From contig NZ_JMCB01000009.1 in the NCBI RefSeq assembly GCF_000737315.1, positions 1 through 64,000 on the forward strand: DNA of 64,000 nt. The letters run 5' to 3'. The translations under genes were made by a program, and so were the position numbers. The notes under the pieces are model-generated. The model searched no databases. It saw only the letters and a program-made list of their open reading frames with translations, and had not been told where the DNA came from. The stretch's first letter is position 1, and each line of letters starts with the position of its first letter. The DNA comes from Hyalangium minutum. GTDB lineage: Bacteria > Myxococcota > Myxococcia > Myxococcales > Myxococcaceae. Shown here piece by piece: positions 1-64,000 of the stretch.

Positions 1-91
1 CTGCCGTCAGCGACGTCTTCCCGTGGTCCACGTGACCGATGGTCCCGATGTTCACGTGGGGCTTGGACCTGTCGAACTTCTCCTTGGCCAT
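1..91 (-). CDS. tuf: Elongation factor Tu, 5' end (runs off the window)
   Basis: Manual translation of the minus strand from ATG at 91 gives [37 protein letters not shown] upstream; lies directly downstream of fusA. Not in the ORF track because it is truncated. Confidence 0.97.
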
Positions 92-221
92 GACTTCTCC
101 TGGTGGGGCCGGCTCGCGGGCCGGCATTTCTTGAAACCGAATACAGAAGGTGGTGCGTCGTGCTTCAAAGCGACTGAAAGATCAACAGAAATCGGCAGTC
201 TGCCCCCCCTGCGGGGCGCCT

Positions 222-2297
222 TTACGAGTTCTGGGACCTCTTTTGAGCAGGTGCGTAGTGGCTGAACTGCATGGTGTAGGTGGCTCTTCCCTGGCTCTTG
301 CTCCGCAGGTCCGTTGAGTAACCGAACATGGAAGCGAGCGGCACCTGCGCCTGGATGGCCTGCACCCCACCCGGCCGAGGCGTCATCCCCTGGATCTTCC
401 CCTTGCGGCCGTTCAGGTCCCCGATCACGTCCCCCATGAACTCCTCGGGGGTGACGATCTCGCAGTTCATGATGGGCTCCAGCAGCACTGCCTGGGCCTT
501 GTTCACAGCCTCGCGGAAGGCCATGGAGCCGGCGATCTTGAAGGCGATCTCGCTCGAGTCCACGTCGTGCGTGGAGCCGTGGATGGCCTCCACCTTCACG
601 TCCACCATCGGGTAGCCCGCCACCGGACCGTTCTGCATGGACTCGGCGACGCCCTGCTTCGCCGCCTCCACGAACTCCTTGGGCACCAGACCTCCGGTGA
701 TCTTGTTCTCGAACACGAAGCCCTTACCGGGCTCGTTCGGCATCACCCGCAGGTTGATGTGGCCATACTGGCCCTTGCCGCCCGACTGGCGGATGTACTT
801 GCCCTCGGCCTCCGCGGGGATGGTGATCGTCTCGCGATAGGCCACCTGGGGCTTGCCCACGTTGGCGTCGACCTTGAACTCGCGCAGGAGCCGGTCGACG
901 ATGATCTCCAGGTGCAGCTCGCCCATGCCCGCGATGAGCGTCTGCCCCGTCTCCTCGTTCGTCCGCACCTGGAACGAGGGGTCTTCCATCGCCAGCTTCT
1001 GCAGCGACTGGATGATCTTGTCCTGGTCCGCCGTGGACTTCGGCTCGATGGCGATGTCGATCACCGGCTCGGGGAACTCCATCCGCTCCAGGATGATCGG
1101 GTGCTTGTCGTCACAGAGCGTGTCACCCGTGGTCGCCAGCTTCAGGCCCACCACCGCGCAGATGTCGCCGGCGAAGCACTCGGTGATCTCGTCCTTCTTG
1201 TCCGCGCGCATCTGCACCAGGCGGCTGACGCGCTCGCGCTTGCCCTTCACCGAGTTCCACGCCGCCGTGCCCGCCTCCAGCCGCCCCGAGTAGACGCGCA
1301 AGAACGTGAGCGTCTGGGAGCTGAACGTGGGATCGTTCATGATCTTGAACGCCAGCGCGCTGAACGGCGCCTTGTCGTCCGTGGGCCGCTCCTCGTCCTC
1401 GCCCTTGGGGTTCTTGCCGTGCACCGGCGGAATCTCGAGCGGGCTGGGCAGGTAGTCGATCACCGCGTCCAGCAGCGGCTGCACGCCCTTGTGCTTGAAC
1501 GCCGAGCCACAGAACACCGGGAACAGCTTCAGCCCCACGCAGCCCTTGCGGATCGCTCCGCGGATCTCTTCCTCGGTGAGCTCCTTGCCCTCGAGGAACT
1601 TCTCCGTCAGCGCGTCGTCCTGCTCGGCCGCGGCCTCCAGCAGGTGCGCGCGGGCCGCCTCCGCCTTGGCGCGAAACTCCTCGGGGATGTCCACCACGTC
1701 GTAACGGCTGCCCTGCTCCTGGTCCTGGAACACCAGCGCCTTCATCTGCACCAGGTCGATCACGCCCCGGTGCATGTCCTCGGCGCCCAGCGGCAGCTGC
1801 ATCGGCACCGGCCGCGCGCCCAGCTTCTCGCGGATGGTCCCCACGGACATGTCGAAGTCCGCGCCCACCCGGTCCATCTTGTTGATGAAGCAGATGCGCG
1901 GAACCTTGTACTTGTCCGCCTGCCGCCACACCGTCTCGGACTGCGGCTCCACGCCATTCACCGCGTCGAACACCGCGATGGCGCCGTCCAGCACACGCAG
2001 GCTGCGCTCCACCTCGATGGTGAAGTCCACGTGCCCCGGCGTGTCGATGATGTTCACCCGGTACTTCTGGTCCCGGCGCGTCCAGAACGCGGTGATCGCC
2101 GCCGAGGTGATGGTGATCCCGCGCTCCTTCTCCTGCACCATCCAGTCCGTGGTGGTGTTGCCGTCATCCACGTCACCCATCTTGTGGATGGTGCCTGTGT
2201 AGTACAGGATCCGTTCGGTCGTGGTGGTCTTGCCGGCATCGATGTGAGCCATGATGCCGATGTTGCGATAGCGCTCGAGCGGATACTCGCGAGGCAT
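222..2297 (-). CDS. fusA: Elongation factor G
   Basis: [23 protein letters not shown] and NKMD GTPase motifs; str-operon position. Start moved to the ATG of [12 protein letters not shown]. Confidence 0.98.
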
Positions 2298-2339
2298 TGC
2301 CAGAGTCCTTCTTCCGAAACGGTGTGTCAGAAAACTGCA

Positions 2340-2371
2340 ACACCCGGATACGCCAAGGCGCATCCGGGTGT
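2340..2371 (-). terminator. Strong intergenic hairpin between rpsG and fusA (possible attenuator or processing site)
   Basis: Minus-strand RNA ACACCCGGAUGCGCC-UU-GGCGUAUCCGGGUGU with one G.U pair, followed 5 nt later by UUUUCU. Function is inferred. Confidence 0.45.
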
Positions 2372-2393
2372 CAGACCGCGAGGCCGGTCAGGC

Positions 2394-2864
2394 CTACCAG
2401 CGGTAGTGCGCGAAGGCCTTGTTCGCCTCCGCCATCTTGTGCGTGTCCTCGCGCTTCTTCACGGCGTTGCCACGGTTGTTGGCGGCATCCATGATCTCGC
2501 CGGCGAGCTTCTCCTGCATGGTCTTCTCACCGCGCGCCTTGGCGTAGGAGATGATCCAGCGCATGCCGAGCGCCACGCGGCGGTCCTGGCGGACCTCGAC
2601 GGGCACCTGGTAGGTGGCGCCACCGACGCGGCGGCTCTTCACCTCAAGCACAGGCTTGACGTTGTCCAGGGCCTTCTTGAACGTCTTGAGGGGATCTTCC
2701 TTCGCGCGCTCCTCGATGAGAGCGAATGCGCCGTAGCACACGCCCTCCGCGATGGACTTCTTCCCCTTGCGCATCAGGTCATTGACGAACTTGGTGACGA
2801 GACGGTCCTGGAACTTCGGATCCGGCAGAATCTTGCGCTTCGCTACTACGCGACGACGAGGCAT
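2394..2864 (-). CDS. rpsG: 30S ribosomal protein S7
   Basis: [18 protein letters not shown]...[19 protein letters not shown]-like segment...[10 protein letters not shown]. Confidence 0.99.
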
Positions 2865-3003
2865 TGCTTCTTCCCTTACGCCCTACTCCCACAGACGGGA
2901 GCTTCCTGGGCTTCAATAACCGCAGAACACAGCGAAACAAGGCGCGCTCCCCAGGGTGTGGGGCGAGCGTCCTGACTCAACTTCTGGAGGTGATCGAACC
3001 GGC

Positions 3004-3375
3004 TCAGCTCGGGCGCTTGGCGCCGTACTTGGAGCGGCTCTGCTTGCGACCCGCCACGCCGACGGAGTCCAGCGTGCCACGGATGATGTGGTAACGGACG
3101 CCCGGGAGGTCCTTCACGCGGCCTCCGCGGATCATCACCACCGAGTGCTCCTGGAGGTTGTGACCCACGCCCGGGATATAGGACGTCACTTCAATCCCGT
3201 TGGTGAGGCGCACGCGCGCCACCTTGCGAAGGGCCGAGTTCGGCTTCTTCGGCGTGGTGGTGTACACGCGGGTGCAGACGCCACGCTTCTGAGGGGACTC
3301 CTTCAGGGCGGGGCTCTTCCCCTTGACCACTAACTTCTCACGGCCCTTGCGGACCAGCTGGCTAATCGTCGGCAC
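3004..3375 (-). CDS. rpsL: 30S ribosomal protein S12
   Basis: [11 protein letters not shown]...[13 protein letters not shown]...[13 protein letters not shown]; GTG start. Confidence 0.99.
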
Positions 3376-3457
3376 TGACGCTTCCTTCTCTCATGGCCGC
3401 CATCCTGGAGCGGGGCGGCACATATAGACCTACAGCACGGCTAGAAAAAGGGCCGCG

Positions 3458-3485
3458 AGTATAGGAAGGGACCTTCCCATGTCAA
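3458..3485 (-). promoter_or_regulatory. sigma70 (SigA)-type promoter of the str operon
   Basis: Minus strand TTGACA (3485-3480), 16-bp spacer, TATACT (3463-3458), about 80 nt upstream of rpsL. Confidence 0.8.
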
Positions 3486-3579
3486 GCATCGCTTGACTCT
3501 CGGACGGAGGAACCGTCGAGCGGGAGGGGGGCCATTCCTGGAAAAACGCGGTTGGAGCGCTCCTCTACCCCTCGTGCGG

Positions 3580-4074
3580 CTAGAAGTCGAGCACCATGAC
3601 GAGCGCGTCTTCCTTCTCGTCCGCGTAGTAGTTCGGCCGGACGCCGACCGAGCGGAACCCGAACGAGCGGTAGAGGCTGATGGCCGCCTCGTTGCTCCGG
3701 CGCACCTCCAGGGTGGCCAGCGTGCAGCTGCGGTGCTTTCCCCGGGCCAGCAGCTCCTCCATCACCGCCCGGGCCACGCCCCGGCGCCGGTGCTCGGGAG
3801 CCGTGGCCACGTTGAGCACGTGCACCTCGTCCTGGACGATCCAGAAGATGGCCAGGCCCAGCAGTTCCTTGCCTCCATCCGGCTTCGGATCCTCCACCAG
3901 CAGGATGGTGGACCAGTCGTGATCCAGCTCGCGCCGCAGCAGCTCGGGCGACCAGGGGTTCTTGAAGGACGCCTGCTCCAGCGCGATCACCGCCGACATG
4001 TCCTCGTGAGTCATCTGCCGGATCACGAATGGGTATGCGCCCTGCCCCGGGGCATCCTCGCGAAACTGCCTCAT
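3580..4074 (-). CDS. rimI: Ribosomal-protein alanine N-acetyltransferase (GNAT)
   Basis: VHVLNVATAPEHRRRGVAR, LEVRRSNEAAISLY and GVRPNYY motifs; ATGA overlap with the upstream gene. Confidence 0.92.
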   Translation of the reverse strand: MRQFREDAPGQGAYPFVIRQMTHEDMSAVIALEQASFKNPWSPELLRRELDHDWSTILLVEDPKPDGGKELLGLAIFWIVQDEVHVLNVATAPEHRRRGVARAVMEELLARGKHRSCTLATLEVRRSNEAAISLYRSFGFRSVGVRPNYYADEKEDALVMVLDF

Positions 4075-4805
4075 CGCCGCACCTCCCTCGCGAAGGAGGC
4101 CACCCGCCGAACCTGCGCAGTCGCTCGCAGCTCGGCCAGATCCTCCGCGGCGAGCTGGTCGTAGCGTTCCTTCCTCAGTCGATTCTGGAGACGGGCCTTC
4201 ACTGCCGGGTAGCCCTCCGGGTACTCACTGGCGTGCTGCTGGTAATAGCGCAGGACCTCTGCCTCGCTCACCTGCGCCCGCGGCCGGAGCCGGCTGTCGA
4301 GGATGCGCTCGGCCCGGACACGGCGCTCCAGCACCTCCGTCAACAGCTTCAGATCCGCCCCCGCCCGGCTCAGGAAGCGCAAGAAGGCATCCTCGCTCTC
4401 GAAGGTGTCTCGGAACCGGGCCAGCCGAGCCTCCACCTCTTCCTTCTCCGCCGAGAAGGCCTCCAGCCGGTTCGCGCTCAGCACCTGCAGCCGCAGGTTG
4501 ATGGCCAACTCGAGCCCTCCCTTCAGGGCCTCCTCATCGAGCGGCGCGAAGGCCGCCTGCAAGGCGCCCTGCTGGACGAGCGCCACCCGCGTCTCGAACT
4601 CCAGCTCGCTCTGGGTCAGCACCTGCCCCTCGATAACCGCCACCACCTGGTCGATGATGCGCCCCTCGGGCTGCGGAGCGGCCGGAACGAGCGCAGGAGT
4701 GCCCTGTGCCAGCGAGAGAGCAGGCCCCCCCAGGAGCCAGCCCGCCAACCCCAGCACCACCGCTCGACGTGGGCGCGCCCGCACTGGCAGGACCACCTTC
4801 ATCAT
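4071..4805 (-). CDS. Exported protein with a SurA N-terminal-like chaperone domain; no PPIase domain seen
   Basis: Signal-like N-terminus ([19 protein letters not shown]), then [19 protein letters not shown], typical of the SurA_N start; helical remainder. Confidence 0.6.
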
Positions 4806-4906
4806 CGGCGACTTTATACATCACGCCCGGCTGCACGCATCGCGCTGGCGCAGTCCGTTTGGCTGGTTACGTTCTTGCAAAAGGAATTTTCCAGGGCAGG
4901 GCGGCA

Positions 4907-6082
4907 ATGGCGGACGACTACTACCAGATCCTCGAGGTCCCTCGGACAGCGTCCGCGGAGGACATCAAGAAGTCCTTCCGGAAGCTGGCCCGGAAACACC
5001 ACCCCGACGTCAATCCCGGCAACAAGGCCGCCGAGGAGCGGTTCAAGCAGCTCAACACGGCCTTCGAAGTGCTCGGGGACCCCAAGAAGCGAAAGCTCTA
5101 TGACGAGTTCGGCGAAGACGCCGCGAAGATGGGCTTCGATGAGAAGAAGGCCGAGGCGTACCGGGCCTATCGCTCGGCCCGCGCCAGCGGCGGCGGCGGG
5201 GGCGGCATGCCCTTCCCCGGCGGCGGGGGCGGCGTGGACTTCGATATTGGGGACATCCTCGGCGATCTCTTCGGCCGCGCAGGCGGCGCTGGCGGTGCAG
5301 GCTTCGATGTCAACGAGATGTTCGGGCGCCGGGCGAGCGCCCGTGGCCCCGAGCGCGGGGAAGACCTCAACGCGCAGGTGACGGTGTCCCTCGCGGAGGC
5401 CATCACCGGCACCGAGCGCCAGCTCTCCTTCCAGCGGCCTGGACGCTGCCAGCGCTGCAATGGCCGGGGCGAGAGCGGTACCTCCGGTACCTGCCCTACC
5501 TGCAAGGGCACGGGCCGCACGCGCCGAGGCGCGGGGATGCCCTTCGCGGGCGCCTGCCCCACCTGCAACGGCACCGGCCGCGCCTCCGAGCCGTGTCCTC
5601 AGTGCGAGGGCACCGGCGTCACCGAGGAGTCCACGCGCCTCACGGTGAAGATCCCTCCCGGCGTTCAGACGGGCTCCAAGATCCGGGTCGCGGGCCAGGG
5701 TGCGGCAGGAGAGCGCGGTGGCCCTCCGGGAGACCTGTACCTCGAGACCGAGGTGGCCGAGCACCCCCTGGTGCGCCGAGAGGGAGACGACCTCTACATG
5801 GACTTCCCCGTCACCGTCACCGAGGCCATGTTCGGTGCCGAGGTGAAGGTGCCCACCTTCCAGGGCGAGGTCACCCTCAAGATCCCCGCAGGCTCGCAGT
5901 CCGGCCGGAAGATGCGCCTCAAGGGGCGCGGCGCCCCCTCGCTCAAGGGCGGCACCCCGGGGGATATGTACCTCGTGCTCCAGGTGAAAGTCCCCGAATC
6001 GGCCACCCCCGAGGTGAAGTCGGCCGCCGAGGTGCTCGCTCGGGCCTACTCAGGAGACGTCCGGCAGGAGCTGAAGCTCTAG
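4907..6082 (+). CDS. dnaJ: DnaJ (class A) co-chaperone
   Basis: J domain with HPD (KHHPDVN), G/F-rich linker, four CxxCxGxG repeats and C-terminal domain. Start moved to MADDYY. Confidence 0.93.
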
Positions 6083-6187
6083 GCTCCCACCGAACGATGG
6101 AAATGCCCCTTACTTCTTGCCTATTGCCTTACCCGGCGCCTCGTCCTACACGGCGCCTCCACATCTCGATCCTTTTGGAGCACACAC

Positions 6188-6919
6188 ATGGGCCTCTTTG
6201 ATTTCCTCGGTGGTGGCTCGGGCCCCGAGAAAGCCCTCAAGCTCAAGCCCAAGGTGACCCAGAAGTATGGGGATCCTGCCTCGCGTCAGAAGGCCATCCA
6301 GCAGCTCGGGGAGATGAAGTACCCCGAGGCCGCTGGCGTGCTGCTGGCCCGCTTCACCATCACCGTGGAGCCGCTCACCACCGACGCGGATGAGAAGGAG
6401 CACGTCTTCGAGCTCATCAAGGGCTTCGGCAAGGATGCCCTCGCCCCCATCCAGGACTTCCTCCGCAAGAGCGAGCAGGCCACCTCGTGGGCCCTGCGCC
6501 TGCTCGGAGATCTGCTGCCGGAGCCCGAGGTCACCTCCATCTGCGTGGACACGCTCAACCACCTGAGCAACCACTACACGCGCGATCCGGAGAAGAAGGT
6601 CGTCCTGCTCCACCACGTCACCGGCCGCGAGGATGCCCGCATCGCCCCCGCCGTCCTCCCCTTCCTCGAGGACATGTCGGACGATGTGAAGATCGCCGCC
6701 CTCAAGGCGCTGGGGCCCCTCAAGTACGAGCCGGCCCGCGAGCCCCTGCTCAAGCTCCTCATCGCCGATGAAACCGCACGCCGCGTGCAGACGGCCGCAC
6801 TCACCGCGTTGCACGAGAGCGGATTCGGCGTCCAGGGGTTCCGGGAAAAGGTCGAGCCCCTGCTCGTCGAGCCGTATGTGCTCGACAAGAGCGGCGTCGT
6901 CGTCCGGCGTCAGGCCTGA
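6188..6919 (+). CDS. HEAT/ARM-like repeat protein
   Basis: Repeated helical segments such as RQKAIQQLGE, VKIAALKALGPL and VQTAALTAL; coding-like codon usage. Confidence 0.7.
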   Translation: MGLFDFLGGGSGPEKALKLKPKVTQKYGDPASRQKAIQQLGEMKYPEAAGVLLARFTITVEPLTTDADEKEHVFELIKGFGKDALAPIQDFLRKSEQATSWALRLLGDLLPEPEVTSICVDTLNHLSNHYTRDPEKKVVLLHHVTGREDARIAPAVLPFLEDMSDDVKIAALKALGPLKYEPAREPLLKLLIADETARRVQTAALTALHESGFGVQGFREKVEPLLVEPYVLDKSGVVVRRQA

Positions 6920-7009
6920 CCCACCGGCAGGGCAGGTGTCCAGCAGCGGACACCGGCTCTGTCCTTTGGGACGCATCTGCCTTGGAGGGCCGTTTCCCTG
7001 TCGAGTGCC

Positions 7010-8740
7010 ATGCGGGAGGATGGACGGAACGTGCCCTCGACCCACAACAAGAAGAAAGGTCCACGGCTGGCTGAAGTCGTGGCGCTCCGTCCCCATCTCA
7101 AGACGAAGAAGGAGCCGCCCAAGAAGCCCGCCAAGCCCCTTCCTCCCGTGGAGCCCGACGCCGCGGAGAAGGCCCTGCTCGAGATGGTCCGGCAGCTGAC
7201 CACCAGCGCCAGCACCACCGATGTGCTGCGCGCCTACCTGCAGACCCTCTTCAACCTCCTCAAGCCCAAGGTCTGCTACGTCGCCCGCTACTTCCCCGAG
7301 CGACAGAACCTCCACGTCGAGCACGTCCGCGGCCGCTATGACGAGCGCGTCACCGCCGCCATCCCCGATGAGGGCGTGGTGGGCCGCGCCTTCTCGCAGA
7401 ATGCCGTGCTCCGCGAGGACGAGACCGTGGTCGTCCCGCTCGAGAACCCCCAGGGCGTCACCGGGTGCCTGGCCATCATCGGGCCCCGCCGCGAGGCCTC
7501 CGAGTCGCTGCTGCGCACGCTGGCGGGCCAGCTGTCCGCCGCCTACGAGGTGGCGCGCCTGAGGGATGACTCCGCCCGCCGCAACAAGGATCTCCAGACG
7601 GCCATCGCCGGCCTCAAGAGCCTGGAGCAGCACCGCGAGGAGCTGCTCGGCAACGTCTCGCACGACCTGAAGAACCCGCTCACCACCATCAAGGCCTACA
7701 TGGCCATGGTGGGCCGAGAGAAGCTGGGCCCTCTCACTGACGCCCAGCGCAAGGCCCTGCAGACGTGCGACCGGAACGCGGACCGCATGCTGCGCATGGT
7801 GAACGACTTGCTGCTCATGTCCCGGCTCCAGTCCGGGAAGATGCAGCTCAACCAGCGCCCCTTCGGCATCAAGGCCGTGGCCGAGGAGGTGCTGCGCAAC
7901 CTGGCCGCGCTCGCCGAGCACAGCAAGGTCCGCCTCCACGTCCCGCCCTGCACCGAGGTCTTCATTCGCGGCGATCGCGAGCGCATCGCCGAGGCCATCC
8001 ACAACCTCGTGGAGAACGGCATCCACCAGAGCGACGAGGGCGGCACCGTCGAGGTCCGCGTCTCCGCCGAGGACGGGCTCGCCGCGCTCTCCGTGAAGGA
8101 CAGCGGCCCGGGCCTCTCTCAAGAGGACCTGGAGAACATCTTCGATCCGTTCTACCGCGCCCGCTCGGGCCCGGCCCGCCCCGTGGGAGGCCGCCTGGGC
8201 CTGCCTCTGGTGTCCAAGATCCTCGCGCTCCACGGCGGGCGCGTGGATGCCACCAGCACCCTTGGTGAGGGCTCCACCTTCCAGATGGTGCTCCCCATGT
8301 TCGCCGGGGCCGTCAGCACGCCGGACGTGAACCAGGCCGCGCCTCGCGCCGGTGGCATCCTCCTCGTGGAGGATGACGCGGACTGCCGTGAGGTGCTCCA
8401 GCAGGTGCTCGAGCAGGAGGGCTACCGGGTCATGTCCACCTCGGGCGCCGCCGAGGCCCGCTCCGTCCTCTCGCACATCCGCCCGGCCATGGTGCTGTTG
8501 GATCTCCGCCTGAGCCAGGAGGATGGACGCTCGGTGCTGCACTACATCCGCTCCACCGAGTCCCTGGCGGACATCGTCGTCTACATCATCTCCGGCGCCA
8601 GCGAGGTGGCCTCGCTCTCCGCAGGCCAGGGTGTGGACCGGATCGACGGGTTCTTCGAGAAGCCACTCCAGCTCCCTCGGGTGCTGGACACCGTGGCGTC
8701 CGTGGTCCGGCCCAGCCGCCGCAACCCGGCCCCGTCCTGA
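7010..8740 (+). CDS. Hybrid sensor histidine kinase (GAF-like input, HisKA, HATPase, C-terminal receiver)
   Basis: H-box VSHDLKNPL, N-box NLVENG, G1 DSGPGL, F-box IFDPFY; receiver ILLVEDD...VLLDL...FEKP. No transmembrane segment seen. Confidence 0.92.
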   Translation: MREDGRNVPSTHNKKKGPRLAEVVALRPHLKTKKEPPKKPAKPLPPVEPDAAEKALLEMVRQLTTSASTTDVLRAYLQTLFNLLKPKVCYVARYFPERQNLHVEHVRGRYDERVTAAIPDEGVVGRAFSQNAVLREDETVVVPLENPQGVTGCLAIIGPRREASESLLRTLAGQLSAAYEVARLRDDSARRNKDLQTAIAGLKSLEQHREELLGNVSHDLKNPLTTIKAYMAMVGREKLGPLTDAQRKALQTCDRNADRMLRMVNDLLLMSRLQSGKMQLNQRPFGIKAVAEEVLRNLAALAEHSKVRLHVPPCTEVFIRGDRERIAEAIHNLVENGIHQSDEGGTVEVRVSAEDGLAALSVKDSGPGLSQEDLENIFDPFYRARSGPARPVGGRLGLPLVSKILALHGGRVDATSTLGEGSTFQMVLPMFAGAVSTPDVNQAAPRAGGILLVEDDADCREVLQQVLEQEGYRVMSTSGAAEARSVLSHIRPAMVLLDLRLSQEDGRSVLHYIRSTESLADIVVYIISGASEVASLSAGQGVDRIDGFFEKPLQLPRVLDTVASVVRPSRRNPAPS

Positions 8741-8828
8741 GGCCGGGTACGACGAAAGAGGCTGGAAAGGCCCGGTCCTTCGCTAGTATCCGCCCGGCTC
8801 AGCAGCACTTCCGCCGGAGGAAGCCAAC

Positions 8829-11381
8829 GTGGAGACTGCGGTGGCTCAGACTGCGAACCCGACAACGGTCTCGCTGAAAGAAGAGTTCGGACCCATCTCC
8901 CGGTGGCTGGGGGCTCGCTACTTCGACGGGGTCCACTTCCCCCCGGAGTCCGAGGACGAGCTGCGCGCCCTCCACGCCAAGGGGTTCGTGGTCCACGTCA
9001 TGCGCTCCACGGCGTGGATCAACTTCCTCTACATCGCCTGGGCCATGGTGCGCCGCGCCCTGCCCCCCATCCGCGCCGTGGTCAACCTGCGGCCCTGGTT
9101 CACCCGCCCCTTCCGCAAGACGGCCCAGCGCGGTGACTTCGATGTGCGCTTCACCTATGCCCGGCGCCACGGCGGCAGCGGCCTCATCTTCCTGAAGAAG
9201 ACGGCGCTGATGAACCCCTCGGGCAAGGACATCGAGGAGAACCCCTTCCCCGCCCTGGTGGCCATGGCTCGCAAGGGGGACCGCAACGTCCTGCTCGTGC
9301 CCGAGCTGTTCGTCTGGGAGAAGCGCTCCGCGCGCATCAAGCCCGGCATCATGGACATCGTGTTCGGCAGCCCCGAGGCCCCGGGCTTCCTGCACTCCAT
9401 GGTGGCCTTCTTCCGCAACTACCGCCGCGCCCAGTTCCGCATGGGCGAGCCCATCGATCTGCAGCGCTTCATCGCGGAGAACCCTCAGGACTCGGACGAA
9501 GTCATCGCTCGCAAGGTGCGCAGCGCCCTGCACCACCACCTGGCCCGTGAGACGCGCGCCGTGTTCGGACCGCCTCTCAAGCCCACCGAGCGGCTCATCG
9601 ACGAGACGATGCGCGATCGCCAGCTGCACAAGGCCCTGGATGCGCACGCCGCCTCCGTGAGCCGCCGCCCCGAGAGCGTCTACCGCGAGGCTCGCCGCAA
9701 CCTGGCCGCCATTGCCGCGCGTCCGAGCCCCACCACCCTGGCCTTCGCCTCGCCCGTGCTGGACTGGATCTTCCAGCGCATCTACGACGGCATCGAAGTG
9801 GATGAGGGCGGCCTCCACCGCGCCCTCAAGCAGGCCGGCCACGCGCCCATCGTCCTGTGCCCCTCGCACAAGAGCCACGTGGACTACCTGGTGCTCAGCT
9901 GGGTGCTCTGGAACCGCGGCTATGCCGTGCCCCTGGTGGCCGCCGGCGCCAACCTGTCGTTCTGGCCGCTCGGGCCCTTCCTGCGGCGCTGCGGCGCGTT
10001 CTTCCTGCGGCGCTCGTTCAAGGGCGACCCGATCTACTCCGAGTCCTTCCAGGCCTACGTGCGCAAGCTGGTGCTCGACGGCGTGCACCAGGAGTTCTTC
10101 CCCGAGGGCGGCCGCTCCCGCACCGGCAAGCTGCTGCCCCCCAAGCTGGGCATGTTCACCTGGCAAGTCGACGCCGTGCTGGGCGGCGCTCGCAAGGATC
10201 TGACCTTCGTCCCCGTCTCCATCGACTACGAGAAGGTGGTGGAGTCCGGCAGCTACTCGAAGGAACTGGCCGGTGGGGAGAAGAAGCCCGAGGACCTCAA
10301 GGCCCTGCTCAGCGCTCCCAAGGTGCTCACCGCGCGCTATGGCCGCATCCACCTGACCTTCGATGAGCCGCTCTCGCTCGCGGAGCTCATGAAGAGCCGC
10401 GGACTCACCCCGGGCGAGCCGGTGAACGAAGAGCAGAAGAAGGGCCTGGTGCGTGCGCTCGGCAACCGGGTCATGTACGGCATCAGCAAGGTGTCCACCG
10501 TGACGCCGCACGCCCTGGTGAGCGCGGCCCTGCTGGCCCACCGCCGCCGCGGCATTACTCAGCGCGAAGTGACGGATCGCATCACCCTGCTCCGCCGCAT
10601 CGCCGAGGAGGAGCGCACCCCGCTCTCCAAGACGCTGCAGAACGCCCCGAGCGATCCCGAGACGATGGGCGCCATCCGCGACGCGCTCCAGACGTTCCGC
10701 GCGGATGGGATGCTCCGTACCCAGCAGGCTCGCGGCGAGGTCATCTACCAGCCCGAGGACGAGCGCCGCGCGGAGCTGTCCTTCTACAAGAACACCTTGA
10801 TGAACCTGGTGGTGCCTCGCAGCCTGGTGGCCAATGCGCTGCTGGCCGGGGCCCCCGCCTCCTACGAGATCGTAAAGGGCCGCGCGCTGTTCCTCTCGCG
10901 CCTCTTCAAGGTGGAGTTCATCTACCGGGTGGGTGCCACCTTCGACACCATCTTCTCGGAGACGGTGGAGGCCCTGGTGCGCCTGGGCCTCGTGCTGCGC
11001 TCGGATGACACCCTCCAGCTCGCCCCCGAGGCCCATGCCCGGCCCGCACTGGAGTTCCTGGCGGACCTGCTGCGCGATTACCTGGAGTCCTACCTGCTGG
11101 CCGCGATGACGCTGAAGGACGTGGCCGACGGCATGGTCTCGGACCGCAAGGCCTTCGTGAAGTTCGCGATGGAGACCGGCCGCGCTGAGTTCCATGCCGG
11201 CCGCATCGGTGCCGCCGAGTCCCTGGCCAAGACGACGCTGGAGAACGCCGTGGCGTACCTCATCGACCAGAAGTACCTCGTCGAGGAGGACAAGAAGCTC
11301 AAGCTGGGCCCGGCCGGTACCGAGCCCAGCGCGCGGGAGCAGCTCGCCAACGACATCCGCCTCTACCTGCAGCGCACGTGA
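8829..11381 (+). CDS. plsB: Glycerol-3-phosphate O-acyltransferase
   Basis: HX4D motif (CPSHKSHVDY), GAFFLRRSF and FFPEGGRSRTGK blocks; GGAGG RBS before GTG. Confidence 0.88.
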   Translation: METAVAQTANPTTVSLKEEFGPISRWLGARYFDGVHFPPESEDELRALHAKGFVVHVMRSTAWINFLYIAWAMVRRALPPIRAVVNLRPWFTRPFRKTAQRGDFDVRFTYARRHGGSGLIFLKKTALMNPSGKDIEENPFPALVAMARKGDRNVLLVPELFVWEKRSARIKPGIMDIVFGSPEAPGFLHSMVAFFRNYRRAQFRMGEPIDLQRFIAENPQDSDEVIARKVRSALHHHLARETRAVFGPPLKPTERLIDETMRDRQLHKALDAHAASVSRRPESVYREARRNLAAIAARPSPTTLAFASPVLDWIFQRIYDGIEVDEGGLHRALKQAGHAPIVLCPSHKSHVDYLVLSWVLWNRGYAVPLVAAGANLSFWPLGPFLRRCGAFFLRRSFKGDPIYSESFQAYVRKLVLDGVHQEFFPEGGRSRTGKLLPPKLGMFTWQVDAVLGGARKDLTFVPVSIDYEKVVESGSYSKELAGGEKKPEDLKALLSAPKVLTARYGRIHLTFDEPLSLAELMKSRGLTPGEPVNEEQKKGLVRALGNRVMYGISKVSTVTPHALVSAALLAHRRRGITQREVTDRITLLRRIAEEERTPLSKTLQNAPSDPETMGAIRDALQTFRADGMLRTQQARGEVIYQPEDERRAELSFYKNTLMNLVVPRSLVANALLAGAPASYEIVKGRALFLSRLFKVEFIYRVGATFDTIFSETVEALVRLGLVLRSDDTLQLAPEAHARPALEFLADLLRDYLESYLLAAMTLKDVADGMVSDRKAFVKFAMETGRAEFHAGRIGAAESLAKTTLENAVAYLIDQKYLVEEDKKLKLGPAGTEPSAREQLANDIRLYLQRT

Positions 11382-11399
11382 GCCCCCGCCGGGCCCAGC

Positions 11400-11837
11400 T
11401 CACAGGCCCGTGCGGAACGGGACGCGGACTTCCTCGGTGAGCGCGTTGCCCTCGTAGTCGGAGAGGATCGTCCGCAGCACCAGCGTGAAGGAGGCATTCG
11501 GGGTGAACGCCCCCGAGGTCGCCCTCACCTTCACGGTGTACGGGATGTCTCCACCCTCGACGTTCCCAGAGCCATCGGTCGGCGCGGGCACGGTGATGGT
11601 CAGGGGCACCTCGTCGCGGCCGGAGAACACGGCGATCCCGGGGCGCAACGTGCGCACATCCATGAACTCCGAGAAGGTGATCTCCAAGCTCCCGTCCGAG
11701 GCGATCTGCCCGCTGGCAACGGGCTCGGTGGACTGGACCTCGGGCGGATCCGTATCCCGGACGGCGAGCACCGGATCGCCGGGATCCAAGCACCCGGCGA
11801 GGCTCAGGAAGGCACAGGCGGTCAGCAGGCGGCGCAT
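11400..11837 (-). CDS. Lipoprotein with a bacterial Ig-like (SbsA/Big_5-type) domain
   Basis: Lipobox LSLAGC after MRRLL; PPEVQSTEP...LEITFSEFMD pattern. ATG overlaps the TGA of the cytochrome gene at 11837. Confidence 0.75.
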   Translation of the reverse strand: MRRLLTACAFLSLAGCLDPGDPVLAVRDTDPPEVQSTEPVASGQIASDGSLEITFSEFMDVRTLRPGIAVFSGRDEVPLTITVPAPTDGSGNVEGGDIPYTVKVRATSGAFTPNASFTLVLRTILSDYEGNALTEEVRVPFRTGL

Positions 11838-13012
11838 CACCGGCACCCCTTCTGGGCGAGACTGGTCTCCGAGTGGCACTTCAAGCACGCGCGATCATTG
11901 GCCGCCGCGAGCTTCTTGCAGTTGCTCGCGAAGCCGGTCGGGTGCGGGTTGATCTGCTGGCGCTGCGAGGTCTCCGCGTGGCAGCTGATGCAGGTCTCCT
12001 CGCGGTGGCAGGCGGCGCACTGGCGGATGTCCCGCGAGGCGACGATTCCGTGGTGCTGCGGCCCGGGGATCTGCACCCACGTGGCGTAGTCCGGGTGCAC
12101 CTTGGCGTTGCGCGGCCTTAAGGACGAGTCCGCGTTCATGCCCACGCCCACCCGCTCGTGGCAGGCGGCGCAGAAGGACTGGAGCCGGTGGCAGCTCTCG
12201 CACCGCTGGGCGTCCGTGCGCGCCTGGAGCGGGTGCAGCGTGATGAAGTCGTTGGGGTGCACCGACAGCGGCTTCTGCAGGGCGTCGTGGCACTTCGCGC
12301 AGTACGCATCCGAGTGACACTGGCTGCACGTCTGCCGCGACACCGAGGCGCGCGGGCCGTGGTTGAACTCGAAACGCGGGCCGTGGTCCAGGCCCAGCGG
12401 ATCCCCCTGCATGGGCCTCAGGATGCCGGAGGCGAAGTTGAGCTGCAGCCGCCCCGAGGCCTCCGTCAGGTGGCACGTCTTGCAGTCGTTCGGGGCCTGC
12501 TTGCCGTCATGGCACTCGAAGCAGGTCGCCATCTTGGGCAACTGCTGCCGCGTGGCCAGCTGCACCTTGGTCATGTCCCCGTGGCACGTGGCGCACTCCA
12601 CCTTCTTCTCCAGGTGGACCTTGTGGGTGAACTTCAGGTTGGCTGAGGGCAGCTCCAGCTTCGCGGGCTCCTTGCGCACCGTGGCGTCGAAGCCCGGGTG
12701 GCACGTGCTGCAGCTGGCCGGCGGATCCGTCTTCTGCCCCTTCTGGGCGGCCTCGATGTCGTGGCAGGTCTCGCACTCCTCGTGGCCAGGGAGGTTGCGG
12801 TCCTTGGGGGACTCGCTCTTGCTGACGGAGTCGTGGCAGGTGGCGCACTCGGCGCCCGCTTCCAGGTGCTGCGCGTGGTCGAAGCGCAGCGGGATGTTCT
12901 GCGCGGGGTAGATCGCGAGGCTCCGCTCGCGGCCCGAGGCGGCCCAGGCCACACCCGCCACGGCGAGGGAGAGGGCGAAGAAGCCCAGTGCGTTCCGAAA
13001 CTGGCGGTCCAT
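11837..13012 (-). CDS. Periplasmic multiheme c-type cytochrome, 13 CxxCH motifs
   Basis: Sec signal (ALGFFALSLAVAGVAWA); hand count of 13 CxxCH; c3/c7-type FxHxxH motifs. Confidence 0.92.
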   Translation of the reverse strand: MDRQFRNALGFFALSLAVAGVAWAASGRERSLAIYPAQNIPLRFDHAQHLEAGAECATCHDSVSKSESPKDRNLPGHEECETCHDIEAAQKGQKTDPPASCSTCHPGFDATVRKEPAKLELPSANLKFTHKVHLEKKVECATCHGDMTKVQLATRQQLPKMATCFECHDGKQAPNDCKTCHLTEASGRLQLNFASGILRPMQGDPLGLDHGPRFEFNHGPRASVSRQTCSQCHSDAYCAKCHDALQKPLSVHPNDFITLHPLQARTDAQRCESCHRLQSFCAACHERVGVGMNADSSLRPRNAKVHPDYATWVQIPGPQHHGIVASRDIRQCAACHREETCISCHAETSQRQQINPHPTGFASNCKKLAAANDRACLKCHSETSLAQKGCR

Positions 13013-14419
13013 CTAGAGATTCGCCTTCAGATCGAAGAGGAAGAACGCCTTGGTGTCCGAGCGGGTGAACGGGTTGACGTTCTGCTCGAGCACCAGGGAG
13101 ACGCGGGCTGCAGGGGTCAGCATGCGGCTGGCCCAGAGCTGCGCCCCGAAGAAGTTGCCCCGAAGCTGGGGGTTGAATTCGTCGTCGACGTGCGCCACGG
13201 ACAGCCGCGCATCCAGATCGAGGAGGTTCGCGTCGAAGCTGTAGCCGCCCGTCAGGTCCACCCAGAGCTGGTTGCCGCCGAAGCCGGTCCGGTACGTCAC
13301 GTCCAGCGCCGAGCGGAGGCTGCCCCGCCGCAGCGAGGTGCCCACGGAGCCGCCCACGTTCGTCGAGGAGGGAGCGTCCTCCGAGTCCACGAAGTTCGCC
13401 AGGCCCAGGTTCTCGTTGATGTTGGTGTGGTACAGGCTGCCCAGGGCCTGCACGTAGAAGCGCAGCGGGCCCACCGGGTAGAAGTCGGCGCGCGCCCGCA
13501 CCTCATCCCGAGGCGCGAAGGCGAAGTAGTACCAGATGGAGTTGGTGGAGAAGACCGGCGTGAAGCGCAGCGCCTGCGCGCTCACGGCGAACAGCTCGCG
13601 ATCCAGACGGACCTCGATGCGCGCCTGGGCCGGCGTGAGCTGGAGCAGATCGAGATCCACCCCCGCCACCGCGTTCACCCCGAGCCCTCGCCCGTAGCGG
13701 AGCTCCAGGGCCGCGCGCTCCAGGTCCGTCTTCCCGTCCAGCAGCGACTTGCGGTAGCCGAGCGAACCGCTGAAGCCCTTCAAGCTCCCGAACAGCAGCT
13801 TCGCGCCGTAGACGGGCTGGATGGCATTCAGACTCTCGTCGGCGCCCACCACGCCCTGCTCCAGCCGCCGCGAGTCGCTCTCGCGCGTGCCGTCCGGCTG
13901 GTACGCCGACGAGGACAGGAACCCCGAGCCCTTCACCCACAGACCGCCGTACGCCTCGACGCCGACGCCGAACCGCGACATGTACCGCAGCCGCAGCCCA
14001 TCGAAGGCCATGATGTCCATCGAGTCGGTGTAGAGCTGGCGCCCCAACCGGCCCTCGAAGCCGCCGTTGGCGTAGCGGGCGTAGGCGTACTGGAGATCCG
14101 CGTCCTCGCTGCGCAGGCCGTCGATCTTCTCGGCCTCGCCTCGCGGCAACCCAAAGTCCGCGAAGACGCGCAGGCTGGACTCGAAGCCCAGATCCTGCCC
14201 GGTGACCAGCTCGAAGGCGTTGAGGCCCAGATACTGGACGATCCGCCGCCGAGGCAGCAGCACCACGTCATCCGGTGTGGTGCCGCGCCACGCGCGGATC
14301 TGATACGCCTGTGCCTCGGTCCGCGCCTCGATCTGTACGGCTGCGGCCCAAGCCGGCTCGGCCGCTCCCAACGCCACCGCCAGGCCCAGGGCCCAAAGGG
14401 CGGGCGCGGCACCCCTCAT
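13013..14419 (-). CDS. Predicted outer-membrane beta-barrel protein (porin-like)
   Basis: Signal peptide (ALWALGLAVALGAAEPAWA); alternating aromatic/hydrophobic strands with many Y/F/G; C-terminal AFFLFDLKANL strand. Its TAG abuts the cytochrome ATG. Alternative starts at 14449 and 14476. Confidence 0.75.
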   Translation of the reverse strand: MRGAAPALWALGLAVALGAAEPAWAAAVQIEARTEAQAYQIRAWRGTTPDDVVLLPRRRIVQYLGLNAFELVTGQDLGFESSLRVFADFGLPRGEAEKIDGLRSEDADLQYAYARYANGGFEGRLGRQLYTDSMDIMAFDGLRLRYMSRFGVGVEAYGGLWVKGSGFLSSSAYQPDGTRESDSRRLEQGVVGADESLNAIQPVYGAKLLFGSLKGFSGSLGYRKSLLDGKTDLERAALELRYGRGLGVNAVAGVDLDLLQLTPAQARIEVRLDRELFAVSAQALRFTPVFSTNSIWYYFAFAPRDEVRARADFYPVGPLRFYVQALGSLYHTNINENLGLANFVDSEDAPSSTNVGGSVGTSLRRGSLRSALDVTYRTGFGGNQLWVDLTGGYSFDANLLDLDARLSVAHVDDEFNPQLRGNFFGAQLWASRMLTPAARVSLVLEQNVNPFTRSDTKAFFLFDLKANL

Positions 14420-14461
14420 GCTGCTCTGCGCTCGATCCAGGAAGGACATCAAAGTGGCGGC

Positions 14462-14467
14462 ATTATA
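14462..14467 (-). promoter_or_regulatory. Perfect -10 hexamer (TATAAT) upstream of the barrel-cytochrome operon
   Basis: Plus-strand ATTATA in an AT-rich patch; only a weak -35 (TGAAAT, 18-bp spacer). Confidence 0.45.
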
Positions 14468-14529
14468 AGGAGACACGCCTCGGAGATTTCACGGTTTTCG
14501 CGCGCCTTTTTGTGAGTGAGGAGATCACG

Positions 14530-15693
14530 GTGGAAGATTCCACCCCAAGCCATCCCCCTCTCCCCGAACCCTCGGGGGAGCCTCCCGACCCTGCCGCGAG
14601 GCCTCTTCCGCTGGCGGTGCGGGCCACCGTCATCCTCCTGGCGCTCTTCCTCACGGTGGGCGGGGCCAGCCAGATGCTCAACCCGGCCTTCGGCATCTGG
14701 TTCACGGAGATCTTCATCTTCATGGGCGTGCCCTGGGTGATGCTGCGCCTCTCCCACTATGAACCGCTGGGCTACACGGGGCTGGAGTCCCCGGCGCTGG
14801 CGCCCTCCGCGCTGGGCTTCGGGCTGGGAGTGGCCAACTTCTTCGCCTTCGTGGTGCCCATCCAGTACATCGCCCAGACGCTGGCGCCTCCCTGGCTCCG
14901 GGAGATGTTCGACGGGAGCCGCATCTTCGAGGGACAGACTCCGCTGGAGCTGGGCATCATGCTCGCCGGCGTCTCCCTGGCCGCTCCCGTCTGCGAGGAG
15001 TTCTTCTTCCGAGGCATCCTCCAGAAAGGAGTGGGGAGCACCTCGCTCTCGCGGACCAGCGCCGTGCTGGTCACCGCCGTCATCTTCAGCGCGTTCCACT
15101 TCGATCCCGTGGGCTTCGCCGCGCGCGTGGAGCTGGGGGTGCTGTTCGGCGCCCTGCGGCTCTACACGGGCTCGCTGTGGCCGGGCATCCTCGCGCACTC
15201 GGCCAACAACGTGGTGTCCTCCGTGTTGTTCCTCGCGCTGCGACAGGTCGGGGCGGAGAGCACGGAGGATCGTCCCCCGCTCGAAGCCGTCCTCCTGCTG
15301 TCCACCGTCGGCATCCTCGCGATGGCAAGCCTGCTCGGGCTCGCGCGAAGGTTCTCGGCGCTGTGGGGCCCAAGGCAGGAGCCTCCCACACTCACCCAGC
15401 CTCCCTCGCCCCTGCCGAAGCTGCTGCTGCCGTGGCTGACGGCCGCCACGCTCTCGCTGGGGCTCCTGGTGCTGGCGGACTGGCGCGGCATCCGCCTGCG
15501 CATGATCGACATGGAGCACCGGCTCCCCAAGCTGCCCAAGACGGCGCCGCAGGAGCTCCACACCGAGCGCACCCACCTGCAGCAGCTCCGCGAAGAAGCC
15601 CGGTGCGGACGCGCACCCGTGGAGACTTATAAAGAGGAGCGCGTCCGCCAGTCCCAGTCGCACCCGGCAGAGCCTGGGGCCGAAAACGAGTGA
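14530..15693 (+). CDS. CPBP (CAAX/Abi) family intramembrane glutamic endopeptidase
   Basis: PVCEEFFFRG, FSAFH and HSANN motifs within multiple TM helices; GTG at 14530 after GAGGAG. Confidence 0.88.
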   Translation: MEDSTPSHPPLPEPSGEPPDPAARPLPLAVRATVILLALFLTVGGASQMLNPAFGIWFTEIFIFMGVPWVMLRLSHYEPLGYTGLESPALAPSALGFGLGVANFFAFVVPIQYIAQTLAPPWLREMFDGSRIFEGQTPLELGIMLAGVSLAAPVCEEFFFRGILQKGVGSTSLSRTSAVLVTAVIFSAFHFDPVGFAARVELGVLFGALRLYTGSLWPGILAHSANNVVSSVLFLALRQVGAESTEDRPPLEAVLLLSTVGILAMASLLGLARRFSALWGPRQEPPTLTQPPSPLPKLLLPWLTAATLSLGLLVLADWRGIRLRMIDMEHRLPKLPKTAPQELHTERTHLQQLREEARCGRAPVETYKEERVRQSQSHPAEPGAENE

Positions 15694-15750
15694 GCCCTCC
15701 CGCGGAGCATCCCGCGAGGAGGGCCCATTCCAGAAACCGCCCGCCCGAAG

Positions 15751-15963
15751 CTAGACGAACCGGTACGAGGACACGTCGAACACCGGCCCCACCATCTGGG
15801 CCGTCATGACGTCGGCGACCTGGCCTTCGACTTCGATGCGCTGACCGTCCTTCTTGATTTTCCGATCTCCACCGGCGAGCTGATACGTGCGGCCATCATC
15901 GCCCTCGAGGACCCAGACGCCACCCTCGAGATCCCGGTAGACGACGCGCCCGGTCAGCTTCAC
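15751..15963 (-). CDS. Small (70 aa) beta-rich protein, possibly OB-fold/DUF5818-like
   Basis: KLTGRVVYRDLEGGVWVLEGDDGRTYQL; GTGA overlap with the subtilase stop. It is the C-terminal part of track ORF 15751..16464. Confidence 0.65.
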   Translation of the reverse strand: MKLTGRVVYRDLEGGVWVLEGDDGRTYQLAGGDRKIKKDGQRIEVEGQVADVMTAQMVGPVFDVSSYRFV

Positions 15964-17768
15964 GGCGTCTCCTTCTTGAGCATCGCACGAGCGATGAAGA
16001 CGCTGATGATCGCGTTCACCACGAGCCACGGCATGGCCAGGAAGGTGAAGGGCATGTACGCGAGCCCCGGAGCCTTGGACCAGGCCGCGTAGCTCAGGAA
16101 GCCCGCGAAGCCGAGCGCCAGGCCGCCAATGGCCGGCCGCAGCCCGCGGAACTTGATGGCGAAGAACGAGAGCACCACCGGGATGAGAGCGCTGTAGAAG
16201 AGCGGGTTGGCCAACTTGCCGCGGCCGAAGATGATGCGCTGCCAGTCGGGAATCGGCAGCCACAGGGCGTCCACCCCGTCCCCGCTCGCCCCCGCGGCCC
16301 CGCCGAACCACGAGCGAGCGAAGAACATGCCCACGGTGGCCAACACCAGCGGCACCACGAAGCTCGGCTTGAAGATCAGGTTGAGGTAGCCCGGGCGCTC
16401 GCGGCGGCCCAGCGTCAGCAGCACCACCGCCAGCAGCACCAGCGCCCACCAGAGCGACGGCCACTGCGTCCCCGGAGTGGCCCCGATCGCCTCCAGCGAG
16501 GCCTTCGCGTTGAGCAGGCCGTGGCCGTACTCCTCCGACCAGGCCTGGCCGTTCACGCGCTTGGCGCCCGCGAAGAGCGCCTTCTCCACCTCGTCCGGAC
16601 CGCTGGCGCCCGCTGCGTACAGGAGCGCCGCCACCGCCGCCACGTGCGGAGTGGCCATGCTGGTGCCCTGGTACGAGGCGTACACCGAGCGCGACACATC
16701 CTTCGGATCGATCGTGTTCTGGATGATGCCGTTCTGGTCACCCTTGCGCTTGTCACCGCCCGGCGCCGCGATATCCAGGTCCTTGCCGTAGGACGAGTAC
16801 GGAGCGCGCGTGCCCTCCGGACCCACGGCGGCCACCGCCACCGCGCCCGGGTACGCCGCGGGGAACTCCACGCGCCCACGGCCCGCGTTGCCTGCCGCTG
16901 CCACCACCGTCGTGCCCTTCTTGCGCGCGTACTCCACCGCCGAGGCCATGGCCGGCGAGTACCCGCCGCCGCCCAGCGACATGTTGATCACCTTGGCGCC
17001 CTTGTCCGCCGCGAAGCGGATGGCATCCGCGATGTCCGCCGAGGTGCCGCTGCCGAAGTGGTTGAGCACCTTCACCGGCATCAGCGTCGCCTCGAAGGCC
17101 ACGCCCGCCACGCCCTCGTTGTTGTTCGTCGCCTGGGCGATGGTGCCCGCCACGTGCGTGCCGTGGCCGTGGTCGTCGTTGGCGTGCTCGTCGTCGTTCA
17201 CGAAGTCATAGCCGGTGACGAACTTCACGCCCTTCAGGTCCGGCACCTGCTTGAAGTCGTCGTAGTCCTCGTAGGCGATGCCCGTGTCGAGCACCGCCAC
17301 CACCACGCCCTTGCCCTTGCTGGTGTCCCAGGCCTTGGGCATGTCGATCATCTGCAGGTTCCACTGCTTGCCGTAGTCCGGATCATTCGGCGTGAAGCTG
17401 GAGCGGAACTGCATCAGGGGCTCGGCGTACTCGACGGCGGGGTTCTGACGGATGCGCGCCAGCGCGCTCTCCACGTCATCCACCCCCACCGCGACGGTCA
17501 TGCCGTCGTCCTGGCCTTCGATGGAGTTGAACTCGAGGTCCACACCCCACTCGGCCTCCCAGGCGTCGAACTGTTCCTTGGTGGTGCCGTCCTTGAAGTC
17601 CACCAGGATGCTGCCCGGCACCAGATCCGCGCCGGTCAGGTCCAGCCGCTCGGGCTGCGTGGCCGGCTCGGCCGAGGCAGGCACCTCCTTCTGGGAAGAG
17701 CAGGCCGCGGTCGCGACTACGACCAGGGCCACCACCGCGTTCGCCAGGATCCTTCGCATCGTCTGCAC
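15960..17768 (-). CDS. S8 subtilisin-like serine protease with a C-terminal multi-pass membrane domain
   Basis: Catalytic triad VAVLDTG / HGHGTHVAGT / GTSMATPHVA; lipoprotein-like signal (ATAAC); propeptide region; about 4-5 hydrophobic helices after the catalytic domain. Confidence 0.93.
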   Translation of the reverse strand: MQTMRRILANAVVALVVVATAACSSQKEVPASAEPATQPERLDLTGADLVPGSILVDFKDGTTKEQFDAWEAEWGVDLEFNSIEGQDDGMTVAVGVDDVESALARIRQNPAVEYAEPLMQFRSSFTPNDPDYGKQWNLQMIDMPKAWDTSKGKGVVVAVLDTGIAYEDYDDFKQVPDLKGVKFVTGYDFVNDDEHANDDHGHGTHVAGTIAQATNNNEGVAGVAFEATLMPVKVLNHFGSGTSADIADAIRFAADKGAKVINMSLGGGGYSPAMASAVEYARKKGTTVVAAAGNAGRGRVEFPAAYPGAVAVAAVGPEGTRAPYSSYGKDLDIAAPGGDKRKGDQNGIIQNTIDPKDVSRSVYASYQGTSMATPHVAAVAALLYAAGASGPDEVEKALFAGAKRVNGQAWSEEYGHGLLNAKASLEAIGATPGTQWPSLWWALVLLAVVLLTLGRRERPGYLNLIFKPSFVVPLVLATVGMFFARSWFGGAAGASGDGVDALWLPIPDWQRIIFGRGKLANPLFYSALIPVVLSFFAIKFRGLRPAIGGLALGFAGFLSYAAWSKAPGLAYMPFTFLAMPWLVVNAIISVFIARAMLKKETP

Positions 17769-17921
17769 TCCTCAGAAAACGGGGTACTCCTTCAACAGAC
17801 CCCTACGAACGAGCGACGAGGCGATTGGGTCTGCACCGCAGTTTGTTCGACCAGCAGCCCAGCGGGCAAGCGCTGGAGTATTGAGAAACCTTAAGAAGTC
17901 TCACCGCTTGCACGGCATCGG

Positions 17922-18557
17922 TCACTCGCCCGACAGCCGCTTCAGCCACCCCGCTACGAACTTCCCGACCTGCGGGAGATTCCTGTGGAAATTCGGGCCT
18001 GCGTCATCCACCACCTCCAGCTCTCCGTGCGCTGCCTCGCCCACCACCGCCGACAGGGCCGCCCGAGACATGCGCTTGTCCTCTTCACCCACCACCACGA
18101 GCAGCGAGCGATCCACCCGCACCAACTGCGCCAGCTCCACATCCGCAGGCGCGATCAGGCACACCCCACCGACTGACGGGTGCCGGGCCTGCAGCTCCAT
18201 CGCCACCTGAGCGCCTCCGTGGAGCGAGGCCACCGCGAGACTGGTGCTTTGCGCGTTCTCCAGCAGCACCCTCATGGCGGCCTCCGCGTCCTGGACGAGC
18301 GCGTCGCCCGTCCCACGCGAGCCCTGGCTGCCTCCGACACCCCGGTAGTTGAAACGGAGCGTGGGGAAGCCCGCAGTGGCCGCAGCCCAGGCCAGCTCGG
18401 CGGCAATCACGTGGTCCATGCCTCCGCCTTCCTCGGGCCGAGGCGACAGCACGAGCAACGGCGGCCGCTTCACGCCCCGGTGCGCCGTGCCCTCCATCAC
18501 CTCACGGCCGACGGGGATGAGCGTGGGCCGCTCGAGAAACTGCCCTTTGGTGACCAT
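17922..18557 (-). CDS. Alpha/beta-hydrolase fold protein with degenerate catalytic motifs
   Basis: GGGMDH...GFPTLRFNYRGVGGSQG family blocks; nucleophile elbow reads ASLHGG; start moved to MVTKGQF. Confidence 0.7.
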   Translation of the reverse strand: MVTKGQFLERPTLIPVGREVMEGTAHRGVKRPPLLVLSPRPEEGGGMDHVIAAELAWAAATAGFPTLRFNYRGVGGSQGSRGTGDALVQDAEAAMRVLLENAQSTSLAVASLHGGAQVAMELQARHPSVGGVCLIAPADVELAQLVRVDRSLLVVVGEEDKRMSRAALSAVVGEAAHGELEVVDDAGPNFHRNLPQVGKFVAGWLKRLSGE

Positions 18558-18801
18558 GCGAGGGGACCTTAATCCTCGGGAGCCCGGACGGCTTGAGACT
18601 CCGAACCGAGTCATTCAAGACCCATGAACATCCATTCAGCGGAATCGCGGATTCTGATCGCGAAATGATCGGAACGTGATCCAGCCGAGCCCGGCCGCCT
18701 GCTGCCGCCCTTCCGTCCTCCCGCGCTGCTCCCCGAGGCAAGAAAGTGAACAGGTCTGCTAGGCTGCCTGCCCACGCTTCCCCCCGCCTGGAGATCCATT
18801 G

Positions 18802-19224
18802 ATGATCCGTGAAGAAGCACAGCGCCTGGCGCAGGCGTTCCTGGCAGCCACAGAAAACCCCAACAGCCCGGGCCTCAACCCGCAGGGCTTTGGCGGTGTC
18901 GCCATCGAGGGCGCCCAGCTCTACTTCGAGTGGCACGACAAAGAGCAAGCGCTCGAGTGCAGCGCGCTCATCTACAAGTTCCGCGACGCCCCCAAGCCGG
19001 GCATCGTCGAGGGCTTCCAGGCCGAGCAGAAGGCTGGCACGGACACCGGCGGCGGCGCCGTGGACTACGAGCCGGAGAACAAGTCGCTCTTCCTGAGCCG
19101 CACGTACACGCAGGCCCCTCCGCAGACGGCCTTCATCGAGGACATGAAGCGGCTGATGAGGGCCAGCCTGGTCTGGGGTGACGAGGTCCTCGACCGCGTG
19201 GCCTCGAAGGTCTTCAAGACCTAG
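18802..19224 (+). CDS. CesT/Tir-chaperone-like (type III secretion chaperone fold) protein, copy 1
   Basis: 140 aa with an alpha-beta-beta-beta-alpha-beta-beta-alpha pattern ending in an amphipathic helix; GGAGA RBS 7 nt before ATG. Family call is from memory of similar myxobacterial proteins. Confidence 0.6.
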   Translation: MIREEAQRLAQAFLAATENPNSPGLNPQGFGGVAIEGAQLYFEWHDKEQALECSALIYKFRDAPKPGIVEGFQAEQKAGTDTGGGAVDYEPENKSLFLSRTYTQAPPQTAFIEDMKRLMRASLVWGDEVLDRVASKVFKT

Positions 19225-19325
19225 CCTCTGACGCCCTTAAAAACACCCAGGTGGAAACTTTCCCACGGCTGGGTGCGATAATTCCCACCAAGAGCATCAC
19301 ACCCCGACGATTTAGGAGTCCCCGA

Positions 19326-20288
19326 ATGAACCCGATCGAGCGCGGCCGGAACCTCATCAACCAGGTGCGCACCGGCGCCGAGAAGGCAGTCGACAAGGTA
19401 GAGACCGCGGTGGCGAAGACCGCGGACAAGGTGCACGACGTCGCCGTGGCCACGGGCAACAAGGTCCACAACGTGGTGGACGGCTTCGAGAACGCGGCCG
19501 TCGGCGGCGCCAAGGCCGTCCAGGGCTTCTTCGGCGGCGGCAACCAGCCGGACAAGGTGCATGACGGGCAGTTCGTGGGCGCTGGCGGGAAGACGTTCCC
19601 CCCCGGCACGCCGCTGAAGGACATCCCCGGCGTCACCCCGAAGAACAACCCGAACCCGTCCTCGACGATCGTCTACGTCAACGGCATCAACACCCCCAAG
19701 GACGCCCAGTTCAGCAGCCTCGAGTCCATCGCGGAGACGACGGGCTCGAAGGTGGTGGGCATCCACAACGCCACCGAGGGCATGGGCGCGGACCTGGCCC
19801 AGTGCGTGAAGGACAAGCTGGACAAGGGCACCAACCCGGCGGTGGATACGCTGGCGGACACGCTCTACAACGAGCTCAAGGCGGGCCGCAGCGTGCACGT
19901 GATGGCGCACAGCCAGGGTGGCCTGATCACCAGCCGCGCGTTGGGCCACGTGTACGACCGGCTGCGCTTGGAAGATGGGATGTCCAAGGAGCAGGCGCAG
20001 AAGACCATGAGCAAGCTGGAGGTGGAGACCTTCGGCGCTGCGGCCACGCGCTACCCGGACGGCCCGCAGTACGTGCACTACGTGAACCGCGGCGACCCGG
20101 TCCCGGGTCTCTTCGGCCTGGGCCCTGTCGCCGACAAGTGGAACCCGATCGCCGACGGTGGCAAGAACTCGCAGGTGCACCACTTCAACGACTTCAAGCT
20201 CAACCCGATCGCCGCTCACGGCTTCGAGTCCATCTACCTGAAGCACCGCGTGCCCTTCGACCAGGCTCGGGCTGGCAACTTCAACTGA
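19326..20288 (+). CDS. Lipase/phospholipase-like alpha/beta hydrolase, putative secreted effector
   Basis: VYVNGINT, AHSQGG nucleophile elbow, VETFGAA, VNRGDPVP (Asp) and AHGFESIY (His). No Sec signal; TAGGAG RBS before ATG 19326. Confidence 0.72.
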   Translation: MNPIERGRNLINQVRTGAEKAVDKVETAVAKTADKVHDVAVATGNKVHNVVDGFENAAVGGAKAVQGFFGGGNQPDKVHDGQFVGAGGKTFPPGTPLKDIPGVTPKNNPNPSSTIVYVNGINTPKDAQFSSLESIAETTGSKVVGIHNATEGMGADLAQCVKDKLDKGTNPAVDTLADTLYNELKAGRSVHVMAHSQGGLITSRALGHVYDRLRLEDGMSKEQAQKTMSKLEVETFGAAATRYPDGPQYVHYVNRGDPVPGLFGLGPVADKWNPIADGGKNSQVHHFNDFKLNPIAAHGFESIYLKHRVPFDQARAGNFN

Positions 20289-20289
20289 G

Positions 20290-20814
20290 ATGGCGACTGC
20301 CCCTCGAAGTGGACTGGCAGGCCTCCTGATGTCGTGGGTGGCCGGCCTGGCACCTGCAGCGGCCGAGGGCGCTCCCATGACCCGGGAGGCCGCCCAGCGG
20401 CTGGTGCAGATCTTCGTCCGGCCCGAGGCCAATCCGCAGAGCCCTGGACTCAACGCCGAGGGCTTTGGCGGGCTGGTGATGGGCGGGGCGCAGCTCTACT
20501 TCGAGTGGCATGAGGACACGAAGGCGCTGGAGTGCAGCGCCCTCGTGTACAAGTTCCATGAGCCGCCCAAGCCGGGCGTCATCGAGACCTTCCAAGCCGA
20601 GGAGAAGGAAGGCACGGACACCGGCGGCGGCACCGTGGACTACGAGCCCGAGAACCGCGGGCTCTACCTGAGCCGGACCTATACGCAGGTGCCGGAAGAG
20701 CGGGCCTTCACCAAGGACATGAAGAAGCTGATGAAGGCCAGCCTCAAGTGGAGCGACGAGGTGCTGGACCGCGTGGCGTCGCGCGTGTTCCACCCCGAGG
20801 AGCTCACCAAGTAG
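20290..20814 (+). CDS. CesT-like protein, copy 2, with a signal-peptide-like N-terminal extension
   Basis: 94 of 140 residues identical to copy 1 by hand alignment; ATG 1 nt after the lipase stop; alternative start at 20377. Confidence 0.6.
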   Translation: MATAPRSGLAGLLMSWVAGLAPAAAEGAPMTREAAQRLVQIFVRPEANPQSPGLNAEGFGGLVMGGAQLYFEWHEDTKALECSALVYKFHEPPKPGVIETFQAEEKEGTDTGGGTVDYEPENRGLYLSRTYTQVPEERAFTKDMKKLMKASLKWSDEVLDRVASRVFHPEELTK

Positions 20815-20842
20815 CTCCCCCTGCCCTCTTGAAGGCGCGGGC

Positions 20843-22039
20843 TCAGACCGAGGCCAGCACGTAGAACTTGAGGTACTTGCCCTCGGGGAACTGCAGCCGG
20901 ACCGGGTGATCCGGCGGCTGGTAGCGCTCCTCCACGAGGGCCAGATCCACACCGGCCTTGAAGCCCGCCTCGCGCACCGCGCCCATGAAGTCATCCGGGG
21001 TGACGCGCGCCGAGCACGAGGCCGTGGCCAGGAGCCCTCCGGGCCGCAGAATCCCGAGCGCCTGCCGGTTGAGCGAGGCGTACCCGTCGATCGCCGCCTG
21101 CACGGCCCGCTGGCTCTTCGCGAAGGCGGGCGGGTCCAGGATGATCAGATCGAAGGTCCGGCCCTCGTCCTTGAAGGACTGGATGATCTTGAAGACGTCC
21201 GCCGCGAGGAAGTCGTACTTCTCCGCCGGGAGCTTGTTGCGCGTGAAGTTCTCGCGGGCCAGCGCGATGGCCTCCGGGTCCAGGTCCACGGAGAAGACGC
21301 TCTTGGCCCCGCCCAGCGCCGCGTTCACCGAGAACCCGCCGCTGAACGAGAAGCAGTTCAGCACGTCCCGATCCTTCGCCAGCCGCCGGATGAGGTAGCG
21401 GTTCTCGCGCTGATCCAGGAAGAAGCCCGTCTTCTGTCCCCGCCATGCGTCCACCAGGAAGGTGGCGCCTCGCTCGCGGATGGGAATGAGCTCCGGCGCC
21501 GGAGACCCATGGAGCATCTTCCCGGAGCCGCGGCCCTCATCGTCCTCCACATCGTCGCGGGCGACCTCGTCCCGGCCGAGGATGCCCTTCAGATCCGGGA
21601 TGGCCTGCTTGAGCGCCTCGACGATCAGGTGCCGGTACGGAGTGAGCCCCGCCGAGTACAGCTTGAGCACCACGTAGCCTGCGTAGAGATCCGCCACCAC
21701 GCCGGGCAGACCATCGCCCTCACCATGGAGGAGGCGGAAGCTGTCCGTATCGGTGAGATCGATGAGGGACTTCCGCTCGGCCAGGGCCTGCTTCACGCGG
21801 CGGGCGACAAAGTCCGAGTCGATGTTCTCCCGGGGATCCCGCGTGAGCACGCGCACCGCGATGGCCGAGTGCGGATCGAAGTAGCCGCGGGCAACGAACT
21901 TCCCGCCCTCGGTCAGGTCCACCACACTGCCGGGAGGGATCTTCGGCACGTGCTCCAGCGCCTTGCGGAACACCCACGGGTGCCCCGCGCGCAAGTGACG
22001 GCCGAGTCCTCGGGCCAGTTCGAGTCTAACGACGTTCAC
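20843..22039 (-). CDS. rlmI: Class I SAM-dependent 23S rRNA m5C methyltransferase (RlmI-like)
   Basis: PUA-type GHPWVF, GEGDGLPG, GQKTGFFLDQRENR and IILDPPAFAK motifs. Confidence 0.88.
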   Translation of the reverse strand: MNVVRLELARGLGRHLRAGHPWVFRKALEHVPKIPPGSVVDLTEGGKFVARGYFDPHSAIAVRVLTRDPRENIDSDFVARRVKQALAERKSLIDLTDTDSFRLLHGEGDGLPGVVADLYAGYVVLKLYSAGLTPYRHLIVEALKQAIPDLKGILGRDEVARDDVEDDEGRGSGKMLHGSPAPELIPIRERGATFLVDAWRGQKTGFFLDQRENRYLIRRLAKDRDVLNCFSFSGGFSVNAALGGAKSVFSVDLDPEAIALARENFTRNKLPAEKYDFLAADVFKIIQSFKDEGRTFDLIILDPPAFAKSQRAVQAAIDGYASLNRQALGILRPGGLLATASCSARVTPDDFMGAVREAGFKAGVDLALVEERYQPPDHPVRLQFPEGKYLKFYVLASV

Positions 22040-22899
22040 AAGTCACTCCTGTTGGCCGGGCGGCGGCCGCGCTGGGCGAGGATGGCGCGGGCCAACTCTT
22101 CGAAGCCGCGCCCCTCGGCCGCCCGGGTGATGAAGGCTGGCGGCGCATCGATGCGGTCCAGCACGCCACGCACGTTGGCCACCCCCACACTGAGGGCAAA
22201 GGCCTGGAACATCGGGGCGTCGTTGAAAGAATCTCCGGCGTACACGCAGCGGCCGCTCTCGGGCGACAGGGACTCGCCCCAGGCCACCCGCGCGAAGCGC
22301 CGCGCCATGGACAGCTTGTCGAACCGTCCGATCCAGCAGTTGACGTGCACCGAAGAGCGCACCGCCGTCACGCCGCGAGCCCGCAGCAGCGCCTCGATGC
22401 GGCCGGCTGCCGCGTCCCCGAGCCGGACCTCCTCGTTGTAGTCGATGGCCAGATCCACCTCCGTGTACACGCTGTCCGAGGACAATCTGGCACCCGGCAC
22501 CTGCTTCAGCACCCGGAGCACCTCCGAGCGCAGCCGCTTCCGGTTTTCCACCCGCTCCGCTGGCGCCTCCGCATACACCCGGCGCAGCGCTCCGCTGGCG
22601 CCGCGCACGAAGAAGAGCCCGCCGTTCTCCACGATGACGCCGTCGACTGGGAGCGTGCGCGCCCAGGCCTCACCCCACCCCGCTGGCCGACCGCTGACGA
22701 GCACCACCCGGAGCCCTGCCTCGGACAGGCTCTCGAGCGCTCGGATCGTCTGGCTCCGCAGCTTGTGGCCCGTCGTGAGCGTGCCGTCCACGTCCGTGTA
22801 GACGCTCTCCACGCGCGAGAGCTCCGCCCGGCGCAGCGGCTGGGGCTCAGGGACTCGGCCGCTCGCACCCACGCCTCGGGAGGCAGGCGACCGCTTCAC
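22036..22899 (-). CDS. HAD-superfamily hydrolase, subfamily IIB
   Basis: Motif I YTDVDGTLT, VSGRP and AGDSFND; GTG at 22899 overlaps the upstream stop; ATGA-type overlap with rlmI. Confidence 0.85.
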   Translation of the reverse strand: MKRSPASRGVGASGRVPEPQPLRRAELSRVESVYTDVDGTLTTGHKLRSQTIRALESLSEAGLRVVLVSGRPAGWGEAWARTLPVDGVIVENGGLFFVRGASGALRRVYAEAPAERVENRKRLRSEVLRVLKQVPGARLSSDSVYTEVDLAIDYNEEVRLGDAAAGRIEALLRARGVTAVRSSVHVNCWIGRFDKLSMARRFARVAWGESLSPESGRCVYAGDSFNDAPMFQAFALSVGVANVRGVLDRIDAPPAFITRAAEGRGFEELARAILAQRGRRPANRSDL

Positions 22900-24020
22900 A
22901 TCAGCCCCAGGTTGGCCAACAGGCCCTGCAGCTGCTCCAGGGTCGCCCGCAGCTCTGGACCCGTCAGGGTGTTCAGCGAGGCCTTGCGAGCCTTGCGCAG
23001 GAAGGCGTCCATGTTCGACTCGCGCCCATAGAGGGACTGTCCAATGGCGGCGGCCTCGGCCAAGATCCTCGCGGCCGTGGCCGGATCCGAGTCCACCAGT
23101 CCCATCGCCCGCTCGAGCCGCACGCCACAGGCGGCCCACACCTCGCGGTCATTGAGGATGAGGACCTGCCGCTGGTTCACCGCGGACAGCGAGCGCACCA
23201 GGGTATCGAGCGCCTCCACCACCGCGACCAGCTCGTCCTTCGGCGGAGCGGCCATGGTGGCCAGGGGGCCCAGCCTGCCGCGAAGCTCGATGATGTGCCG
23301 CTTGTCCTGCGCCCGCAGCCCCCGGTAGGCCGCCGTCCGTCCGAAGGCGTCCAGCTCGTTCTGGGCCTGCTGCGCGTAGGCCTGCATGTCCGTGGGCCCC
23401 GCGTCGCGCACCTTGGCCAGGCGCACCGCGATGATGCGCCCCAGATCCGCCACGACGGCGCGCACCGTCATCGCCGCCTTCACCTCGGACTCGTAGCCCG
23501 GCACCGTCTCCTTCCGGGACACATCCCCGAAGACGCTGATGGACGAATAGACGAGGTTGCCGATGTGCTCGCGGAAGGCGGAGCGGAAGCGCTGCACCTC
23601 GGACAGCAGCGTCCACCGATCGGACACCACCGACGGGTTGCGCATGGCCTCGCCCAGCTGGGTAATCTCTTGGGCCAGCTGGGACATGGCCTCCTGCAGC
23701 ACGGCCGAGGACTCCTGGATCTTCCCCTGGGCCTTGGCCTGCACCGGGAACTGCTCGCGGATGACGTTGAGCAGCACGTTCACGTCCATCACGGTGTCCC
23801 GGATGACAGGAGCCATCTCCTCCCACAGGGACAGATCCGCACCCGACTCGGTGGAGTCGGTCTCGTACTTCACCAGGTCCATGTCGCTCAGCCGGGCAAT
23901 GGCCTGCGCGGCGGCGGTGTAGACCTGCCTCAGCCGCCCTGCGAACGCCGGGTCCGGCAGGGACTGCAGGAGCTGCTCGAGTCTCGGTGCGAGTGCAACA
24001 GGTGCGTTTTCGGCGGACAC
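22896..24020 (-). CDS. Hypothetical all-helical protein
   Basis: 374-aa ORF with host-like codon usage, coupled to the HAD gene; no motif recognised. Confidence 0.7.
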   Translation of the reverse strand: MSAENAPVALAPRLEQLLQSLPDPAFAGRLRQVYTAAAQAIARLSDMDLVKYETDSTESGADLSLWEEMAPVIRDTVMDVNVLLNVIREQFPVQAKAQGKIQESSAVLQEAMSQLAQEITQLGEAMRNPSVVSDRWTLLSEVQRFRSAFREHIGNLVYSSISVFGDVSRKETVPGYESEVKAAMTVRAVVADLGRIIAVRLAKVRDAGPTDMQAYAQQAQNELDAFGRTAAYRGLRAQDKRHIIELRGRLGPLATMAAPPKDELVAVVEALDTLVRSLSAVNQRQVLILNDREVWAACGVRLERAMGLVDSDPATAARILAEAAAIGQSLYGRESNMDAFLRKARKASLNTLTGPELRATLEQLQGLLANLGLM

Positions 24021-24125
24021 GGGGGCGCACTCTAGACCGATCCGGTGCCGACAGGTTCTCGACTTCTCGCGCTGTTGGTTCTAGCAATCACGAGTACACC
24101 GCCACTCCTGCTTGAGAGTTGCACC

Positions 24126-25073
24126 ATGAAGGTACAAGTCCGCGTTCACCACGAAGGCCGCACCCTGTCGGGCGGCGAGGAGCTGCTCGATCAGCCAGGC
24201 ACCAAGTGGATCGACGTGCTCGCTCCCACCGAGGAAGGACTCATGAAGCTGGCGGAGCGCTACGGCCTGCACAAGCTGGCCGTCGAGGACTGCCTCCACC
24301 TGGACCAGCGCCCCAAGCTGGAGGAGTACCCCCACCACCAGTTCATCGTGCTCCAGGGCTTCACGCCGGCCGGCAAGGACATCTGCGACCTGACCCTACA
24401 CGAGCATCATTTCTTCCTGGGACCGGACTGGCTGATCAGCGTGCACGAGTTCCCCTTCGACGCGCACGACGAGGTGCGCCGCCGGGTGGAGACCGATCCG
24501 CGAGGGACGATCGAGCGCGGGGTGGACTTCATCCTCTATCTGCTGGCGGACACGCTGATCGATCGGCAGTTCCCCATCATGGACACCTTCAACGATGAGC
24601 TGGAGGACCTGGAGGTGGCCATCTTCGAGCACGCGGAGAAGGAGCATTTGCAGCGCATCTTCGAGCTGAAGCGGATGCTGGTGTCGTTCCGGCGGGTGCT
24701 CTCTCCGCAGCGGGACGTGGTGGGGCTGCTGGCCCGGCGCGGCATCCTCCACATCCAGGAGAAGACCACGCTGTACTTCCGAGACGTGTACGATCACCTC
24801 GTGCGGCTGTACGAGCAGATCGACGGTGGGCGCGATCTGCTGGGCAACGCGATGGACGGTTACCTGTCCATGGTGGCCAACAAGACGAACGACATCACCA
24901 AGCAGCTCACCATCTTCGCGACGATCTTCCTGCCGCTGTCGTTCATCGTGGGATTCTTCGGACAGAACTTCGAGGAGATCCAAGGCAAGGAGTTCTACTA
25001 CGCGATGTGGGGGACGATTCTGCTGTTCCCCGTCGCGCTCATCATCTGGTTCAAGCGCAACCGGTGGATCTGA
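24126..25073 (+). CDS. corA: CorA/ZntB family divalent cation transporter
   Basis: LHKLAVEDC, RPKLEEY and FRDVYDHL blocks; two C-terminal TM helices with LPLSFIVGFFGQNF. Confidence 0.9.
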   Translation: MKVQVRVHHEGRTLSGGEELLDQPGTKWIDVLAPTEEGLMKLAERYGLHKLAVEDCLHLDQRPKLEEYPHHQFIVLQGFTPAGKDICDLTLHEHHFFLGPDWLISVHEFPFDAHDEVRRRVETDPRGTIERGVDFILYLLADTLIDRQFPIMDTFNDELEDLEVAIFEHAEKEHLQRIFELKRMLVSFRRVLSPQRDVVGLLARRGILHIQEKTTLYFRDVYDHLVRLYEQIDGGRDLLGNAMDGYLSMVANKTNDITKQLTIFATIFLPLSFIVGFFGQNFEEIQGKEFYYAMWGTILLFPVALIIWFKRNRWI

Positions 25074-25088
25074 GCCCCAGGAGGCCCT

Positions 25089-25877
25089 GTGCTGACCGTG
25101 ACCGTCGATGGCATTCCCCTGCACTACCAGGACGTGGGCCAGGGGCTGCCCGTGCTGTTGTTCCACGCCTTTCCGCTGAATGGCTCGGCGTTCGATGCGC
25201 AGGTGCGGGCGCTGTCGGGCCGCTACCGCTTCATCCTCCCGGACACTCGGGGCTTCGGCCAGAGCCAGCGGGGCAGCGGGCCCACGGAGATGTCACGGAT
25301 CGCCCAGGACGCGCTGGCGCTGCTGGACGCACTGAAGATCGACTCTGCGGTGGTGGGTGGCGTTTCCATGGGGGGCTACGCATCCATGGCACTGCTGCGC
25401 GAGGACGCGGGGCGCGTGCGTGGGCTGGTGCTGGTGGACACGCAGGCCACCGCAGACGACGAGGCGGGACGGGCCCGGCGCGAGACCTCGGCCCAGGAGG
25501 CCCTGGACAAGGGCGTGGAGCCGCTGGTGCAGACGCTGCTGCCCCGGCTGGTTCACACCGGCCCGGACTCGCCGGTGGGCCAGGAGGTCGCGGCGATGAT
25601 GCGGGCGGCGAATCCCCAGGCTGTGGCCGCCGCGCAGCGAGGCATGGCCCTGCGGCCCGACAGCAAGGACATCCTCGCGCGCTTCGCAGGGCCAGCGCTG
25701 GTGATCGTCGGCGAGCACGACGCCGTGACACCGGTGGAGAAGGCGAAGCAGATGGCCGGGCTCATCTCCGGAGCCCAGCTGGAGATCATCCCCGGCGCGG
25801 GCCACCTGTCGAACCAGGAGCAGCCGGAGCGCTTCAACGCGGTGCTCGACCGCTTCCTGGCGTCGCTACCCGGCTGA
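25089..25877 (+). CDS. Alpha/beta hydrolase (3-oxoadipate enol-lactonase-like)
   Basis: HAFP oxyanion segment, GVSMGG, GEHD and AGHLSN. Confidence 0.85.
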   Translation: MLTVTVDGIPLHYQDVGQGLPVLLFHAFPLNGSAFDAQVRALSGRYRFILPDTRGFGQSQRGSGPTEMSRIAQDALALLDALKIDSAVVGGVSMGGYASMALLREDAGRVRGLVLVDTQATADDEAGRARRETSAQEALDKGVEPLVQTLLPRLVHTGPDSPVGQEVAAMMRAANPQAVAAAQRGMALRPDSKDILARFAGPALVIVGEHDAVTPVEKAKQMAGLISGAQLEIIPGAGHLSNQEQPERFNAVLDRFLASLPG

Positions 25878-26492
25878 TCAGGAGCTCGGCCCGTCGGACT
25901 GGGGCGCCTTCACCACGATCGAAGTGAAGCTGCGCGTCCCATCCGCGCGAGTCACCTTCACCAGGTAGAGGCCCGGCTCCCAGTGGTGGGCCACCTCGAA
26001 GGAGAACGTCTGGCGCTCGGGGCACGAAGGGCTCGAGCATCGGGACGCCGTGGAGACCGTGTACGGGCCCCCGCTCCAGACCTTGAGGGCCCCCGTGCCG
26101 CCGTAGACGCCCAAGCGGAAGACCTCAGCGCGAACAGCCACACCCTCCCGGGTCGCGACCTTCACGGAGATCTGCTCTCCCGCCAGCGCGGCCTGTGTAG
26201 AAGGCGTCACCTGCAGCTCACCGGGACTGGCAGGCCGGCCAGTCCGCCAGGAAGGATCTCCCCGCTGCTTGCTGCCAACAGCACCGGACGCGGAGGCTGC
26301 AGGGGCGCTCGCGAACCGCACCGCCTGCTCAGGCACCTGAGGAACTTGCATGGCCGCAGTGGCCATTTTTACCGGCTGCCTTACGGCCTCCCTGTTCTCT
26401 ACTGGACGAACGGGAGCCTCCGCGCCGACGCCTCCTGCCCACAACCACGCCACAGCCCCCAGTCCCCACAGCCCCGGCCCGCCCATGCCCAC
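25878..26492 (-). CDS. Exported protein resembling the N-terminal Ig-like part of N,N-dimethylformamidase large-subunit-like proteins
   Basis: Signal peptide; GEQISVKV...EVFRLGVYGGTGA...WEPGLYLVKVTRADG...SIVVK pattern recognised from memory; no catalytic domain follows. Confidence 0.55.
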   Translation of the reverse strand: MGMGGPGLWGLGAVAWLWAGGVGAEAPVRPVENREAVRQPVKMATAAMQVPQVPEQAVRFASAPAASASGAVGSKQRGDPSWRTGRPASPGELQVTPSTQAALAGEQISVKVATREGVAVRAEVFRLGVYGGTGALKVWSGGPYTVSTASRCSSPSCPERQTFSFEVAHHWEPGLYLVKVTRADGTRSFTSIVVKAPQSDGPSS

Positions 26493-26582
26493 CCCCGACC
26501 ACCCAAACCGAAGGTAGACATAAGCAATCCGCCTGCCAACCGCCCGGCTCGGGAGCCACCAAGGCCCGCGGATGAGACGCGG

Positions 26583-26960
26583 CTACTTCTGGCAGGCGAT
26601 CTGCGAGCCGGACGCCGAGCAAGCGCGGCACGTCTCCGTCTCCACGAGCACGCCCAGCCGGCACTCGAGCACTGCCAGGCCGTCCGCGCGGCAGAGGCCA
26701 CGGCCCTCGGCGCTCAGGGCACAGTTGTCGCCCGCGACATTGGCGGAGGTGTCGCAGCGAATGGTGCCCGCCGACTCGGAGCAGCCCAAGCCGCCCCGGC
26801 ACGGGAGGGTCCGCCACTGGTTCTGGCGGCACTCCAGGGCCTCCGTCTCACTGCTGCAGATGTAGCCACTGACGTTGCACGAGTCCCCTGACTTCGGGCC
26901 ACCGCACCCGAGGAGAAAGAGGAAGCCCACAAACGGAAGGATCGCGAGGAAGCGGTTCAT
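26583..26960 (-). CDS. Cys-rich lipoprotein with two tandem six-cysteine repeats
   Basis: Lipobox FLLGC; 12 further Cys in 2 repeats (GDSC..C..LEC..C..C..C / GDNC..C..LEC..C..C..C). Confidence 0.75.
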   Translation of the reverse strand: MNRFLAILPFVGFLFLLGCGGPKSGDSCNVSGYICSSETEALECRQNQWRTLPCRGGLGCSESAGTIRCDTSANVAGDNCALSAEGRGLCRADGLAVLECRLGVLVETETCRACSASGSQIACQK

Positions 26961-26995
26961 GCAGGCGCCGACTATCCCGGGCCTCACGGGGCGGG

Positions 26996-28000
26996 TCAAC
27001 CGCCGAGCGTCTCCCGGAAGAAGCGTCGGTAGTTGCCCCCGAGGATGCGCTCCACCCACGGCTCTGGGTGGCGGCGCAGCAGCACCTCGGTGAGCCGGGG
27101 CAGATCCGTCACGTCCCGGAACCCCCGGGGCAGCGCCACCATCCCATCATAGTCCGAGCCAATCCCCACCCCCTCCTCACCCATGATGCTCACGGCGTGC
27201 TCGATGTGGCGGACCACATCCTCCAGCGTGTCTCCGCCCAGGTAGATGGGGGCGAGGATGATGCCCACCACCCCGCCCCGGTCCGCGATGCGGCGCAGGG
27301 ACTCATCCGACAGGTTGCGCCACCCACCGCCCGCGCCCCGCACGCCCGTGTGGGAGCAGAAGAAACGCACGGAGGAATGCGCGAACAACTCCTCCAGGGT
27401 GTGCTCGGAGGCATGGGCCACATCCACGCTCAGGCCCACGCGCCCCATCTCCTCCACCACCTGATGGCCCAGGGGCGTGAGGCCCCGGTTGCCCATCATC
27501 GGAAACGAGGAACCCCCCAAGTCATTGTTGGACAGGTGGGTGAGCCCCATGAAGCGCACACCGCGCTGGTGCAGTTCCGCGAGCCGCTCCACACGCCCTT
27601 CGATGGCATGGCCCCCCTCCACTCCCAGCACAGCAGAGAGCCGCCCCTGGGCGAGGTTCTGCTCCAACTGAGCAGCGGTGGTGGTGACGCGGACCTGGCC
27701 CTCGGAGCGGCGGCAGAACTCCTCGAGCCGCTCGATCTGCCACAGCGCACGGCTCCACTCGCTGGCCCGAGCCGCCCGAGGCCAGCCGCGCCAAGCCGCG
27801 AACGCCGGGAAGCCTCCAATGAAGGGGAAGCCCCGGGTGACAATCGTGAAGCATTGGAGCTTCACCCCAGCCTCAAGCAACCGGGGGAAGTCCACATGGC
27901 CCTCGGTGGAGCGGGCACACAAGTCCCGGTTCCACATGAGCGAGTCCGCGTGGCTGTCCGCGATACACCAGCGCCGGTGGAGTTCGTTCACGTCGCTCAT
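26996..28000 (-). CDS. Membrane (renal-type, M19) dipeptidase
   Basis: ADSHADSL, GVEGGH, GLTH, DVAH, CSH and GSDYDG motifs. Confidence 0.88.
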   Translation of the reverse strand: MSDVNELHRRWCIADSHADSLMWNRDLCARSTEGHVDFPRLLEAGVKLQCFTIVTRGFPFIGGFPAFAAWRGWPRAARASEWSRALWQIERLEEFCRRSEGQVRVTTTAAQLEQNLAQGRLSAVLGVEGGHAIEGRVERLAELHQRGVRFMGLTHLSNNDLGGSSFPMMGNRGLTPLGHQVVEEMGRVGLSVDVAHASEHTLEELFAHSSVRFFCSHTGVRGAGGGWRNLSDESLRRIADRGGVVGIILAPIYLGGDTLEDVVRHIEHAVSIMGEEGVGIGSDYDGMVALPRGFRDVTDLPRLTEVLLRRHPEPWVERILGGNYRRFFRETLGG

Positions 28001-28140
28001 GCCCGAAAGTCTCGGGCCTCTGCTGACGCCGGACAAGCCAAGATTCCCACGGCCCCAGGGAACCCGACTGGGGCCGCCTGGTTCCAGGCGAAGGAGCGCT
28101 CTGGCCTACCGCCAGAGCGCCCCCCAGCGCAGCGCATGAC

Positions 28141-29271
28141 TCAGGTGCGCGGCTTGCTGCGCAGGGTCATCCCAGGTGGAACGCTGGGGTAGTCCTCCTC
28201 CGGGAGCTGAGCGCCCCCGTTGCGCCGGATGGCCTCCGCGCGGACCAGGGCGATCTCACGCTGGGCCTCGCGAGGGCCGAAGCACCGGCCCTGGCCGCCC
28301 AGGAAGTCCCAGAGCGCATCCCTCAGTTCCAGGCCGGACTGGAAGCGCTCTGCCGGATCGCGCCGCAGGGCGCGGACGATGATGTCCCGCATGGGAGTGG
28401 ACAGCCCGCGCGTGGCAATCTCCACGTATTCCGGGCGGAAGCGCTCCATGCGCATGGACATCTCTGCGACGGGGGCCCAGGTCTCCTCCTCGGCCATCAG
28501 CGAGGACTGGAAGGCGTTGGCGCTTCCCGCCTGACGCATGGCCTGCTCCACCTCTGGCAGATCCAGCAGGTGCCGGCCCGTGACCATCTCCAGGAGGACC
28601 ACGCCGAGGGAGAACAGGTCCGCCCGGCCATCCAGCGGCTGGAGCAGGAGATACTCTGGGCAGGAATAGGCGATATCCCCCTTGAGCAGGGCGCCCACGG
28701 TGGCCAGGCGGCCTTCTAGCTGCGAGTGTGCCACGGCGAAGTCGGTGATCTTCACGCGCCCGTGCACGCCGAGGCGGATATTCCGGGGGCTGATGTCCCG
28801 GTGGATGACGCTCAGCGGGCGGCCGTTGAAGTCCTTCTGCGAATGCGCGTGGGAGAGGGCGTCCGCCACCTCCCCCGCGACATAGGCCGCCAGGTTCTCC
28901 GGCAGGGGCTGGCCTCGCATGGCCGCGAAGTTGAGCAGGGACTCCACGGAGAGCCCCTCCACATGCTCCATGACGAGGTGAGGCGCACCGTCCTGCAGCC
29001 GCAGCAGATGGACCTGGGCGATGCAGGGGTGATCCAGTTGGAGGACCAGCTTGAACTCCTCCAGGAGCCGCGCCCGCGTCATCGCGTTCGAGGGGTCCTG
29101 CAGGCGTTTGATGATGACCGATCCTCCCACCACATCCGCGTACCGGCGGCGTGCCAGCAGGACCTCTCCATTGCTGCAGCTCCCGAGGTAGCGGATGAGT
29201 TCGTAGGACGTGTCGCCCGAGGAAAAGAGGATGACAGGCTTCGCGGATTGACGCTCAGGGGGTGAAGACAT
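28141..29271 (-). CDS. Hanks-type Ser/Thr protein kinase, atypical motifs
   Basis: LGSCSNGEV, VIIK, HRDISPRNI, KITDFAVA, GDIAYSCPE and DLFSLG. Confidence 0.88.
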   Translation of the reverse strand: MSSPPERQSAKPVILFSSGDTSYELIRYLGSCSNGEVLLARRRYADVVGGSVIIKRLQDPSNAMTRARLLEEFKLVLQLDHPCIAQVHLLRLQDGAPHLVMEHVEGLSVESLLNFAAMRGQPLPENLAAYVAGEVADALSHAHSQKDFNGRPLSVIHRDISPRNIRLGVHGRVKITDFAVAHSQLEGRLATVGALLKGDIAYSCPEYLLLQPLDGRADLFSLGVVLLEMVTGRHLLDLPEVEQAMRQAGSANAFQSSLMAEEETWAPVAEMSMRMERFRPEYVEIATRGLSTPMRDIIVRALRRDPAERFQSGLELRDALWDFLGGQGRCFGPREAQREIALVRAEAIRRNGGAQLPEEDYPSVPPGMTLRSKPRT

Positions 29272-29285
29272 CAGTGCACTCCTTA

Positions 29286-29473
29286 GGTAGGCACGCGAAT
29301 GGCCGCGCGTGTGACGGCGAGAGCACCACCCAACCTTACAGGTTGGGTGTCAGACATCCTACCAGAAAGCGCACGCAATGCGGAATGAACAGAGTCAGCA
29401 GGTAGGAAGTGCAGGAACAACCTCATGGGTTACACCCTACCAAAGGGGGCAGACATTCCCCTTCCTACCTGCT
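29286..29473. repeat. Cluster of five GGTAGG/CCTACC hexamers plus two inverted repeats upstream of the kinase
   Basis: GGTAGG at 29286 and 29401; CCTACC at 29358, 29436 and 29464; 10-bp IR at 29327-29336/29340-29349; 13-bp IR at 29397-29409/29461-29473. Confidence 0.8.
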
Positions 29474-29499
29474 CCGTCCCTGAGCGAAACCCGCGTCAA

Positions 29500-29535
29500 A
29501 TAAGAAGAAACGGCTCCCGCTTTGGCGGGAGCCGT
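29500..29535 (-). terminator. Rho-independent terminator
   Basis: Perfect 11-bp stem ACGGCTCCCGC-TTTG-GCGGGAGCCGT followed on the minus strand by TTCTTCTTATTT, 30 nt after the stop at 29565. Confidence 0.8.
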
Positions 29536-29564
29536 CCCTGGACCCTCAGCTCACCGGCAGGGTC

Positions 29565-30164
29565 CTACTTCTTCACGGGGGTGATGATGACGACGTCGCG
29601 GGCGACCAGGTCATCCCCATCCGACACGTAGGAGGCGCGCACCTCGGTGCCCTCCTTGAAGTCGTCCAGGTCCACGGCGACGTTGTTCTGCGTGACACGG
29701 GTGTTGTCATCCGTCTTGAGCTTCAGCTCGGCGTTGGCCTTGTTGGGGACCACGATCACGAGCGAGTCGCCCAGGGTGGACCTCACGCGGCCCTGGACGC
29801 TCACGTTGGCGACGGCCGCCGTAGAGCCCGCGGTGTCTTTCGCCAGATCCCTGGAGCGATTCATCTCAGCCTCGTAGACGTCCCGCTCCTCCTCAGCCAC
29901 GTTCCGCTGGGCGTCCGCGATCTCCTCGTTCTCGTCCTTCTGGATCTCCGCCTCGTCCTTCTGAAGATCAGCGCGCTCCTTGTTGAAGTCCTTCTGAAGA
30001 TCAGCCCGCTCCTCGTTGGCGTCCTGACGGGCGTTGGCGATGTCCTTCTGGGCATCCCTCTGCGCCTCCGCCAGTTCGCGACGCTCCTCCTGAGGCTCCT
30101 TCTTACACCCCGCCGTCAGAGCCAACCCCGCCACTGCCGCCACCGCCACCATGAGCTTTCGCAT
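29565..30164 (-). CDS. Lipoprotein with an acidic coiled coil and a small C-terminal beta domain
   Basis: MRKLMVAVAAVAGLALTAGC lipobox after an AGGAGAGG RBS; E/K/A-rich helix; GRVRSTLGDSLVIV...DFKEGTEVRASY. Confidence 0.8.
   Translation of the reverse strand: MRKLMVAVAAVAGLALTAGCKKEPQEERRELAEAQRDAQKDIANARQDANEERADLQKDFNKERADLQKDEAEIQKDENEEIADAQRNVAEEERDVYEAEMNRSRDLAKDTAGSTAAVANVSVQGRVRSTLGDSLVIVVPNKANAELKLKTDDNTRVTQNNVAVDLDDFKEGTEVRASYVSDGDDLVARDVVIITPVKK
29956..30021. repeat. 33-bp tandem duplication in coding sequence (11-aa unit xxxERADLQKD)
   Basis: tccttctgaagatcagcgcgctccttgttgaag followed by tccttctgaagatcagcccgctcctcgttggcg (29/33 identical). Confidence 0.85.
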
Positions 30165-30341
30165 GCACCTCTCCTTTCGTTGCCTTGGCCGGGGAATAAG
30201 TGCTCCCGGCGCTTGGGCAGAAAGTGGGTGTTCGCCTAGGACCTGAACAGCGCTTGTCAGCGAACAGAGACGCATTAGGGGAAGCGAGCGGCCAGCCAAC
30301 CCCTCCGGCCTCCGCTCGCTTCTACCCGCAAATTTCCTCTG

Positions 30342-30881
30342 TCACGGTCCGCCGTCCGGAACGCCGCCATCCGGGGTGACGCCTCCGTCCGTGCAGAAAG
30401 GAGCCCCACCGGCTGCCCAGCTCCCGATGATCTTTCGCTCCTCCTCGGTCGGCAGAGGGTTGCTCGGCGGCGGCATGGTCCGCTGGTCCGAGGCGCGCGC
30501 CTTGATGCGAGGGGCCATCTCCTTGGCGCCCATCACGCTCGAGGTGGACTCGTAGATATCGAGCCGAAAGCCGGACTGGCCGCTCCGGGAGTAATCCTCC
30601 GAGTGGCAGTTCGACGTGCAGTAGGCGTTCAGCAGCGGCCGGACTTCGTTGCAGTAGGTGGGCACGGGTCCCGTTGGGGGAGTGCCCGCATCCTCCAGTT
30701 CCGGCAGGCGCAGCACCTCGCACGTGCGGCCCGCTCCAGGGCGCGCCGCGACGCAGGTGTACCCGTCCGGGCAATCCTCCGCGACCTCACAGCTCTTTCC
30801 GGCAAAGTCACTCACCGACACGGCGCAGGCCACGAGGGTCACTGCGACGGAGATGGACAGACTGGCGACGGCTCTTTTCAT
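30342..30881 (-). CDS. Lipoprotein with a four-Cys module and a monoheme cytochrome c-like domain (CX3CH), paralog A
   Basis: Lipobox TLVAC; C-x5-CPDGYTC-x10-C; NEVRPLLNAYCTSNCH...FRLD...MPP...W..GGAP. Confidence 0.7.
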   Translation of the reverse strand: MKRAVASLSISVAVTLVACAVSVSDFAGKSCEVAEDCPDGYTCVAARPGAGRTCEVLRLPELEDAGTPPTGPVPTYCNEVRPLLNAYCTSNCHSEDYSRSGQSGFRLDIYESTSSVMGAKEMAPRIKARASDQRTMPPPSNPLPTEEERKIIGSWAAGGAPFCTDGGVTPDGGVPDGGP

Positions 30882-30903
30882 GGCTGGCTCGGGTGCCCCT
30901 CGG

Positions 30904-31419
30904 CTAAGGGGTGCCTCCATCACACAAAGGCGCTCCGGCGGTGACCCACCGGGCCAGCACCGCCCGCTGGACATCGGTGGGCTGGGGGCTATTCAACGGG
31001 GGCATGCTCCGCTGATCGAAGGCGCGCGCCTTGATGCGGGCCGCCATGTCCTTGGCGCCCTTGGGCTGCCCCGCCTCTCCTTCATAGTAGTCCAGCCGGA
31101 AGTCCGTCTGGCCGCTGCCCGTGGTCACCGCCCCGTGGCAGTTCGATACACACGAGGCCGCCAAGATGGGCTGCACGTCATTGCAGTACGTGGGAACGGG
31201 CCCCGCATCGGGGGTTCCCGCATCCGCGGAGCTCGTACTCGGAGGATAGATGACCTCACATGTGCGCAGCCCCTCCGGCCCGGCACAGGTATAGGACTCG
31301 GGGCAGTCCGCGTCGAAGGAGCATGCACGGCCCGCCAGCTCGTCTTGAGAGATGATGCAGCCCGCCGCCACCAGCACGGCCGCGAGCGAGAGAAAGCCAC
31401 CTTTCAGCCTTGCGTCCAC
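30904..31419 (-). CDS. Lipoprotein with a four-Cys module and a monoheme cytochrome c-like domain (CX3CH), paralog B
   Basis: Lipobox VAAGC; C-x5-CPESYTC-x8-C; NDVQPILAASCVSNCH...FRLD...MPP...W..AGAP. Confidence 0.7.
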   Translation of the reverse strand: MDARLKGGFLSLAAVLVAAGCIISQDELAGRACSFDADCPESYTCAGPEGLRTCEVIYPPSTSSADAGTPDAGPVPTYCNDVQPILAASCVSNCHGAVTTGSGQTDFRLDYYEGEAGQPKGAKDMAARIKARAFDQRSMPPLNSPQPTDVQRAVLARWVTAGAPLCDGGTP

Positions 31420-31434
31420 GCGTCCTCTTCCGAT

Positions 31435-31941
31435 TCAGAAGTGATAGGTGAGGCTCGCCGCGTCCGCGGCGGGCTCCGGAAGAAACTCCAGCAGCAGCCC
31501 ATAGGCGAGCGTGAGCCCCGCCACCCCATACATCACGTTCGAGGTGGCCGCCGCCGTCTTGGCCCGGTTCAGCGCGGCGCTGGACTCCCGCGCCGACTCC
31601 AGGCTCTCCGCCCGCCGGGCTTCTCCCCGGGAGAAGTAGCCAAAGCCCACGCCCCCGAGCAGCAGAAGACCGCCCGCCACGTAGGCGTAGCGGTGGCCTC
31701 GGATGAAGGGCTCGGGTTCACGCGCGGGCGCATCCAGCGCGGCCACAGGCGCAGAAGCGGGCTGCTCTTTGGCGGCTGACGGCTCCTTGGCGGCCGTCTG
31801 CGCCTTCGAAGCGGGCTGCTCCTTCGCAGCCGCTGCGGGCTTTGCAGCGGGTGCGGCTGTCTTCGGCTCAGCAGCCGCCGCAGGCAAGGCGATCGTCAAC
31901 GCCAGAACGGAAGCGGCAAACCTGCGGGTCGCGGTCAACAT
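31435..31941 (-). CDS. Exported Ala/Lys/Pro-rich protein with a hydrophobic hairpin and C-terminal Phe
   Basis: Signal peptide LALTIALPAAAA; AAKEQPAS repeated; two hydrophobic helices; ends SLTYHF; first gene of a 3-gene operon. Confidence 0.65.
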   Translation of the reverse strand: MLTATRRFAASVLALTIALPAAAAEPKTAAPAAKPAAAAKEQPASKAQTAAKEPSAAKEQPASAPVAALDAPAREPEPFIRGHRYAYVAGGLLLLGGVGFGYFSRGEARRAESLESARESSAALNRAKTAAATSNVMYGVAGLTLAYGLLLEFLPEPAADAASLTYHF

Positions 31942-31990
31942 GCGGCCGAGTATAGCGGGCCCCTTTCCGGCCGCAGCACCTCCGTGTGCG

Positions 31991-32019
31991 TTGACAGAGG
32001 GGTGGCACGCTTGTAGTGC
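31991..32019 (+). promoter_or_regulatory. Possible sigma70 promoter for thiS
   Basis: Perfect TTGACA at 31991, but only a weak -10 (TAGTGC) at 17-bp spacing. Confidence 0.3.
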
Positions 32020-32048
32020 GTCGACCTCCAGTCCAGGAGTGGCCGGTC

Positions 32049-32252
32049 GTGACAATTTGGGTCAACGGAGAGGCGCGTGAAGTCCCCGCAGGGCTGACCC
32101 TGGCGGGCCTTCTCGAGCTGCTGCGGGTCGGCAGCGGCCCGGGCGTCGCGGTGGAGGTGAACGCGGAGGTGGTCCGCCGCGCCCGCCACCCCGAGCACCG
32201 CCTGAACCCTCAAGATCGCGTGGAGATCGTCACCTTCGTCGGTGGCGGGTAG
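32049..32252 (+). CDS. thiS: Sulfur carrier protein ThiS
   Basis: IWVNGE...[10 protein letters not shown]...[12 protein letters not shown] with C-terminal GG; AGGAG RBS. Confidence 0.95.
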
Positions 32253-32260
32253 GAGAGCAC

Positions 32261-33043
32261 ATGAGCACCCAGGACACCCCCTTCACTCTCGCCGGCGTCA
32301 CCTTCCAGTCGCGGCTCATCATCGGCACGGGCAAGTACCCCAGCTTCGACATCATGAAGCGCTGCCACGAGGCCTCGGGCGCGGAGATGGTCACCGTGGC
32401 CGTACGCCGCCTGGACCTCAAGGCCCAGGGCGAGGCGTCGCTGATGAACTGGATCGACACCCAGCGCATGCGCCTGCTGCCCAACACCGCCCTCTGCTAC
32501 ACCGCTGAGGACGCCGTGCGCACCTGCCGCCTCGCCGAGGAGCTGGGCATGAGCAAGTGGGTCAAGCTCGAGGTGCTCGGCGATGAGAAGACGCTCTATC
32601 CGGACGTCGAGGAGACCCTCAAGGCCGCGCGCATCCTCGTCAAGGAGGGCTTCACCGTCCTGCCCTACACCACCGACGATCCCATCTCCGCCCGCAAGCT
32701 GGCGGACGTGGGCTGCGCGGCGGTCATGCCCCTGGCGGCCCCCATCGGCTCAGGGCTGGGCATCCGGAACCCCCACAACATCCGCCTCATCCGCGAGCTC
32801 GTGAAGATCCCCGTCATCGTCGACGCGGGCGTGGGCACGGCCTCGGATGCCGCCATCGCCATGGAGCTGGGCGTGGACGCCGTCCTGATGAACACCGCCA
32901 TCGCCGGCGCGAAGGATCCTGTGCGGATGGCCGTGGCCATGCGCAAGGCCGTGGAGGCGGGACGCGACGCATTCCTCGCTGGCCGCATCCCTCGTAAGGC
33001 GTACGCCTCTGCCTCCAGCCCGCTCGAGGGGCTCGTCGAGTAG
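32261..33043 (+). CDS. thiG: Thiazole synthase
   Basis: [34 protein letters not shown] and DAGVGTASD. Confidence 0.97.
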
Positions 33044-33672
33044 TGCCCACCCTCCCCCGGCTGATCGTCATCACCGATTGGCGGCTCCCGAGGGCACGGC
33101 TGCTCTCGGCCCTGGAACGCGCGCTGGTGGCAGGGCCCGAAGTGGCGGTCCAGCATCGTCACCCAGAGGCACCCACGCGGGTGTTCCTCGAAGAGGCACG
33201 GCTTCTCGCGGCGCTGTGCCGGGCCCATGGCAACCCGCTCTTCGTCAACGGCCGCCTGGACGTGGCGCTCCTTGTCGGTGCCCACTTACACCTGCCCGCC
33301 CGGGGCCTCACCGTGGAGAATGTCCGGCCTGCGCTGCCCGCCGGACGGTGGGTCAGCGCCGCCGTCCATGACGCGCACGAGGCCCAGCTCGCCCGAGGCG
33401 CTGACCTGGCCCTCGTCAGCCCCGTCTACGCCCCTGGCTCGAAGACCGGAGACACCCGCCCTCCCTTGGGGCCTGACGGGTTCCAGGCGCTGGCGGCATC
33501 CCTCTCCTGCCCGGCCCTGGCGCTCGGGGGTATCACTCCAGAGCGGGCCCCCCAGCTCTCCGGAGCGCACGGCTTCGCCGTCATCTCCGCCGTCTTGGAG
33601 GCCGAGAACCCCACCACTGCCACGAGGGCCCTGTTGCGCCCCACTACTCACTCCTCCCAGCCGCAGGCTTGA
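33043..33672 (+). CDS. thiE: Thiamine-phosphate synthase (ThiE/TenI family)
   Basis: FVNGRLDVA, SAAVH, SPVY...SK, ALGGIT and AVISAV; overlaps the thiG stop. Could be TenI rather than ThiE. Confidence 0.72.
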   Translation: MPTLPRLIVITDWRLPRARLLSALERALVAGPEVAVQHRHPEAPTRVFLEEARLLAALCRAHGNPLFVNGRLDVALLVGAHLHLPARGLTVENVRPALPAGRWVSAAVHDAHEAQLARGADLALVSPVYAPGSKTGDTRPPLGPDGFQALAASLSCPALALGGITPERAPQLSGAHGFAVISAVLEAENPTTATRALLRPTTHSSQPQA

Positions 33673-33694
33673 GTCGCGCTATGCTGCCCGCACC

Positions 33695-34735
33695 GTGAGT
33701 TCCCCTGCTGGCATCAAGGACCTGCGTCCGCTCTCTCTGGGCGAGATCATCGACCGCTGCGCCATCTTCTGGCGCGCCCACCTCGTACCGCTGTTCGCTT
33801 TGGGGCTCGGCTTCCAGCTGATCGACTACATCTTCAAGAAGAGTGTCGCGATCACCCTCGAGCGCACCAGCAGCCTCCTCCGGAATCCCCAGGAGCTGGA
33901 GGCCCGCATCCAGGACGATCCCCTCGGCGTCACCACCGAGCTGGGCCTCATGGTGCTGGCCGCGATCCTCCTGATGGTCGTGCTCACCTGGAGCTACTGG
34001 ATCTCCACGGTGGTCATCGCCCGCTATGTCGTCCCCATCCAGCTAGGCGAGAGCGCCCGTCCGAGCGATGGGCTGCGCCGCGGCCTCCAGCGCCTGGGCG
34101 CCCTGACCGGGGCCTACCTTTTGTCCCTGCTCTGGGGCCTGGGCATCACCCTGCTTTGCATGCTCCCCGGAACCCTCTCCCTGGTGCTGGGGGCGGTTCT
34201 GACGAGCACCGTAGAAGGCTCGGGCGGCCGAATCCTGGGCGTCGCCCTCAGCGTCATCGGCATCATCGTCATGGGCCTGGGCTGGCTGACGGCCCTCCTC
34301 TGGTACTTCCTGCGCTTCGCCGTCCTCGGGCCGGTGTTCGCCATGGAGGACCTGTCCGCGCTCGAGTCCTTCCGGCGCTCGGGAGCTCTCCTCTCGGGCC
34401 GGGTGGCTCCGGGCTTCATGGGCCGAGTGAAGGTCCGGGCGATGATCCTCCTCACGGCCATTGGCGGCATCGTCATCGCCGTCACGCTCATCTTCAGCAT
34501 CCCCGCCCTGATCGTTCACAGCGCATACGGCCAGCTGAGCAATCCCTCGGCCGCGGCCGCCAACCCCATCCCTCAGGCGATTCTCGTTCCCGTGGAGCTG
34601 TTCCAAGTCCTGGGCCAGTCCATCTTCCTTCCCCTGAGCTTGATCTTCTCCGCCATGTTCTACCTGGACCTGCGGATGCGCCGCGAAGGGCTGGATCTCG
34701 AGCGCCGGCTCGCCCACCACCGCCCCGCTCCCTGA
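33695..34735 (+). CDS. Multi-pass membrane protein of the type found in DUF4129/DUF4350/MoxR operons
   Basis: LRPLSLGEIID N-terminal motif, about 6 TM helices and C-terminal YLDLRMRREGLDL. Confidence 0.8.
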   Translation: MSSPAGIKDLRPLSLGEIIDRCAIFWRAHLVPLFALGLGFQLIDYIFKKSVAITLERTSSLLRNPQELEARIQDDPLGVTTELGLMVLAAILLMVVLTWSYWISTVVIARYVVPIQLGESARPSDGLRRGLQRLGALTGAYLLSLLWGLGITLLCMLPGTLSLVLGAVLTSTVEGSGGRILGVALSVIGIIVMGLGWLTALLWYFLRFAVLGPVFAMEDLSALESFRRSGALLSGRVAPGFMGRVKVRAMILLTAIGGIVIAVTLIFSIPALIVHSAYGQLSNPSAAAANPIPQAILVPVELFQVLGQSIFLPLSLIFSAMFYLDLRMRREGLDLERRLAHHRPAP

Positions 34736-34762
34736 GCGGCCCCCCTCTCCCGTGAGCGCCGC

Positions 34763-35644
34763 GTGCTGACCCTCGCCCTCCCCCTGCTGCTTGCCACGGT
34801 GCCTTGCGCGGATCTGGAGACGGATGTCCGGCTCCTCGAAGAGACCGCCAAGAATCGCCCCGCAGAGCTCTCCAGCATCGTGGCGGGCATCGAGTCGCGC
34901 GCCGGAGGGCTCCCCCTGCGCCCCCAAGGGGACTTCTCCACCGAGCAGCTCGCCCAGGATGTGGCGGCCCGGCTGAGGGAGACCTGTGCCTTCCAGGAGT
35001 CCTCGGCCCGCCCGCAGGCATCCCTCCCCGACAGCTCGCCGGAGCGGCTCCGGGCCATCCTCGACCGGCCCGAGTTCTCCCAAGCCCGCAGGCGCAACAC
35101 CGATCTGCTCCAGCGCCTCCTTCGCCAAGCCGACGCGTGGCTCAGCGGCCTCTTCCAGTCCAAGGGCGCCCAGAGCTTCGCCATCACCACCCGCGCCATC
35201 ATCCTCGGGCTGGGGCTCGCGGTGGTCCTCTTTGGGGTGTTGCGCTTCCGGCGCTGGCGCCGCCCCGCCACACAACCTGCCGCTCCAGCCGCCGAAGCCG
35301 CGGCCCGGCTCGAGCTCGACTCCCCTCGCGAGCACCTGCAGCGCGCCCGCGAGGCGCTGGCCTCCTCCCCGCGTGAGGCCATCCGGCAGGGGCTGCTGTC
35401 CCTGCTCTCCACCCTCGAGGAGCGGCAACTGGCCCGGCCCGATCGCGTGAAGACGAACCGCGAGCTCGCCGCCGAGCTGCCCAGCCGTGGCGCCCCAGCG
35501 CCCCTCGTCCAGGAGGTGGAGCGGCTGGTCCGCTGGTACGACCGCACCTTCTATTCGCTGTCGCCCGTGCCCCCGGACGAGGCCGCGAGCTTCGTGGCCG
35601 ACGTCGAGCGCCTGCAGCACACCCCTCCCGGAGGGGTGGCATGA
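34763..35644 (+). CDS. DUF4129-type membrane-anchored protein
   Basis: AILDRPEF, one TM helix, AIRQGLLSLLSTL...KTNRE...WYDRTFY. Confidence 0.75.
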   Translation: MLTLALPLLLATVPCADLETDVRLLEETAKNRPAELSSIVAGIESRAGGLPLRPQGDFSTEQLAQDVAARLRETCAFQESSARPQASLPDSSPERLRAILDRPEFSQARRRNTDLLQRLLRQADAWLSGLFQSKGAQSFAITTRAIILGLGLAVVLFGVLRFRRWRRPATQPAAPAAEAAARLELDSPREHLQRAREALASSPREAIRQGLLSLLSTLEERQLARPDRVKTNRELAAELPSRGAPAPLVQEVERLVRWYDRTFYSLSPVPPDEAASFVADVERLQHTPPGGVA

Positions 35645-36825
35645 AGAACCTGCGCACCTTCCTCTTCTTCGGGATCCTCGTCACCCTCGCGGCGGCGCTG
35701 GGCCTGTCGGCCCGGCAGGCCGCGACCGAGTCCACGCTGCCGTCCGTGGACAACCCAGGCCCACTCGGGCTGCGCGCGCTCTACCTCTATCTCGAAGAGG
35801 GCGGCGCCACCGTGGAGGCGCACCGGGACTCGCTCGAAGCCCTCCCCACCACCGCCCGGACTGTCGTCATCCCCGCACCGCAAGGCCGCTCCGTCTCCCC
35901 GGTCGAGGTGGAGGCGTTGGAGCGCTTCGTGCGCGGCGGGGGAACCCTCGTCTTCCTGACCTCGCGGGACAAGGCCAAGGGCCAACCCGCGCTAGAGCAG
36001 TGGCTGGAGTTGGAGCGCGGCGCGTTCCTGGGCGCGAGTTCGCGGGGCCTCCCCGAGGGTGATCAGGACCTCGGAGGCACCACTGTGGACGTCTGGGTCC
36101 CTGCTGGAGCCGCTCGGGGCACGAGTGGCTTCCGGGTGTCCCGGGACCGGGGCATCCGCCTGAACATGGCGGAGGCCGTGCCCATCGCCGGCCAGGAGGG
36201 CATCGCGGCGCTGTGGCGGCTGGGGCTCGGCCAGGGCGAGGTGTATGTGGCCGCGGGGCCTGACATGGCGGAGAACCGGCGGATCGAGCTGCTCGACAAC
36301 CTGCGCTTCTGGGACGCGCTCGCGGCCCGAGGCCCTCTGCTCTTCGACGAGTTCCACCACTCGGCGGAGCCCCCTCCGCCCATGTCACGAGGCGTCTGGG
36401 CCTTCGTGCTCCAGTGCCTGGCCGTGGGAGCCCTCTACGTGTTCGCGCGTGGCCAGCGCTTCGGAGCGCCCCGGCCGCAGCTGCCCGAGCGGCACCGCTC
36501 CACGCTGGAGTACGTCCAATCCATGGGGTGGCTCACGCGCCGAGCCAAGGTGGAGCGAGAGCTGCTCCCCGAGCTGGCCCGTCACCTGCGCCAGCTCATG
36601 CACGAGCGGCTCGGAATCCCCCTCACGCTCTCCGAGGAGGAGGCCGCCCGGATGATGGAGCAGCGCTGTGGCATCCCCTCCGCGCACTATCTGGAGACCC
36701 GAGCGGAGCTGGCGAGGGCCCTAGACCAGGACACCCTCACCCCGAAGGCCTACGCACAACTCGCGGCCCGCTACGCCCGGCTTGAGGCCATCGTCACGGG
36801 CCGCGCAGCCTTCACCGCCGCCTGA
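35641..36825 (+). CDS. DUF4350-type protein
   Basis: N-terminal TM; SVDNPGPLGLRALYLYL, LERFVRGGGTLV, LFDEFHH, RFGAP and EYVQSMG; ATGA overlap. Confidence 0.78.
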   Translation: MKNLRTFLFFGILVTLAAALGLSARQAATESTLPSVDNPGPLGLRALYLYLEEGGATVEAHRDSLEALPTTARTVVIPAPQGRSVSPVEVEALERFVRGGGTLVFLTSRDKAKGQPALEQWLELERGAFLGASSRGLPEGDQDLGGTTVDVWVPAGAARGTSGFRVSRDRGIRLNMAEAVPIAGQEGIAALWRLGLGQGEVYVAAGPDMAENRRIELLDNLRFWDALAARGPLLFDEFHHSAEPPPPMSRGVWAFVLQCLAVGALYVFARGQRFGAPRPQLPERHRSTLEYVQSMGWLTRRAKVERELLPELARHLRQLMHERLGIPLTLSEEEAARMMEQRCGIPSAHYLETRAELARALDQDTLTPKAYAQLAARYARLEAIVTGRAAFTAA

Positions 36826-36938
36826 GCCACAATGGGGCCAGTTCATTCATCTCTTCTGCTCGCGCGCGCGGCCCGCTGGCAGGGTGACCCGGGAGGTTTT
36901 CCCGAGTTAATGTCCCCTCGCGCTTGAAGGACGGAGCC

Positions 36939-37841
36939 ATGCGTTCCCCGCCTTGCATCGCACTCCTGCTCTTACTCTCGGCCTGCGCAACGATGGATCC
37001 GAGCCCGGGAGAGTGGGAGGACCCGAACCCGAGACTGGCAAACCTTCAGCGCGCAGCCCAGTACCCCTGGACGGATGACGGGCATTGCGTGGTGCGAGAA
37101 GCCTCCACCGAGTGGCCGCTCCTTGCGGAGCGGTGCTTTCACGTCCTCGATCACGGGAGGGTCAAGTTTCGAGACGCCACAGGAAGGTGCGCCGTCGCAT
37201 CTACGGCTCTGGCTCCCGCAGCCGTGGCCCTCTGTGTCTTTGCGGCACCTGAGATCGTCGTTGGCGCAGTGATTGTGATGGGAGCCGTGGTGGTGGCTGC
37301 TGCCATCACAGAGGGGCTGGAGGCTTATGAACGGAACGCATCCCGCGAGCGTGCGAAACACAAAACTCAGGCGCGTCCTGCCAAAGAACCGTTAGCGAAC
37401 CGCCCACCCAAGCCAGAGGGCTCGCGCACCGGAGACATCTTCCCCCCAGTGCCGACTGAATCCAACCCACGCCGCCCGGCGTGCGAGCCCATCCCGGTGC
37501 CGCACGCAGGCGAAGATGCGCCGCATAACGAGTGCGCCGATAAATTTCCGCCGAACCGCTACCCCGGCATGGACGTGCTTGTGGCCGGCATGCGCTTCGA
37601 TGCACTGCAAGTCGGCGTGCGTGTGCTGTGGGAGATCAAGACCCATCGATTTGACACATACAATGACTTTGTCCGAGATCAGGAGATTGAAAAGGAAATT
37701 GAGCAATTGCACAAAGAGCTCAATGCTGCGAGTGCCTGTGGATACGACTTCGTCGTTGGGGTGAGCACGCAAGCGCACAAGCAAGCACTGCTCGATAGGG
37801 ATCCCGAACTCAAGATCGTCGTCACGGGGTGCCCACGATGA
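36939..37841 (+). CDS. Lipoprotein toxin with a C-terminal PD-(D/E)XK nuclease-like domain (DUF6310-like)
   Basis: Lipobox LLLSAC; hydrophobic segment APEIVVGAVIVMGAVVVAAAI; FDALQ...LWEIKT; visibly more A/T-ending codons than the flanking genes. Confidence 0.72.
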   Translation: MRSPPCIALLLLLSACATMDPSPGEWEDPNPRLANLQRAAQYPWTDDGHCVVREASTEWPLLAERCFHVLDHGRVKFRDATGRCAVASTALAPAAVALCVFAAPEIVVGAVIVMGAVVVAAAITEGLEAYERNASRERAKHKTQARPAKEPLANRPPKPEGSRTGDIFPPVPTESNPRRPACEPIPVPHAGEDAPHNECADKFPPNRYPGMDVLVAGMRFDALQVGVRVLWEIKTHRFDTYNDFVRDQEIEKEIEQLHKELNAASACGYDFVVGVSTQAHKQALLDRDPELKIVVTGCPR

Positions 37842-38593
37842 CTGCTCGAAAGCGCCTCATTCTTATCACTCATGGGCCTGCGCTCGTGGGCAATGACGGA
37901 CGCGCGCTCGCTGTTGTCCAAGGGATGGAGAGGACGCTCCCCGGTTTGCGTCTGGAGTGGAGAGTTACCGAGGGGCGACAGCTTGCCGCGTTGCCACAGC
38001 GCGACGAGTGGCTCGCGGAAGCCACCAAGGACGGGGAATTCCCTTTCTTGTGCAACGGGGACGAGGGTTACCCGGTGATGATTTCTGGTCTCCAAAAACC
38101 GGCAAGCCTCAGCCCGGGTGGTCAGCCCCTGTTTGAAGTGCATGCAAAGCTGCCACTGGATGCCACAGGGATCGCAGCAGCGGCAGATGCGCTGGAGGCC
38201 TTGGCGGAGGGCGCACACGCGTACTGGGGGCATGCGTCACCGGAGGGCTATGGTTCAGAAGTCTCAGAGCAGATGCGCCACTCAGCTCATGGGCCAGAGC
38301 GCTCACCCCGTGGGCTTCCCATGCTCAGTTTGTCACGGCATATCCATTCACCTGAGATTCCGCACTACCTCGGGTGGCTGAACTACTGGTCTGCCGCTGC
38401 CGCAAAAGCGATCGGGTTCCCGGACCCGGCCCACGATGCCGAGTTGCAAACGCGGGCGCGGCGCACGGCGTCGGGAGGGTGGGTTGTGCGGCTCACGGAT
38501 GAGCCGCTCGATTACGACAACCCCGCCCACTTGGACACGCTCCTGCGGGTCTACGAGCGCTTCCCGGAGATCGGCGGGCGCGCGGCGCCTTGA
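37838..38593 (+). CDS. Putative cognate immunity protein (DUF5953-like)
   Basis: ATGA overlap with the toxin; YWGH, LGWLNYWS and GWVVRLTDEPLD...H blocks typical of immunity proteins for restriction-endonuclease-fold toxins. Confidence 0.7.
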   Translation: MTARKRLILITHGPALVGNDGRALAVVQGMERTLPGLRLEWRVTEGRQLAALPQRDEWLAEATKDGEFPFLCNGDEGYPVMISGLQKPASLSPGGQPLFEVHAKLPLDATGIAAAADALEALAEGAHAYWGHASPEGYGSEVSEQMRHSAHGPERSPRGLPMLSLSRHIHSPEIPHYLGWLNYWSAAAAKAIGFPDPAHDAELQTRARRTASGGWVVRLTDEPLDYDNPAHLDTLLRVYERFPEIGGRAAP

Positions 38594-39796
38594 CTACAGG
38601 CTCCGGCCCGCCTTGAGCAGGGCCTCGCCCACGTGCGAGCGGATCTCCTCCACCCGCGCATCCCAGCTCTCGTGGAAGATGCGCTCGGCGCGCTCGCGGC
38701 TGGGGCCTGCGCCCTCGGCGAGGCACTCGTCCACCTTGCGCACGAAGTCCTCCGTCGAGGTGGCCACCTTGCACAGCCCCACCTTGCGCACCTCGGGGAT
38801 GTCCGTGGACACCACCGGGAGCCCCGCAGCCAGGTACTCGCGCACCTTCAGCGGGTTGGCGTTGAGCGTCAGCTCGTTCACTGTGAACGGCATCAGCGCC
38901 ACATCGAACGCCTTGCAGTAGCCCGGCAGGCTCGCGTACGGCTGGCGCCCTAGGAAGTGGATGTTCGGCACCGCCTTCATCGCCGTCACGTCGCAGTCCG
39001 GCGCCACCTTGCCGATCACCACCACCGAGCCTTCGGGGTGCGCCTTCGCCGTGGCGATGATCGCCTCCTGGTCCACCCAGTCCGCCATCAGCCCGAAGAA
39101 GCCGATGATGGGCCCCGGCAGCTTCGCGATGTCCTCCGGAACCTGCGTGGCCTCGTCACACGCCTTCACGAAGTGCTGGTAGTCCACCCCGTGCCGCACC
39201 AGCACCGTGTTCGGGTTCACCTTGGCCTTGTTCTCGCGCAGGCGCTCGGCGGAGGTGATGACCAGATCCGCCCGGCGCAGCAGCCGCTCCTCCAGCTCCG
39301 CGATGTGGCGCCCGTTGGTGTCGCTGAACGCGGAGAACTCGTCCACGCAGTGGTAGACGACGAACTCCTCGCCCAGCGTGCCCGACACCGGCGCCGAGGC
39401 CGGCAGGAACGACCACGAGATGGGCCGCCGGAAGTTCAGCTTCTTCATCGCCCGCTTCACCTGGAGCCGCAGCAGCTCCCGGTTCGTCGACCGCACCGCC
39501 TCCGAGCCGTAGAACGGGATGGCCAGCGGCGCCAGCACGAAGAGGTTGGGCTCCACCTCTCGGATGCCCTCGGTGAAGGAGGACAGCTTGCGCCAGATGC
39601 GCTGCAGATCGTGCGTGTTCGCCTTGGGCGCCCGGTTGCCGATGCTGTTCACCCACAGCACGCGGTTCTCCCGCGAGAGGATCCGCATGATGTGGACCTT
39701 GGACAGCGGATCGCCGTCCCAGTCGTTGGAGAACACCACCAGGTCCCGTCCGCGCAGGGCCCGGCGGGTCAGATCCATGTCTTCACTGCGCCGCAT
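38594..39796 (-). CDS. exoP: Glycosyltransferase (GT-B), spore-coat cluster
   Basis: SKVHIMRILS, YHCVDEF, IGFFG and NPLKVREYLAAGLPVVST; last gene of the deacetylase-wzx-acetyltransferase-GT-GT block; alternative start at 39778. Confidence 0.82.
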   Translation of the reverse strand: MRRSEDMDLTRRALRGRDLVVFSNDWDGDPLSKVHIMRILSRENRVLWVNSIGNRAPKANTHDLQRIWRKLSSFTEGIREVEPNLFVLAPLAIPFYGSEAVRSTNRELLRLQVKRAMKKLNFRRPISWSFLPASAPVSGTLGEEFVVYHCVDEFSAFSDTNGRHIAELEERLLRRADLVITSAERLRENKAKVNPNTVLVRHGVDYQHFVKACDEATQVPEDIAKLPGPIIGFFGLMADWVDQEAIIATAKAHPEGSVVVIGKVAPDCDVTAMKAVPNIHFLGRQPYASLPGYCKAFDVALMPFTVNELTLNANPLKVREYLAAGLPVVSTDIPEVRKVGLCKVATSTEDFVRKVDECLAEGAGPSRERAERIFHESWDARVEEIRSHVGEALLKAGRSL

Positions 39797-40856
39797 GTTG
39801 CGTCTCCCGTGTCGAAATCCAATCCGTAAGCCCCGGTGCCGCGAGCTCCTCGTACAGACGGAGCAGCACGGGACCGGCGTCCGGCTGAGCCACCTGCGCG
39901 GGTCCCTCCGCGAGCGCCTGCCGGATCCTCAGCGCCAGATCCGGCGGGTGGCCGCCCCGGAACAAAAAGGTGCCCTCGGGCCGGGCGCACACGTCGCTGG
40001 CCACGCAGGGCACTCCGAGCGTCAGCGCCTCGCGGACGGAGACCGAGTCCCCGTCATGCGTCGTGGGCCGGATGAACACATCGCACCGTGACAACAGACC
40101 GAGCGCCTCGTCGTGGTTCAGCTCGCCCAGATCCTCCAGGAGCGGCGCCACGTGCGTCTCGCGGGCATCCCGCGCGAACTCCGGCGTCCGCGTCCCAGGC
40201 CCGAACACCGCGAGCCCCACGCCCGGCAGCTCGTTCGCCAGCATCCGGAGCGCGCGGAACATCTGCATGCGCCCGTAGACCGGCGACGGGTGGTGCGCCA
40301 TGGCCAGCAGCGGAGAGCGCCGGGCCCTCGCCAGTTCCACGGCGGCAGTCACCGGCCCGGGCCGCACCTGCGAGGCGCAGAAGGCCGGCTGCACGAGGAT
40401 CTTCTCGGAAGGCACTCCACAGCCAACGAGCGCCTCCTTCACGGCCTCGGACACCGCGATCACGCGCGAGTACCCCGCCAGCGCGGCACGGGCCATGGCT
40501 CGCCGGGCCACGGAGCCCGCGAGGAACTCCGGCAGCAGCCCCGAGTGCAGGGTGATGAACCGAGGCGCTCGAGGCCCTGGGACACCCGCCAGCGCGGCCA
40601 GCACCCAGGCCTTCGGGTTGTCACCGCTGGTGTGGACATGCACCGTCCATCCAGCGCTCAAGAATCCCGCGAGCCGCAGCCCGAACTTGGCCGGCGTGCG
40701 GACAGGGATAACGTCCGGAGCCGGCCGGCCGCCCTTTCCAATGTCCAGCACCTTCGCCTCGACGCCACGCTCGCGAAGAAATCGATGCAGTTGTTGAACG
40801 TGAATCGCCACCCCGCCATGCGGAGGTGGGTAGTCACCAATGAGAAGCACGCGCAT
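39783..40856 (-). CDS. exoO: Glycosyltransferase family 4
   Basis: YPPPHGGVAIH, HVHTSG and FIRPTTHDGDSVSVREALTLGVPCVASD. Confidence 0.82.
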   Translation of the reverse strand: MRVLLIGDYPPPHGGVAIHVQQLHRFLRERGVEAKVLDIGKGGRPAPDVIPVRTPAKFGLRLAGFLSAGWTVHVHTSGDNPKAWVLAALAGVPGPRAPRFITLHSGLLPEFLAGSVARRAMARAALAGYSRVIAVSEAVKEALVGCGVPSEKILVQPAFCASQVRPGPVTAAVELARARRSPLLAMAHHPSPVYGRMQMFRALRMLANELPGVGLAVFGPGTRTPEFARDARETHVAPLLEDLGELNHDEALGLLSRCDVFIRPTTHDGDSVSVREALTLGVPCVASDVCARPEGTFLFRGGHPPDLALRIRQALAEGPAQVAQPDAGPVLLRLYEELAAPGLTDWISTRETQHAAQ

Positions 40857-40874
40857 CAAACAAAGTCCTCGGTC

Positions 40875-41402
40875 CTACTGAAAAGTGGTCTCCGGAAGGT
40901 GCATCGACCCCAACGTCTGGCCAAGCCGCGGAGGCGGCAGCCCCATCTCCCGCTCGTAAAAAGCAATCGGATCCGAATCCTGGCGGAGCACCCGGGCCGG
41001 GACCCCGGCCACCACCGCACCCGCAGGCACGTCCTGGAGCACCACCGCGTTGGCGCCGATCACCGCGAAGTCGCCAACCTGGACGTTGCCGAGGATCTTC
41101 GCCCCCGCGCCAATGCGCACGTAGTCGCCGATCACCGGGACGCCCTCGATGCCCGACCGTCCACTGATGGTCACTTGCTGAGAGACGAGGCAGTAGCGCC
41201 CCAGCCTCGCGTTCTGGTGGATGACGACTCCGATACCGCCGTAACCCAACGCCGTGCCCTCGCCGATCTCGGCCTCATAGGGAATGTGAGAGCTGTGCAG
41301 GTAATAGATGACCTTGCGCAGCACATCCGGCAGCACAGGAACCCCGCGCAGATGCAACCTGCGCGCAAGTCGGTACCACGTCATCCCGTCCAACCCCATC
41401 AC
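40875..41402 (-). CDS. exoN: Serine O-acetyltransferase-like (left-handed beta-helix) protein
   Basis: Hexapeptide repeats, PVIGDYVRIGAGAKILG and VVAGVPAR. Confidence 0.85.
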   Translation of the reverse strand: MMGLDGMTWYRLARRLHLRGVPVLPDVLRKVIYYLHSSHIPYEAEIGEGTALGYGGIGVVIHQNARLGRYCLVSQQVTISGRSGIEGVPVIGDYVRIGAGAKILGNVQVGDFAVIGANAVVLQDVPAGAVVAGVPARVLRQDSDPIAFYEREMGLPPPRLGQTLGSMHLPETTFQ

Positions 41403-41407
41403 TCACT

Positions 41408-41435
41408 CCCGTCCCCAACCCCACCAACCCCACCC
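41408..41435 (-). other. G-tract cluster (potential G-quadruplex) just upstream of exoN
   Basis: Minus strand GGGTGGGGTTGGTGGGGTTGGGGACGGG: five runs of 3-4 G with short loops. Confidence 0.5.
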
Positions 41436-41501
41436 TGGCCCGAAGCTAGGGAGTCACCTCTGAGGAGGGAAGTCCTCCCCAAGGGTCCACTTCCCACCGC
41501 T

Positions 41502-43019
41502 TCAGCTCGCTCCCCGCGTCCGCAGCCCCGCCAGGATCCGCAGCGGCCGGATCCCCGTCGCGTAGAGCACCGCCACATACCCGATGGCGAACAGCACCCC
41601 GGTCACGGCCAGCGGCAGCGCCCGCCAAATGAAGCCCTGAGGCAGGCCCACCCAGGCGCCCACCAGGCCCGCGCGCAGCGCGAAGACACCCGCCGCCGCC
41701 GCACAGGCCGCCAGCGACGCCTTGCCCAGCTCCGCCCAGGGGATGACATCCCGGATGCGCAGCGGACGCTCTGGCGTGGACAGCGCAGCAGGCACGCGGA
41801 TCAGCAGCGTCGCCTTCCCCACCAGCTCCGCCACCGCCCACGAGGCGATGCCGCCCTTCATCCCGAAGGAGCGCACGCCCCACCAGACGAGCGGCACCGT
41901 GACCACCGCCTTGATCAGGTACGACAAGAAGATGGCGCGCGTGTAACCCCGGGCACGCAGCACACCGTCCATCGGCAGGATGGCCAGCACCACGCCCAGC
42001 ACGCTCACCCGGAAGATGGGCACCGCGGGCAGGAACTTCGCGCCAAACATCGCGGAGATGAACTCGGGCGCCGCGGCGAACAGGAACGCGGCGAACGGCA
42101 GGAACACGAAGGCCAGCTTCCCCGCGGCCTCGCGGAAAGCCCCCACGCCCTCCTCCAGCCTCCCGGCCTTCTCCAGCTCGCCCAGGCGCACCATCAGCAC
42201 CTCGCTCGTGGGCGTGTAGAGCAGCTCCACCACCGGCAACTGGAAGCAGCCCACCCGGTACAGCGCGTACAGCGCCGGGGCCACCGCGCTCGCCACCACA
42301 TAGAAGTGCGCGTTCTGCTGCGGAATGGACAGCGCCATGGCCGCCCCAAATGGCGCCGCGTACATCAGTTGCTCGCGGAAGAGCTTCCCGCTCACCAGCG
42401 GCCCCTCGCTCCCTCGGAGCGAGATGACCCACGTGGCCAGGTAGCGCAGCCCCGCATACCCCGCCACCGCGATCATCATCCCGTGCAGCGAGGCGCCGAA
42501 CAGGCACGGCAACACCATGGCCGCCGAGCGCACCGTGTCCGAGCCCAGGTACGCCACCGCCGCCGCCTTCGTCCGCCCCTGGCTGGTGAGGGCCACCTCC
42601 AGCGGGAACGAACCCAGGAGCAGCGCGGTGTAGATCGCCAGCGGCCAGCGGTAGTTCAGCAGCGCTGGGTTGGAGAACAGCCCGGCCACCGGCTCGAGCA
42701 GCCCCACCACCAGCGCCGCCGCCACCACGCCCGCCGCGGTCATGAAGAGCATCGTCTGGCCGAGGAACGGCCGCTTCTGCTCCACCCGAGGCAGGAAGTA
42801 GTAGAGGCTCTGCGCCACGCCGAACGGCAGCACGTAGTAGAGCGTCGTGGAGATCAGGAACAGCTGATAGTACGTCCCGTACTCCTCCAGGCTCAGCACC
42901 CGGGCAAGCACGAGCGGAATGGACAGCGTCAGCCCGGCCGTGAAGAGCCGCGCCAACACCAGGGGCCCGGCCTTGCCCAGGAAGGACCCGGACGCGGCGG
43001 GCGCCGAGGATGCGCTCAC
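41502..43019 (-). CDS. exoM: Wzx oligosaccharide flippase
   Basis: About 12-14 TM helices; LARVLSLEEYGTY, LKYAAPFG-like segment and YALYRVG typical of MOP/Wzx proteins. Confidence 0.87.
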   Translation of the reverse strand: MSASSAPAASGSFLGKAGPLVLARLFTAGLTLSIPLVLARVLSLEEYGTYYQLFLISTTLYYVLPFGVAQSLYYFLPRVEQKRPFLGQTMLFMTAAGVVAAALVVGLLEPVAGLFSNPALLNYRWPLAIYTALLLGSFPLEVALTSQGRTKAAAVAYLGSDTVRSAAMVLPCLFGASLHGMMIAVAGYAGLRYLATWVISLRGSEGPLVSGKLFREQLMYAAPFGAAMALSIPQQNAHFYVVASAVAPALYALYRVGCFQLPVVELLYTPTSEVLMVRLGELEKAGRLEEGVGAFREAAGKLAFVFLPFAAFLFAAAPEFISAMFGAKFLPAVPIFRVSVLGVVLAILPMDGVLRARGYTRAIFLSYLIKAVVTVPLVWWGVRSFGMKGGIASWAVAELVGKATLLIRVPAALSTPERPLRIRDVIPWAELGKASLAACAAAAGVFALRAGLVGAWVGLPQGFIWRALPLAVTGVLFAIGYVAVLYATGIRPLRILAGLRTRGAS

Positions 43020-44194
43020 GTCGGCTCCTCCAGGGAGATCTGGCTCCGCATCAGCAGCTCATTGGCCGCCCGAGTGGCGGATAAGTGGGGCCGCCGTCCC
43101 GTCACGGGGCGGCTCACCCCCAACATCGCGAAGCAGTCGTCCAACTGGCAGCCGGTGAGCGCCTCCGAGTAGTCCCCCAACATGCCGATGCTGAAGTTCT
43201 CCCACAGCACCTTGCGCTTGAGGGTGAACGGATCCCCGCCCACCCGGTTGGGCAGATCCTCGGTCGTCACCCCCGAGCGGAAGCCGTGCTGCTTCAGCAA
43301 CCGGATGACCTCCTCCGAGTACCAGCCGTTGCAGTAGGCGAAGTCCCGGACCGGGGTGCCCAGCTCCCGCTCGATGGCTTGCTTGGACTCGATGATCTCC
43401 CGCTCCATCTGCTCGGCGGGCTCCATCGTCAGCACGGTGTGCCCCAGCGTGTGCGCACCGAACTCGAAGCCATCCCGAGCCATGTGCCGCACCTCGTCCC
43501 AGTCCATGATGTCGCCCTGCTCGGGCAACAGGTTCGCGCCGCCTCCCAGTTCCTGCTCCAGCGCCTGGATGACCTCCTGCACCACACGGGCGGAGTGCTC
43601 GCCAATGAACTCATCCAGCGCGTCGGAGACCGGCCGGCTGCCGGACAAGATCGGCCCCGCCAGCTTCAGCGCAGGCTCCGGAAGCGTCGTGAAGTACGGC
43701 CTGAGCCGCCGCTTCTGCGCCACCTGGATGAGGTGGAACAGCCGATCATGATTGAACCGCCGCTTCGTGCCGATGAAGTCCGTCGGCAGATAGACAATGG
43801 CCGGTACACCCATCCGCTTCAGCAGGGGATAGGCGAACCGATACACATCCCGGTACCCGTCATCGAACGTGACGACACACAGATCCCGCTTGGTGCTCCT
43901 GCGCCCCGCCATCACGTCCACGGCATCGCCAATGGTGGCGAACTCGTAGCCCGCAGCCGCAGCCTGCTCCAGGTGCCGCCGAAACGTCTCCTTGGAGATG
44001 AGCAGCCCTGGAATGGACCGCTGCAGCTCGCCTGTCAGATCCTCCACCACCCTGTGGTAGCTGACGATCAGGAGGCGCCGCCCACCGGACTGGCTCCGGC
44101 GATACATGGCCATAGCCTTCCTGAGTCCGCTGTAGTGGAGCACTCCAGCGGCCGCTACTTTCACCGCTCTTCGCACCAACCCTCCCGCGCCCAT
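43016..44194 (-). CDS. exoL: Polysaccharide deacetylase (CE4)
   Basis: SYHRV, VTFDDGY, GAHTLGH and FAYCNG; start set at MGAGG, downstream of the sigma54 site. Confidence 0.87.
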   Translation of the reverse strand: MGAGGLVRRAVKVAAAGVLHYSGLRKAMAMYRRSQSGGRRLLIVSYHRVVEDLTGELQRSIPGLLISKETFRRHLEQAAAAGYEFATIGDAVDVMAGRRSTKRDLCVVTFDDGYRDVYRFAYPLLKRMGVPAIVYLPTDFIGTKRRFNHDRLFHLIQVAQKRRLRPYFTTLPEPALKLAGPILSGSRPVSDALDEFIGEHSARVVQEVIQALEQELGGGANLLPEQGDIMDWDEVRHMARDGFEFGAHTLGHTVLTMEPAEQMEREIIESKQAIERELGTPVRDFAYCNGWYSEEVIRLLKQHGFRSGVTTEDLPNRVGGDPFTLKRKVLWENFSIGMLGDYSEALTGCQLDDCFAMLGVSRPVTGRRPHLSATRAANELLMRSQISLEEPT

Positions 44195-44234
44195 GACCTC
44201 CCCCAATGCGCAGCCCAACCTTGTCCCGCAAGGA

Positions 44235-44250
44235 TGCAGGAGCGATGCCA
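44235..44250 (-). promoter_or_regulatory. sigma54-type (-24/-12) promoter of the exoL-P block
   Basis: Minus strand TGGCATCGCTCCTGCA with exact GG-N10-GC spacing. Confidence 0.6.
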
Positions 44251-44406
44251 AAGCCAAAACCGGCCATCTATTCACATTTTCGGCGGGTAGCAGACGAGCC
44301 ACATGCCCGGCCTGGAACATTTGGACCCCACCCTGGAAAAATTTTCCAGATCGCTAGAAAGCGACCACGCGACGGGGGAAGCCCAGCGGGGCAGAATGGA
44401 AGTTAA

Positions 44407-45501
44407 ATGCCACTCGCGCCCAGTGTCCTCCTGATCGTGTTGGCCACGGCCGCCGCGGCCCCGCAGGCCGATGCGCCTCTGTCCACCCCTCCGCTGCCGT
44501 CCAGCTCCGACACGTGCGCCACCGCCGAGGCCGACTACACCCGGGGCTTCGACGCGCTCGTCGCGGGCGATGATCACTCGGCGCTGGAGGCGTTCGAGCA
44601 CGTCCTCGCCGCCTGCCCCACCCACCCCTACGCCGGAGAGCTCGCCCGGCTCACGCGCACTCGGCTCGGCCCGGGCGCGAAGCTGGCCGAGGCGGCGCTC
44701 CTCATCGCTCCTGAAAAGCCCTCGGGCTTCGCGCGCGGAAGCCTCGTGGTCTGGCAGACCGGGCACGGCGCGACGCAAGGTGCCCTGCTGTGCGGCATCA
44801 TCGATTGTGATGGCCGCGGCTACCTCGCCGCTTCGCTCCTGGGAGCGGGAGTGGGCGCCGCAGTCTCCTTATATGCGACGCATGAGAACGGGGTGACGTC
44901 GGGCCAGTCGGCCGCCATCAACTCGGGGACGACTTGGGGCGTCTGGTATGGACTGGCCGCCACCCAGGTCTTCGACATCGACGACGAGAGCGCGCTTGCC
45001 ACCGTCATGGGCAGCACGCTGAGCCTGACCGGCGCCGGGATTGCCGTGGCCCTGCTGACCCACCCCACCGCAGGCCAGGTCTCCCTGGCCAACTCGGGCG
45101 GGCTTTGGAGCGGCGTGATCACCGCGCTGATCCTCGCCGCCGCCGGGGATGGCGAGCGGAGCGCCTTCTTCGCGATCGAGTCCGTGGTGACGGGGGTGGG
45201 CATCACCTCCTTCGCGGTGCTCTCGCAGTCCCTGCCAGTGTCTCGAGGCAGGATGCTGCTGATCGACTCGGGCGGCATCCTCGGAGGCCTGCTGGGAGCG
45301 GCCACCGTCGCCCTGCTCGGCGCGAATGACGGGGAACCCATCGCCATTGGAGCGGCGGTGGGCGCGGTCGGTGGGCTGGCCCTCACCGCCTATATCACCC
45401 GCGACTTCGACGGCCCCTCCACCCCGGCGCCAGAGGTAGCGGTCGCCCCCACCGTCATGGGCCGAGGCGGCGTGGGCCTCGCGCTGGGTGGCCGCTTCTA
45501 G
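44407..45501 (+). CDS. Exported Gly/Ala-rich membrane protein with three internal repeats
   Basis: Signal peptide; TPR-like helix pair bracketed by two Cys; three units of about 55 aa, [ST]xG[QR]xxxx[ND]SG; ends GVGLALGGRF. Confidence 0.7.
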   Translation: MPLAPSVLLIVLATAAAAPQADAPLSTPPLPSSSDTCATAEADYTRGFDALVAGDDHSALEAFEHVLAACPTHPYAGELARLTRTRLGPGAKLAEAALLIAPEKPSGFARGSLVVWQTGHGATQGALLCGIIDCDGRGYLAASLLGAGVGAAVSLYATHENGVTSGQSAAINSGTTWGVWYGLAATQVFDIDDESALATVMGSTLSLTGAGIAVALLTHPTAGQVSLANSGGLWSGVITALILAAAGDGERSAFFAIESVVTGVGITSFAVLSQSLPVSRGRMLLIDSGGILGGLLGAATVALLGANDGEPIAIGAAVGAVGGLALTAYITRDFDGPSTPAPEVAVAPTVMGRGGVGLALGGRF

Positions 45502-45556
45502 AAGGCACGGCTTTCGCTGGAGAAAGGGGCGATTTCCGGGTACGAACCCCGTCCCG

Positions 45557-46222
45557 ATGGACGCCCCTGCCCCCGCCTCGCCTCCGGCGATCGCCCTGCA
45601 TGACGTGAGCAAGCGGTATGGGCGTCATTGGGCTCTGGCGCGACTCACCTACTCGCTGCCCGCGGGCCGCTCGCTCCTCCTCACCGGCCACAACGGCTCC
45701 GGGAAGACCACGCTGCTGCGCCTGGTGGCCACCGCCCTCTCGCCCACCGCGGGCCGCGTCGAGGTGCTCGGCCGCAACACCGTCTCGGATACGAACGCAG
45801 TGCGTCAAGAGGTTGCCCTCCTTTCCCACGCCAGCTTTCTTTACGAGGACCTCACCGCGCACCAGAACCTCGTGGTGCTCGCCCGCCTGCTGGACCTGCC
45901 CTCCCCGAAGGACGTCGCCGACCAGCTGCTGACGCGCGTGGGGCTGACGCGGCGGACCGAGAGCCCCGTGCGCCAGTTCAGCGCGGGCATGCGCAAGCGC
46001 CTGGCCATCGCGCGGCTGGTGATGAAGAAGCCCGCCATGGCGCTGCTGGACGAGCCCTTCGGCGAGCTGGACCCGGCAGGCATCCAGGCCATGGAGGGCA
46101 TCATCGGCGAGCTCAAGGCCTCGGGTGTCACCGTCGTCCTGGCCACCCACCTCATCGAGCAGGGGCTGACGCTGTGTGAGGAGCGCCTTCACCTGCAAGA
46201 AGGCCGGGCGGTGCCCGCATGA
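45557..46222 (+). CDS. ccmA: Heme export ABC transporter ATP-binding subunit
   Basis: GHNGSGKTT, FSAGMRKRL and LLDEPF. Confidence 0.93.
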   Translation: MDAPAPASPPAIALHDVSKRYGRHWALARLTYSLPAGRSLLLTGHNGSGKTTLLRLVATALSPTAGRVEVLGRNTVSDTNAVRQEVALLSHASFLYEDLTAHQNLVVLARLLDLPSPKDVADQLLTRVGLTRRTESPVRQFSAGMRKRLAIARLVMKKPAMALLDEPFGELDPAGIQAMEGIIGELKASGVTVVLATHLIEQGLTLCEERLHLQEGRAVPA

Positions 46223-46914
46223 GCCGCCCCCGTCCCGCGGGCCTGCTGAAGGCCGCCGCCATCCTGCTCGGCAAGGATCTGCTCATCGAGTGGCGCACCC
46301 GGGCCCGGCTCAACGCCCTGGTCTTCTTCGCGCTCTCCACGCTGCTGCTCTTCTCGTTCGCGCTGGGTCCGGACACCAAGCTGCTCGAGCGCAACGCGGG
46401 CGGCTACCTCTGGCTGGCCATCCTCTTCGCCAGCACCCTGTCCCTGGGTGAGTCCTTCCGGGTGGAGTACGAGAACGCCTGCATGGACGGCCTGCGGCTG
46501 GCCCCGGCGGACGCTCGGGCCATCTTCCTGTCCAAGGCGGTAGGCAACACCCTGCTGCTCGTCCTGCTGGGCAGCCTGCTCATCCCCGTCATGGTGGCCC
46601 TCTACGGGGTGAAGGTGGTCCTGGGAGTAGGCGATCTGATGGCTACCCTCGTGCTTGGCTGCATGGCGCTCGCCGCCCCGGGGTGCGTGTATGCAGCCAT
46701 CGCCAATAACGCCCGAGCGAGGGACGTGCTCCTACCTCTGCTATTGTTCCCGCTGATTGTTCCGGCCCTGCTGGCCGCGACCAAGGCCATGGCGCTGGTG
46801 CTCCAGGGCGATCCGATGGATCAGCTCGGCTCTTGGTTCGGTCTGCTGGGAGGGTTCAACCTGATCTATTGGGGCTTAGGCTTCCTGCTCTTCCCGCGGG
46901 TGATCGAGGACTGA
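46219..46914 (+). CDS. ccmB: Heme export permease
   Basis: KDLLIEWR, six TM helices, LLPLLLFPL; ATGA overlap. Confidence 0.92.
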   Translation: MSRPRPAGLLKAAAILLGKDLLIEWRTRARLNALVFFALSTLLLFSFALGPDTKLLERNAGGYLWLAILFASTLSLGESFRVEYENACMDGLRLAPADARAIFLSKAVGNTLLLVLLGSLLIPVMVALYGVKVVLGVGDLMATLVLGCMALAAPGCVYAAIANNARARDVLLPLLLFPLIVPALLAATKAMALVLQGDPMDQLGSWFGLLGGFNLIYWGLGFLLFPRVIED

Positions 46915-46916
46915 CG

Positions 46917-47684
46917 ATGTTCATTCTCACCACGGCCGTACTGCCTGGAGTCATCCTGCTCCTGCTGCTCACGGTGGGCCGCAAGTACGCCCACCTGACG
47001 CTGCCGGTCTACGCGCTCATCGCCCTGGGAATCGGCCATGGGGTGGGCCTGTTCGTGGCTCCTCCGGACCGGGAGATGGGCGACGTGCAGCGCATCATGT
47101 ACGCGCATGTTCCTGCCGTGTGGGCTGCGCTGGTGGCGCTGGTGATCAACTTCGGGTGCTCGGTGGCGTACCTCTTCAAGCAGAGCTGGAGGACGGACTC
47201 GCTGGCGGAGGCCTCCGCCGAGGTGGGTCTGCTGTTCGGCGCGGTGGGGGTGCTGCTGGGCGCCATCTGGGGCCGGCCCACCTGGGGTGTGTACTGGACG
47301 TGGGATCCCCGGCTCACCACCGCCGCCATCCTCCTGGTGGCCTACATGGGCTACATGGCCCTGCGCCGCTTCGTGGAGGACCCGGACAAGCGCGCCACGT
47401 GGAGCTCCGTGGTGGGCATCATCGCCGCGGTGGACCTGCCCATCATCTGGTTCTCGGTGAAGTGGTGGCGCAGCCTGCACCAAGTGCAGTCCACGCCCCG
47501 GACGGTGGACCCGGCGTTCCAGCTTCCCCTTCGCCTCAGTTCCTACGCATTCCTGGGCCTGGCGGCCCTCTTCATCCTCCACCGCTACCGCATCGCCATG
47601 GCGGAGCGGAAGGCGGAGGTGGCCCTCCCCGAGGCGCTGCCCACGGATGGCGCCCAGCAGAACCGCACCGCGGGGGTGGCGTGA
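46917..47684 (+). CDS. ccmC: Heme chaperone loader CcmC
   Basis: IMYAHVP and the Trp-rich WGRPTWGVYWTWDPRLT motif; LHQ. Confidence 0.93.
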   Translation: MFILTTAVLPGVILLLLLTVGRKYAHLTLPVYALIALGIGHGVGLFVAPPDREMGDVQRIMYAHVPAVWAALVALVINFGCSVAYLFKQSWRTDSLAEASAEVGLLFGAVGVLLGAIWGRPTWGVYWTWDPRLTTAAILLVAYMGYMALRRFVEDPDKRATWSSVVGIIAAVDLPIIWFSVKWWRSLHQVQSTPRTVDPAFQLPLRLSSYAFLGLAALFILHRYRIAMAERKAEVALPEALPTDGAQQNRTAGVA

Positions 47685-47863
47685 TGAGCTCGCTGATGCT
47701 GTGGGCCCAGGTGGCCGCGGGAGAAGTGGGCAGCGGCCGGATTACCGGCGGCTGGGGCTATGTGTGGGCCAGCTATGGCATTACCTGGGGCGCCTTCAGC
47801 CTCTATGCGTTATCGCTGTGGCTGCGCCGACCCAAGAACCTGCCTGCAGGATCCAAGGAGTGA
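47684..47863 (+). CDS. ccmD: Heme exporter protein CcmD
   Basis: 59-aa ORF with YVWASYGIT and one TM helix between ccmC and ccmE; TGATG overlap. Confidence 0.8.
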   Translation: MSSLMLWAQVAAGEVGSGRITGGWGYVWASYGITWGAFSLYALSLWLRRPKNLPAGSKE

Positions 47864-47870
47864 ATGAGCC

Positions 47871-48359
47871 ATGACCCCTGTTACCCGTAACCGACTCATC
47901 GCCGTGGGAGCCCTGCTGGTGGCCGGTGTTGGCCTGGCCTTCGTGGCCTTCGGTAACATCGGCGAGAACCTCGTCTATTACTGGAGCCCGGCGGAGATGC
48001 TGACCCAGGGCGAGAAGGCCTACGGCCCCACCATCCGCCTGGGCGGCGTGGTGAAGCCCGGCTCCATCCAGTGGAACGCCGAGCACACCACCCTGCACTT
48101 CCAGGTGGCCACCGACCACACGCCGCAGTCCGTGGCGGTGACGGTGCGCTCCACCGAGGTGCCTCCGCAGATGTTCCGTGAGGGCATCGGCGTGGTGGTG
48201 GAGGGCACCTTCGACAAGTCGCAGGTGTTCAGCTCCAACCGGCTGATGGTGAACCACTCCAACGAGTACCGCGCGCCCAAGCCGGGCGAGGAGCCGCGCA
48301 AGTGGCAGGAGACCGTCGAGGGCTCCACCACGGCAGCGAACACGACGGGGGCGCAGTGA
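47871..48359 (+). CDS. ccmE: Heme chaperone CcmE
   Basis: YYWSP, IRLGGVV, PQMFREG and HxxxY (HSNEY). Confidence 0.93.
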   Translation: MTPVTRNRLIAVGALLVAGVGLAFVAFGNIGENLVYYWSPAEMLTQGEKAYGPTIRLGGVVKPGSIQWNAEHTTLHFQVATDHTPQSVAVTVRSTEVPPQMFREGIGVVVEGTFDKSQVFSSNRLMVNHSNEYRAPKPGEEPRKWQETVEGSTTAANTTGAQ

Positions 48360-50380
48360 ACGCAACGATTGGATACGGGCTCGTGCTGGGGGCGCTGGTG
48401 TGCGCCGCCTTCGGGGCCGTGGTGGGACTGACGAGCGGCCTGCGCCAGAGCGAGGCGGGCTCTCAGTGGGTGCGCCGCGCGGTGTGGGGCTTCTTCCTCT
48501 GCATGGTGGGCTCCAACCTGACGATGGTGTACTCGCTCGTCACGGATGACTTCAGCATCAAGTACGTGGCGCAGGTGGGCAGCCGCGCCACGCCGCTGAC
48601 CTTCAAGATCGTCGCCCTGTGGAGCGCGCTGGAGGGGTCCATCCTCTTCTGGGGCCTCATCATGGGCACCTACCTGCTGGCCTTCGCGCTGGTGCACCGC
48701 AACGAGCACAAGCGCTACATGTCGCTGGCGCTGGGCACCATGCTGGGCGTGGGCGTCTTCTTCGCCTTCCTGATCGCCGGCCCGGCCAACCCCTGGCACA
48801 CGCTGTCTCCCGTGCCGCTGGACGGCCCCGGCCCCAACCCGCTCTTGCAGAACCACATCCTCATGGTGGTCCACCCGCCCATGCTCTACCTGGGCTACGT
48901 GGGCATGACGGTGCCTTTCGGCATCGCCGTCGCGGGCCTGCTGCGCGGAGAGATTGGCGACGCGTGGATGGCACCCCTGCGGCGGTGGATCCTCATCCCG
49001 TGGCTGTTCCTGTCCATCGGCATCATCCTGGGCTCGTGGTGGGCGTACGCGGTGCTGGGCTGGGGCGGCTACTGGGCGTGGGATCCGGTGGAGAACGCCT
49101 CGTTCCTGCCGTGGCTGACGGCCACCGCCTTCATGCACTCCACCATGGTCCAGGAGCGCAAGCAGATGCTCAAGCTGTGGACCATGAGCCTGGCCCTGGC
49201 CAGCTTCGTGCTGACGATCCTCGGCACGTTCATGACCCGCTCGGGCATCTTCAACTCGGTGCACTCGTTCACCCAGTCGGACATCGGGCCCACCTTCCTG
49301 GTGTTCATCGCCATCCTGCTGGTGCTGTCCATCGCGCTGCTGGCCACGCGCGGCCACCTGCTGGTGTCCCAGGGCCGCATCACCTCCATGGTGTCTCGTG
49401 AGACGAGCATCCTGGTGAACAACCTGGTGTTCGTGGCCATCACCTTCACGGTGCTGCTGGGCACGCTCTACCCGCTCATCTCCGAGGCCGTGCGCGGCAT
49501 CCGCGTGAGCGTGGGCGAGCCGTACTTCAACAAGATGGCGGTGCCCGGCGGCATCGCGGTGCTGTTCCTCATGGGCGTGGGCCCCATGCTCCCGTGGGGC
49601 ACTCCGGACAAGGACGCCGTGCGGCGGCAGTTCATCATCCCCGCTTCCACGGGCGCGGTGGTGGCGCTGGTGTGCTACCTGGCCGGGCTGCGCGGCTTCT
49701 ACCCGCTGCTCACCTTCGGGCTGGCCGGCTTCGTCACCGTCATCACCCTGCGCGAGCTGCTCGCTCCGGTGCGCGTGCGCATGACCGAGCGCAAGGAAGG
49801 GCTCGTCACCGCCGTGGTCCAGAGCGCCTCCAAGGCCCGGCGCCGCTTCGGCGGCTACGTGGTGCACCTGGGCATCATCATCATCATCGTGGCGGTGGCG
49901 GCCTCCTCCGCGTACGTGACGCACACCTCCGGCACGCTGCGCCCGGGCGAGACGCTGACACTCAGTGGCTACACGCTCAAGTACCTGGGCACGAAGGAAG
50001 GCCAGGAGCCCCACCGCACCTATATGGCGGCGCGCGTGGAAGTCACGACGCCCAGCGGCAAGGTCGAGGAGTACCAGCCCCGGCTCAACTACTACGAGCG
50101 CAGCACGGATCCCGTGGGCACGCCCGCGGTGCGCGAGTCGGCCAAGGAAGACCTGTACATGTCGCTGATGGCCTTCACCCAGGGCGGCACCACCGCGAGC
50201 CTCAACGTGTGGGTTTTCCCGCTGGTGGGGTGGATCTGGTACAGCATCCCCATCCTGGTGCTGGGCACACTCATCTCGCTCTGGCCCTCTCGCAAGCGCG
50301 TGGCGGTGGCCTCGAGTTCCACGGCCGCGGGCGCCGCACCGCCGGTGGCCGGCAGTGACATGAACCGGGGTGCCGCATGA
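48356..50380 (+). CDS. ccmF: Cytochrome c synthetase (heme lyase) CcmF
   Basis: LWSALEGS, NPLLQN, HPPMLYLGY and GSWWAYAVLGWGGYWAWDPVEN; GTGA overlap. Confidence 0.95.
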   Translation: MNATIGYGLVLGALVCAAFGAVVGLTSGLRQSEAGSQWVRRAVWGFFLCMVGSNLTMVYSLVTDDFSIKYVAQVGSRATPLTFKIVALWSALEGSILFWGLIMGTYLLAFALVHRNEHKRYMSLALGTMLGVGVFFAFLIAGPANPWHTLSPVPLDGPGPNPLLQNHILMVVHPPMLYLGYVGMTVPFGIAVAGLLRGEIGDAWMAPLRRWILIPWLFLSIGIILGSWWAYAVLGWGGYWAWDPVENASFLPWLTATAFMHSTMVQERKQMLKLWTMSLALASFVLTILGTFMTRSGIFNSVHSFTQSDIGPTFLVFIAILLVLSIALLATRGHLLVSQGRITSMVSRETSILVNNLVFVAITFTVLLGTLYPLISEAVRGIRVSVGEPYFNKMAVPGGIAVLFLMGVGPMLPWGTPDKDAVRRQFIIPASTGAVVALVCYLAGLRGFYPLLTFGLAGFVTVITLRELLAPVRVRMTERKEGLVTAVVQSASKARRRFGGYVVHLGIIIIIVAVAASSAYVTHTSGTLRPGETLTLSGYTLKYLGTKEGQEPHRTYMAARVEVTTPSGKVEEYQPRLNYYERSTDPVGTPAVRESAKEDLYMSLMAFTQGGTTASLNVWVFPLVGWIWYSIPILVLGTLISLWPSRKRVAVASSSTAAGAAPPVAGSDMNRGAA

Positions 50381-50934
50381 AGAAGGGCTGGGGAATCACC
50401 TTGGGCGCCATCGCCGTGTGCGCGGCGCTGGTGCTCGTGCTCAAGGCGGGCTTTGGCCGCGACCCGCACGCGGTGCCCTTCCTGCTGTCCGGCAAGCCCG
50501 CGCCGGCCTTCACCCTGCGCTCCCTGGACAGTGGCCAGCCGGTGAGCCTGGCGCAGTTCCGCGGCCGCCCGGTGGTCATCAACTTCTGGGCCTCGTGGTG
50601 CGGGCCGTGCCGCCAGGAGCACCCGGTGCTCGACTGGGGCGCCCGGATGTTCGGCTCGCAGGCGCAGTTCCTCGGCATTGTCTTCGAGGACACCGAGGAG
50701 AACGCCCTGGGCGTCCTGCAGGAACAGGGCGCCTCCTTCCCCCAGCTGATCGATCCGCGCTCGCGCGTGTCCGTGGACTACGGCGTGTCCGGCGTGCCGG
50801 AGACGTACTTCATTACCGCGGATGGCATCATCCTGGGCAAGCACGTGGGTCCCATCGATCCGCAGTCGCTCACGGACCGAATCAAGGAGCTGGCGGCGCG
50901 ATCCGCGGGCACCGCGACGACGGCCCGGCCCTGA
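50377..50934 (+). CDS. ccmG: Thiol:disulfide interchange protein CcmG/DsbE (TlpA-like)
   Basis: VINFWASWCGPC and YGVSGVPETY; N-terminal TM helix. Confidence 0.9.
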   Translation: MKKGWGITLGAIAVCAALVLVLKAGFGRDPHAVPFLLSGKPAPAFTLRSLDSGQPVSLAQFRGRPVVINFWASWCGPCRQEHPVLDWGARMFGSQAQFLGIVFEDTEENALGVLQEQGASFPQLIDPRSRVSVDYGVSGVPETYFITADGIILGKHVGPIDPQSLTDRIKELAARSAGTATTARP

Positions 50935-50961
50935 ACCCCTGGACGCGGAGGCAAGCGAGCC

Positions 50962-52113
50962 ATGGAGCATCGGTGCCTGGAGTGCGGTGAAGCCGCGGCG
51001 GAACCCCGGCTGAAGTACTGCGAGAACTGCGGCGCGAAGATGCCCGAGTTCAAGCCGCCTCCGCTGGTGGAGACGGAGGGTGCCGAGGACGGCGGCGGCG
51101 CGGTCTCCAAGGCCCGCGTGCCCAAGAAGTCCACCTACACAGGCCCCAAGTGGCTGGAGCACGTGCCAGCGCACTCCCCCACCGTGCTGGGAGTGATTCT
51201 CCACCTCCTCGCGCTGGGGCTCTCCATCCTCCCCACTCTGGCCGGGCCGGGGCCCTTCTGGTCCTTCGTGATGGTGCTGGGCGTGCTGCCCGTGGTGGCG
51301 CGTGAGTACCGGCTCGGGAACGAGCCCAACCCGCTGGTGGACTGGGTGCCGGAGTCGTTCTCCTCCCCCTCCGTGGTGGCCGCGTATGCGTCGCTGAGCG
51401 TGGCGCTGGTGCTGCCGATGCTGGAGTTCAGCATCCAACCGCTGCTGTGGATCGGCGGCACCCTGCTGGTGATGTTGGACCAGTGGTACAAGGTGTTCGC
51501 TCACCCGGAGGGCGTGGCGCCCCTGTTCGAGCCGCGCCAGCTCATCCGAGGACAGCGCGTGCTGGCGCTCGCGGGCATCGCCGTGTGCCTGCTGTCCGCC
51601 CTGATCTTCACCTGGGTAGTCGAGGGCGAAGTCGCCCAGGCGACCTACCGCACCGCCGCGGAGCGGGTGCGCGCCGGAGAGCTCCGGCCCGCCGTGGACT
51701 CGGTGTACGGCGGCGCGGGTGGGCTCAAGCTGACAGGGATGGAGATCCCCTTCGGCTCCACCGTGGAGGTGGGGCTGCTGGCCATCCTCGTGATGCTGAT
51801 GCTCAAGCCCGAGGTGGATCGCCCCGTGTGGCTGCGCTTCGTGCCCGCGGGTGTCACGGTGATCTCCCTGGCCTGGGTGCTCGTGAACATGGGCATGAAG
51901 GTGGGGCCCATCCTGTTCCTCGCCGGGCTGCTGCCCGTGGGTCTCGTCTCGGCCATGCAGGCGATCGGCCGCGATGACCTGCTGCCCGCAGACGACTCCG
52001 CGGAGCCACCTCCTCCCGACCCTGGCTACGAAGGCATGGACGGGCCTACGGAGGACGGCTACCCCCCGGAGTATGTCCACTCGCCCCCCGAGGACGAGGA
52101 CATGCGCGGCTGA
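50962..52113 (+). CDS. Zinc-ribbon-containing multi-pass membrane protein
   Basis: N-terminal CLECG-x10-CENCG; about 8 hydrophobic helices; acidic/Pro-rich tail. Confidence 0.78.
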   Translation: MEHRCLECGEAAAEPRLKYCENCGAKMPEFKPPPLVETEGAEDGGGAVSKARVPKKSTYTGPKWLEHVPAHSPTVLGVILHLLALGLSILPTLAGPGPFWSFVMVLGVLPVVAREYRLGNEPNPLVDWVPESFSSPSVVAAYASLSVALVLPMLEFSIQPLLWIGGTLLVMLDQWYKVFAHPEGVAPLFEPRQLIRGQRVLALAGIAVCLLSALIFTWVVEGEVAQATYRTAAERVRAGELRPAVDSVYGGAGGLKLTGMEIPFGSTVEVGLLAILVMLMLKPEVDRPVWLRFVPAGVTVISLAWVLVNMGMKVGPILFLAGLLPVGLVSAMQAIGRDDLLPADDSAEPPPPDPGYEGMDGPTEDGYPPEYVHSPPEDEDMRG

Positions 52114-52211
52114 GCGGCCATACAGCCAGGGGCCGGCCGGGAAGATGGGCGCACCGGTGCAGGTTTCGCTGTGCAACACTGCGCCTTGGCGCTAGGTAGA
52201 CCGCGCCCGGG

Positions 52212-52709
52212 GTGCCCCGAATGACTTCCTTCCTGCTCTCTCTCACCCTCGCCGCCGGCCTTTTGACCGGCCAGTACGCTCCCCAGAAGGGGGGCACCGA
52301 TCCTCTCGCCGATCCGGTGAAGGAAGCCCGCGTCCAGAAGCTCGGCAAGGCGCTGCGCTGCGCCGTGTGCCAGGGCGTCTCCATCGCCGACAGCCCGGCC
52401 TCCATGGCCCGCGCCCAGCTGGACACCGTGCGCGAGCTTGTCGCCGAGGGAAAGACGGACGAGGAGATCGTCGAGTACTTCGTGGAGCGCTACGGCGAGT
52501 GGGTGCTGCTCGAGCCCCCGAAGCACGGCTTCAACTGGATCGTCTGGCTGGGCCCGCTGGCGCTCGTCGCCGGAGGCCTCTTCATCATCTCGCGGCAGGT
52601 GAAGCGAGGCCCTGAGCCCGCAGCCACCACCCCTGCCGCCTCCTCGCCGCCCGCAGCCGAGGCCGAGGACCCCTACCTGCAGGCCGTGCGCCGGGAGCTC
52701 GATCAATGA
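52212..52709 (+). CDS. ccmH: Cytochrome c biogenesis protein CcmH
   Basis: LRCAVCQGVSIADS, FVERYGEWVLLEPP and one TM helix; alternative ATG at 52221. Confidence 0.92.
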   Translation: MPRMTSFLLSLTLAAGLLTGQYAPQKGGTDPLADPVKEARVQKLGKALRCAVCQGVSIADSPASMARAQLDTVRELVAEGKTDEEIVEYFVERYGEWVLLEPPKHGFNWIVWLGPLALVAGGLFIISRQVKRGPEPAATTPAASSPPAAEAEDPYLQAVRRELDQ

Positions 52710-53695
52710 CGCCGCAGACCAACTGGACGCCGGGCATCATCGCCCTGGTGGTCTCTCTGCTCTGTGGAATTGGGTACCTGCTGCTCCAGCGGAGCAAGGG
52801 CAGCGCGCCCCCCACGCCCGAGCCGCAGAAGGACGGCGTGCTGGATGACCTGGAGCGGCGCGCCCAGTCGCTGATCGAGCAGCTCAAGGAGCTGGTGGCG
52901 GAGAAGCACAACCTCTCTCCCGAGCAGTTCCAGGCGGAGAAGTCCCGGCTGGAGCTCGAGGCCGCCGCCGCCCTGCGCGCCCGCGACGAGTACCTCCAGA
53001 AGCGCAAGCCGGGAACGGCGGGGACGCCGGGCTCTCCTGCGGCTGCACCCGGCCAGGCCGCTCCGGCGCCCACGGGCTTCGCGGCGCGGAACCCGCAGCT
53101 GGTGGGCGCGCTGTGGGGCGCGGGCGTGGTCGTCTTCTTCGGGACGCTGGGCTACCTGCTGGTGTCCGAGCAGCGCGCGCGCGACGACGGCATGGAGGCC
53201 ACGGGCCGGCTTCCTCCCGGGCAGTCCGGCATGGGCCAGCAGCAGGATCCGGGGCAGATGCCTCCGCAGGAGGATCCGCAGTACGCCGAGGCCCTGGAGC
53301 GGCTGCGCAACAACCCGAGCGATCTCGAGGCCTCGGGCTTCGTGGGCCACGAGATGATCCGGAACCGTCAGCTCGACGAGGCGGAGCGGATCACCAAGAA
53401 GGCGCTCGCCGTGGATCCGTTCCACATCGAGTCGCGGGTCCACCTGGGCGTGCTGCACGCCATCCGGGGCGACGCCTCGGGCGCGGAGCAGGAACTGCTG
53501 GTGCTGGCGGACACCTACCCGGGCGCACAGGAGGCGCTGCTGTTCCTGGGCTTCATCCACCTGCAGTCGGGCAACCGCCCCCGGGCGCTGGAGTTCTTCG
53601 AGCGCTTCACCGTGGAGGTGCCGCGCGACCAGCAGCCTCCGGGGCTGGACGCCGCCATCGCCCAGCTTCGCCAGGAAGTCGGCGGCGCCCCCTGA
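52706..53695 (+). CDS. ccmI: CcmI/CycH-like TPR protein
   Basis: Two TM helices separated by a coiled segment, C-terminal TPRs (LERLRNNPSD, KALAVDPFH); ATGA overlap with ccmH. Confidence 0.75.
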   Translation: MTPQTNWTPGIIALVVSLLCGIGYLLLQRSKGSAPPTPEPQKDGVLDDLERRAQSLIEQLKELVAEKHNLSPEQFQAEKSRLELEAAAALRARDEYLQKRKPGTAGTPGSPAAAPGQAAPAPTGFAARNPQLVGALWGAGVVVFFGTLGYLLVSEQRARDDGMEATGRLPPGQSGMGQQQDPGQMPPQEDPQYAEALERLRNNPSDLEASGFVGHEMIRNRQLDEAERITKKALAVDPFHIESRVHLGVLHAIRGDASGAEQELLVLADTYPGAQEALLFLGFIHLQSGNRPRALEFFERFTVEVPRDQQPPGLDAAIAQLRQEVGGAP

Positions 53696-53698
53696 GCC

Positions 53699-54898
53699 CT
53701 ACCCCGCGGACCGGCTCCGCCGCAGCCGGCGGATCCGCTCGACGGTGGCCTCCGGCAGCAGGCGCTTGACCACATCGCGAGCGCCGCGAGCCAGTTCCTC
53801 CTGACGGGTGAACCAGTGGCCCGCGCCCTGGAAGGCGTGGATGCGCACCGCCACCGTGCGCCGCTCCTTCGAGGTCCAGTCGGACTTGTACGTCTCCGTG
53901 CCTCGAAGGAAGTCGTAGTGGCGGAGGCCGCCCTCGATGGCGTCCTTGAACGTCTCGCCCACCAGCACGAGCCCCACGCTCCGGTTGCGCCACTCCGGAT
54001 CGTAGCCGGACTGGTAGTAGATGAACGTGTCCCGGTAGATGAGGCCGTACACCGAGGCCACAGCCTGGCCGCCCACCTTCATCGTGTAGAGGCGCAGCAG
54101 GCCGCGCTCGGCCAGGAACTGCGTGGCGTCCCGGTGGAAAGACTCGACCTCGTGGCTCTGGATGCCCTGAGAGCCACCGTCCGCGGCCCAGCGCGCCGAG
54201 TGCAGCCGGAAGAAGTCCGCCATGGGAGCCGCGAGTTCCCCAGGCGCCTCGGTGCGCTCGATGCGGTAGCCCTCCTGCTTCTCCAGCCACTTGCGCCGGC
54301 GCAGGTAGTTGTCCCGCCGGCCCGTGCGCTTGAGGAAGAGATCGAAGGCCTCTCCCGGCCGGAAGGTCTCGTACGGGCACACGTAGCGATCCGTGACGCG
54401 GACCTCCAGGTCTGGGAAGGCCTCACGCAGCACCTTCACCGTGAGCGAGTCCTCGTGCAGATCCACCAGATCCAGCACGTCCCAACCGCCGTGCATCTCG
54501 CGGAGCCCGTGCGCAAAGGCGCGCGTCACGGGCTCTTCCATCCCGCGCTTGGCCACCACGTCCAGATAGTCGCTGCCGACGTATGTCTCCCCCAGGAAGG
54601 ACAGCCGGCCCACCTGGCGGCCCAGCACATGGCACAGCTCGAAGCCGAGCGGCATGAGCCCCACCAGCGTGCCGGTGCGATCCCTCGCCGTGAGGACCAG
54701 CGGCCGCCGATCCGGAGCGATGCGGCGGCACCACGGGTAGATCCATTCCCACGCGTTGAAGGGCCCCGCGTCGCTGGCATCCATCAGCGCATCCCACTCG
54801 GAGCGCATCCGGGCCAGCGCGGAGAGCTCGTGGACGATCTCCACCCGCAGCCACTGTGAGGGCTGCGGTTCGGGCGTCAGGTCGGATTCACGGATCAT
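53699..54898 (-). CDS. exoI: GNAT (CelD/BcsL-like) acetyltransferase
   Basis: GSDYLD, WDVLDLVDL, YQSGYDP...SVG and YDFLRGTETYK. Confidence 0.85.
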   Translation of the reverse strand: MIRESDLTPEPQPSQWLRVEIVHELSALARMRSEWDALMDASDAGPFNAWEWIYPWCRRIAPDRRPLVLTARDRTGTLVGLMPLGFELCHVLGRQVGRLSFLGETYVGSDYLDVVAKRGMEEPVTRAFAHGLREMHGGWDVLDLVDLHEDSLTVKVLREAFPDLEVRVTDRYVCPYETFRPGEAFDLFLKRTGRRDNYLRRRKWLEKQEGYRIERTEAPGELAAPMADFFRLHSARWAADGGSQGIQSHEVESFHRDATQFLAERGLLRLYTMKVGGQAVASVYGLIYRDTFIYYQSGYDPEWRNRSVGLVLVGETFKDAIEGGLRHYDFLRGTETYKSDWTSKERRTVAVRIHAFQGAGHWFTRQEELARGARDVVKRLLPEATVERIRRLRRSRSAG

Positions 54899-54923
54899 CG
54901 GTCTCGGCTTTCAAAGAGAGGAA

Positions 54924-56093
54924 TCAGCCCGCGCGCTTGCGGGTGCGGCGATCCGTCTTCACGGCCTCGCGCACCGCGGCCGCCACGTTCGCCATCACCT
55001 CGGGCTCGAGGTCCTGGTGGCACGGGATCTCCACGATGGAGCGGCGCAGCTGCCCCACCTCGGGGAAGGCCGCCGCGTCACAGGCTGGGTGGAAGCGGTT
55101 CCAGAAGTCGATGGCGTCGATGCCCATCGCGTGCAGCTTGCCGAGCACCTCGGCCTTGTCCTGCACCACGATCGGATAGAAGAGCGGGCACACACCGGGC
55201 GGCAGCTGGTTGAACAGCGGCGTGGACACATCGCGCAGGCGCCCGAGCAGGAAGAAGTAGTTGCGCCGCCGCTTCTCGACGATGCCCTCCAGATCCTGGG
55301 CCAGCGCGATGCGCTTGGTGAGCGGGCTCATGCCCATGTCCACGTGGTCGCGGTTGAAGTGCTGCGTGCCCGTGGCCACGCGCTCGATGTTGGCGGCCTT
55401 CACCGTGCCATGCCCCACCTTGCGGATGAGGCTGCGCAGCCCTCGGCCCATGGTCCCACCCCGCAGCTCCAGGTTCTGAAGCAGCGCGGAGACAGTGTGG
55501 CTGAACGTCGAGGCCAGCGGCGGCGGCGGCGGCTCCGGCAGGCTGTACTGCCGAGGCCCGTTGATGGTCAGCGCGCCTCCGTTCGGCACCGGCAGCGTCT
55601 TGTAGAGGCAGAAGATGCCGATGTCGCCCGTGGTGCCCAGCGGCTGGGTGCCATCAGCGGACAGCAGCGAGAGCGCGCAGTCCTCGATGAGCGGCAGTCC
55701 GTGGCGGTCGGCGATCTCGCGCATCTCCGAGACCGGGCCCGGGAAGCCCGCGTAGTGGACGAGGTAGAGGGCCTTGGTCTTCGGGCCGATCTTCTTCTCC
55801 ACGTCCTCCAGGTCCACGTCCCAGCGCGAGCCCACGCGGTAGAAGCGCGGCGTGGCGCCGGCATCAATGACGGCCTCCACCTCCACGCCGTGGTGGTACG
55901 AGGGCATGAGCACCTCGCCCTTGTCGAGCCCCAGCATCTTCACCGTGAGCCAGACGGCGTTCCGGGCGAAGTAGAAGTAGCGCACGTTCGCCGAGGCGAA
56001 CGGCTGGAACCCGGCCGTCTTCGCGCGGCCCCACAGCATGCTCGGCCACAGTGTGGGCAGGGAGGGGACGAACAGCTTCTGATTCGAGTTCAT
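54924..56093 (-). CDS. exoH: DegT/DnrJ/EryC1/StrS family PLP-dependent aminotransferase
   Basis: VLMPSYH, LVHYAG, LIEDCA, FCLYKTL (PLP lysine) and GG; start at MNSNQKL. Confidence 0.85.
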   Translation of the reverse strand: MNSNQKLFVPSLPTLWPSMLWGRAKTAGFQPFASANVRYFYFARNAVWLTVKMLGLDKGEVLMPSYHHGVEVEAVIDAGATPRFYRVGSRWDVDLEDVEKKIGPKTKALYLVHYAGFPGPVSEMREIADRHGLPLIEDCALSLLSADGTQPLGTTGDIGIFCLYKTLPVPNGGALTINGPRQYSLPEPPPPPLASTFSHTVSALLQNLELRGGTMGRGLRSLIRKVGHGTVKAANIERVATGTQHFNRDHVDMGMSPLTKRIALAQDLEGIVEKRRRNYFFLLGRLRDVSTPLFNQLPPGVCPLFYPIVVQDKAEVLGKLHAMGIDAIDFWNRFHPACDAAAFPEVGQLRRSIVEIPCHQDLEPEVMANVAAAVREAVKTDRRTRKRAG

Positions 56094-57208
56094 TTCTTCC
56101 ATCGCGCCACCACCTCTTTCGCCGTGGGGACCCACCGGAACTTCGCCGCGCACAACGCACGGCCGAAGGCGGAGTCGTTGAACAGGTAGAGCCAGGTGTG
56201 GCGGCGGACGTGGTCCGTCCAGTCGCGCTTCCACACCATGTCCGGCCCCAGGAAGTCGAACTCGCGCAGCCCGCGCGAGATGCAGTCCGCCAGCACCTCG
56301 TCCATCAGCAGCTGGCCGGGGCTGCAATCCTTGAGGCTCTCGTCGTAGCCGGGCTTGAGCAGGAAGTAGCGCCCGCCGTGGGTGAGGCCGTATTGAAAGG
56401 CCACCGGGCGCCCGTCCAGCCGCAGGAAGTAGAGCGAGAGCCGACCCGCGTACGCCGCGTCCCGCGCCAGCTCCGTGTAGAAGCCTCGCGAGCCCGCGTC
56501 CTGCGCCATGGCCGTCCCCTGCTGGCCCTTCCAGCCGCTCTGCTCGAGCGCGAAGCCCTCCTCCAGCTTGCCCTCCAGTTCCAGGCCGCCGTCCACCCGC
56601 TCGAACTCGACGCGGCCCTTCTCCTCCAGCTTCTTGCGGCGCCGGCGGCAGTTGGCCTTGAACTTGGACTGCAGCGTGGCCAGGAAGGCTTCCCGGGTGG
56701 CGGGCAACGGCACGTAGGGCGACTGGAGCGCCTCCCAGGCCCCCGTCGGCAGCCCCGCGCGCTTCGCCACCTCGAACAGCTCCCAGCCCGCGCCACCCTC
56801 GGGCACGTCCGTCAGCCGCAGCACGTCCCAGCTCCGGTCCCTGCGCAGCCACGCGAAGAACATGGCCGCGGCGGCCTCCGGCTCCCGGGCGATCAGATCG
56901 AAGCGGCACGAGTGCGGATTGGCCGTGCCCGTGAGCTGGCGCACGGGGATGCCGTACATCGTGGCGCGCTCGGCCATCAGCGGCAGGGCCGCCGTCAGCT
57001 TCCCCTCCGCGTCCCTCAGGGTGAGGATCCGCAGCTGCGCCGAGGGCGCGAAGTTGTCGATCCAGATGCGGATGAACTCATGGCGATAGAAGAGCTCGTG
57101 GGAGGTGGCCTCCACGAGCGCGTTCCACTCGGACGCGAGCGCCATGAACCCGGCCCGGTCCGTCACCTCCCGGACACTGGGTTCGGGTGTGAGCTGTCTG
57201 GCTTCCAT
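56090..57208 (-). CDS. exoG: GNAT (CelD/BcsL-like) acetyltransferase
   Basis: WDVLRLTDV, LKPGYDE...SPG and FDFLG...WK; paralog of exoI. Confidence 0.85.
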   Translation of the reverse strand: MEARQLTPEPSVREVTDRAGFMALASEWNALVEATSHELFYRHEFIRIWIDNFAPSAQLRILTLRDAEGKLTAALPLMAERATMYGIPVRQLTGTANPHSCRFDLIAREPEAAAAMFFAWLRRDRSWDVLRLTDVPEGGAGWELFEVAKRAGLPTGAWEALQSPYVPLPATREAFLATLQSKFKANCRRRRKKLEEKGRVEFERVDGGLELEGKLEEGFALEQSGWKGQQGTAMAQDAGSRGFYTELARDAAYAGRLSLYFLRLDGRPVAFQYGLTHGGRYFLLKPGYDESLKDCSPGQLLMDEVLADCISRGLREFDFLGPDMVWKRDWTDHVRRHTWLYLFNDSAFGRALCAAKFRWVPTAKEVVARWKK

Positions 57209-57278
57209 AGGTGCAGGACTCCCAAGCACACGGGCCCCAGGGGCCCGCGCGCGAGAAGGTGGGAACGCCCAGCGCTGG

Positions 57279-58355
57279 CTACAAGCCGCAGCGCGCCATC
57301 TTCAGGAGGCAGCGGGCCACCTTGCGGCTGTCGTGTCGGATCTTGGACCCCTCCTTGAGGAGATCCGCCTCCACGGGCACAACGCCGGCGGTGATGAGCT
57401 CGCGGCGGCTCACCGAGATGACATAGGCGCCCTTCCGGGCATAGCGCTGGATGGACTCGTGCGGAGGCATCGTGCCGTTGATGAGCACCGCGTCCAGCAC
57501 CGGCCCCGCGTGGCTGATGACGGCCTTGACGTGATCCAGACAGTTCATGCCGTCCGTCTCACCCGGCTGCGTCATCAGGTTGGCGACCATGACCTTGAGC
57601 GCCCGCGTCTCGCGCAGGGCCTGGGCCACGCCATCCACCAGCAGGTTCGGAATGACGCTCGAGTACAGCGAGCCCGGCCCGATGACGATCAGATCCGCGC
57701 TGTGAATGGACTCGATCAGCCCCTCGGCGGGAGGCGGCGAGCGAGGGCTCAGCGACACCCGGCGCACGCGGCCATGGGCACGGACGATGTTGCTCTCGCC
57801 CACCACCTCGGTGGAGTCATCCATCTGGGCCACGAGCTGCACGTTGGCCAGCGTGCACGGCAGCACCTTGCCGCGCGCCCCAAGCAGCTCGCCGGAGACG
57901 CGCACCGCCTCCAGGAAGTCCCCCTTGAGCTCCGCGAGCGCGGCGATGAGCAGGTTGCCCACCGCGTGCCCGGCCAGGCCCTTGGCGCCGCCGAAGCGGT
58001 ACTGGAACACCTCGGCCAGCGCGTTCTTGCCGCCCGCGAGCGCCACCAGGCAGTTGCGGATGTCTCCCGGAGGCAGCACGCCGTGCGAGCGGCGCAGCCG
58101 GCCCGAGCTGCCGCCGTCATCGCTCATGGTGACGACGGCGGTGATGTCCACGCCGGGATCACCCAGCTTGGGCTCGGCCTTCCGGGCCAGGCCCCGGAGC
58201 ACCATGGGAAGCCCGGTGCCGCCGCCCATCGCGACAATCCGGGTCGGCCGATCCACCTGCGAACGCAACAGCTCGTTGCGCCCCTCCTGCCGGGCTGCCC
58301 TCGCATCCTCGCCAAAGAAGTCTTGGAGAGTCGACTCCAGATCGATCACAGACAT
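57279..58355 (-). CDS. exoF: YvcK/GlmR (gluconeogenesis factor, UPF0052) family protein
   Basis: MGGGTGL, VTMSDDGGSSG, PPGDIRNCL, GHAVGNL, GPGSLYSSVIPNL and NLMTQPGET. Confidence 0.9.
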   Translation of the reverse strand: MSVIDLESTLQDFFGEDARAARQEGRNELLRSQVDRPTRIVAMGGGTGLPMVLRGLARKAEPKLGDPGVDITAVVTMSDDGGSSGRLRRSHGVLPPGDIRNCLVALAGGKNALAEVFQYRFGGAKGLAGHAVGNLLIAALAELKGDFLEAVRVSGELLGARGKVLPCTLANVQLVAQMDDSTEVVGESNIVRAHGRVRRVSLSPRSPPPAEGLIESIHSADLIVIGPGSLYSSVIPNLLVDGVAQALRETRALKVMVANLMTQPGETDGMNCLDHVKAVISHAGPVLDAVLINGTMPPHESIQRYARKGAYVISVSRRELITAGVVPVEADLLKEGSKIRHDSRKVARCLLKMARCGL

Positions 58356-58403
58356 TGCCCGACCCCTTCCCGCCCGCTGCACCATGATGACTGACCCTTG
58401 AGC

Positions 58404-59774
58404 CTACCGCGCGCCACGGCCGAGCAGCACATGCCGCACGGTGTGGAAGATGATCCCGAGATCCAGGAACAGCGAGCCGTTCTTCACGTAGTACAGATCG
58501 AACTCGAGCTTGTTACGGGCATCCTCCACCGATGCCCCGTAGGGATAACGGATCTGCGCCCACCCGGTGATGCCGGGCTTCACTGCCTCGCGCAGCCCGT
58601 AGAATGGGATCTGCTGCTTGAGCTGCTCCACGAACACGGGGCGCTCCGGCCGAGGCCCCACGAAGCTCATTTCCCCCACCAACACGTTGAAGACCTGGGG
58701 AATCTCATCCATGCGCGTCTTGCGGATGAAGCGGCCCACGCGGGTGACGCGATCGTCATTCGCCTTGGCCCACACCGCGCCGTTCTTCTCCGCATCCGTG
58801 CGCATGCTGCGGAACTTCCACAACCAGTAGGACTTGCCGCCCAGGCCCACGCGCTCCTGGCGGTAGAAGACCGGGCCCTGCGAGTCCAGCTTGATGGCGA
58901 TCGCCACCAGCACCAGCACCGGCGAGGCCAGCACCAGGAGCAGCGACGCCACGAAGATATCGAACAGCCGCTTGCACCCGCGCCGCAGCGGCGACTGGGT
59001 GAGCTCGTCCGCGAAGGCGAAGTCACTGGCGCGCAGGAACTGCACGGGGATGCGGCGCAGCACGCGCTCGCAGAAGCCCGCGGCGTCATAGACCAGCCGC
59101 CCTTCCAACCGGCAGCGCAGCAGCCCCTGCACCCAATTGGCGCCGCGCATGTCGTCCGCGGCCTGCACCACGTACTCGGCCTTGAGGCGGGTGGCCATCT
59201 CCTCCAGCGGCCCCACCCCCTCGCGGCGCGGGTCGACCATGGCGACGACCTTATAGGTACCCTCACCGCCCTCCTCGATGGCCTTCATCACCGAGCGGGC
59301 CTTCACCCCGTCACCAATGAGCAGCACCGGAGAGGGCTCGCCCACCAGCGCGTGGATGGCCACGCGCACCGCCAGCGTGCCGGCCAGCGCGCCCATCGCC
59401 CCGCCCAGGAGCATGCCGGGCGGCAGCTGCACCGGATAAGCCAGCGCCACCACCAGCGTCCCCACGCCCACCATCGCGGCGGTGACGCCCGCGGCCTTGA
59501 GGAAGCGGTACCCGCGCTGCCGATCCTCGGCGGCCACGCGCAGGTCATACAGATCCAGCAGGTACATCGTGAACTGGAAGGTGAAAACGAACGCCGCGCT
59601 CAGTCCGAGCAGCGTGGGCAGCAGCCCCTGCAGCGGCGGACGAAGCCCCGCGGGCGCGAACATGAAGGCGCAGCCCGCAGCGCCGAGCACACAGGCCAGA
59701 GCAATCGCCGTGCTTTCGACGAGAAAGAACGTGAGCTTCTTGGCAGAGAAATAGTGGTGAAAAACCCGAAGCAC
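58404..59774 (-). CDS. exoE: Polyprenyl-phosphate hexose-1-phosphate transferase (priming glycosyltransferase)
   Basis: KRLFDI, FYRQERVG, KFRSM, DEIPQVFNVLVGEMSFVGPRPE and KPGITGWAQ; GTG after GGAGG. Confidence 0.92.
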   Translation of the reverse strand: MLRVFHHYFSAKKLTFFLVESTAIALACVLGAAGCAFMFAPAGLRPPLQGLLPTLLGLSAAFVFTFQFTMYLLDLYDLRVAAEDRQRGYRFLKAAGVTAAMVGVGTLVVALAYPVQLPPGMLLGGAMGALAGTLAVRVAIHALVGEPSPVLLIGDGVKARSVMKAIEEGGEGTYKVVAMVDPRREGVGPLEEMATRLKAEYVVQAADDMRGANWVQGLLRCRLEGRLVYDAAGFCERVLRRIPVQFLRASDFAFADELTQSPLRRGCKRLFDIFVASLLLVLASPVLVLVAIAIKLDSQGPVFYRQERVGLGGKSYWLWKFRSMRTDAEKNGAVWAKANDDRVTRVGRFIRKTRMDEIPQVFNVLVGEMSFVGPRPERPVFVEQLKQQIPFYGLREAVKPGITGWAQIRYPYGASVEDARNKLEFDLYYVKNGSLFLDLGIIFHTVRHVLLGRGAR

Positions 59775-59878
59775 TTGCACCCTCCAGCCGTCCCAACCCT
59801 TTGCTTCAACAGGCTTCCCAGCGGGCGTGACCCACCGCTCCCCCTGCACCAGCGGAGAGCGGCGGGCCGCCACCATCG

Positions 59879-60619
59879 CTACTTCATGTAGTTCTTCAGG
59901 TACGAGGGCGTACTCACCTCGGCCCCGTTCAGCACGCAGCCCAGGATGGGCGCGCCGCCAAGCTGCTCCACCGCCTGGTTGATCGCCTTGGTGGGCGTCA
60001 CGTTGGCGCGGACCACCATGAGCACACCGTCCGACTGGTGGCCCAGGATGGTGGCATCCGCGAAGGGCAGCGTGGGCGGCAGATCGATGTAGACCTCATC
60101 GAAGTTGTCGCGCACCGCCTTCAGGAACTGCTTCATCCGGGAGCCAGCCAGCACCTGGGTGGGCTCCTCCGGCGTGGTGCCGGCCGGGATGACCGCGAGC
60201 TTCGTCGCGTTGAAGCGGCGAACCACGTCCCGAACCTCGCACTCACCGGCCAGCAGCTCGGCCAGACCCTGCTTGCCGCGGATGCCCAGCACCTGGGCCA
60301 CCTGGCTGCGACGCAGATCCGCGTCAATCAGCAGGATGCGCCGCTCCGGATTGGCCCGTGCCGCGGCCAGCGCCAGGTTCACCGCCGTCACCGTCTTGCC
60401 CTCGCCAGGCAGCGCGGAGGTGAAGGCGATGACCTTCATCTGCTTCACCTCGCGCATCCGCTCCAGCCGGTAGTACAGGGTGCGGTACTGCTCCGCCGCC
60501 ACCGAGGCCGGCGCCGTCAGCGTGACCACCCGGCGATCCACTGCATTCGGGTTTCCGGCCGTCTCGTCCACCCGAGGAAGGAAGTTGCCCGCCCGCTCTA
60601 TCGTCCTATCCATTCCCAT
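59879..60619 (-). CDS. exoD: BY-kinase (CpsD/CapB-type tyrosine kinase)
   Basis: AEQYRTL, Walker A SALPGEGKT, LIDADLRR and YIDLPP. Confidence 0.9.
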   Translation of the reverse strand: MGMDRTIERAGNFLPRVDETAGNPNAVDRRVVTLTAPASVAAEQYRTLYYRLERMREVKQMKVIAFTSALPGEGKTVTAVNLALAAARANPERRILLIDADLRRSQVAQVLGIRGKQGLAELLAGECEVRDVVRRFNATKLAVIPAGTTPEEPTQVLAGSRMKQFLKAVRDNFDEVYIDLPPTLPFADATILGHQSDGVLMVVRANVTPTKAINQAVEQLGGAPILGCVLNGAEVSTPSYLKNYMK

Positions 60620-60644
60620 CTCCCCAGTTGTCCTTTTTTCAGCC

Positions 60645-62054
60645 TCAGTTCAGCTCGGTCGGGGAAGAAATCCCGTTCCGCACTTGAGAACTGGGCATCA
60701 ACACCCGCTTCTCCGTCTTCCCCTGCATGTTCGGGACCACCGCCAGCACCGGCAAGGTGAGCCGCTCACGCACCTCATGGCCATCGCGGATGCTGTCGTC
60801 GCGCATCTCGATGATGACGCCGGTGAGCACACCCACGCCCAGGGCGATCAGCATCGAGATCAGCAGGCCGCCGAAGCGATCCGGGCGAGCAGGCACGCCG
60901 GGCACGCCGGCAGGCGAGATGACGTTGAAGAGGCTCTTGGAGGTCTTCGCCTCGAGCTCCTCGGCCAGCTCGGCCTCCACCTTGCGAGACACCACGCTCT
61001 GGTACTTGGTGCGGGCGATCTCGTAGTCCCGGTTCATCACGCCCAGCTCGTGGGCCCAGCGCGGAGTGTTGTCCAGGCGCTTCTGGAACGTCTCGGCCTG
61101 CTTGTGCATGGAGGCAATCTCCGTCTGAATGCCGGTGATGAGATCAGCGGCCCGGGCGCGCTCCTGGCGCTCGGCCACCAGGCGGCCCTCGGCGTCCTTG
61201 CGCTTGGACGTCATGTTCTCCAGCTCACTCTGCAGGCGCTTCACCTCGGGGTGGTCCTCCGTCCACTGAGTGCGGGCGGCGACCAGGGACCGGGTGAGTC
61301 CGTTCTCGGCGGCCTCGAGGCGGCCGGCCTCGCTGTCCGCGGCGTTGCGAGCCCGGGCCAAATCCGAGCGGCGGTTCTCCGCCACGCGCAGCTCCTCGGA
61401 CTTGGTCTGGAGATCATGGCTGATCCGCTCCAGGGCGCGCATGTTCATCTCCATCTGCTCCGGCAACTCGCCCATGTGGTCCACCTTGAACTGGGCGATG
61501 CGGCGCTCCCAGGTGGACACGCTCTTGGCCAGCGAGTCCATCTCCTCGGTGAAGAGCTGGGTGGCACGCGAGGCCTGGGCCTGGCGCAGCTTGAGCGTCT
61601 CCTCCGCGAAGATGGCCGGCAGGCGGTTGGCCACCTGGGCCGCCACCTGCGGATCATGGTTCGTGTACGTCAGCTCGAAGGCGTTCTCGCCCTCCACCTT
61701 CACCGCCAGATCCTTGCGCATCTGGGTGACGGCCGCCTCCATCCCCTTCTTCGAGACGAGCTCGGGGTAGAGGTTCATCTCCTCGATGGCCTTCTGCAGC
61801 ACCGGCCGGGCCATCAGTTCCTGCCGCACGGTGAGCAGGCGCTGTTCAATCAGCTCGCTCACGGTGCGCTGCACCATTTCCTCGCCGGGCCGCTGTGGCT
61901 CCACGCGGACCACCGAAGTTGCCTCGTACATGCTGGGGCGCGTCACCACGACGGCCGCCCCCACCGCGAACACCGCTGCTGCGATGGCCCCTACCAGAGC
62001 CTTGCGGCGCCACAGGGCCACAAGCACCTGGTCCGCCGTCATCCCACGCTCCAT
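60645..62054 (-). CDS. exoC: Polysaccharide co-polymerase (Wzc/GumC-like)
   Basis: TM-coiled coil-TM architecture; YEATSVV, WTEDHPEV, LNRDYE-like segment and LPVLAVVP. Confidence 0.88.
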   Translation of the reverse strand: MERGMTADQVLVALWRRKALVGAIAAAVFAVGAAVVVTRPSMYEATSVVRVEPQRPGEEMVQRTVSELIEQRLLTVRQELMARPVLQKAIEEMNLYPELVSKKGMEAAVTQMRKDLAVKVEGENAFELTYTNHDPQVAAQVANRLPAIFAEETLKLRQAQASRATQLFTEEMDSLAKSVSTWERRIAQFKVDHMGELPEQMEMNMRALERISHDLQTKSEELRVAENRRSDLARARNAADSEAGRLEAAENGLTRSLVAARTQWTEDHPEVKRLQSELENMTSKRKDAEGRLVAERQERARAADLITGIQTEIASMHKQAETFQKRLDNTPRWAHELGVMNRDYEIARTKYQSVVSRKVEAELAEELEAKTSKSLFNVISPAGVPGVPARPDRFGGLLISMLIALGVGVLTGVIIEMRDDSIRDGHEVRERLTLPVLAVVPNMQGKTEKRVLMPSSQVRNGISSPTELN

Positions 62055-62079
62055 GTTCTGCTCCTCCTCCTCAGGTGCA

Positions 62080-63246
62080 CTACCAAGCCGAGATCACCAA
62101 CCGGACCGCCAGGACGTTGCGAGCCAGGTCCACCCCGCCCACTTCGTCCTCCACGCCCACCTGGGCAATGCGGTTGACGGTCCCTTGCAGCGCCAGGTAC
62201 CGGTTGATCCGGTACTCGGCGCCCAACTCCACTGCATAGCCTTGCGACAGGTACGGCGAACCGGACAGGCGGAACGCGTCCTCGTTGGGCGCACGCCCGT
62301 TCCGGAAGTAGCTGGCCACCGCGTTCACGGAGAACTGGTGGTTGATGCGTCGAGCCAGCGCCACGGAGGCGAAGTCCGCCCACAGCGCGTTCTCGAAACC
62401 ACTGGCCCCCACCAGGTCATGCCCCAGCGAGATGCCCATATCGAACAGCTCCCCATCGCGGTCCACGGCCACGACGGCCCGAGGCAGCCAGCCGACCTCG
62501 CCCTGAGGCGAGACGTAGCGGATGGGGCCTGCGCGCACCGACGCGTTCGTCACGCGGGTGAGCCGGTACCGCAGTCCCGCGAAAGCACCGTGGGCCTGCG
62601 AGAAGTCCTCCTGCGTGTAGAAACCCTGATACCGGTACTCCACTCCCAGGGAGAGCCGCCGGGTGCTCCGGTACCAGCCCTCCACGGACGGACTGTGGAC
62701 GAAGCCCTGCCGCGTCCCCGTCGCCTCGAACACCCGCGCGCCCTCGATGTTGTAGCTGGCGCGCACGTCCCAGCGCTGCGTCGCCCGCGCCGTGGCGGAC
62801 AGCCGCGCCTGCCCATAGAGCGTGGGCGCCAGCGTGCGCGCCACGCCCTCTCGAGGCAGCGAGGTAGGATCCGTCACCCGGAAGAAGCGGCTGGTGAACT
62901 CCAGCTGCAGCCGCCGCGACAGGGCGTGGTTCAGATCCAGCCCGGCCCGGTGGTCCAGCGTCGCACCGGCGATGCCCTGCCGCATGAGGAAGTCCGCCGC
63001 GTAGAAGACCTCGCCCTTGGACGTGGGATCCTTCAGTTCCAAGCCCAGGCGCGGAGACAGCTTGCTCACCAGCGGCCCGCCGCCCTCGTTGGCGACGCGC
63101 AGATCATCGTCGTAGCGCCCCTCGGCGACGAGCCGCAGCGAGGAGTCCAGCACCTGGTCCGCCAGTGCGGCGGAGCTGGTGCAGAGCACGCATGCCATCA
63201 GGAGTTTTCGAATGCCACCCATCATCGCCGCCCTCCTCCAGTGCAT
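62080..63246 (-). CDS. exoB: Outer-membrane beta-barrel partner of the OPX protein
   Basis: Signal peptide, amphipathic strands, ends VLAVRLVISAW; position between OPX and PCP genes. Start uncertain (63225-63282). Confidence 0.75.
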   Translation of the reverse strand: MHWRRAAMMGGIRKLLMACVLCTSSAALADQVLDSSLRLVAEGRYDDDLRVANEGGGPLVSKLSPRLGLELKDPTSKGEVFYAADFLMRQGIAGATLDHRAGLDLNHALSRRLQLEFTSRFFRVTDPTSLPREGVARTLAPTLYGQARLSATARATQRWDVRASYNIEGARVFEATGTRQGFVHSPSVEGWYRSTRRLSLGVEYRYQGFYTQEDFSQAHGAFAGLRYRLTRVTNASVRAGPIRYVSPQGEVGWLPRAVVAVDRDGELFDMGISLGHDLVGASGFENALWADFASVALARRINHQFSVNAVASYFRNGRAPNEDAFRLSGSPYLSQGYAVELGAEYRINRYLALQGTVNRIAQVGVEDEVGGVDLARNVLAVRLVISAW

Positions 63247-63278
63247 TCCTCGCCCCTCAGACCCAGCCACCCGCCGCC

Positions 63279-63851
63279 TCACGGCACGACGATGGTGTCA
63301 CCGGGGCGGAGGAAGACGTCCTGGCCGCCATCCGGGGAGAGCAGGTCGCTGTAGCGCACCTTGATCTTCCCGACGTCGCCATCGCTGCGGACCACGGTGA
63401 TGCCGTCCGAGTTGGCAAAGTCCGTGAACCCGCCTGCCAGGGCAATGGCCTGGATCAGCGAGACGCGCCCGCGCAGCGGGTAGGCGCCAGGCCGGGCCAC
63501 CTCGCCGGTGACGAAGACGCGGCTGCTGTTCACCTCACGCACGATGACCGTGACGCGCGGCTCCTGAACGTACGGCTGCAGGCGCCCCTTGATCTCCTCG
63601 GCCAGCTCGGTGGGCGTCTTGCCCGCGGCCAGCACATCGCCCGTCATGGGCATGGAGATGTAGCCATCCGGACGCACCGGCAGGGTGCGCGACAGATCCC
63701 CATCCCGCCACACCGCCACGTCCAGCACATCCTCACGGCCGATGCGGTACGGCTGCTCGCTGTTGTCCACCTTCATCGCCGGCTTGTGGGCGCACCCCGC
63801 CAGGAGCAGCACGCCCACCACCGCCCAGAAACTCGCCCGCGTCTTGCTCAT
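63279..63851 (-). CDS. exoA: Short OPX (Wza-like) polysaccharide export lipoprotein
   Basis: Lipobox LLAGC; PYRIGREDVL, VRPDGYISMP, FVTGEV..PGAY and LRPGDTIVVP; no C-terminal helix. Confidence 0.9.
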   Translation of the reverse strand: MSKTRASFWAVVGVLLLAGCAHKPAMKVDNSEQPYRIGREDVLDVAVWRDGDLSRTLPVRPDGYISMPMTGDVLAAGKTPTELAEEIKGRLQPYVQEPRVTVIVREVNSSRVFVTGEVARPGAYPLRGRVSLIQAIALAGGFTDFANSDGITVVRSDGDVGKIKVRYSDLLSPDGGQDVFLRPGDTIVVP

Positions 63852-63953
63852 TGTTGCCTCTCCTCCATCCACGTGTCCCTACTCGTCCCCACTCACTCGT
63901 CCCCCCCTCACTTGTGAGCGAGAAGAACGAAGTGCCATCGGCCCGTTTGCCGT

Positions 63954-63969
63954 AGCACTGGGCGTGCCA
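63954..63969 (-). promoter_or_regulatory. sigma54-type (-24/-12) promoter of exoA-I
   Basis: Minus strand TGGCACGCCCAGTGCT, close to TGGCACG-N4-TTGCW with exact spacing. Confidence 0.7.
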
Positions 63970-64000
63970 CGAACCTCTGGAGGGGAAAACCATTGGATCG

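Follow-up and report, generated by a model that had tools for sequence, protein, structure and literature searches.

A barrel and multiheme cytochrome gene pair of Hyalangium minutum and other Myxococcota, a probable conduit for electrons across the outer membrane

A three-gene operon of Hyalangium minutum probably encodes a porin-cytochrome complex that moves electrons across the outer membrane, with a core constituted by a 22-strand beta-barrel and one 13-heme cytochrome. The genes for these two proteins also lie next to each other in Myxococcota that are only distantly related, and for that reason we regard the pair as a probable trans-outer-membrane electron wire. Porin-cytochrome conduits are a known route of electron exchange between Gram-negative bacteria and minerals, electrodes or partner cells and, to our knowledge, work on them has centred almost entirely on specialised metal reducers and iron oxidisers. 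The operon lies in a 64-kb window, a term that here designates the whole stretch of DNA analysed. A previous sequence-only reading of this window had proposed a three-gene conduit and suggested a search for kinship to MtrB/PioB; the barrel model, the 13 heme sites and the adjacency of the pair support the conduit, but neither such a kinship nor the three-gene core was sustained.

The operon and its three products

The operon is located on the minus strand and, as established from open reading frames and sequence, comprises in this order the genes for a 468-aa barrel, a 391-aa cytochrome and a 146-aa Big_5 lipoprotein. The junctions are as tight as the sequence-only reading had described: the barrel TAG (13013-13015) is followed with zero gap by the cytochrome ATG, which begins at 13012 (TAG/ATG), and the TGA that closes the cytochrome gene shares one base with the ATG of the lipoprotein (gTGATGc; ATGA), a 1-nt overlap. 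The perfect TATAAT that it had placed ahead of the operon is likewise present (14462..14467, minus strand), 43 nt ahead of the barrel start codon, and is the only one across the whole window, in which 0.34 are expected. Of 24 orthologous upstream regions inspected, 22 have TATAAT or TATACT at this position (18 TATAAT and 4 TATACT, by eye), the regions compared corresponding to seven genera (Hyalangium, Archangium, Cystobacter, Vitiosangium, Myxococcus, Pyxidicoccus and Corallococcus). No acceptable -35 element to go with it was found in a consensus scan upstream of the barrel gene; thus, we refer to it as a -10-like hexamer and not as a full sigma-70 promoter. The barrel open reading frame extends over 13013..14476 (minus strand); the start that yields a signal peptide is the ATG at 14419, and a longer, GTG-started frame to 14476 would cross the conserved TATAAT.

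Export signals, also claimed earlier for all three proteins, were confirmed by reading the sequence. The barrel has a signal peptide at residues 1-25 (14345-14419, minus strand; AEPAWA ahead of AAVQ), the cytochrome a Sec signal peptide at residues 1-24 (12941-13012, minus strand; GVAWA ahead of ASG) with no lipobox in its sequence, and the lipoprotein a lipobox at L13-C16 (11793-11804, minus strand; LSLAG ahead of C) that gives a mature N-terminus C-L-D-P-G-D. The ccm system noticed in the same window is present at 45488-53695 on the plus strand (System I; ccmABC-E-F-G-x-H-I), 31 kb from the operon, but it is the general maturation system of the cell, with no specific link to the barrel-cytochrome operon.

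The first gene (13013..14419, minus strand) encodes an outer-membrane beta-barrel, and the expectation that this 468-aa protein folds as a wide barrel was supported by AlphaFold2, the best model having 22 strands by DSSP (pLDDT 79, pTM 0.68) and the remaining four of the five models reaching a pLDDT of just 56-68. One face of the modelled barrel carries long loops and the other 2-5-residue turns. When the family alignment is compared with the model, indels fall mostly between strands, the single exception being an insertion of ~7 residues within predicted strand 10. No sequence relative of the barrel was detected in Pfam (E<=0.1), in NCBIfam or, with profile A1, in the PDB (E<=1); the family itself comprised 406 representatives at E<=1e-3. 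Foldseek searches with the model returned generic barrels with TM values from 0.35 to ~0.5, the best-superposing solved structures being the 24-strand usher pores FimD and PapC (TM 0.44-0.51); 16-18-strand diffusion porins also superposed on it. According to the Pfam search and the model, the barrel lacks a plug, usher N-terminal and C-terminal domains and a POTRA domain. Its sequence has no CXXCH and the cytochrome is encoded by a separate gene, by which a Cyc2-type fused cytochrome-porin was discarded. Three of the barrel orthologs are named 'alginate export domain' proteins in UniRef. An AlgE/alginate export barrel was rejected on the lack of a Pfam match, a TM of ~0.4, the 22 strands and the lack of adjacent polysaccharide genes.

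Two segments of the barrel stand out by their conservation. Residues 287-303 (TPVFSTNSIWYYFAFAP; 13511..13561, minus strand) form the most conserved gap-free segment of the family (mean column conservation 0.62, n=46 sequences) and carry the family motif P-x-F-D-x-D-S-I-[FW]-N-x-F, whose P, F, S and I do not vary in alignments A2/A3; this motif was the pattern with which the metagenome loci described below were retrieved. Residues 174-182 (QPDGTRESD; 13874..13900, minus strand) lie in a 40-residue loop between strands 7 and 8; alignment A1 shows little or no variation at D176, G177 and R179, and a D-G pair is invariant in the distant alignments A2/A3. The AlphaFold2 model has a pLDDT below 50 at residues 165-179 and 290-300.

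The second gene (11837..13012, minus strand) encodes a c-type cytochrome with 13 CXXCH, none of which varies among 37 close and 45 distant relatives. Over 46 cytochromes that are 35-43% identical to the window protein, the 13 CXXCH, 11 further His and Met161 are conserved at 100%, and His77 raises the window cytochrome to 13 candidate distal ligands, a full set; judged from these residues, the ligand pattern is that of an all-hexacoordinate electron-transfer chain, and the protein has no catalytic domain. The integration of Pfam, NCBIfam and PDB profile searches revealed a c7/ActA-like part and an MtrC/MtrF-like part. The former, residues 37-181 (12470..12904, minus strand), corresponds to two c7-like triheme units bearing hemes 1-6, with two stretches matching Pfam Cytochrome_C7 (67.1 bits, cut-off 24.8) and a match to NCBIfam TIGR04257 just below its cut-off (37.7 bits, cut-off 40). 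It also resembles ActA, the pentaheme subunit of Alternative Complex III and the top PDB match: profile A4 found 6lod_A (E 4e-17, residues 44-170), 8k9e_A, 6btm_A and 6f0k_A, followed by PpcA-type c7 cytochromes, and Foldseek with the poor cytochrome model (pLDDT 58) also found 6lod_A (E 9e-4). Identity with ActA itself was rejected, as the similarity is only local, the hemes are 13 and no act genes flank the operon. The latter part, residues 172-277 (12182..12499, minus strand), matches the pentaheme domain II/IV of MtrC/MtrF (PF22113, E 3e-13, 50.1 bits, cut-off 30).

The third gene (11400..11840, minus strand) encodes a lipoprotein with an Ig-like Big_5 domain (Pfam, E 3.8e-9), in whose sequence CXXCH was sought and not found. 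It was matched by tblastn at 41 loci; a frame with the lipobox and a mature N-terminus C-L-[ED/V]-[PAV]- was recovered in 28 of them, and no usable frame or no lipobox in the other 13. The Leu at +2 after the lipobox Cys is conserved in these 28 orthologs.

Conservation of the gene pair across Myxococcota

The pairing of barrel and cytochrome extends far beyond the close relatives of Hyalangium. Among the metagenome loci, 53 extend 1.25 kb or more past a barrel that is 25-31% identical to that of the window, and in 52 of them the next same-strand gene encodes a protein with 12-13 CXXCH; the sole exception (L086) looks frameshifted, and the beginning of a multiheme open reading frame is visible after the barrel in 13 of 14 truncated loci. 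With estimated starts, the cytochrome of the metagenome loci lies within ~400 nt of the barrel end, mostly at ~15 nt or less, and it has 12 CXXCH, not 13, in the distant loci L071, L082 and L087. Further, barrels and cytochromes diverge in step, their pairwise identities being correlated over 81 pairs (r = 0.98 for all pairs, 0.66 among deep pairs). The named relatives of the family all belong to Myxococcota, and no other neighbour of the pair is conserved across clades. A linkage devoid of functional meaning, in which gene order is simply inherited and the barrel is an unrelated outer-membrane protein, could draw on this restriction to one phylum, on the 'alginate export domain' names and on the presence of AlgE among the Foldseek matches (TM ~0.4). 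We consider it very unlikely, given that the pair is still adjacent and near-abutting where all other neighbours differ between clades, that Pfam Alginate_exp gave no match at E<=0.1, and that AlgE is an 18-strand barrel, compared with 22 strands in the present model.

The third gene follows a different pattern. The lipoprotein was found downstream of the cytochrome only in Myxococcaceae/Archangiaceae, and no Big_5 relative was present in 80 distant loci, which indicates a lineage-specific accessory and a conserved core of two genes, not three. Consequently, co-conservation beyond Myxococcaceae/Archangiaceae holds for the barrel and cytochrome but not for the lipoprotein, and the suggestion that the latter replaces a terminal cytochrome does not apply to the ancestral system, given its absence from the distant loci.

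The pair itself is neither always linked nor indispensable, as shown by one Myxococcaceae/Archangiaceae subclade with barrel and cytochrome at separate loci and by four Myxococcus genomes in which the operon is deleted; at one locus (L139), the lipoprotein remains with the cytochrome and the barrel is elsewhere. The tolerance of unlinking in this subclade would suit a barrel that acts as an export or assembly pore, moving the 13-heme cytochrome to the surface or matrix as a free or polymerised carrier with the lipoprotein aiding its release or anchoring, as would the superposition of FimD/PapC (TM 0.44-0.51) and the MtrC/MtrF domain II/IV stretch, which is typical of surface cytochromes. Nevertheless, the usher matches are of low TM and generic to barrels, the plug, usher N-/C-terminal and POTRA domains are missing, no chaperone gene is linked, and the 1:1 adjacency with translational coupling better suits a stoichiometric complex, all of which makes such a pore rather improbable.

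In no clade is the pair linked to a gene for an inner-membrane quinol dehydrogenase or to another electron-transfer gene, and a gene for an outer-membrane multiheme cytochrome is absent both from the operon of the window and from all related loci. The latter absence, the aerobic hosts, and an N-terminal half closest to periplasmic c7 cytochromes and to ActA could also be accommodated if the cytochrome were an ordinary periplasmic carrier, a long c7/ActA-like wire for aerobic or microaerobic respiration or for a periplasmic reductase, and the barrel a diffusion or uptake channel for a soluble redox substrate, both serving one pathway with no insertion of one into the other. This we regard as improbable: a catalytic partner is linked in no clade, the plug-less 22-strand barrel is wider than the 16-18-strand diffusion porins that superpose on it, its most conserved parts are loops, unlike a typical pore-lining eyelet, and a shared substrate alone hardly explains strict pairing with one barrel family at 25-31% identity. 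The conduit is thus the reading that we favour.

Resemblance to known porin-cytochrome systems

The nearest known kind is best taken to be the two-gene porin-cytochrome (Pcc) clusters predicted in Anaeromyxobacter, likened here by description and not by sequence. Two-gene Pcc clusters with no surface cytochrome have been described in Anaeromyxobacter dehalogenans, A. sp. K, Ca. Kuenenia and Ignavibacterium in a survey with a similarity threshold of BLAST E<0.01; those of Anaeromyxobacter belong to phylogenetic Group IV, with cytochrome Adeh_3392, Pcc porins have 18-22 predicted strands, and clusters with a 12-14-heme cytochrome were proposed to bridge the membrane by themselves (Shi, Fredrickson, Zachara, 2014; PMC4245776). 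The general idea of such a conduit is consequently less novel than the sequence-only reading implied, the architecture having been described for those three groups. Anaeromyxobacter shares its phylum with Hyalangium, and the resemblance comprises an 18-22-strand porin-like protein (22 modelled strands here) beside one large periplasmic cytochrome with 12-14 CXXCH, the lack of an outer-membrane cytochrome gene, and the co-divergence of barrel and cytochrome. A Pcc cytochrome is expected to be adjacent, secreted, with 5-14 CXXCH and co-diverging, and the Hyalangium protein has 13 CXXCH, a Sec signal, adjacency in 52/53 loci and r = 0.98; without an outer-membrane multiheme cytochrome gene, the operon fits the two-gene subtype only. 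It differs from the described clusters in its 13 hemes with an added heme-free Big_5 lipoprotein, and in its occurrence in aerobic fruiting Myxococcaceae/Archangiaceae and in Polyangia, not in a known metal reducer.

The Geobacter sulfurreducens clusters OmbB-OmaB-OmcB, ExtABCD, ExtEFG and ExtHIJKL also combine genes for a small porin-like barrel of ~20 strands, a multiheme cytochrome of the periplasm and a lipoprotein of the outer membrane. The lipoprotein of these clusters is itself a cytochrome, with 12 hemes (OmcB) or 5, and their periplasmic cytochrome carries 8, whereas the Hyalangium lipoprotein is heme-free and the single cytochrome has 13; ExtHIJKL includes non-cytochrome lipoproteins as well.

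MtrCAB of Shewanella and MtoAB and PioAB, the two-gene forms of iron oxidisers that run inward, share the concept of an outer-membrane barrel that encloses a multiheme cytochrome. However, MtrB/PioB barrels have ~700 aa and 26 strands in structure (28 predicted), against 468 aa and 22 strands here, and kinship with them failed in every search, with no PF11854 (MtrB_PioB) match at E<=0.1, no PDB chain at E<=1 and no MtrB among the best 50 Foldseek matches. MtrA belongs to the DmsE family of decahemes, and a cytochrome of this type was discarded given the 13 CXXCH and a TIGR03508 score of 15.4 bits against a cut-off of 192. So was a separate MtrC/OmcA-type surface decaheme lipoprotein, optional in that family, the only lipoprotein of the operon having no CXXCH; the MtrC/MtrF-like stretch sits instead within the 13-heme protein. 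For its part, the N-terminal half resembles the GSU1996-family 'nanowire' cytochromes, being made of two c7-like triheme units (Cytochrome_C7 above cut-off, PpcA-type PDB matches), the second with a conserved Met (M161) at the GSU1996-type His-Met heme position; GSU1996-family proteins and ActA are, by contrast, periplasmic or inner-membrane-associated and have no partner barrel.

Proposed conduit and its significance

In the proposed conduit, Sec would export the barrel and the cytochrome, and the System I (ccm) of the window would attach the 13 hemes in the periplasm. The barrel would enter the outer membrane and the elongated cytochrome would occupy its lumen, probably held by loops 7/8 and 13/14, the two most conserved barrel segments, folding inward. 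The six-heme c7/ActA-like half would face the periplasm and receive electrons from periplasmic or inner-membrane carriers, and the C-terminal seven-heme half, with its MtrC-like stretch, would extend to the cell surface, a placement with which a separate surface cytochrome is not needed. In Myxococcaceae/Archangiaceae, the Ig-like, heme-free lipoprotein of the outer membrane, whose translation is coupled to that of the cytochrome, would be an accessory that docks, caps or stabilises the complex. We lean slightly towards outward electron flow, by which Fe(III), Mn(IV) or humic acceptors outside the cell may be reduced at low oxygen in swarms, biofilms and fruiting bodies, or iron may be mobilised reductively; inward flow may serve to oxidise extracellular donors. 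The cultured hosts are aerobes, and we know of no report of mineral respiration for them.

The pair represents a plausible module, widespread but uncharacterised, of lineages that are for the most part aerobic. It is kept in many Myxococcota common in soil, including the culturable Stigmatella, Archangium, Cystobacter, Hyalangium and some Myxococcus, for which laboratory strains are established, and the Myxococcus losses and the unlinked subclade provide natural comparisons. If the conduit is real, extracellular electron transfer belongs to the physiology of aerobic, predatory, fruiting bacteria, and a minimal two-protein conduit becomes available for structural and synthetic work. Metagenome surveys have revealed a large set of unassigned multiheme cytochromes in Myxococcota (bioRxiv 10.1101/2022.03.26.485925), part of which would then be explained. 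More tentatively, the family could constitute a third independent conduit lineage, kin to neither MtrAB nor Geobacter Pcc and distributed across Myxococcota (Myxococcia, Polyangia and marine/soil clades), in which a single chimeric 13-heme cytochrome with c7/ActA-like and MtrC-like ends spans a 22-strand barrel to the surface alone. Were this so, extracellular electron exchange would extend to abundant, nominally aerobic predatory and social soil bacteria, with possible uses in mobilising iron, in surviving oxygen starvation within swarms and fruiting bodies, and in redox attack on prey.

Organization, promoter and leader of the operon

The operon lies in DNA with a G+C content of about 68%, and the closest named relatives of the proteins encoded in the window belong to Hyalangium (88% identity) and other Myxococcaceae/Archangiaceae. 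It comprises three minus-strand genes: the barrel gene (13013-14419; 468 aa, ATG start at 14419), the cytochrome gene (11837-13012; 391 aa, exactly 13 CXXCH motifs) and the lipoprotein gene (11400-11840; 146 aa). Reading of the sequence confirmed the tight junctions described in the sequence-only reading, in that the barrel TAG directly abuts the cytochrome ATG with zero gap, and the cytochrome TGA and the lipoprotein ATG have one base in common (1-nt overlap); furthermore, the barrel and cytochrome genes share the same reading frame. As judged by eye, the Sec-type signal peptides of the barrel and the cytochrome end in AWA|A, and the lipoprotein carries the lipobox LAG|C. Among 41 loci where tblastn matched the lipoprotein, 28 gave frames in which the lipobox and the mature N-terminus C-L-[ED/V]-[PAV]- are kept, and the Leu at position +2 agrees with predicted outer-membrane sorting by the usual rules.

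On one side, the operon is flanked by a convergent plsB-type acyltransferase gene (8829-11381, plus strand), and on the other by a divergent CAAX/Rce1-like protease gene. Upstream of plsB, a hybrid histidine kinase (HisKA, HATPase_c and receiver domains) is encoded at 7010-8740 (plus strand); at the related locus L140 a similar kinase is found downstream of PlsB, with an arginyl-tRNA synthetase gene in between, and we found no evidence, in the window or at L140, that the kinase regulates the operon. An S8 subtilase neighboring the barrel locus (15960-17768, minus strand) has a C-terminal membrane domain, DUF5942, and in its relatives at two loci (L140, L144) a 71-aa DUF5818 protein comes next. 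Some Geobacter surface cytochromes are processed by subtilases; the S8 subtilase is tied to the operon by local gene order alone, a synteny with the barrel locus that holds even where the cytochrome has moved.

The hexamer TATAAT at 14462-14467 is the sole copy in the 64-kb window, and of 24 orthologous upstream sequences compared, representing seven genera, 22 had either TATAAT or TATACT at equal upstream distance; this conservation gives the -10 element a phylogenetic footprint. A consensus scan upstream of the barrel found no -35 element, so that only the -10 element, and not a full sigma-70 promoter, is supported. In the orthologous upstream regions, TATAAT is followed by a conserved leader block (within 14419-14470, minus strand), which reads GCC-N(4-5)-ACTTTGA-N-G-N-TCTTCC-N-GG in Hyalangium, Archangium, Cystobacter and Vitiosangium, and has a related counterpart, CCTTGACGTCCTTCATCCTGGCTCGA, in Myxococcus, Pyxidicoccus and Corallococcus. 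This block may act as an operator or as part of a leader element; an Rfam search of the operon and leader gave no meaningful match.

Features of the barrel and the cytochrome

The barrel had no match in Pfam or NCBIfam at E<=0.1, and its family profile matched none of the PDB chains at E<=1. The best AlphaFold2 model, built from a 38-sequence alignment, reached a pLDDT of 79 and a pTM of 0.68, with the remaining four at 56-68. By DSSP this model contains 22 strands, a predicted count supported by the single good model of the five together with the indel pattern: in an alignment of 46 family members, with identities as low as about 25%, indels fall mainly between predicted strands, which constitutes an independent check, with the exception of an insertion of about 7 residues inside predicted strand 10. 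Long connections (9, 15, 40, 17 and 22 residues) alternate with turns of 2-5 residues, which is the usual outer-membrane pattern, and given a periplasmic N-terminus, every long connection would lie on the outer face. The best-conserved parts of the protein are two long loops rather than the strands, namely residues 174-182 (QPDGTRESD) and residues 287-303, the latter with the motif P-x-F-D-x-D-S-I-[FW]-N-x-F, free of gaps and with the highest conservation of all segments. Both loops have pLDDT values below 50, which would fit a partner-dependent conformation. Foldseek comparison of the model with the PDB retrieved generic barrels only (TM 0.35-0.51), including Campylobacter MOMP, the FimD/PapC ushers, OccK/OprD porins and AlgE; MtrB was not among the best 50 matches.

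The cytochrome was recognized by the Pfam Cytochrome_C7 model (67 bits, two stretches), and by the Pfam model for MtrC/MtrF domain II/IV at residues 172-277 (50 bits, cut-off 30), while its scores for the NCBIfam c7 and triheme 'nanowire' domains stayed under the trusted cut-offs. The top solved relative in a profile search with 37 homologs was ActA, the pentaheme subunit of Alternative Complex III (6lod_A, E 4e-17, residues 44-170), followed by PpcA-type c7 cytochromes. The AlphaFold2 model of the cytochrome was poor (pLDDT 58), and with it Foldseek found ActA alone, weakly; arguments from shape were consequently dropped.

Conservation was assessed in the window protein and 45 distant relatives with 35-43% identity to it. 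All 13 CXXCH motifs are 100% conserved in these 46 cytochromes, as are His46, 49, 130, 133, 210, 218, 252, 260, 306, 321 and 357, and also Met161, Cys365 and Cys390. His77 is invariant only in the Myxococcaceae-level set (37 homologs); counting it, the candidate distal ligands of the window cytochrome number 13, one per heme, a pattern that at the sequence level marks a hexacoordinate electron-transfer chain and not an enzyme. His77 (12782-12784) would be expected to serve as distal ligand to the third heme in the first c7-like unit, and it is replaced by Glu in nearly all Polyangia-type relatives, whose invariant candidate ligands thus number only 12 against 13 hemes, and in which one heme may have a different ligand or an open site. 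Cys365 (11918-11920) and Cys390 (11843-11845) lie outside any CXXCH, one belonging to the G-C-R sequence at the C-terminus, and may form a disulfide fixing the C-terminal tail.

The plus strand at 45488-53695 encodes a complete cluster for System I cytochrome c maturation, with ccmA, B, C, E, F, G, ccmH and a TPR ccmI-like gene, as well as a 383-aa zinc-ribbon-like protein (50962-52113). Its presence in the same window, pointed out in the sequence-only reading, is thus real; as a specific partner of the operon it was ruled out, because it lies 31 kb away and is the general System I.

Conservation, apparent unlinking and loss of the barrel-cytochrome pair

A pattern scan restricted to one genome per species identified 57 close loci, all from Myxococcaceae/Archangiaceae or unclassified Myxococcales. 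The barrel, cytochrome and lipoprotein all matched in 39 of these, 30 of which also matched PlsB, and the usual order was S8 protease, CAAX protease, barrel, cytochrome, Big_5 lipoprotein and PlsB. At 13 of the 57 loci, a barrel of about 50% identity occupies the usual place with no detectable cytochrome; a barrel-only subclade of MAGs is found at the S8-CAAX locus (L030, L033-L042, L046, L052 and L144). Wherever enough downstream sequence was available, the next gene at the barrel-only loci encodes a bpMoxR-type AAA ATPase (about 840 aa). The sequence clade of cytochromes that matches these barrels is represented at other loci (L139, L142 and L143), near relA and beside an 811-822-aa MopE-repeat protein, putatively copper-binding, and at L139 the Big_5 gene is still joined to the cytochrome by a 4-nt overlap; L139 may belong to one assembly with L041 and L042. 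Furthermore, four Myxococcus loci (L044, L051, L056 and L057; sp. 1LA, Y35, RHSTA-1-4 and M. vastator) hold deletion remnants only, and their different end points indicate that the operon was lost repeatedly within this genus. The remnants, between the CAAX protease and plsB, retain barrel residues 13-313, 20-165, 25-85 and 25-66, the 25-85 fragment being fused directly to lipoprotein residues 36-144.

An exhaustive profile search with the barrel recovered 406 cluster representatives at E<=1e-3. A 37-sequence alignment of distant barrels was too divergent for a pattern; a 10-sequence subset was usable, and a scan of metagenome contigs from these ten distant barrels yielded 80 loci with barrels 25-31% identical to that of the window. 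A same-strand ORF with 12-13 CXXCH motifs was found in 52 of the 53 loci having at least 1.25 kb downstream of the barrel, with estimated starts no more than about 400 nt, and mostly no more than about 15 nt, from the barrel end; the sole exception, L086, has 9 + 3 motifs in different frames and looks frameshifted. At least two motifs were already visible in 13 of the 14 loci ending 0.3-1.25 kb downstream. That such a linkage is meaningless appears very unlikely to us. These loci have G+C contents of 0.50-0.73 and come from sources including soil, rhizosphere and marine samples; in a homolog search from a soil locus, the named relatives of the large soil clade were Polyangia MAGs, and the names on 30 distant-clade representatives were 'Deltaproteobacteria bacterium' and 'Proteobacteria bacterium' MAGs only.

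A relative of the Big_5 lipoprotein was absent from all 80 distant loci, and no third partner conserved across clades was found among their neighbors, which vary (peptidase M15, DsbA-like, amine oxidase, a 252-aa protein, MopE-repeat protein). In 39 loci of the Polyangia-type soil clade (including L112, at 4207-4965), the barrel is immediately preceded on the same strand by a gene for a protein of about 252 aa that has a single predicted membrane helix and matches nothing in Pfam, and a peptidase M15 (DUF882) often comes next after the cytochrome; both may be clade-specific accessories or mere local synteny.

The conserved unit is a wide plug-less barrel and one secreted cytochrome, the latter with no catalytic partner and apparently with 13 hemes that are all fully ligated. 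An alternative, in which the barrel would be a pore exporting the cytochrome to the surface or matrix, seems quite unlikely. Over 81 pairs, barrel and cytochrome pairwise identities correlated with r = 0.98 when all were taken together and 0.66 for the deep pairs, which at the sequence level shows inheritance as a unit, physical contact not following from this correlation alone. A further reading, in which the cytochrome would be a periplasmic carrier and the barrel a separate, functionally linked channel, we regard as rather unlikely.

Comparison with known electron conduits

We consider it probable, by analogy, that the pair forms a sheathed conduit with the cytochrome inside the barrel, in line with the trans-outer-membrane conduit proposed in the sequence-only reading; its architecture equals that defined for porin-cytochrome conduits. 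The ten hemes of MtrA span about 8 nm and the twelve of the c7-type GSU1996 about 12 nm, so that 13 hemes could cross the outer membrane.

The operon does not belong to MtrAB/PioAB, since barrel family, barrel size and heme count all fail. Operationally, it matches the definition given for a two-gene Pcc (porin-cytochrome) cluster; Pcc porins have 18-22 predicted strands (Shi and colleagues, PMC4245776). The marine ptd operon, also of the porin-cytochrome kind, is distinct, its proteins carrying 5, 4 and 10 hemes. Our literature search found no paper on this barrel-cytochrome module in Myxococcaceae or Polyangia; in a lake-metagenome survey, Myxococcota carried the largest number of unassigned putative electron-transfer cytochrome clusters (bioRxiv 10.1101/2022.03.26.485925). 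Three features make the operon a variant: the c7/ActA-like plus MtrC-like arrangement of its 13 hemes, an accessory Ig-like lipoprotein in one family that has no heme, and its occurrence in aerobic, fruiting lineages.

Follow-up and report, generated by a model that had tools for sequence, protein, structure and literature searches.

A conserved myxobacterial gene pair for a putative lipase and a predicted chaperone-fold partner

Main

Some secretion chaperones mask the membrane-localisation domains of their effectors, as in the SycO/YopO, SycE/YopE and SycT/YopT pairs. The locus described here may follow this concept, with an aggregation-prone, membrane-seeking enzyme N-terminus, suggested by its periodicity, that would be covered until export. 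A close precedent is ExoU–SpcU of Pseudomonas aeruginosa (PDB 3tu3, 4akx), in which the gene of a signal-less lipid-degrading effector lies just 5' of that of a small acidic chaperone. We find the same layout and the same chaperone fold around a putative lipase, and SpcU is among the Foldseek matches of the model of chapA, one of two chaperone-fold genes at the locus. However, ExoU belongs to the patatin-like phospholipases rather than to the family of GxSxG alpha/beta hydrolases found here, and the two share no sequence similarity. ExoU also uses a complete injectisome against eukaryotic cells, whereas here export is inferred and the putative partners are two paralogs.

The chap proteins resemble class I type III secretion system (T3SS) chaperones (ExsC, SicP, SchA, VecA, SrcA, CesT, SigE, SycE) in size, acidic pI and a-bbb-a-bb-a fold, with a TM score of up to 0.78 to ExsC, and their genes likewise adjoin that of a candidate substrate. 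Unlike those chaperones, they have no Pfam or NCBIfam match, lie outside any T3SS locus and, in chapB, carry an N-terminal extension. Two related chaperone-fold proteins serving one substrate are known from SycN–YscB, the chaperone of YopN (PDB 1xkp), and 1xkp_B is among the Foldseek matches of chapA; here, by contrast, a heterodimer is a candidate arrangement, and in several genera the A proteins go with one lipase lineage and the B proteins with another. Finally, in Tle–Tli of E. cloacae (PMC10294624; PDB 9cys) an antibacterial GxSxG lipase is also followed by a small cognate partner, and Tli can work in the cytoplasm ahead of export. The enzyme studied here differs in having no Tle match and no T6SS linkage, and its chap partners are not periplasmic and belong to another fold class.

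In Myxococcus, a Tad-like pilus kills prey and an incomplete, needle-less T3SS (T3SS*) is needed for lysis; the cargo of T3SS* was stated to be unknown up to 2025 (PMC10433427, PMC12075869). We tentatively favour reading the present locus as a conserved 'exported lipase plus keeper' module, in which a signal-less hydrolase is attended by a chapB-type keeper and T3SS* is the best candidate route, and we regard this reading as possible rather than probable.

Results

Gene layout of the locus

The locus spans positions 18802-20814 on the + strand of the window, as we call the whole 64-kb stretch of DNA analysed, and comprises chapA (140 aa), a gene for a 320-aa Ser-Asp-His hydrolase and chapB (174 aa). 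Its features are as follows.

18802..19224, + strand: chapA, 140 aa, pI 4.93, starting at ATG 18802
19225..19325, + strand: chapA–lipase spacer, 101 nt, with the ribosome-binding site AGGAG at 19314-19318, read from the sequence
19326..19550, + strand: N-terminal region of the lipase, residues 1-75 (from pLDDT, autocorrelation and homologue indels)
19551..20288, + strand: lipase-like catalytic domain, an alpha/beta hydrolase of the B lineage (from the invariant triad, pLDDT and NJ tree)
20290..20376, + strand: N-terminal extension of chapB, 29 aa, MATAPRSGLAGLLMSWVAGLAPAAAEGAP (from the open frame, substitution bias and dN/dS)
20377..20814, + strand: chaperone-fold domain of chapB, 145 aa plus stop, pI 5.16 (from similarity to chapA and conserved order)

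We place the lipase start at ATG 19326, downstream of the AGGAG, in agreement with homologues and with the gene call of the record; the same evidence led us to drop GTG 19251 as an alternative start. The ribosome-binding site of chapA is a GGAG at 18790, 8 nt ahead of its ATG. Stops interrupt the upstream frame in most loci, so chapA has no N-terminal extension. The chapB ATG at 20290 lies 1 nt past the lipase stop. Scanning the chapA–lipase spacer for a consensus sigma-70 promoter or a terminator found none. The locus is flanked by housekeeping genes, encoding an S8 protease, a hydrolase, an RlmI-like methyltransferase and a HAD protein. The original prediction had seen no secretion apparatus genes in the window, and Pfam searches of its 47 coding ORFs agree, finding no T3SS, T6SS or Tad genes.

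The chap paralogs share a predicted chaperone fold

BLASTP aligns chapA and chapB with 94/138 identities (68%, E 6e-75), close to an earlier hand alignment that had put them at 67% (94/140). The proteins are small and acidic, at 15-19 kDa and with a pI of 4.9 for chapA and 5.2 for the chapB domain. An AF2 model of chapA (pLDDT 96, pTM 0.89) predicts an a-bbb-a-bb-a topology. Searching the PDB with this model by Foldseek returned ExsC as the best match (TM 0.74-0.78, E 1e-5), followed by SicP, SchA, VecA, SrcA, CesT, SigE, SycE, SpcS and SpcU. Nearly all of its best 30 PDB matches are class I T3SS chaperones, with identities of 8-18% between the model and the matched chaperones, and non-T3SS proteins with the fold (2plg, 8q8o, 4h5b) rank below them.

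Sequence models tell a different story. Pfam returned nothing at E <= 10 for 38 members of the family, CesT and YbjN models included, NCBIfam gave no match to the paralogs, and the PDB yielded none by sequence (phmmer) or by profile. In some NCBI records, members of the family bear the name 'type III secretion system chaperone'; we traced no source HMM behind that name. The initial description of the paralogs as CesT-like thus holds at the level of fold and fails at that of sequence models. Overall, the predicted structure supports the assignment of a class I T3SS-chaperone fold to chapA and chapB.

A hydrolase domain behind an amphipathic N-terminus

The motifs AHSQGG, GDPVP and AHGF are all present in the lipase, and the triad of Ser196 (19911-19913), Asp257 (20094-20096) and His298 (20217-20219) is invariant in 38 homologues. 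Together with the lack of a hydrophobic N-terminal segment, this upholds the initial description of a signal-less protein with a full triad. The structural model is confident (pLDDT > 90) over most of residues 80-320. DUF676 (PF05057), the domain named in the UniProt label of the M. xanthus orthologue, scores 19.6 bits, below the Pfam cut-off of 20.3 (E 7e-4; profile positions 69-123 only), and DUF900 and Palm_thioest also fall under their cut-offs. A PDB sequence search gave no match, and tblastn against plasmids gave partial Leptospira matches only. Because Foldseek returned only generic alpha/beta hydrolases for the lipase model, no specific lipase family can be assigned. The enzyme is most probably a lipase, a phospholipase or an esterase.

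Residues 1-73 of the model are disordered (pLDDT about 30), which is compatible with chaperone binding to the N-terminal 20-100 residues of an effector. A conserved leader, MNPIERGRNL, opens the N-terminus; after it comes an amphipathic helix, predicted at low confidence, that repeats every 11 residues (3.67 periodicity). Autocorrelation peaks at lags 4, 7, 11, 14/15, 18 and 22, with no peaks at these lags in the catalytic domain, and homologous N-termini differ through 7- and 11-residue indels. The region also matches Phasin and GvpQ weakly. We regard residues 1-75 as a candidate chaperone-binding and/or membrane-docking segment; it is their periodicity that suggests membrane binding.

Relatives of the catalytic domain form 1030 clusters, in which it lies nearly always C-terminal behind variable N-regions rich in Ser, Pro and Ala, occasionally with large N-terminal additions. 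A strongly hydrophobic N-terminal stretch is missing from 146 of the best 150 representatives. The layout of the wider family is that of one-step-secretion effectors. Long relatives scanned for the trafficking domains PAAR, Rhs, VgrG and LXG contained none of them. All three Pseudomonas syringae export rules hold for 18/109 N-termini of the family; myxobacterial members mostly fail them, and the rules are therefore not diagnostic. Classical T3S signals differ from the myxobacterial N-terminus, which is Ser-poor and carries an acidic residue at position 5. Comparing N-terminal types between lipases with and without a partner, a very small sample, revealed no pattern.

A constrained N-terminal extension in chapB

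The 29-aa extension of chapB combines a conserved hydrophobic motif, L-x-W-[LIV]-[LM], with a Pro/Ala-rich linker behind it. It reads in frame, without a stop, in 47/47 chapB loci, its substitutions fall 845/609/2512 on codon positions 1/2/3 and its dN/dS is 0.12, while the codon of the potential internal start, 'Met30', is CTG or CTC in 10/20 loci. These signatures indicate that the extension is translated and under constraint. To our knowledge, no hydrophobic-plus-proline extension of this kind occurs among described class I chaperones.

We considered a signal peptide and dropped this reading. The L-x-W motif is position-specific, and extensions from Archangium have no charged n-region and just ~11 hydrophobic residues; the extension is therefore not export-signal-like. 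By inspection, not by predictor, it also has no lipobox Cys, and chapA has no signal peptide, lipobox or extension.

Conservation and co-diversification of lipases and partners

A neighbourhood survey, proposed with the original prediction, covered 65 loci, 47 of them lipase-bearing (Cystobacterineae, about ten genera). The lipase gene is followed by a chap gene in 47/47 of these lipase-bearing loci, at no fewer than three genomic positions. The pair is kept across Myxococcaceae and Archangiaceae, and its position is syntenic between genera. Further afield, the distant lipases L069 (GC 50%) and L073/L074 (GC 64%), which represent two metagenome lineages that are not Myxococcaceae-like, are each followed by a chap homologue with a 4-nt overlap. 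Other lipase paralogues (L067, L068, L070, L071 and L075) have no adjacent chaperone-fold gene; the gene 3' of L068 is not a chap homologue. In Archangiaceae, chapA is found alone, without an adjacent lipase. Such solitary chapA and lipase genes would fit three genes that are neighbours by chance and functionally unconnected, an explanation we find extremely improbable: it is contradicted by an order that is conserved across genera and genomic positions, by overlapping genes in two distant lineages and by the co-diversification of the two families. Judged from gene order, the conserved unit is a lipase followed by a chaperone-fold gene.

In an NJ tree, the lipase of our locus groups among lipases followed by chapB, the B lineage, and the lipase-then-chapB order is kept in all B-type loci. 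Lipases and partners co-diversify, A lipases with A partners and B with B, in several genera. All surveyed genomes with more than one locus keep both A and B chap copies, even where only one lipase lineage is left. From these relationships, chapB would be the cognate partner of the lipase here, and chapA a 'widowed' partner of the lipase-A lineage, which this locus lacks. The original view of a chap/lipase/chap cassette therefore survives for the conserved lipase–chapB pair but not for the 'sandwich' as one unit. The module evolves under purifying selection (dN/dS 0.22-0.32; chapA 0.28), and this includes orphan chapA with no toxin adjoining.

Both the layout and the pairing bear on an alternative, that of an effector–immunity or toxin–antidote pair. 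The chap proteins would then block lipase catalysis and protect the producer and its kin, with delivery by a T6SS, Kil/Tad tips, vesicles or lysis instead of T3SS*, and the two possible starts of chapB would give two forms as in E. cloacae Tli. Tli is made in periplasmic and cytoplasmic forms by alternative starts, and its cytoplasmic form is required for Tle function (PMC10294624). Toxin–immunity pairs typically have this layout, with a small gene directly 3' that overlaps or lies 1 nt away, one-to-one co-diversification fits them, and a cytoplasmic phospholipase would need restraint in its producer; the T6SS lipase effector 9cys stands at rank 15 of the lipase fold matches (Foldseek). We nevertheless consider this alternative unlikely. 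Although the AHSQG motif is present, no Tle family or related Pfam model matches the lipase, and vgrG, hcp, PAAR and adaptor genes are absent to a distance of 10 kb from the locus, here and in M. xanthus alike, as well as from the rest of the window. Neither chap protein bears an export signal, and an initial comparison with Tle effectors breaks down on three counts: family membership, linkage to a T6SS and immunity in the periplasm. Half of the loci encode Leu at the 'internal start' of chapB. Moreover, the module is core, syntenic and cross-genus rather than strain-variable, and orphan chapA is held under selection beside no toxin.

Expression during predation

The M. xanthus module consists of MXAN_2036, MXAN_2037 and MXAN_2039. 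MXAN_2037 (log2FC 1.10) and MXAN_2039 (log2FC 1.14), the orthologues of the lipase and chapB, rise at the 2-h time point of predation alone, and the T3SS* cluster genes MXAN_2434, 2435, 2438, 2455 and 2458 show a likewise 2-h-only rise (PMC9548883 Table S2A). This co-induction is the sole link between the module and T3SS*. Some 400 genes separate MXAN_2036-2039 from the T3SS* cluster (MXAN_2434-2464), and the 10 kb around the M. xanthus locus contain no secretion genes. Literature searches for MXAN_2036-2039 and their RS tags met with them in supplementary tables of PMC9548883 alone and in the text of no paper. The induction of MXAN_2037 and MXAN_2039 is about 2-fold, in one study.

All three module genes are also expressed without prey, and MXAN_2037 belongs to developmental group DG5 (PMC9548883). 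These observations suit an intracellular lipid enzyme and its regulator, with the amphipathic N-terminus targeting lipid bodies or the cell's own membranes in growth or development and the chap proteins gating activity in the manner of non-secretory proteins with this fold. Hendecad amphipathic repeats with weak Phasin/GvpQ likeness are features of lipid-droplet and granule proteins, the flanks are housekeeping genes in a position syntenic across genera, some lipase paralogues are partnerless and the fold is shared by non-T3SS proteins. This explanation is unlikely in our judgement: N-regions of the wider family are highly variable, disordered and sometimes enlarged by additions, as in effectors, prey induces the lipase and chapB at 2 h, and the nearest structural matches are true secretion chaperones, with non-secretory members ranking lower.

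Discussion

We regard the lipase and chap set as a real, undescribed module and a putative variant of the effector–chaperone kind. Under the reading that we prefer, that of an exported enzyme and its keeper, the enzyme would be made in the cytoplasm without a signal peptide. A chapB dimer, or possibly a chapA/chapB heterodimer, would bind it inside the producer, most likely around the N-terminal amphipathic region. Bound in this way, the lipase would stay in solution, would be held away from the membranes of its producer and would remain competent for export independent of Sec, for which the needle-less T3SS* would be the best candidate. Once exported, the enzyme may dock onto prey membrane lipid through its amphipathic region, by then released from the chaperone. 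A bolder version, which we consider doubtful, is that MXAN_2036/2037/2039 would be the first T3SS* substrate–chaperone set, in which the lipase lyses Kil-killed prey, the chapB extension attaches the complex to the membrane or the sorting platform, and chapA serves as heterodimer partner.

The module offers a three-gene candidate for the unidentified cargo of T3SS* in a tractable model organism. Whatever the export route, it shows a chaperone fold paired with a single enzyme family in lineages that lie far apart, and one of its chap paralogues has gained a constrained N-terminal peptide of a kind so far unstudied. Should the module turn out to act inside the cell, it would clearly exemplify regulation of a lipid enzyme by the chaperone fold outside secretion.

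Architecture of the lipase module

Positions 18802-20814 are taken up by three genes, all on the + strand, in which two small chaperone-fold paralogues, chapA and chapB, flank a lipase-like hydrolase (hereafter, the lipase).

18802-19224, + strand: chapA, 140 aa (ORF list)
19326-20288, + strand: lipase, 320 aa (homologue lengths, the record's gene call and an AGGAG motif)
20290-20814, + strand: chapB, 174 aa (ORF list)

The mechanical ORF list starts the lipase at GTG 19251 and the public record's gene call at ATG 19326. Homologues measure 309-332 aa and have the N-terminus MNPIERG, and AGGAG lies 7 nt 5' of ATG 19326. The chapB ATG follows the lipase stop by 1 nt. By protein alignment, chapA and chapB are 68% identical (94/138, E 6e-75). 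Elsewhere in the window are a polysaccharide biosynthesis/export cluster (38594-44353 and 53699-63878; glycosyltransferases, flippase-like, deacetylase, GNAT pair, CofD-like, sugar transferase, Wzc-like kinase and Wza-like exporter) and a cytochrome c maturation (Ccm) operon (45440-53695), both unrelated to the module.

We found in the lipase the catalytic motifs originally read from it (AHSQGG, GDPVP, AHGF), and Ser196, Asp257 and His298 are unchanged across 38 homologues. Pfam returned only sub-threshold alpha/beta-hydrolase matches (DUF676, 19.6 bits versus a cut-off of 20.3). In the AlphaFold model, confidence is high from residue ~80 on and low (pLDDT about 30) over residues 1-73. Its Foldseek matches were generic esterases, lipases and thioesterases only, with a T6SS lipase effector at rank 15; 'lipase' is thus a reasonable but putative label. 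The N-terminal region consists of a conserved leader and then a helix whose residue autocorrelation has maxima at lags 4, 7, 11, 14/15, 18 and 22; these are absent from the catalytic domain, and 7- and 11-residue indels distinguish homologues here. Such periodicity is that of amphipathic helices on lipid surfaces. In the window lipase, the amphipathic pattern is hendecad (3.67-residue) and spans 19368-19523 (residues ~15-66); repeat number varies via the 7-/11-residue indels, for example in the homologous proteins P0147, P0153, P0187 and P0315.

Searching exhaustively with the catalytic domain, we obtained 1030 clusters, 212 of them at E <= 1e-30. Across the 1030, the domain nearly always forms the C-terminus and follows a variable N-region of 25-130 and occasionally 270-680 residues, a layout typical of one-step secretion substrates of unspecified system. 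Ser, Pro and Ala are over-represented in the family's N-regions, and a strongly hydrophobic N-terminal stretch is absent in 146/150 best representatives. Scanning the long members for known trafficking domains found none. Two long relatives, P0276 (residues ~60-230) and P0470 (8001-9626 of locus L075), have in common an additional domain at the N-terminus, which bears the motif EEAGHHLDAQL...GDEGELFRRVLGGEKL and matches nothing in Pfam.

Chaperone fold and the chapB extension

Neither chapA nor chapB matched anything in Pfam, NCBIfam or the PDB, the last searched by sequence and by profile. An AlphaFold2 model of the family, based on 38 homologues and of very high confidence (pLDDT 96, pTM 0.89), has a helix and three strands, then a second helix, two strands and a long helix. 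Foldseek against the PDB ranked ExsC first (E 1e-5, TM 0.74-0.78), then SicP, SchA, VecA, SrcA, CesT, SigE, SycE, SpcS, SpcU and SycN/YscB, with same-fold proteins lacking a secretion role (2plg, 8q8o, 4h5b) below the secretion chaperones. Both paralogues are acidic (pI 4.9 for chapA, 5.2 for chapB). The 'CesT-like' label of the original prediction is therefore correct at fold level. In some NCBI records, family members are already annotated as 'type III secretion system chaperone', a label for which we found no Pfam or NCBIfam model as source.

All 47 chapB-type genes, but not chapA genes, have an in-frame, stop-free N-terminal extension (20290-20376 in the window; elsewhere, for example, L008 7524-7610 and L040 5947-6003). 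Among 20 window-type loci, codon positions 1/2/3 carry 845/609/2512 substitutions, and 10 of these loci have CTG or CTC in place of the supposed internal start codon. Together with a dN/dS of 0.12, these patterns show that the extension is translated and strongly constrained; the record's chapB call begins at Met14 and probably misses the first 13 codons. Across genera the extension has a hydrophobic core, L-x-W-[LIV]-[LM]-[ST]-x-[VI]-G-[LM], then a proline-rich linker. Position-specific conservation, a hydrophobic length of roughly 11 residues and the lack of a charged n-region in Archangium disfavour a signal peptide.

Conservation and co-diversification

Scanning one genome per species and mapping arrangements by tblastn, we recovered 65 loci, all in Myxococcaceae and Archangiaceae genera plus MAGs. 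Hyalangium species are the window's nearest relatives. This genus has chapA-lipase-chapB between S8 protease/hydrolase and RlmI-like methyltransferase/HAD genes; the M. xanthus group has the same order at another site. At the Hyalangium-type site, Corallococcus, Citreicoccus and several Myxococcus species carry lipase-chapA-chapB, Pyxidicoccus carries lipase-chapA, and Archangium, Cystobacter and Vitiosangium a lone chapA; the last four have lipase-chapB elsewhere. The unit that stays constant is a lipase gene preceding a chaperone-fold gene. We firmly regard this as a functional lipase/partner module of effector-chaperone type. The evidence does not cleanly separate three roles for the partner: chaperone for secretion, inhibitor or immunity protein in the cytoplasm, or regulator of a lipid enzyme acting inside the cell. 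The gene layout and the precedent of E. cloacae Tli would suit an inhibitor or immunity protein, but tests of Tle/Tli membership were negative, and we consider this role rather improbable.

In a neighbour-joining tree, lipases preceding chapA (A type) split from those preceding chapB (B type). The window lipase is of B type, so chapB is its cognate partner, and the upstream chapA is left without the lipase lineage that belongs to it. Purifying selection still acts on orphan chapA genes (dN/dS 0.32), and both types persist in every genome from which two or more loci were recovered, which suggests a role for chapA beyond its lost neighbour, perhaps as heterodimer partner or in serving unlinked lipase paralogues, as in L067. 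In Archangium, two copies of a small gene pair (about 101 aa + 125-151 aa; L017 5157-5833 and 6437-7194, L019 5441-5818 and 6756-7133) flank the orphan chapA on the opposite strand. They resemble a duplicated module of the toxin-antitoxin type and are followed by a DUF-like gene of 266-272 aa. Two Comamonas-labelled assemblies ('Comamonas sp. KCTC 72670', L014, BNCN01000011.1; 'Comamonas sp. JC664', P0248) carry a Myxococcus-type chapA-lipase-chapB whose proteins are 70-77% identical to those of the window; mislabelling or contamination is the probable explanation.

Distant lipases (about 40% identity) in L069 (GC 50%) and L073/L074 (GC 64%) have a chap homologue directly downstream with a 4-nt overlap (hhalign probability 99.1%, E 6e-19; hmmsearch E 3e-23, 1e-19). 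Context look-ups at five other lipase loci found no adjacent chap-family gene. The pairing is thus old, yet the enzyme family does not depend on it. In L068, a 173-aa gene (11008-11529) with no Pfam match or chap similarity follows the distant lipase P0335 and may be its non-homologous partner. Lipase paralogues that lack a partner, the housekeeping gene context and the lipid-surface type of N-terminus would all accord with the partner regulating an intracellular lipid enzyme, which we nevertheless judge unlikely.

Response to prey and a candidate export route

The M. xanthus DK1622 orthologues are MXAN_2036 (chapA), MXAN_2037 (lipase) and MXAN_2039 (chapB). Our literature search found no mention of them in paper text; they appear in supplementary tables of PMC9548883, where all three are expressed. 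After 2 h of co-culture with Sinorhizobium meliloti, MXAN_2037 and MXAN_2039 are up (log2FC 1.10 and 1.14), and neither is at 6 h (PMC9548883). Within the cluster for T3SS*, the needle-less type III-like secretion system (MXAN_2434-2464), MXAN_2434, 2435, 2438, 2455 and 2458 show the same 2-h-only pattern; MXAN_2438, MXAN_2455 and MXAN_2037 also share developmental group DG5 (PMC9548883). Several small hypothetical genes of this cluster are highly expressed, namely MXAN_2438 (138 aa), MXAN_2455 (125 aa) and MXAN_2454 (PMC9548883 Tables S1-S4); for the first two, induction is confined to 2 h. Products this small could be additional chaperones or substrates.

The 2-h co-induction is a circumstantial link between the module, predation and T3SS*. 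As originally noted, the 64-kb window holds no secretion genes, nor are there any near the M. xanthus locus, which counts against the link. T3SS* is required for prey lysis and its effectors are stated to be unknown (PMC10433427, PMC12075869; reviews and a 2025 primary paper). We tentatively favour the lipase as an exported effector, with T3SS* as its most likely route, because the partner is structurally closest to true secretion chaperones, the enzyme family is effector-like in architecture, the lipase N-terminus is a segment of the sort that these chaperones mask, and lipase and chapB respond to prey alongside T3SS* genes.
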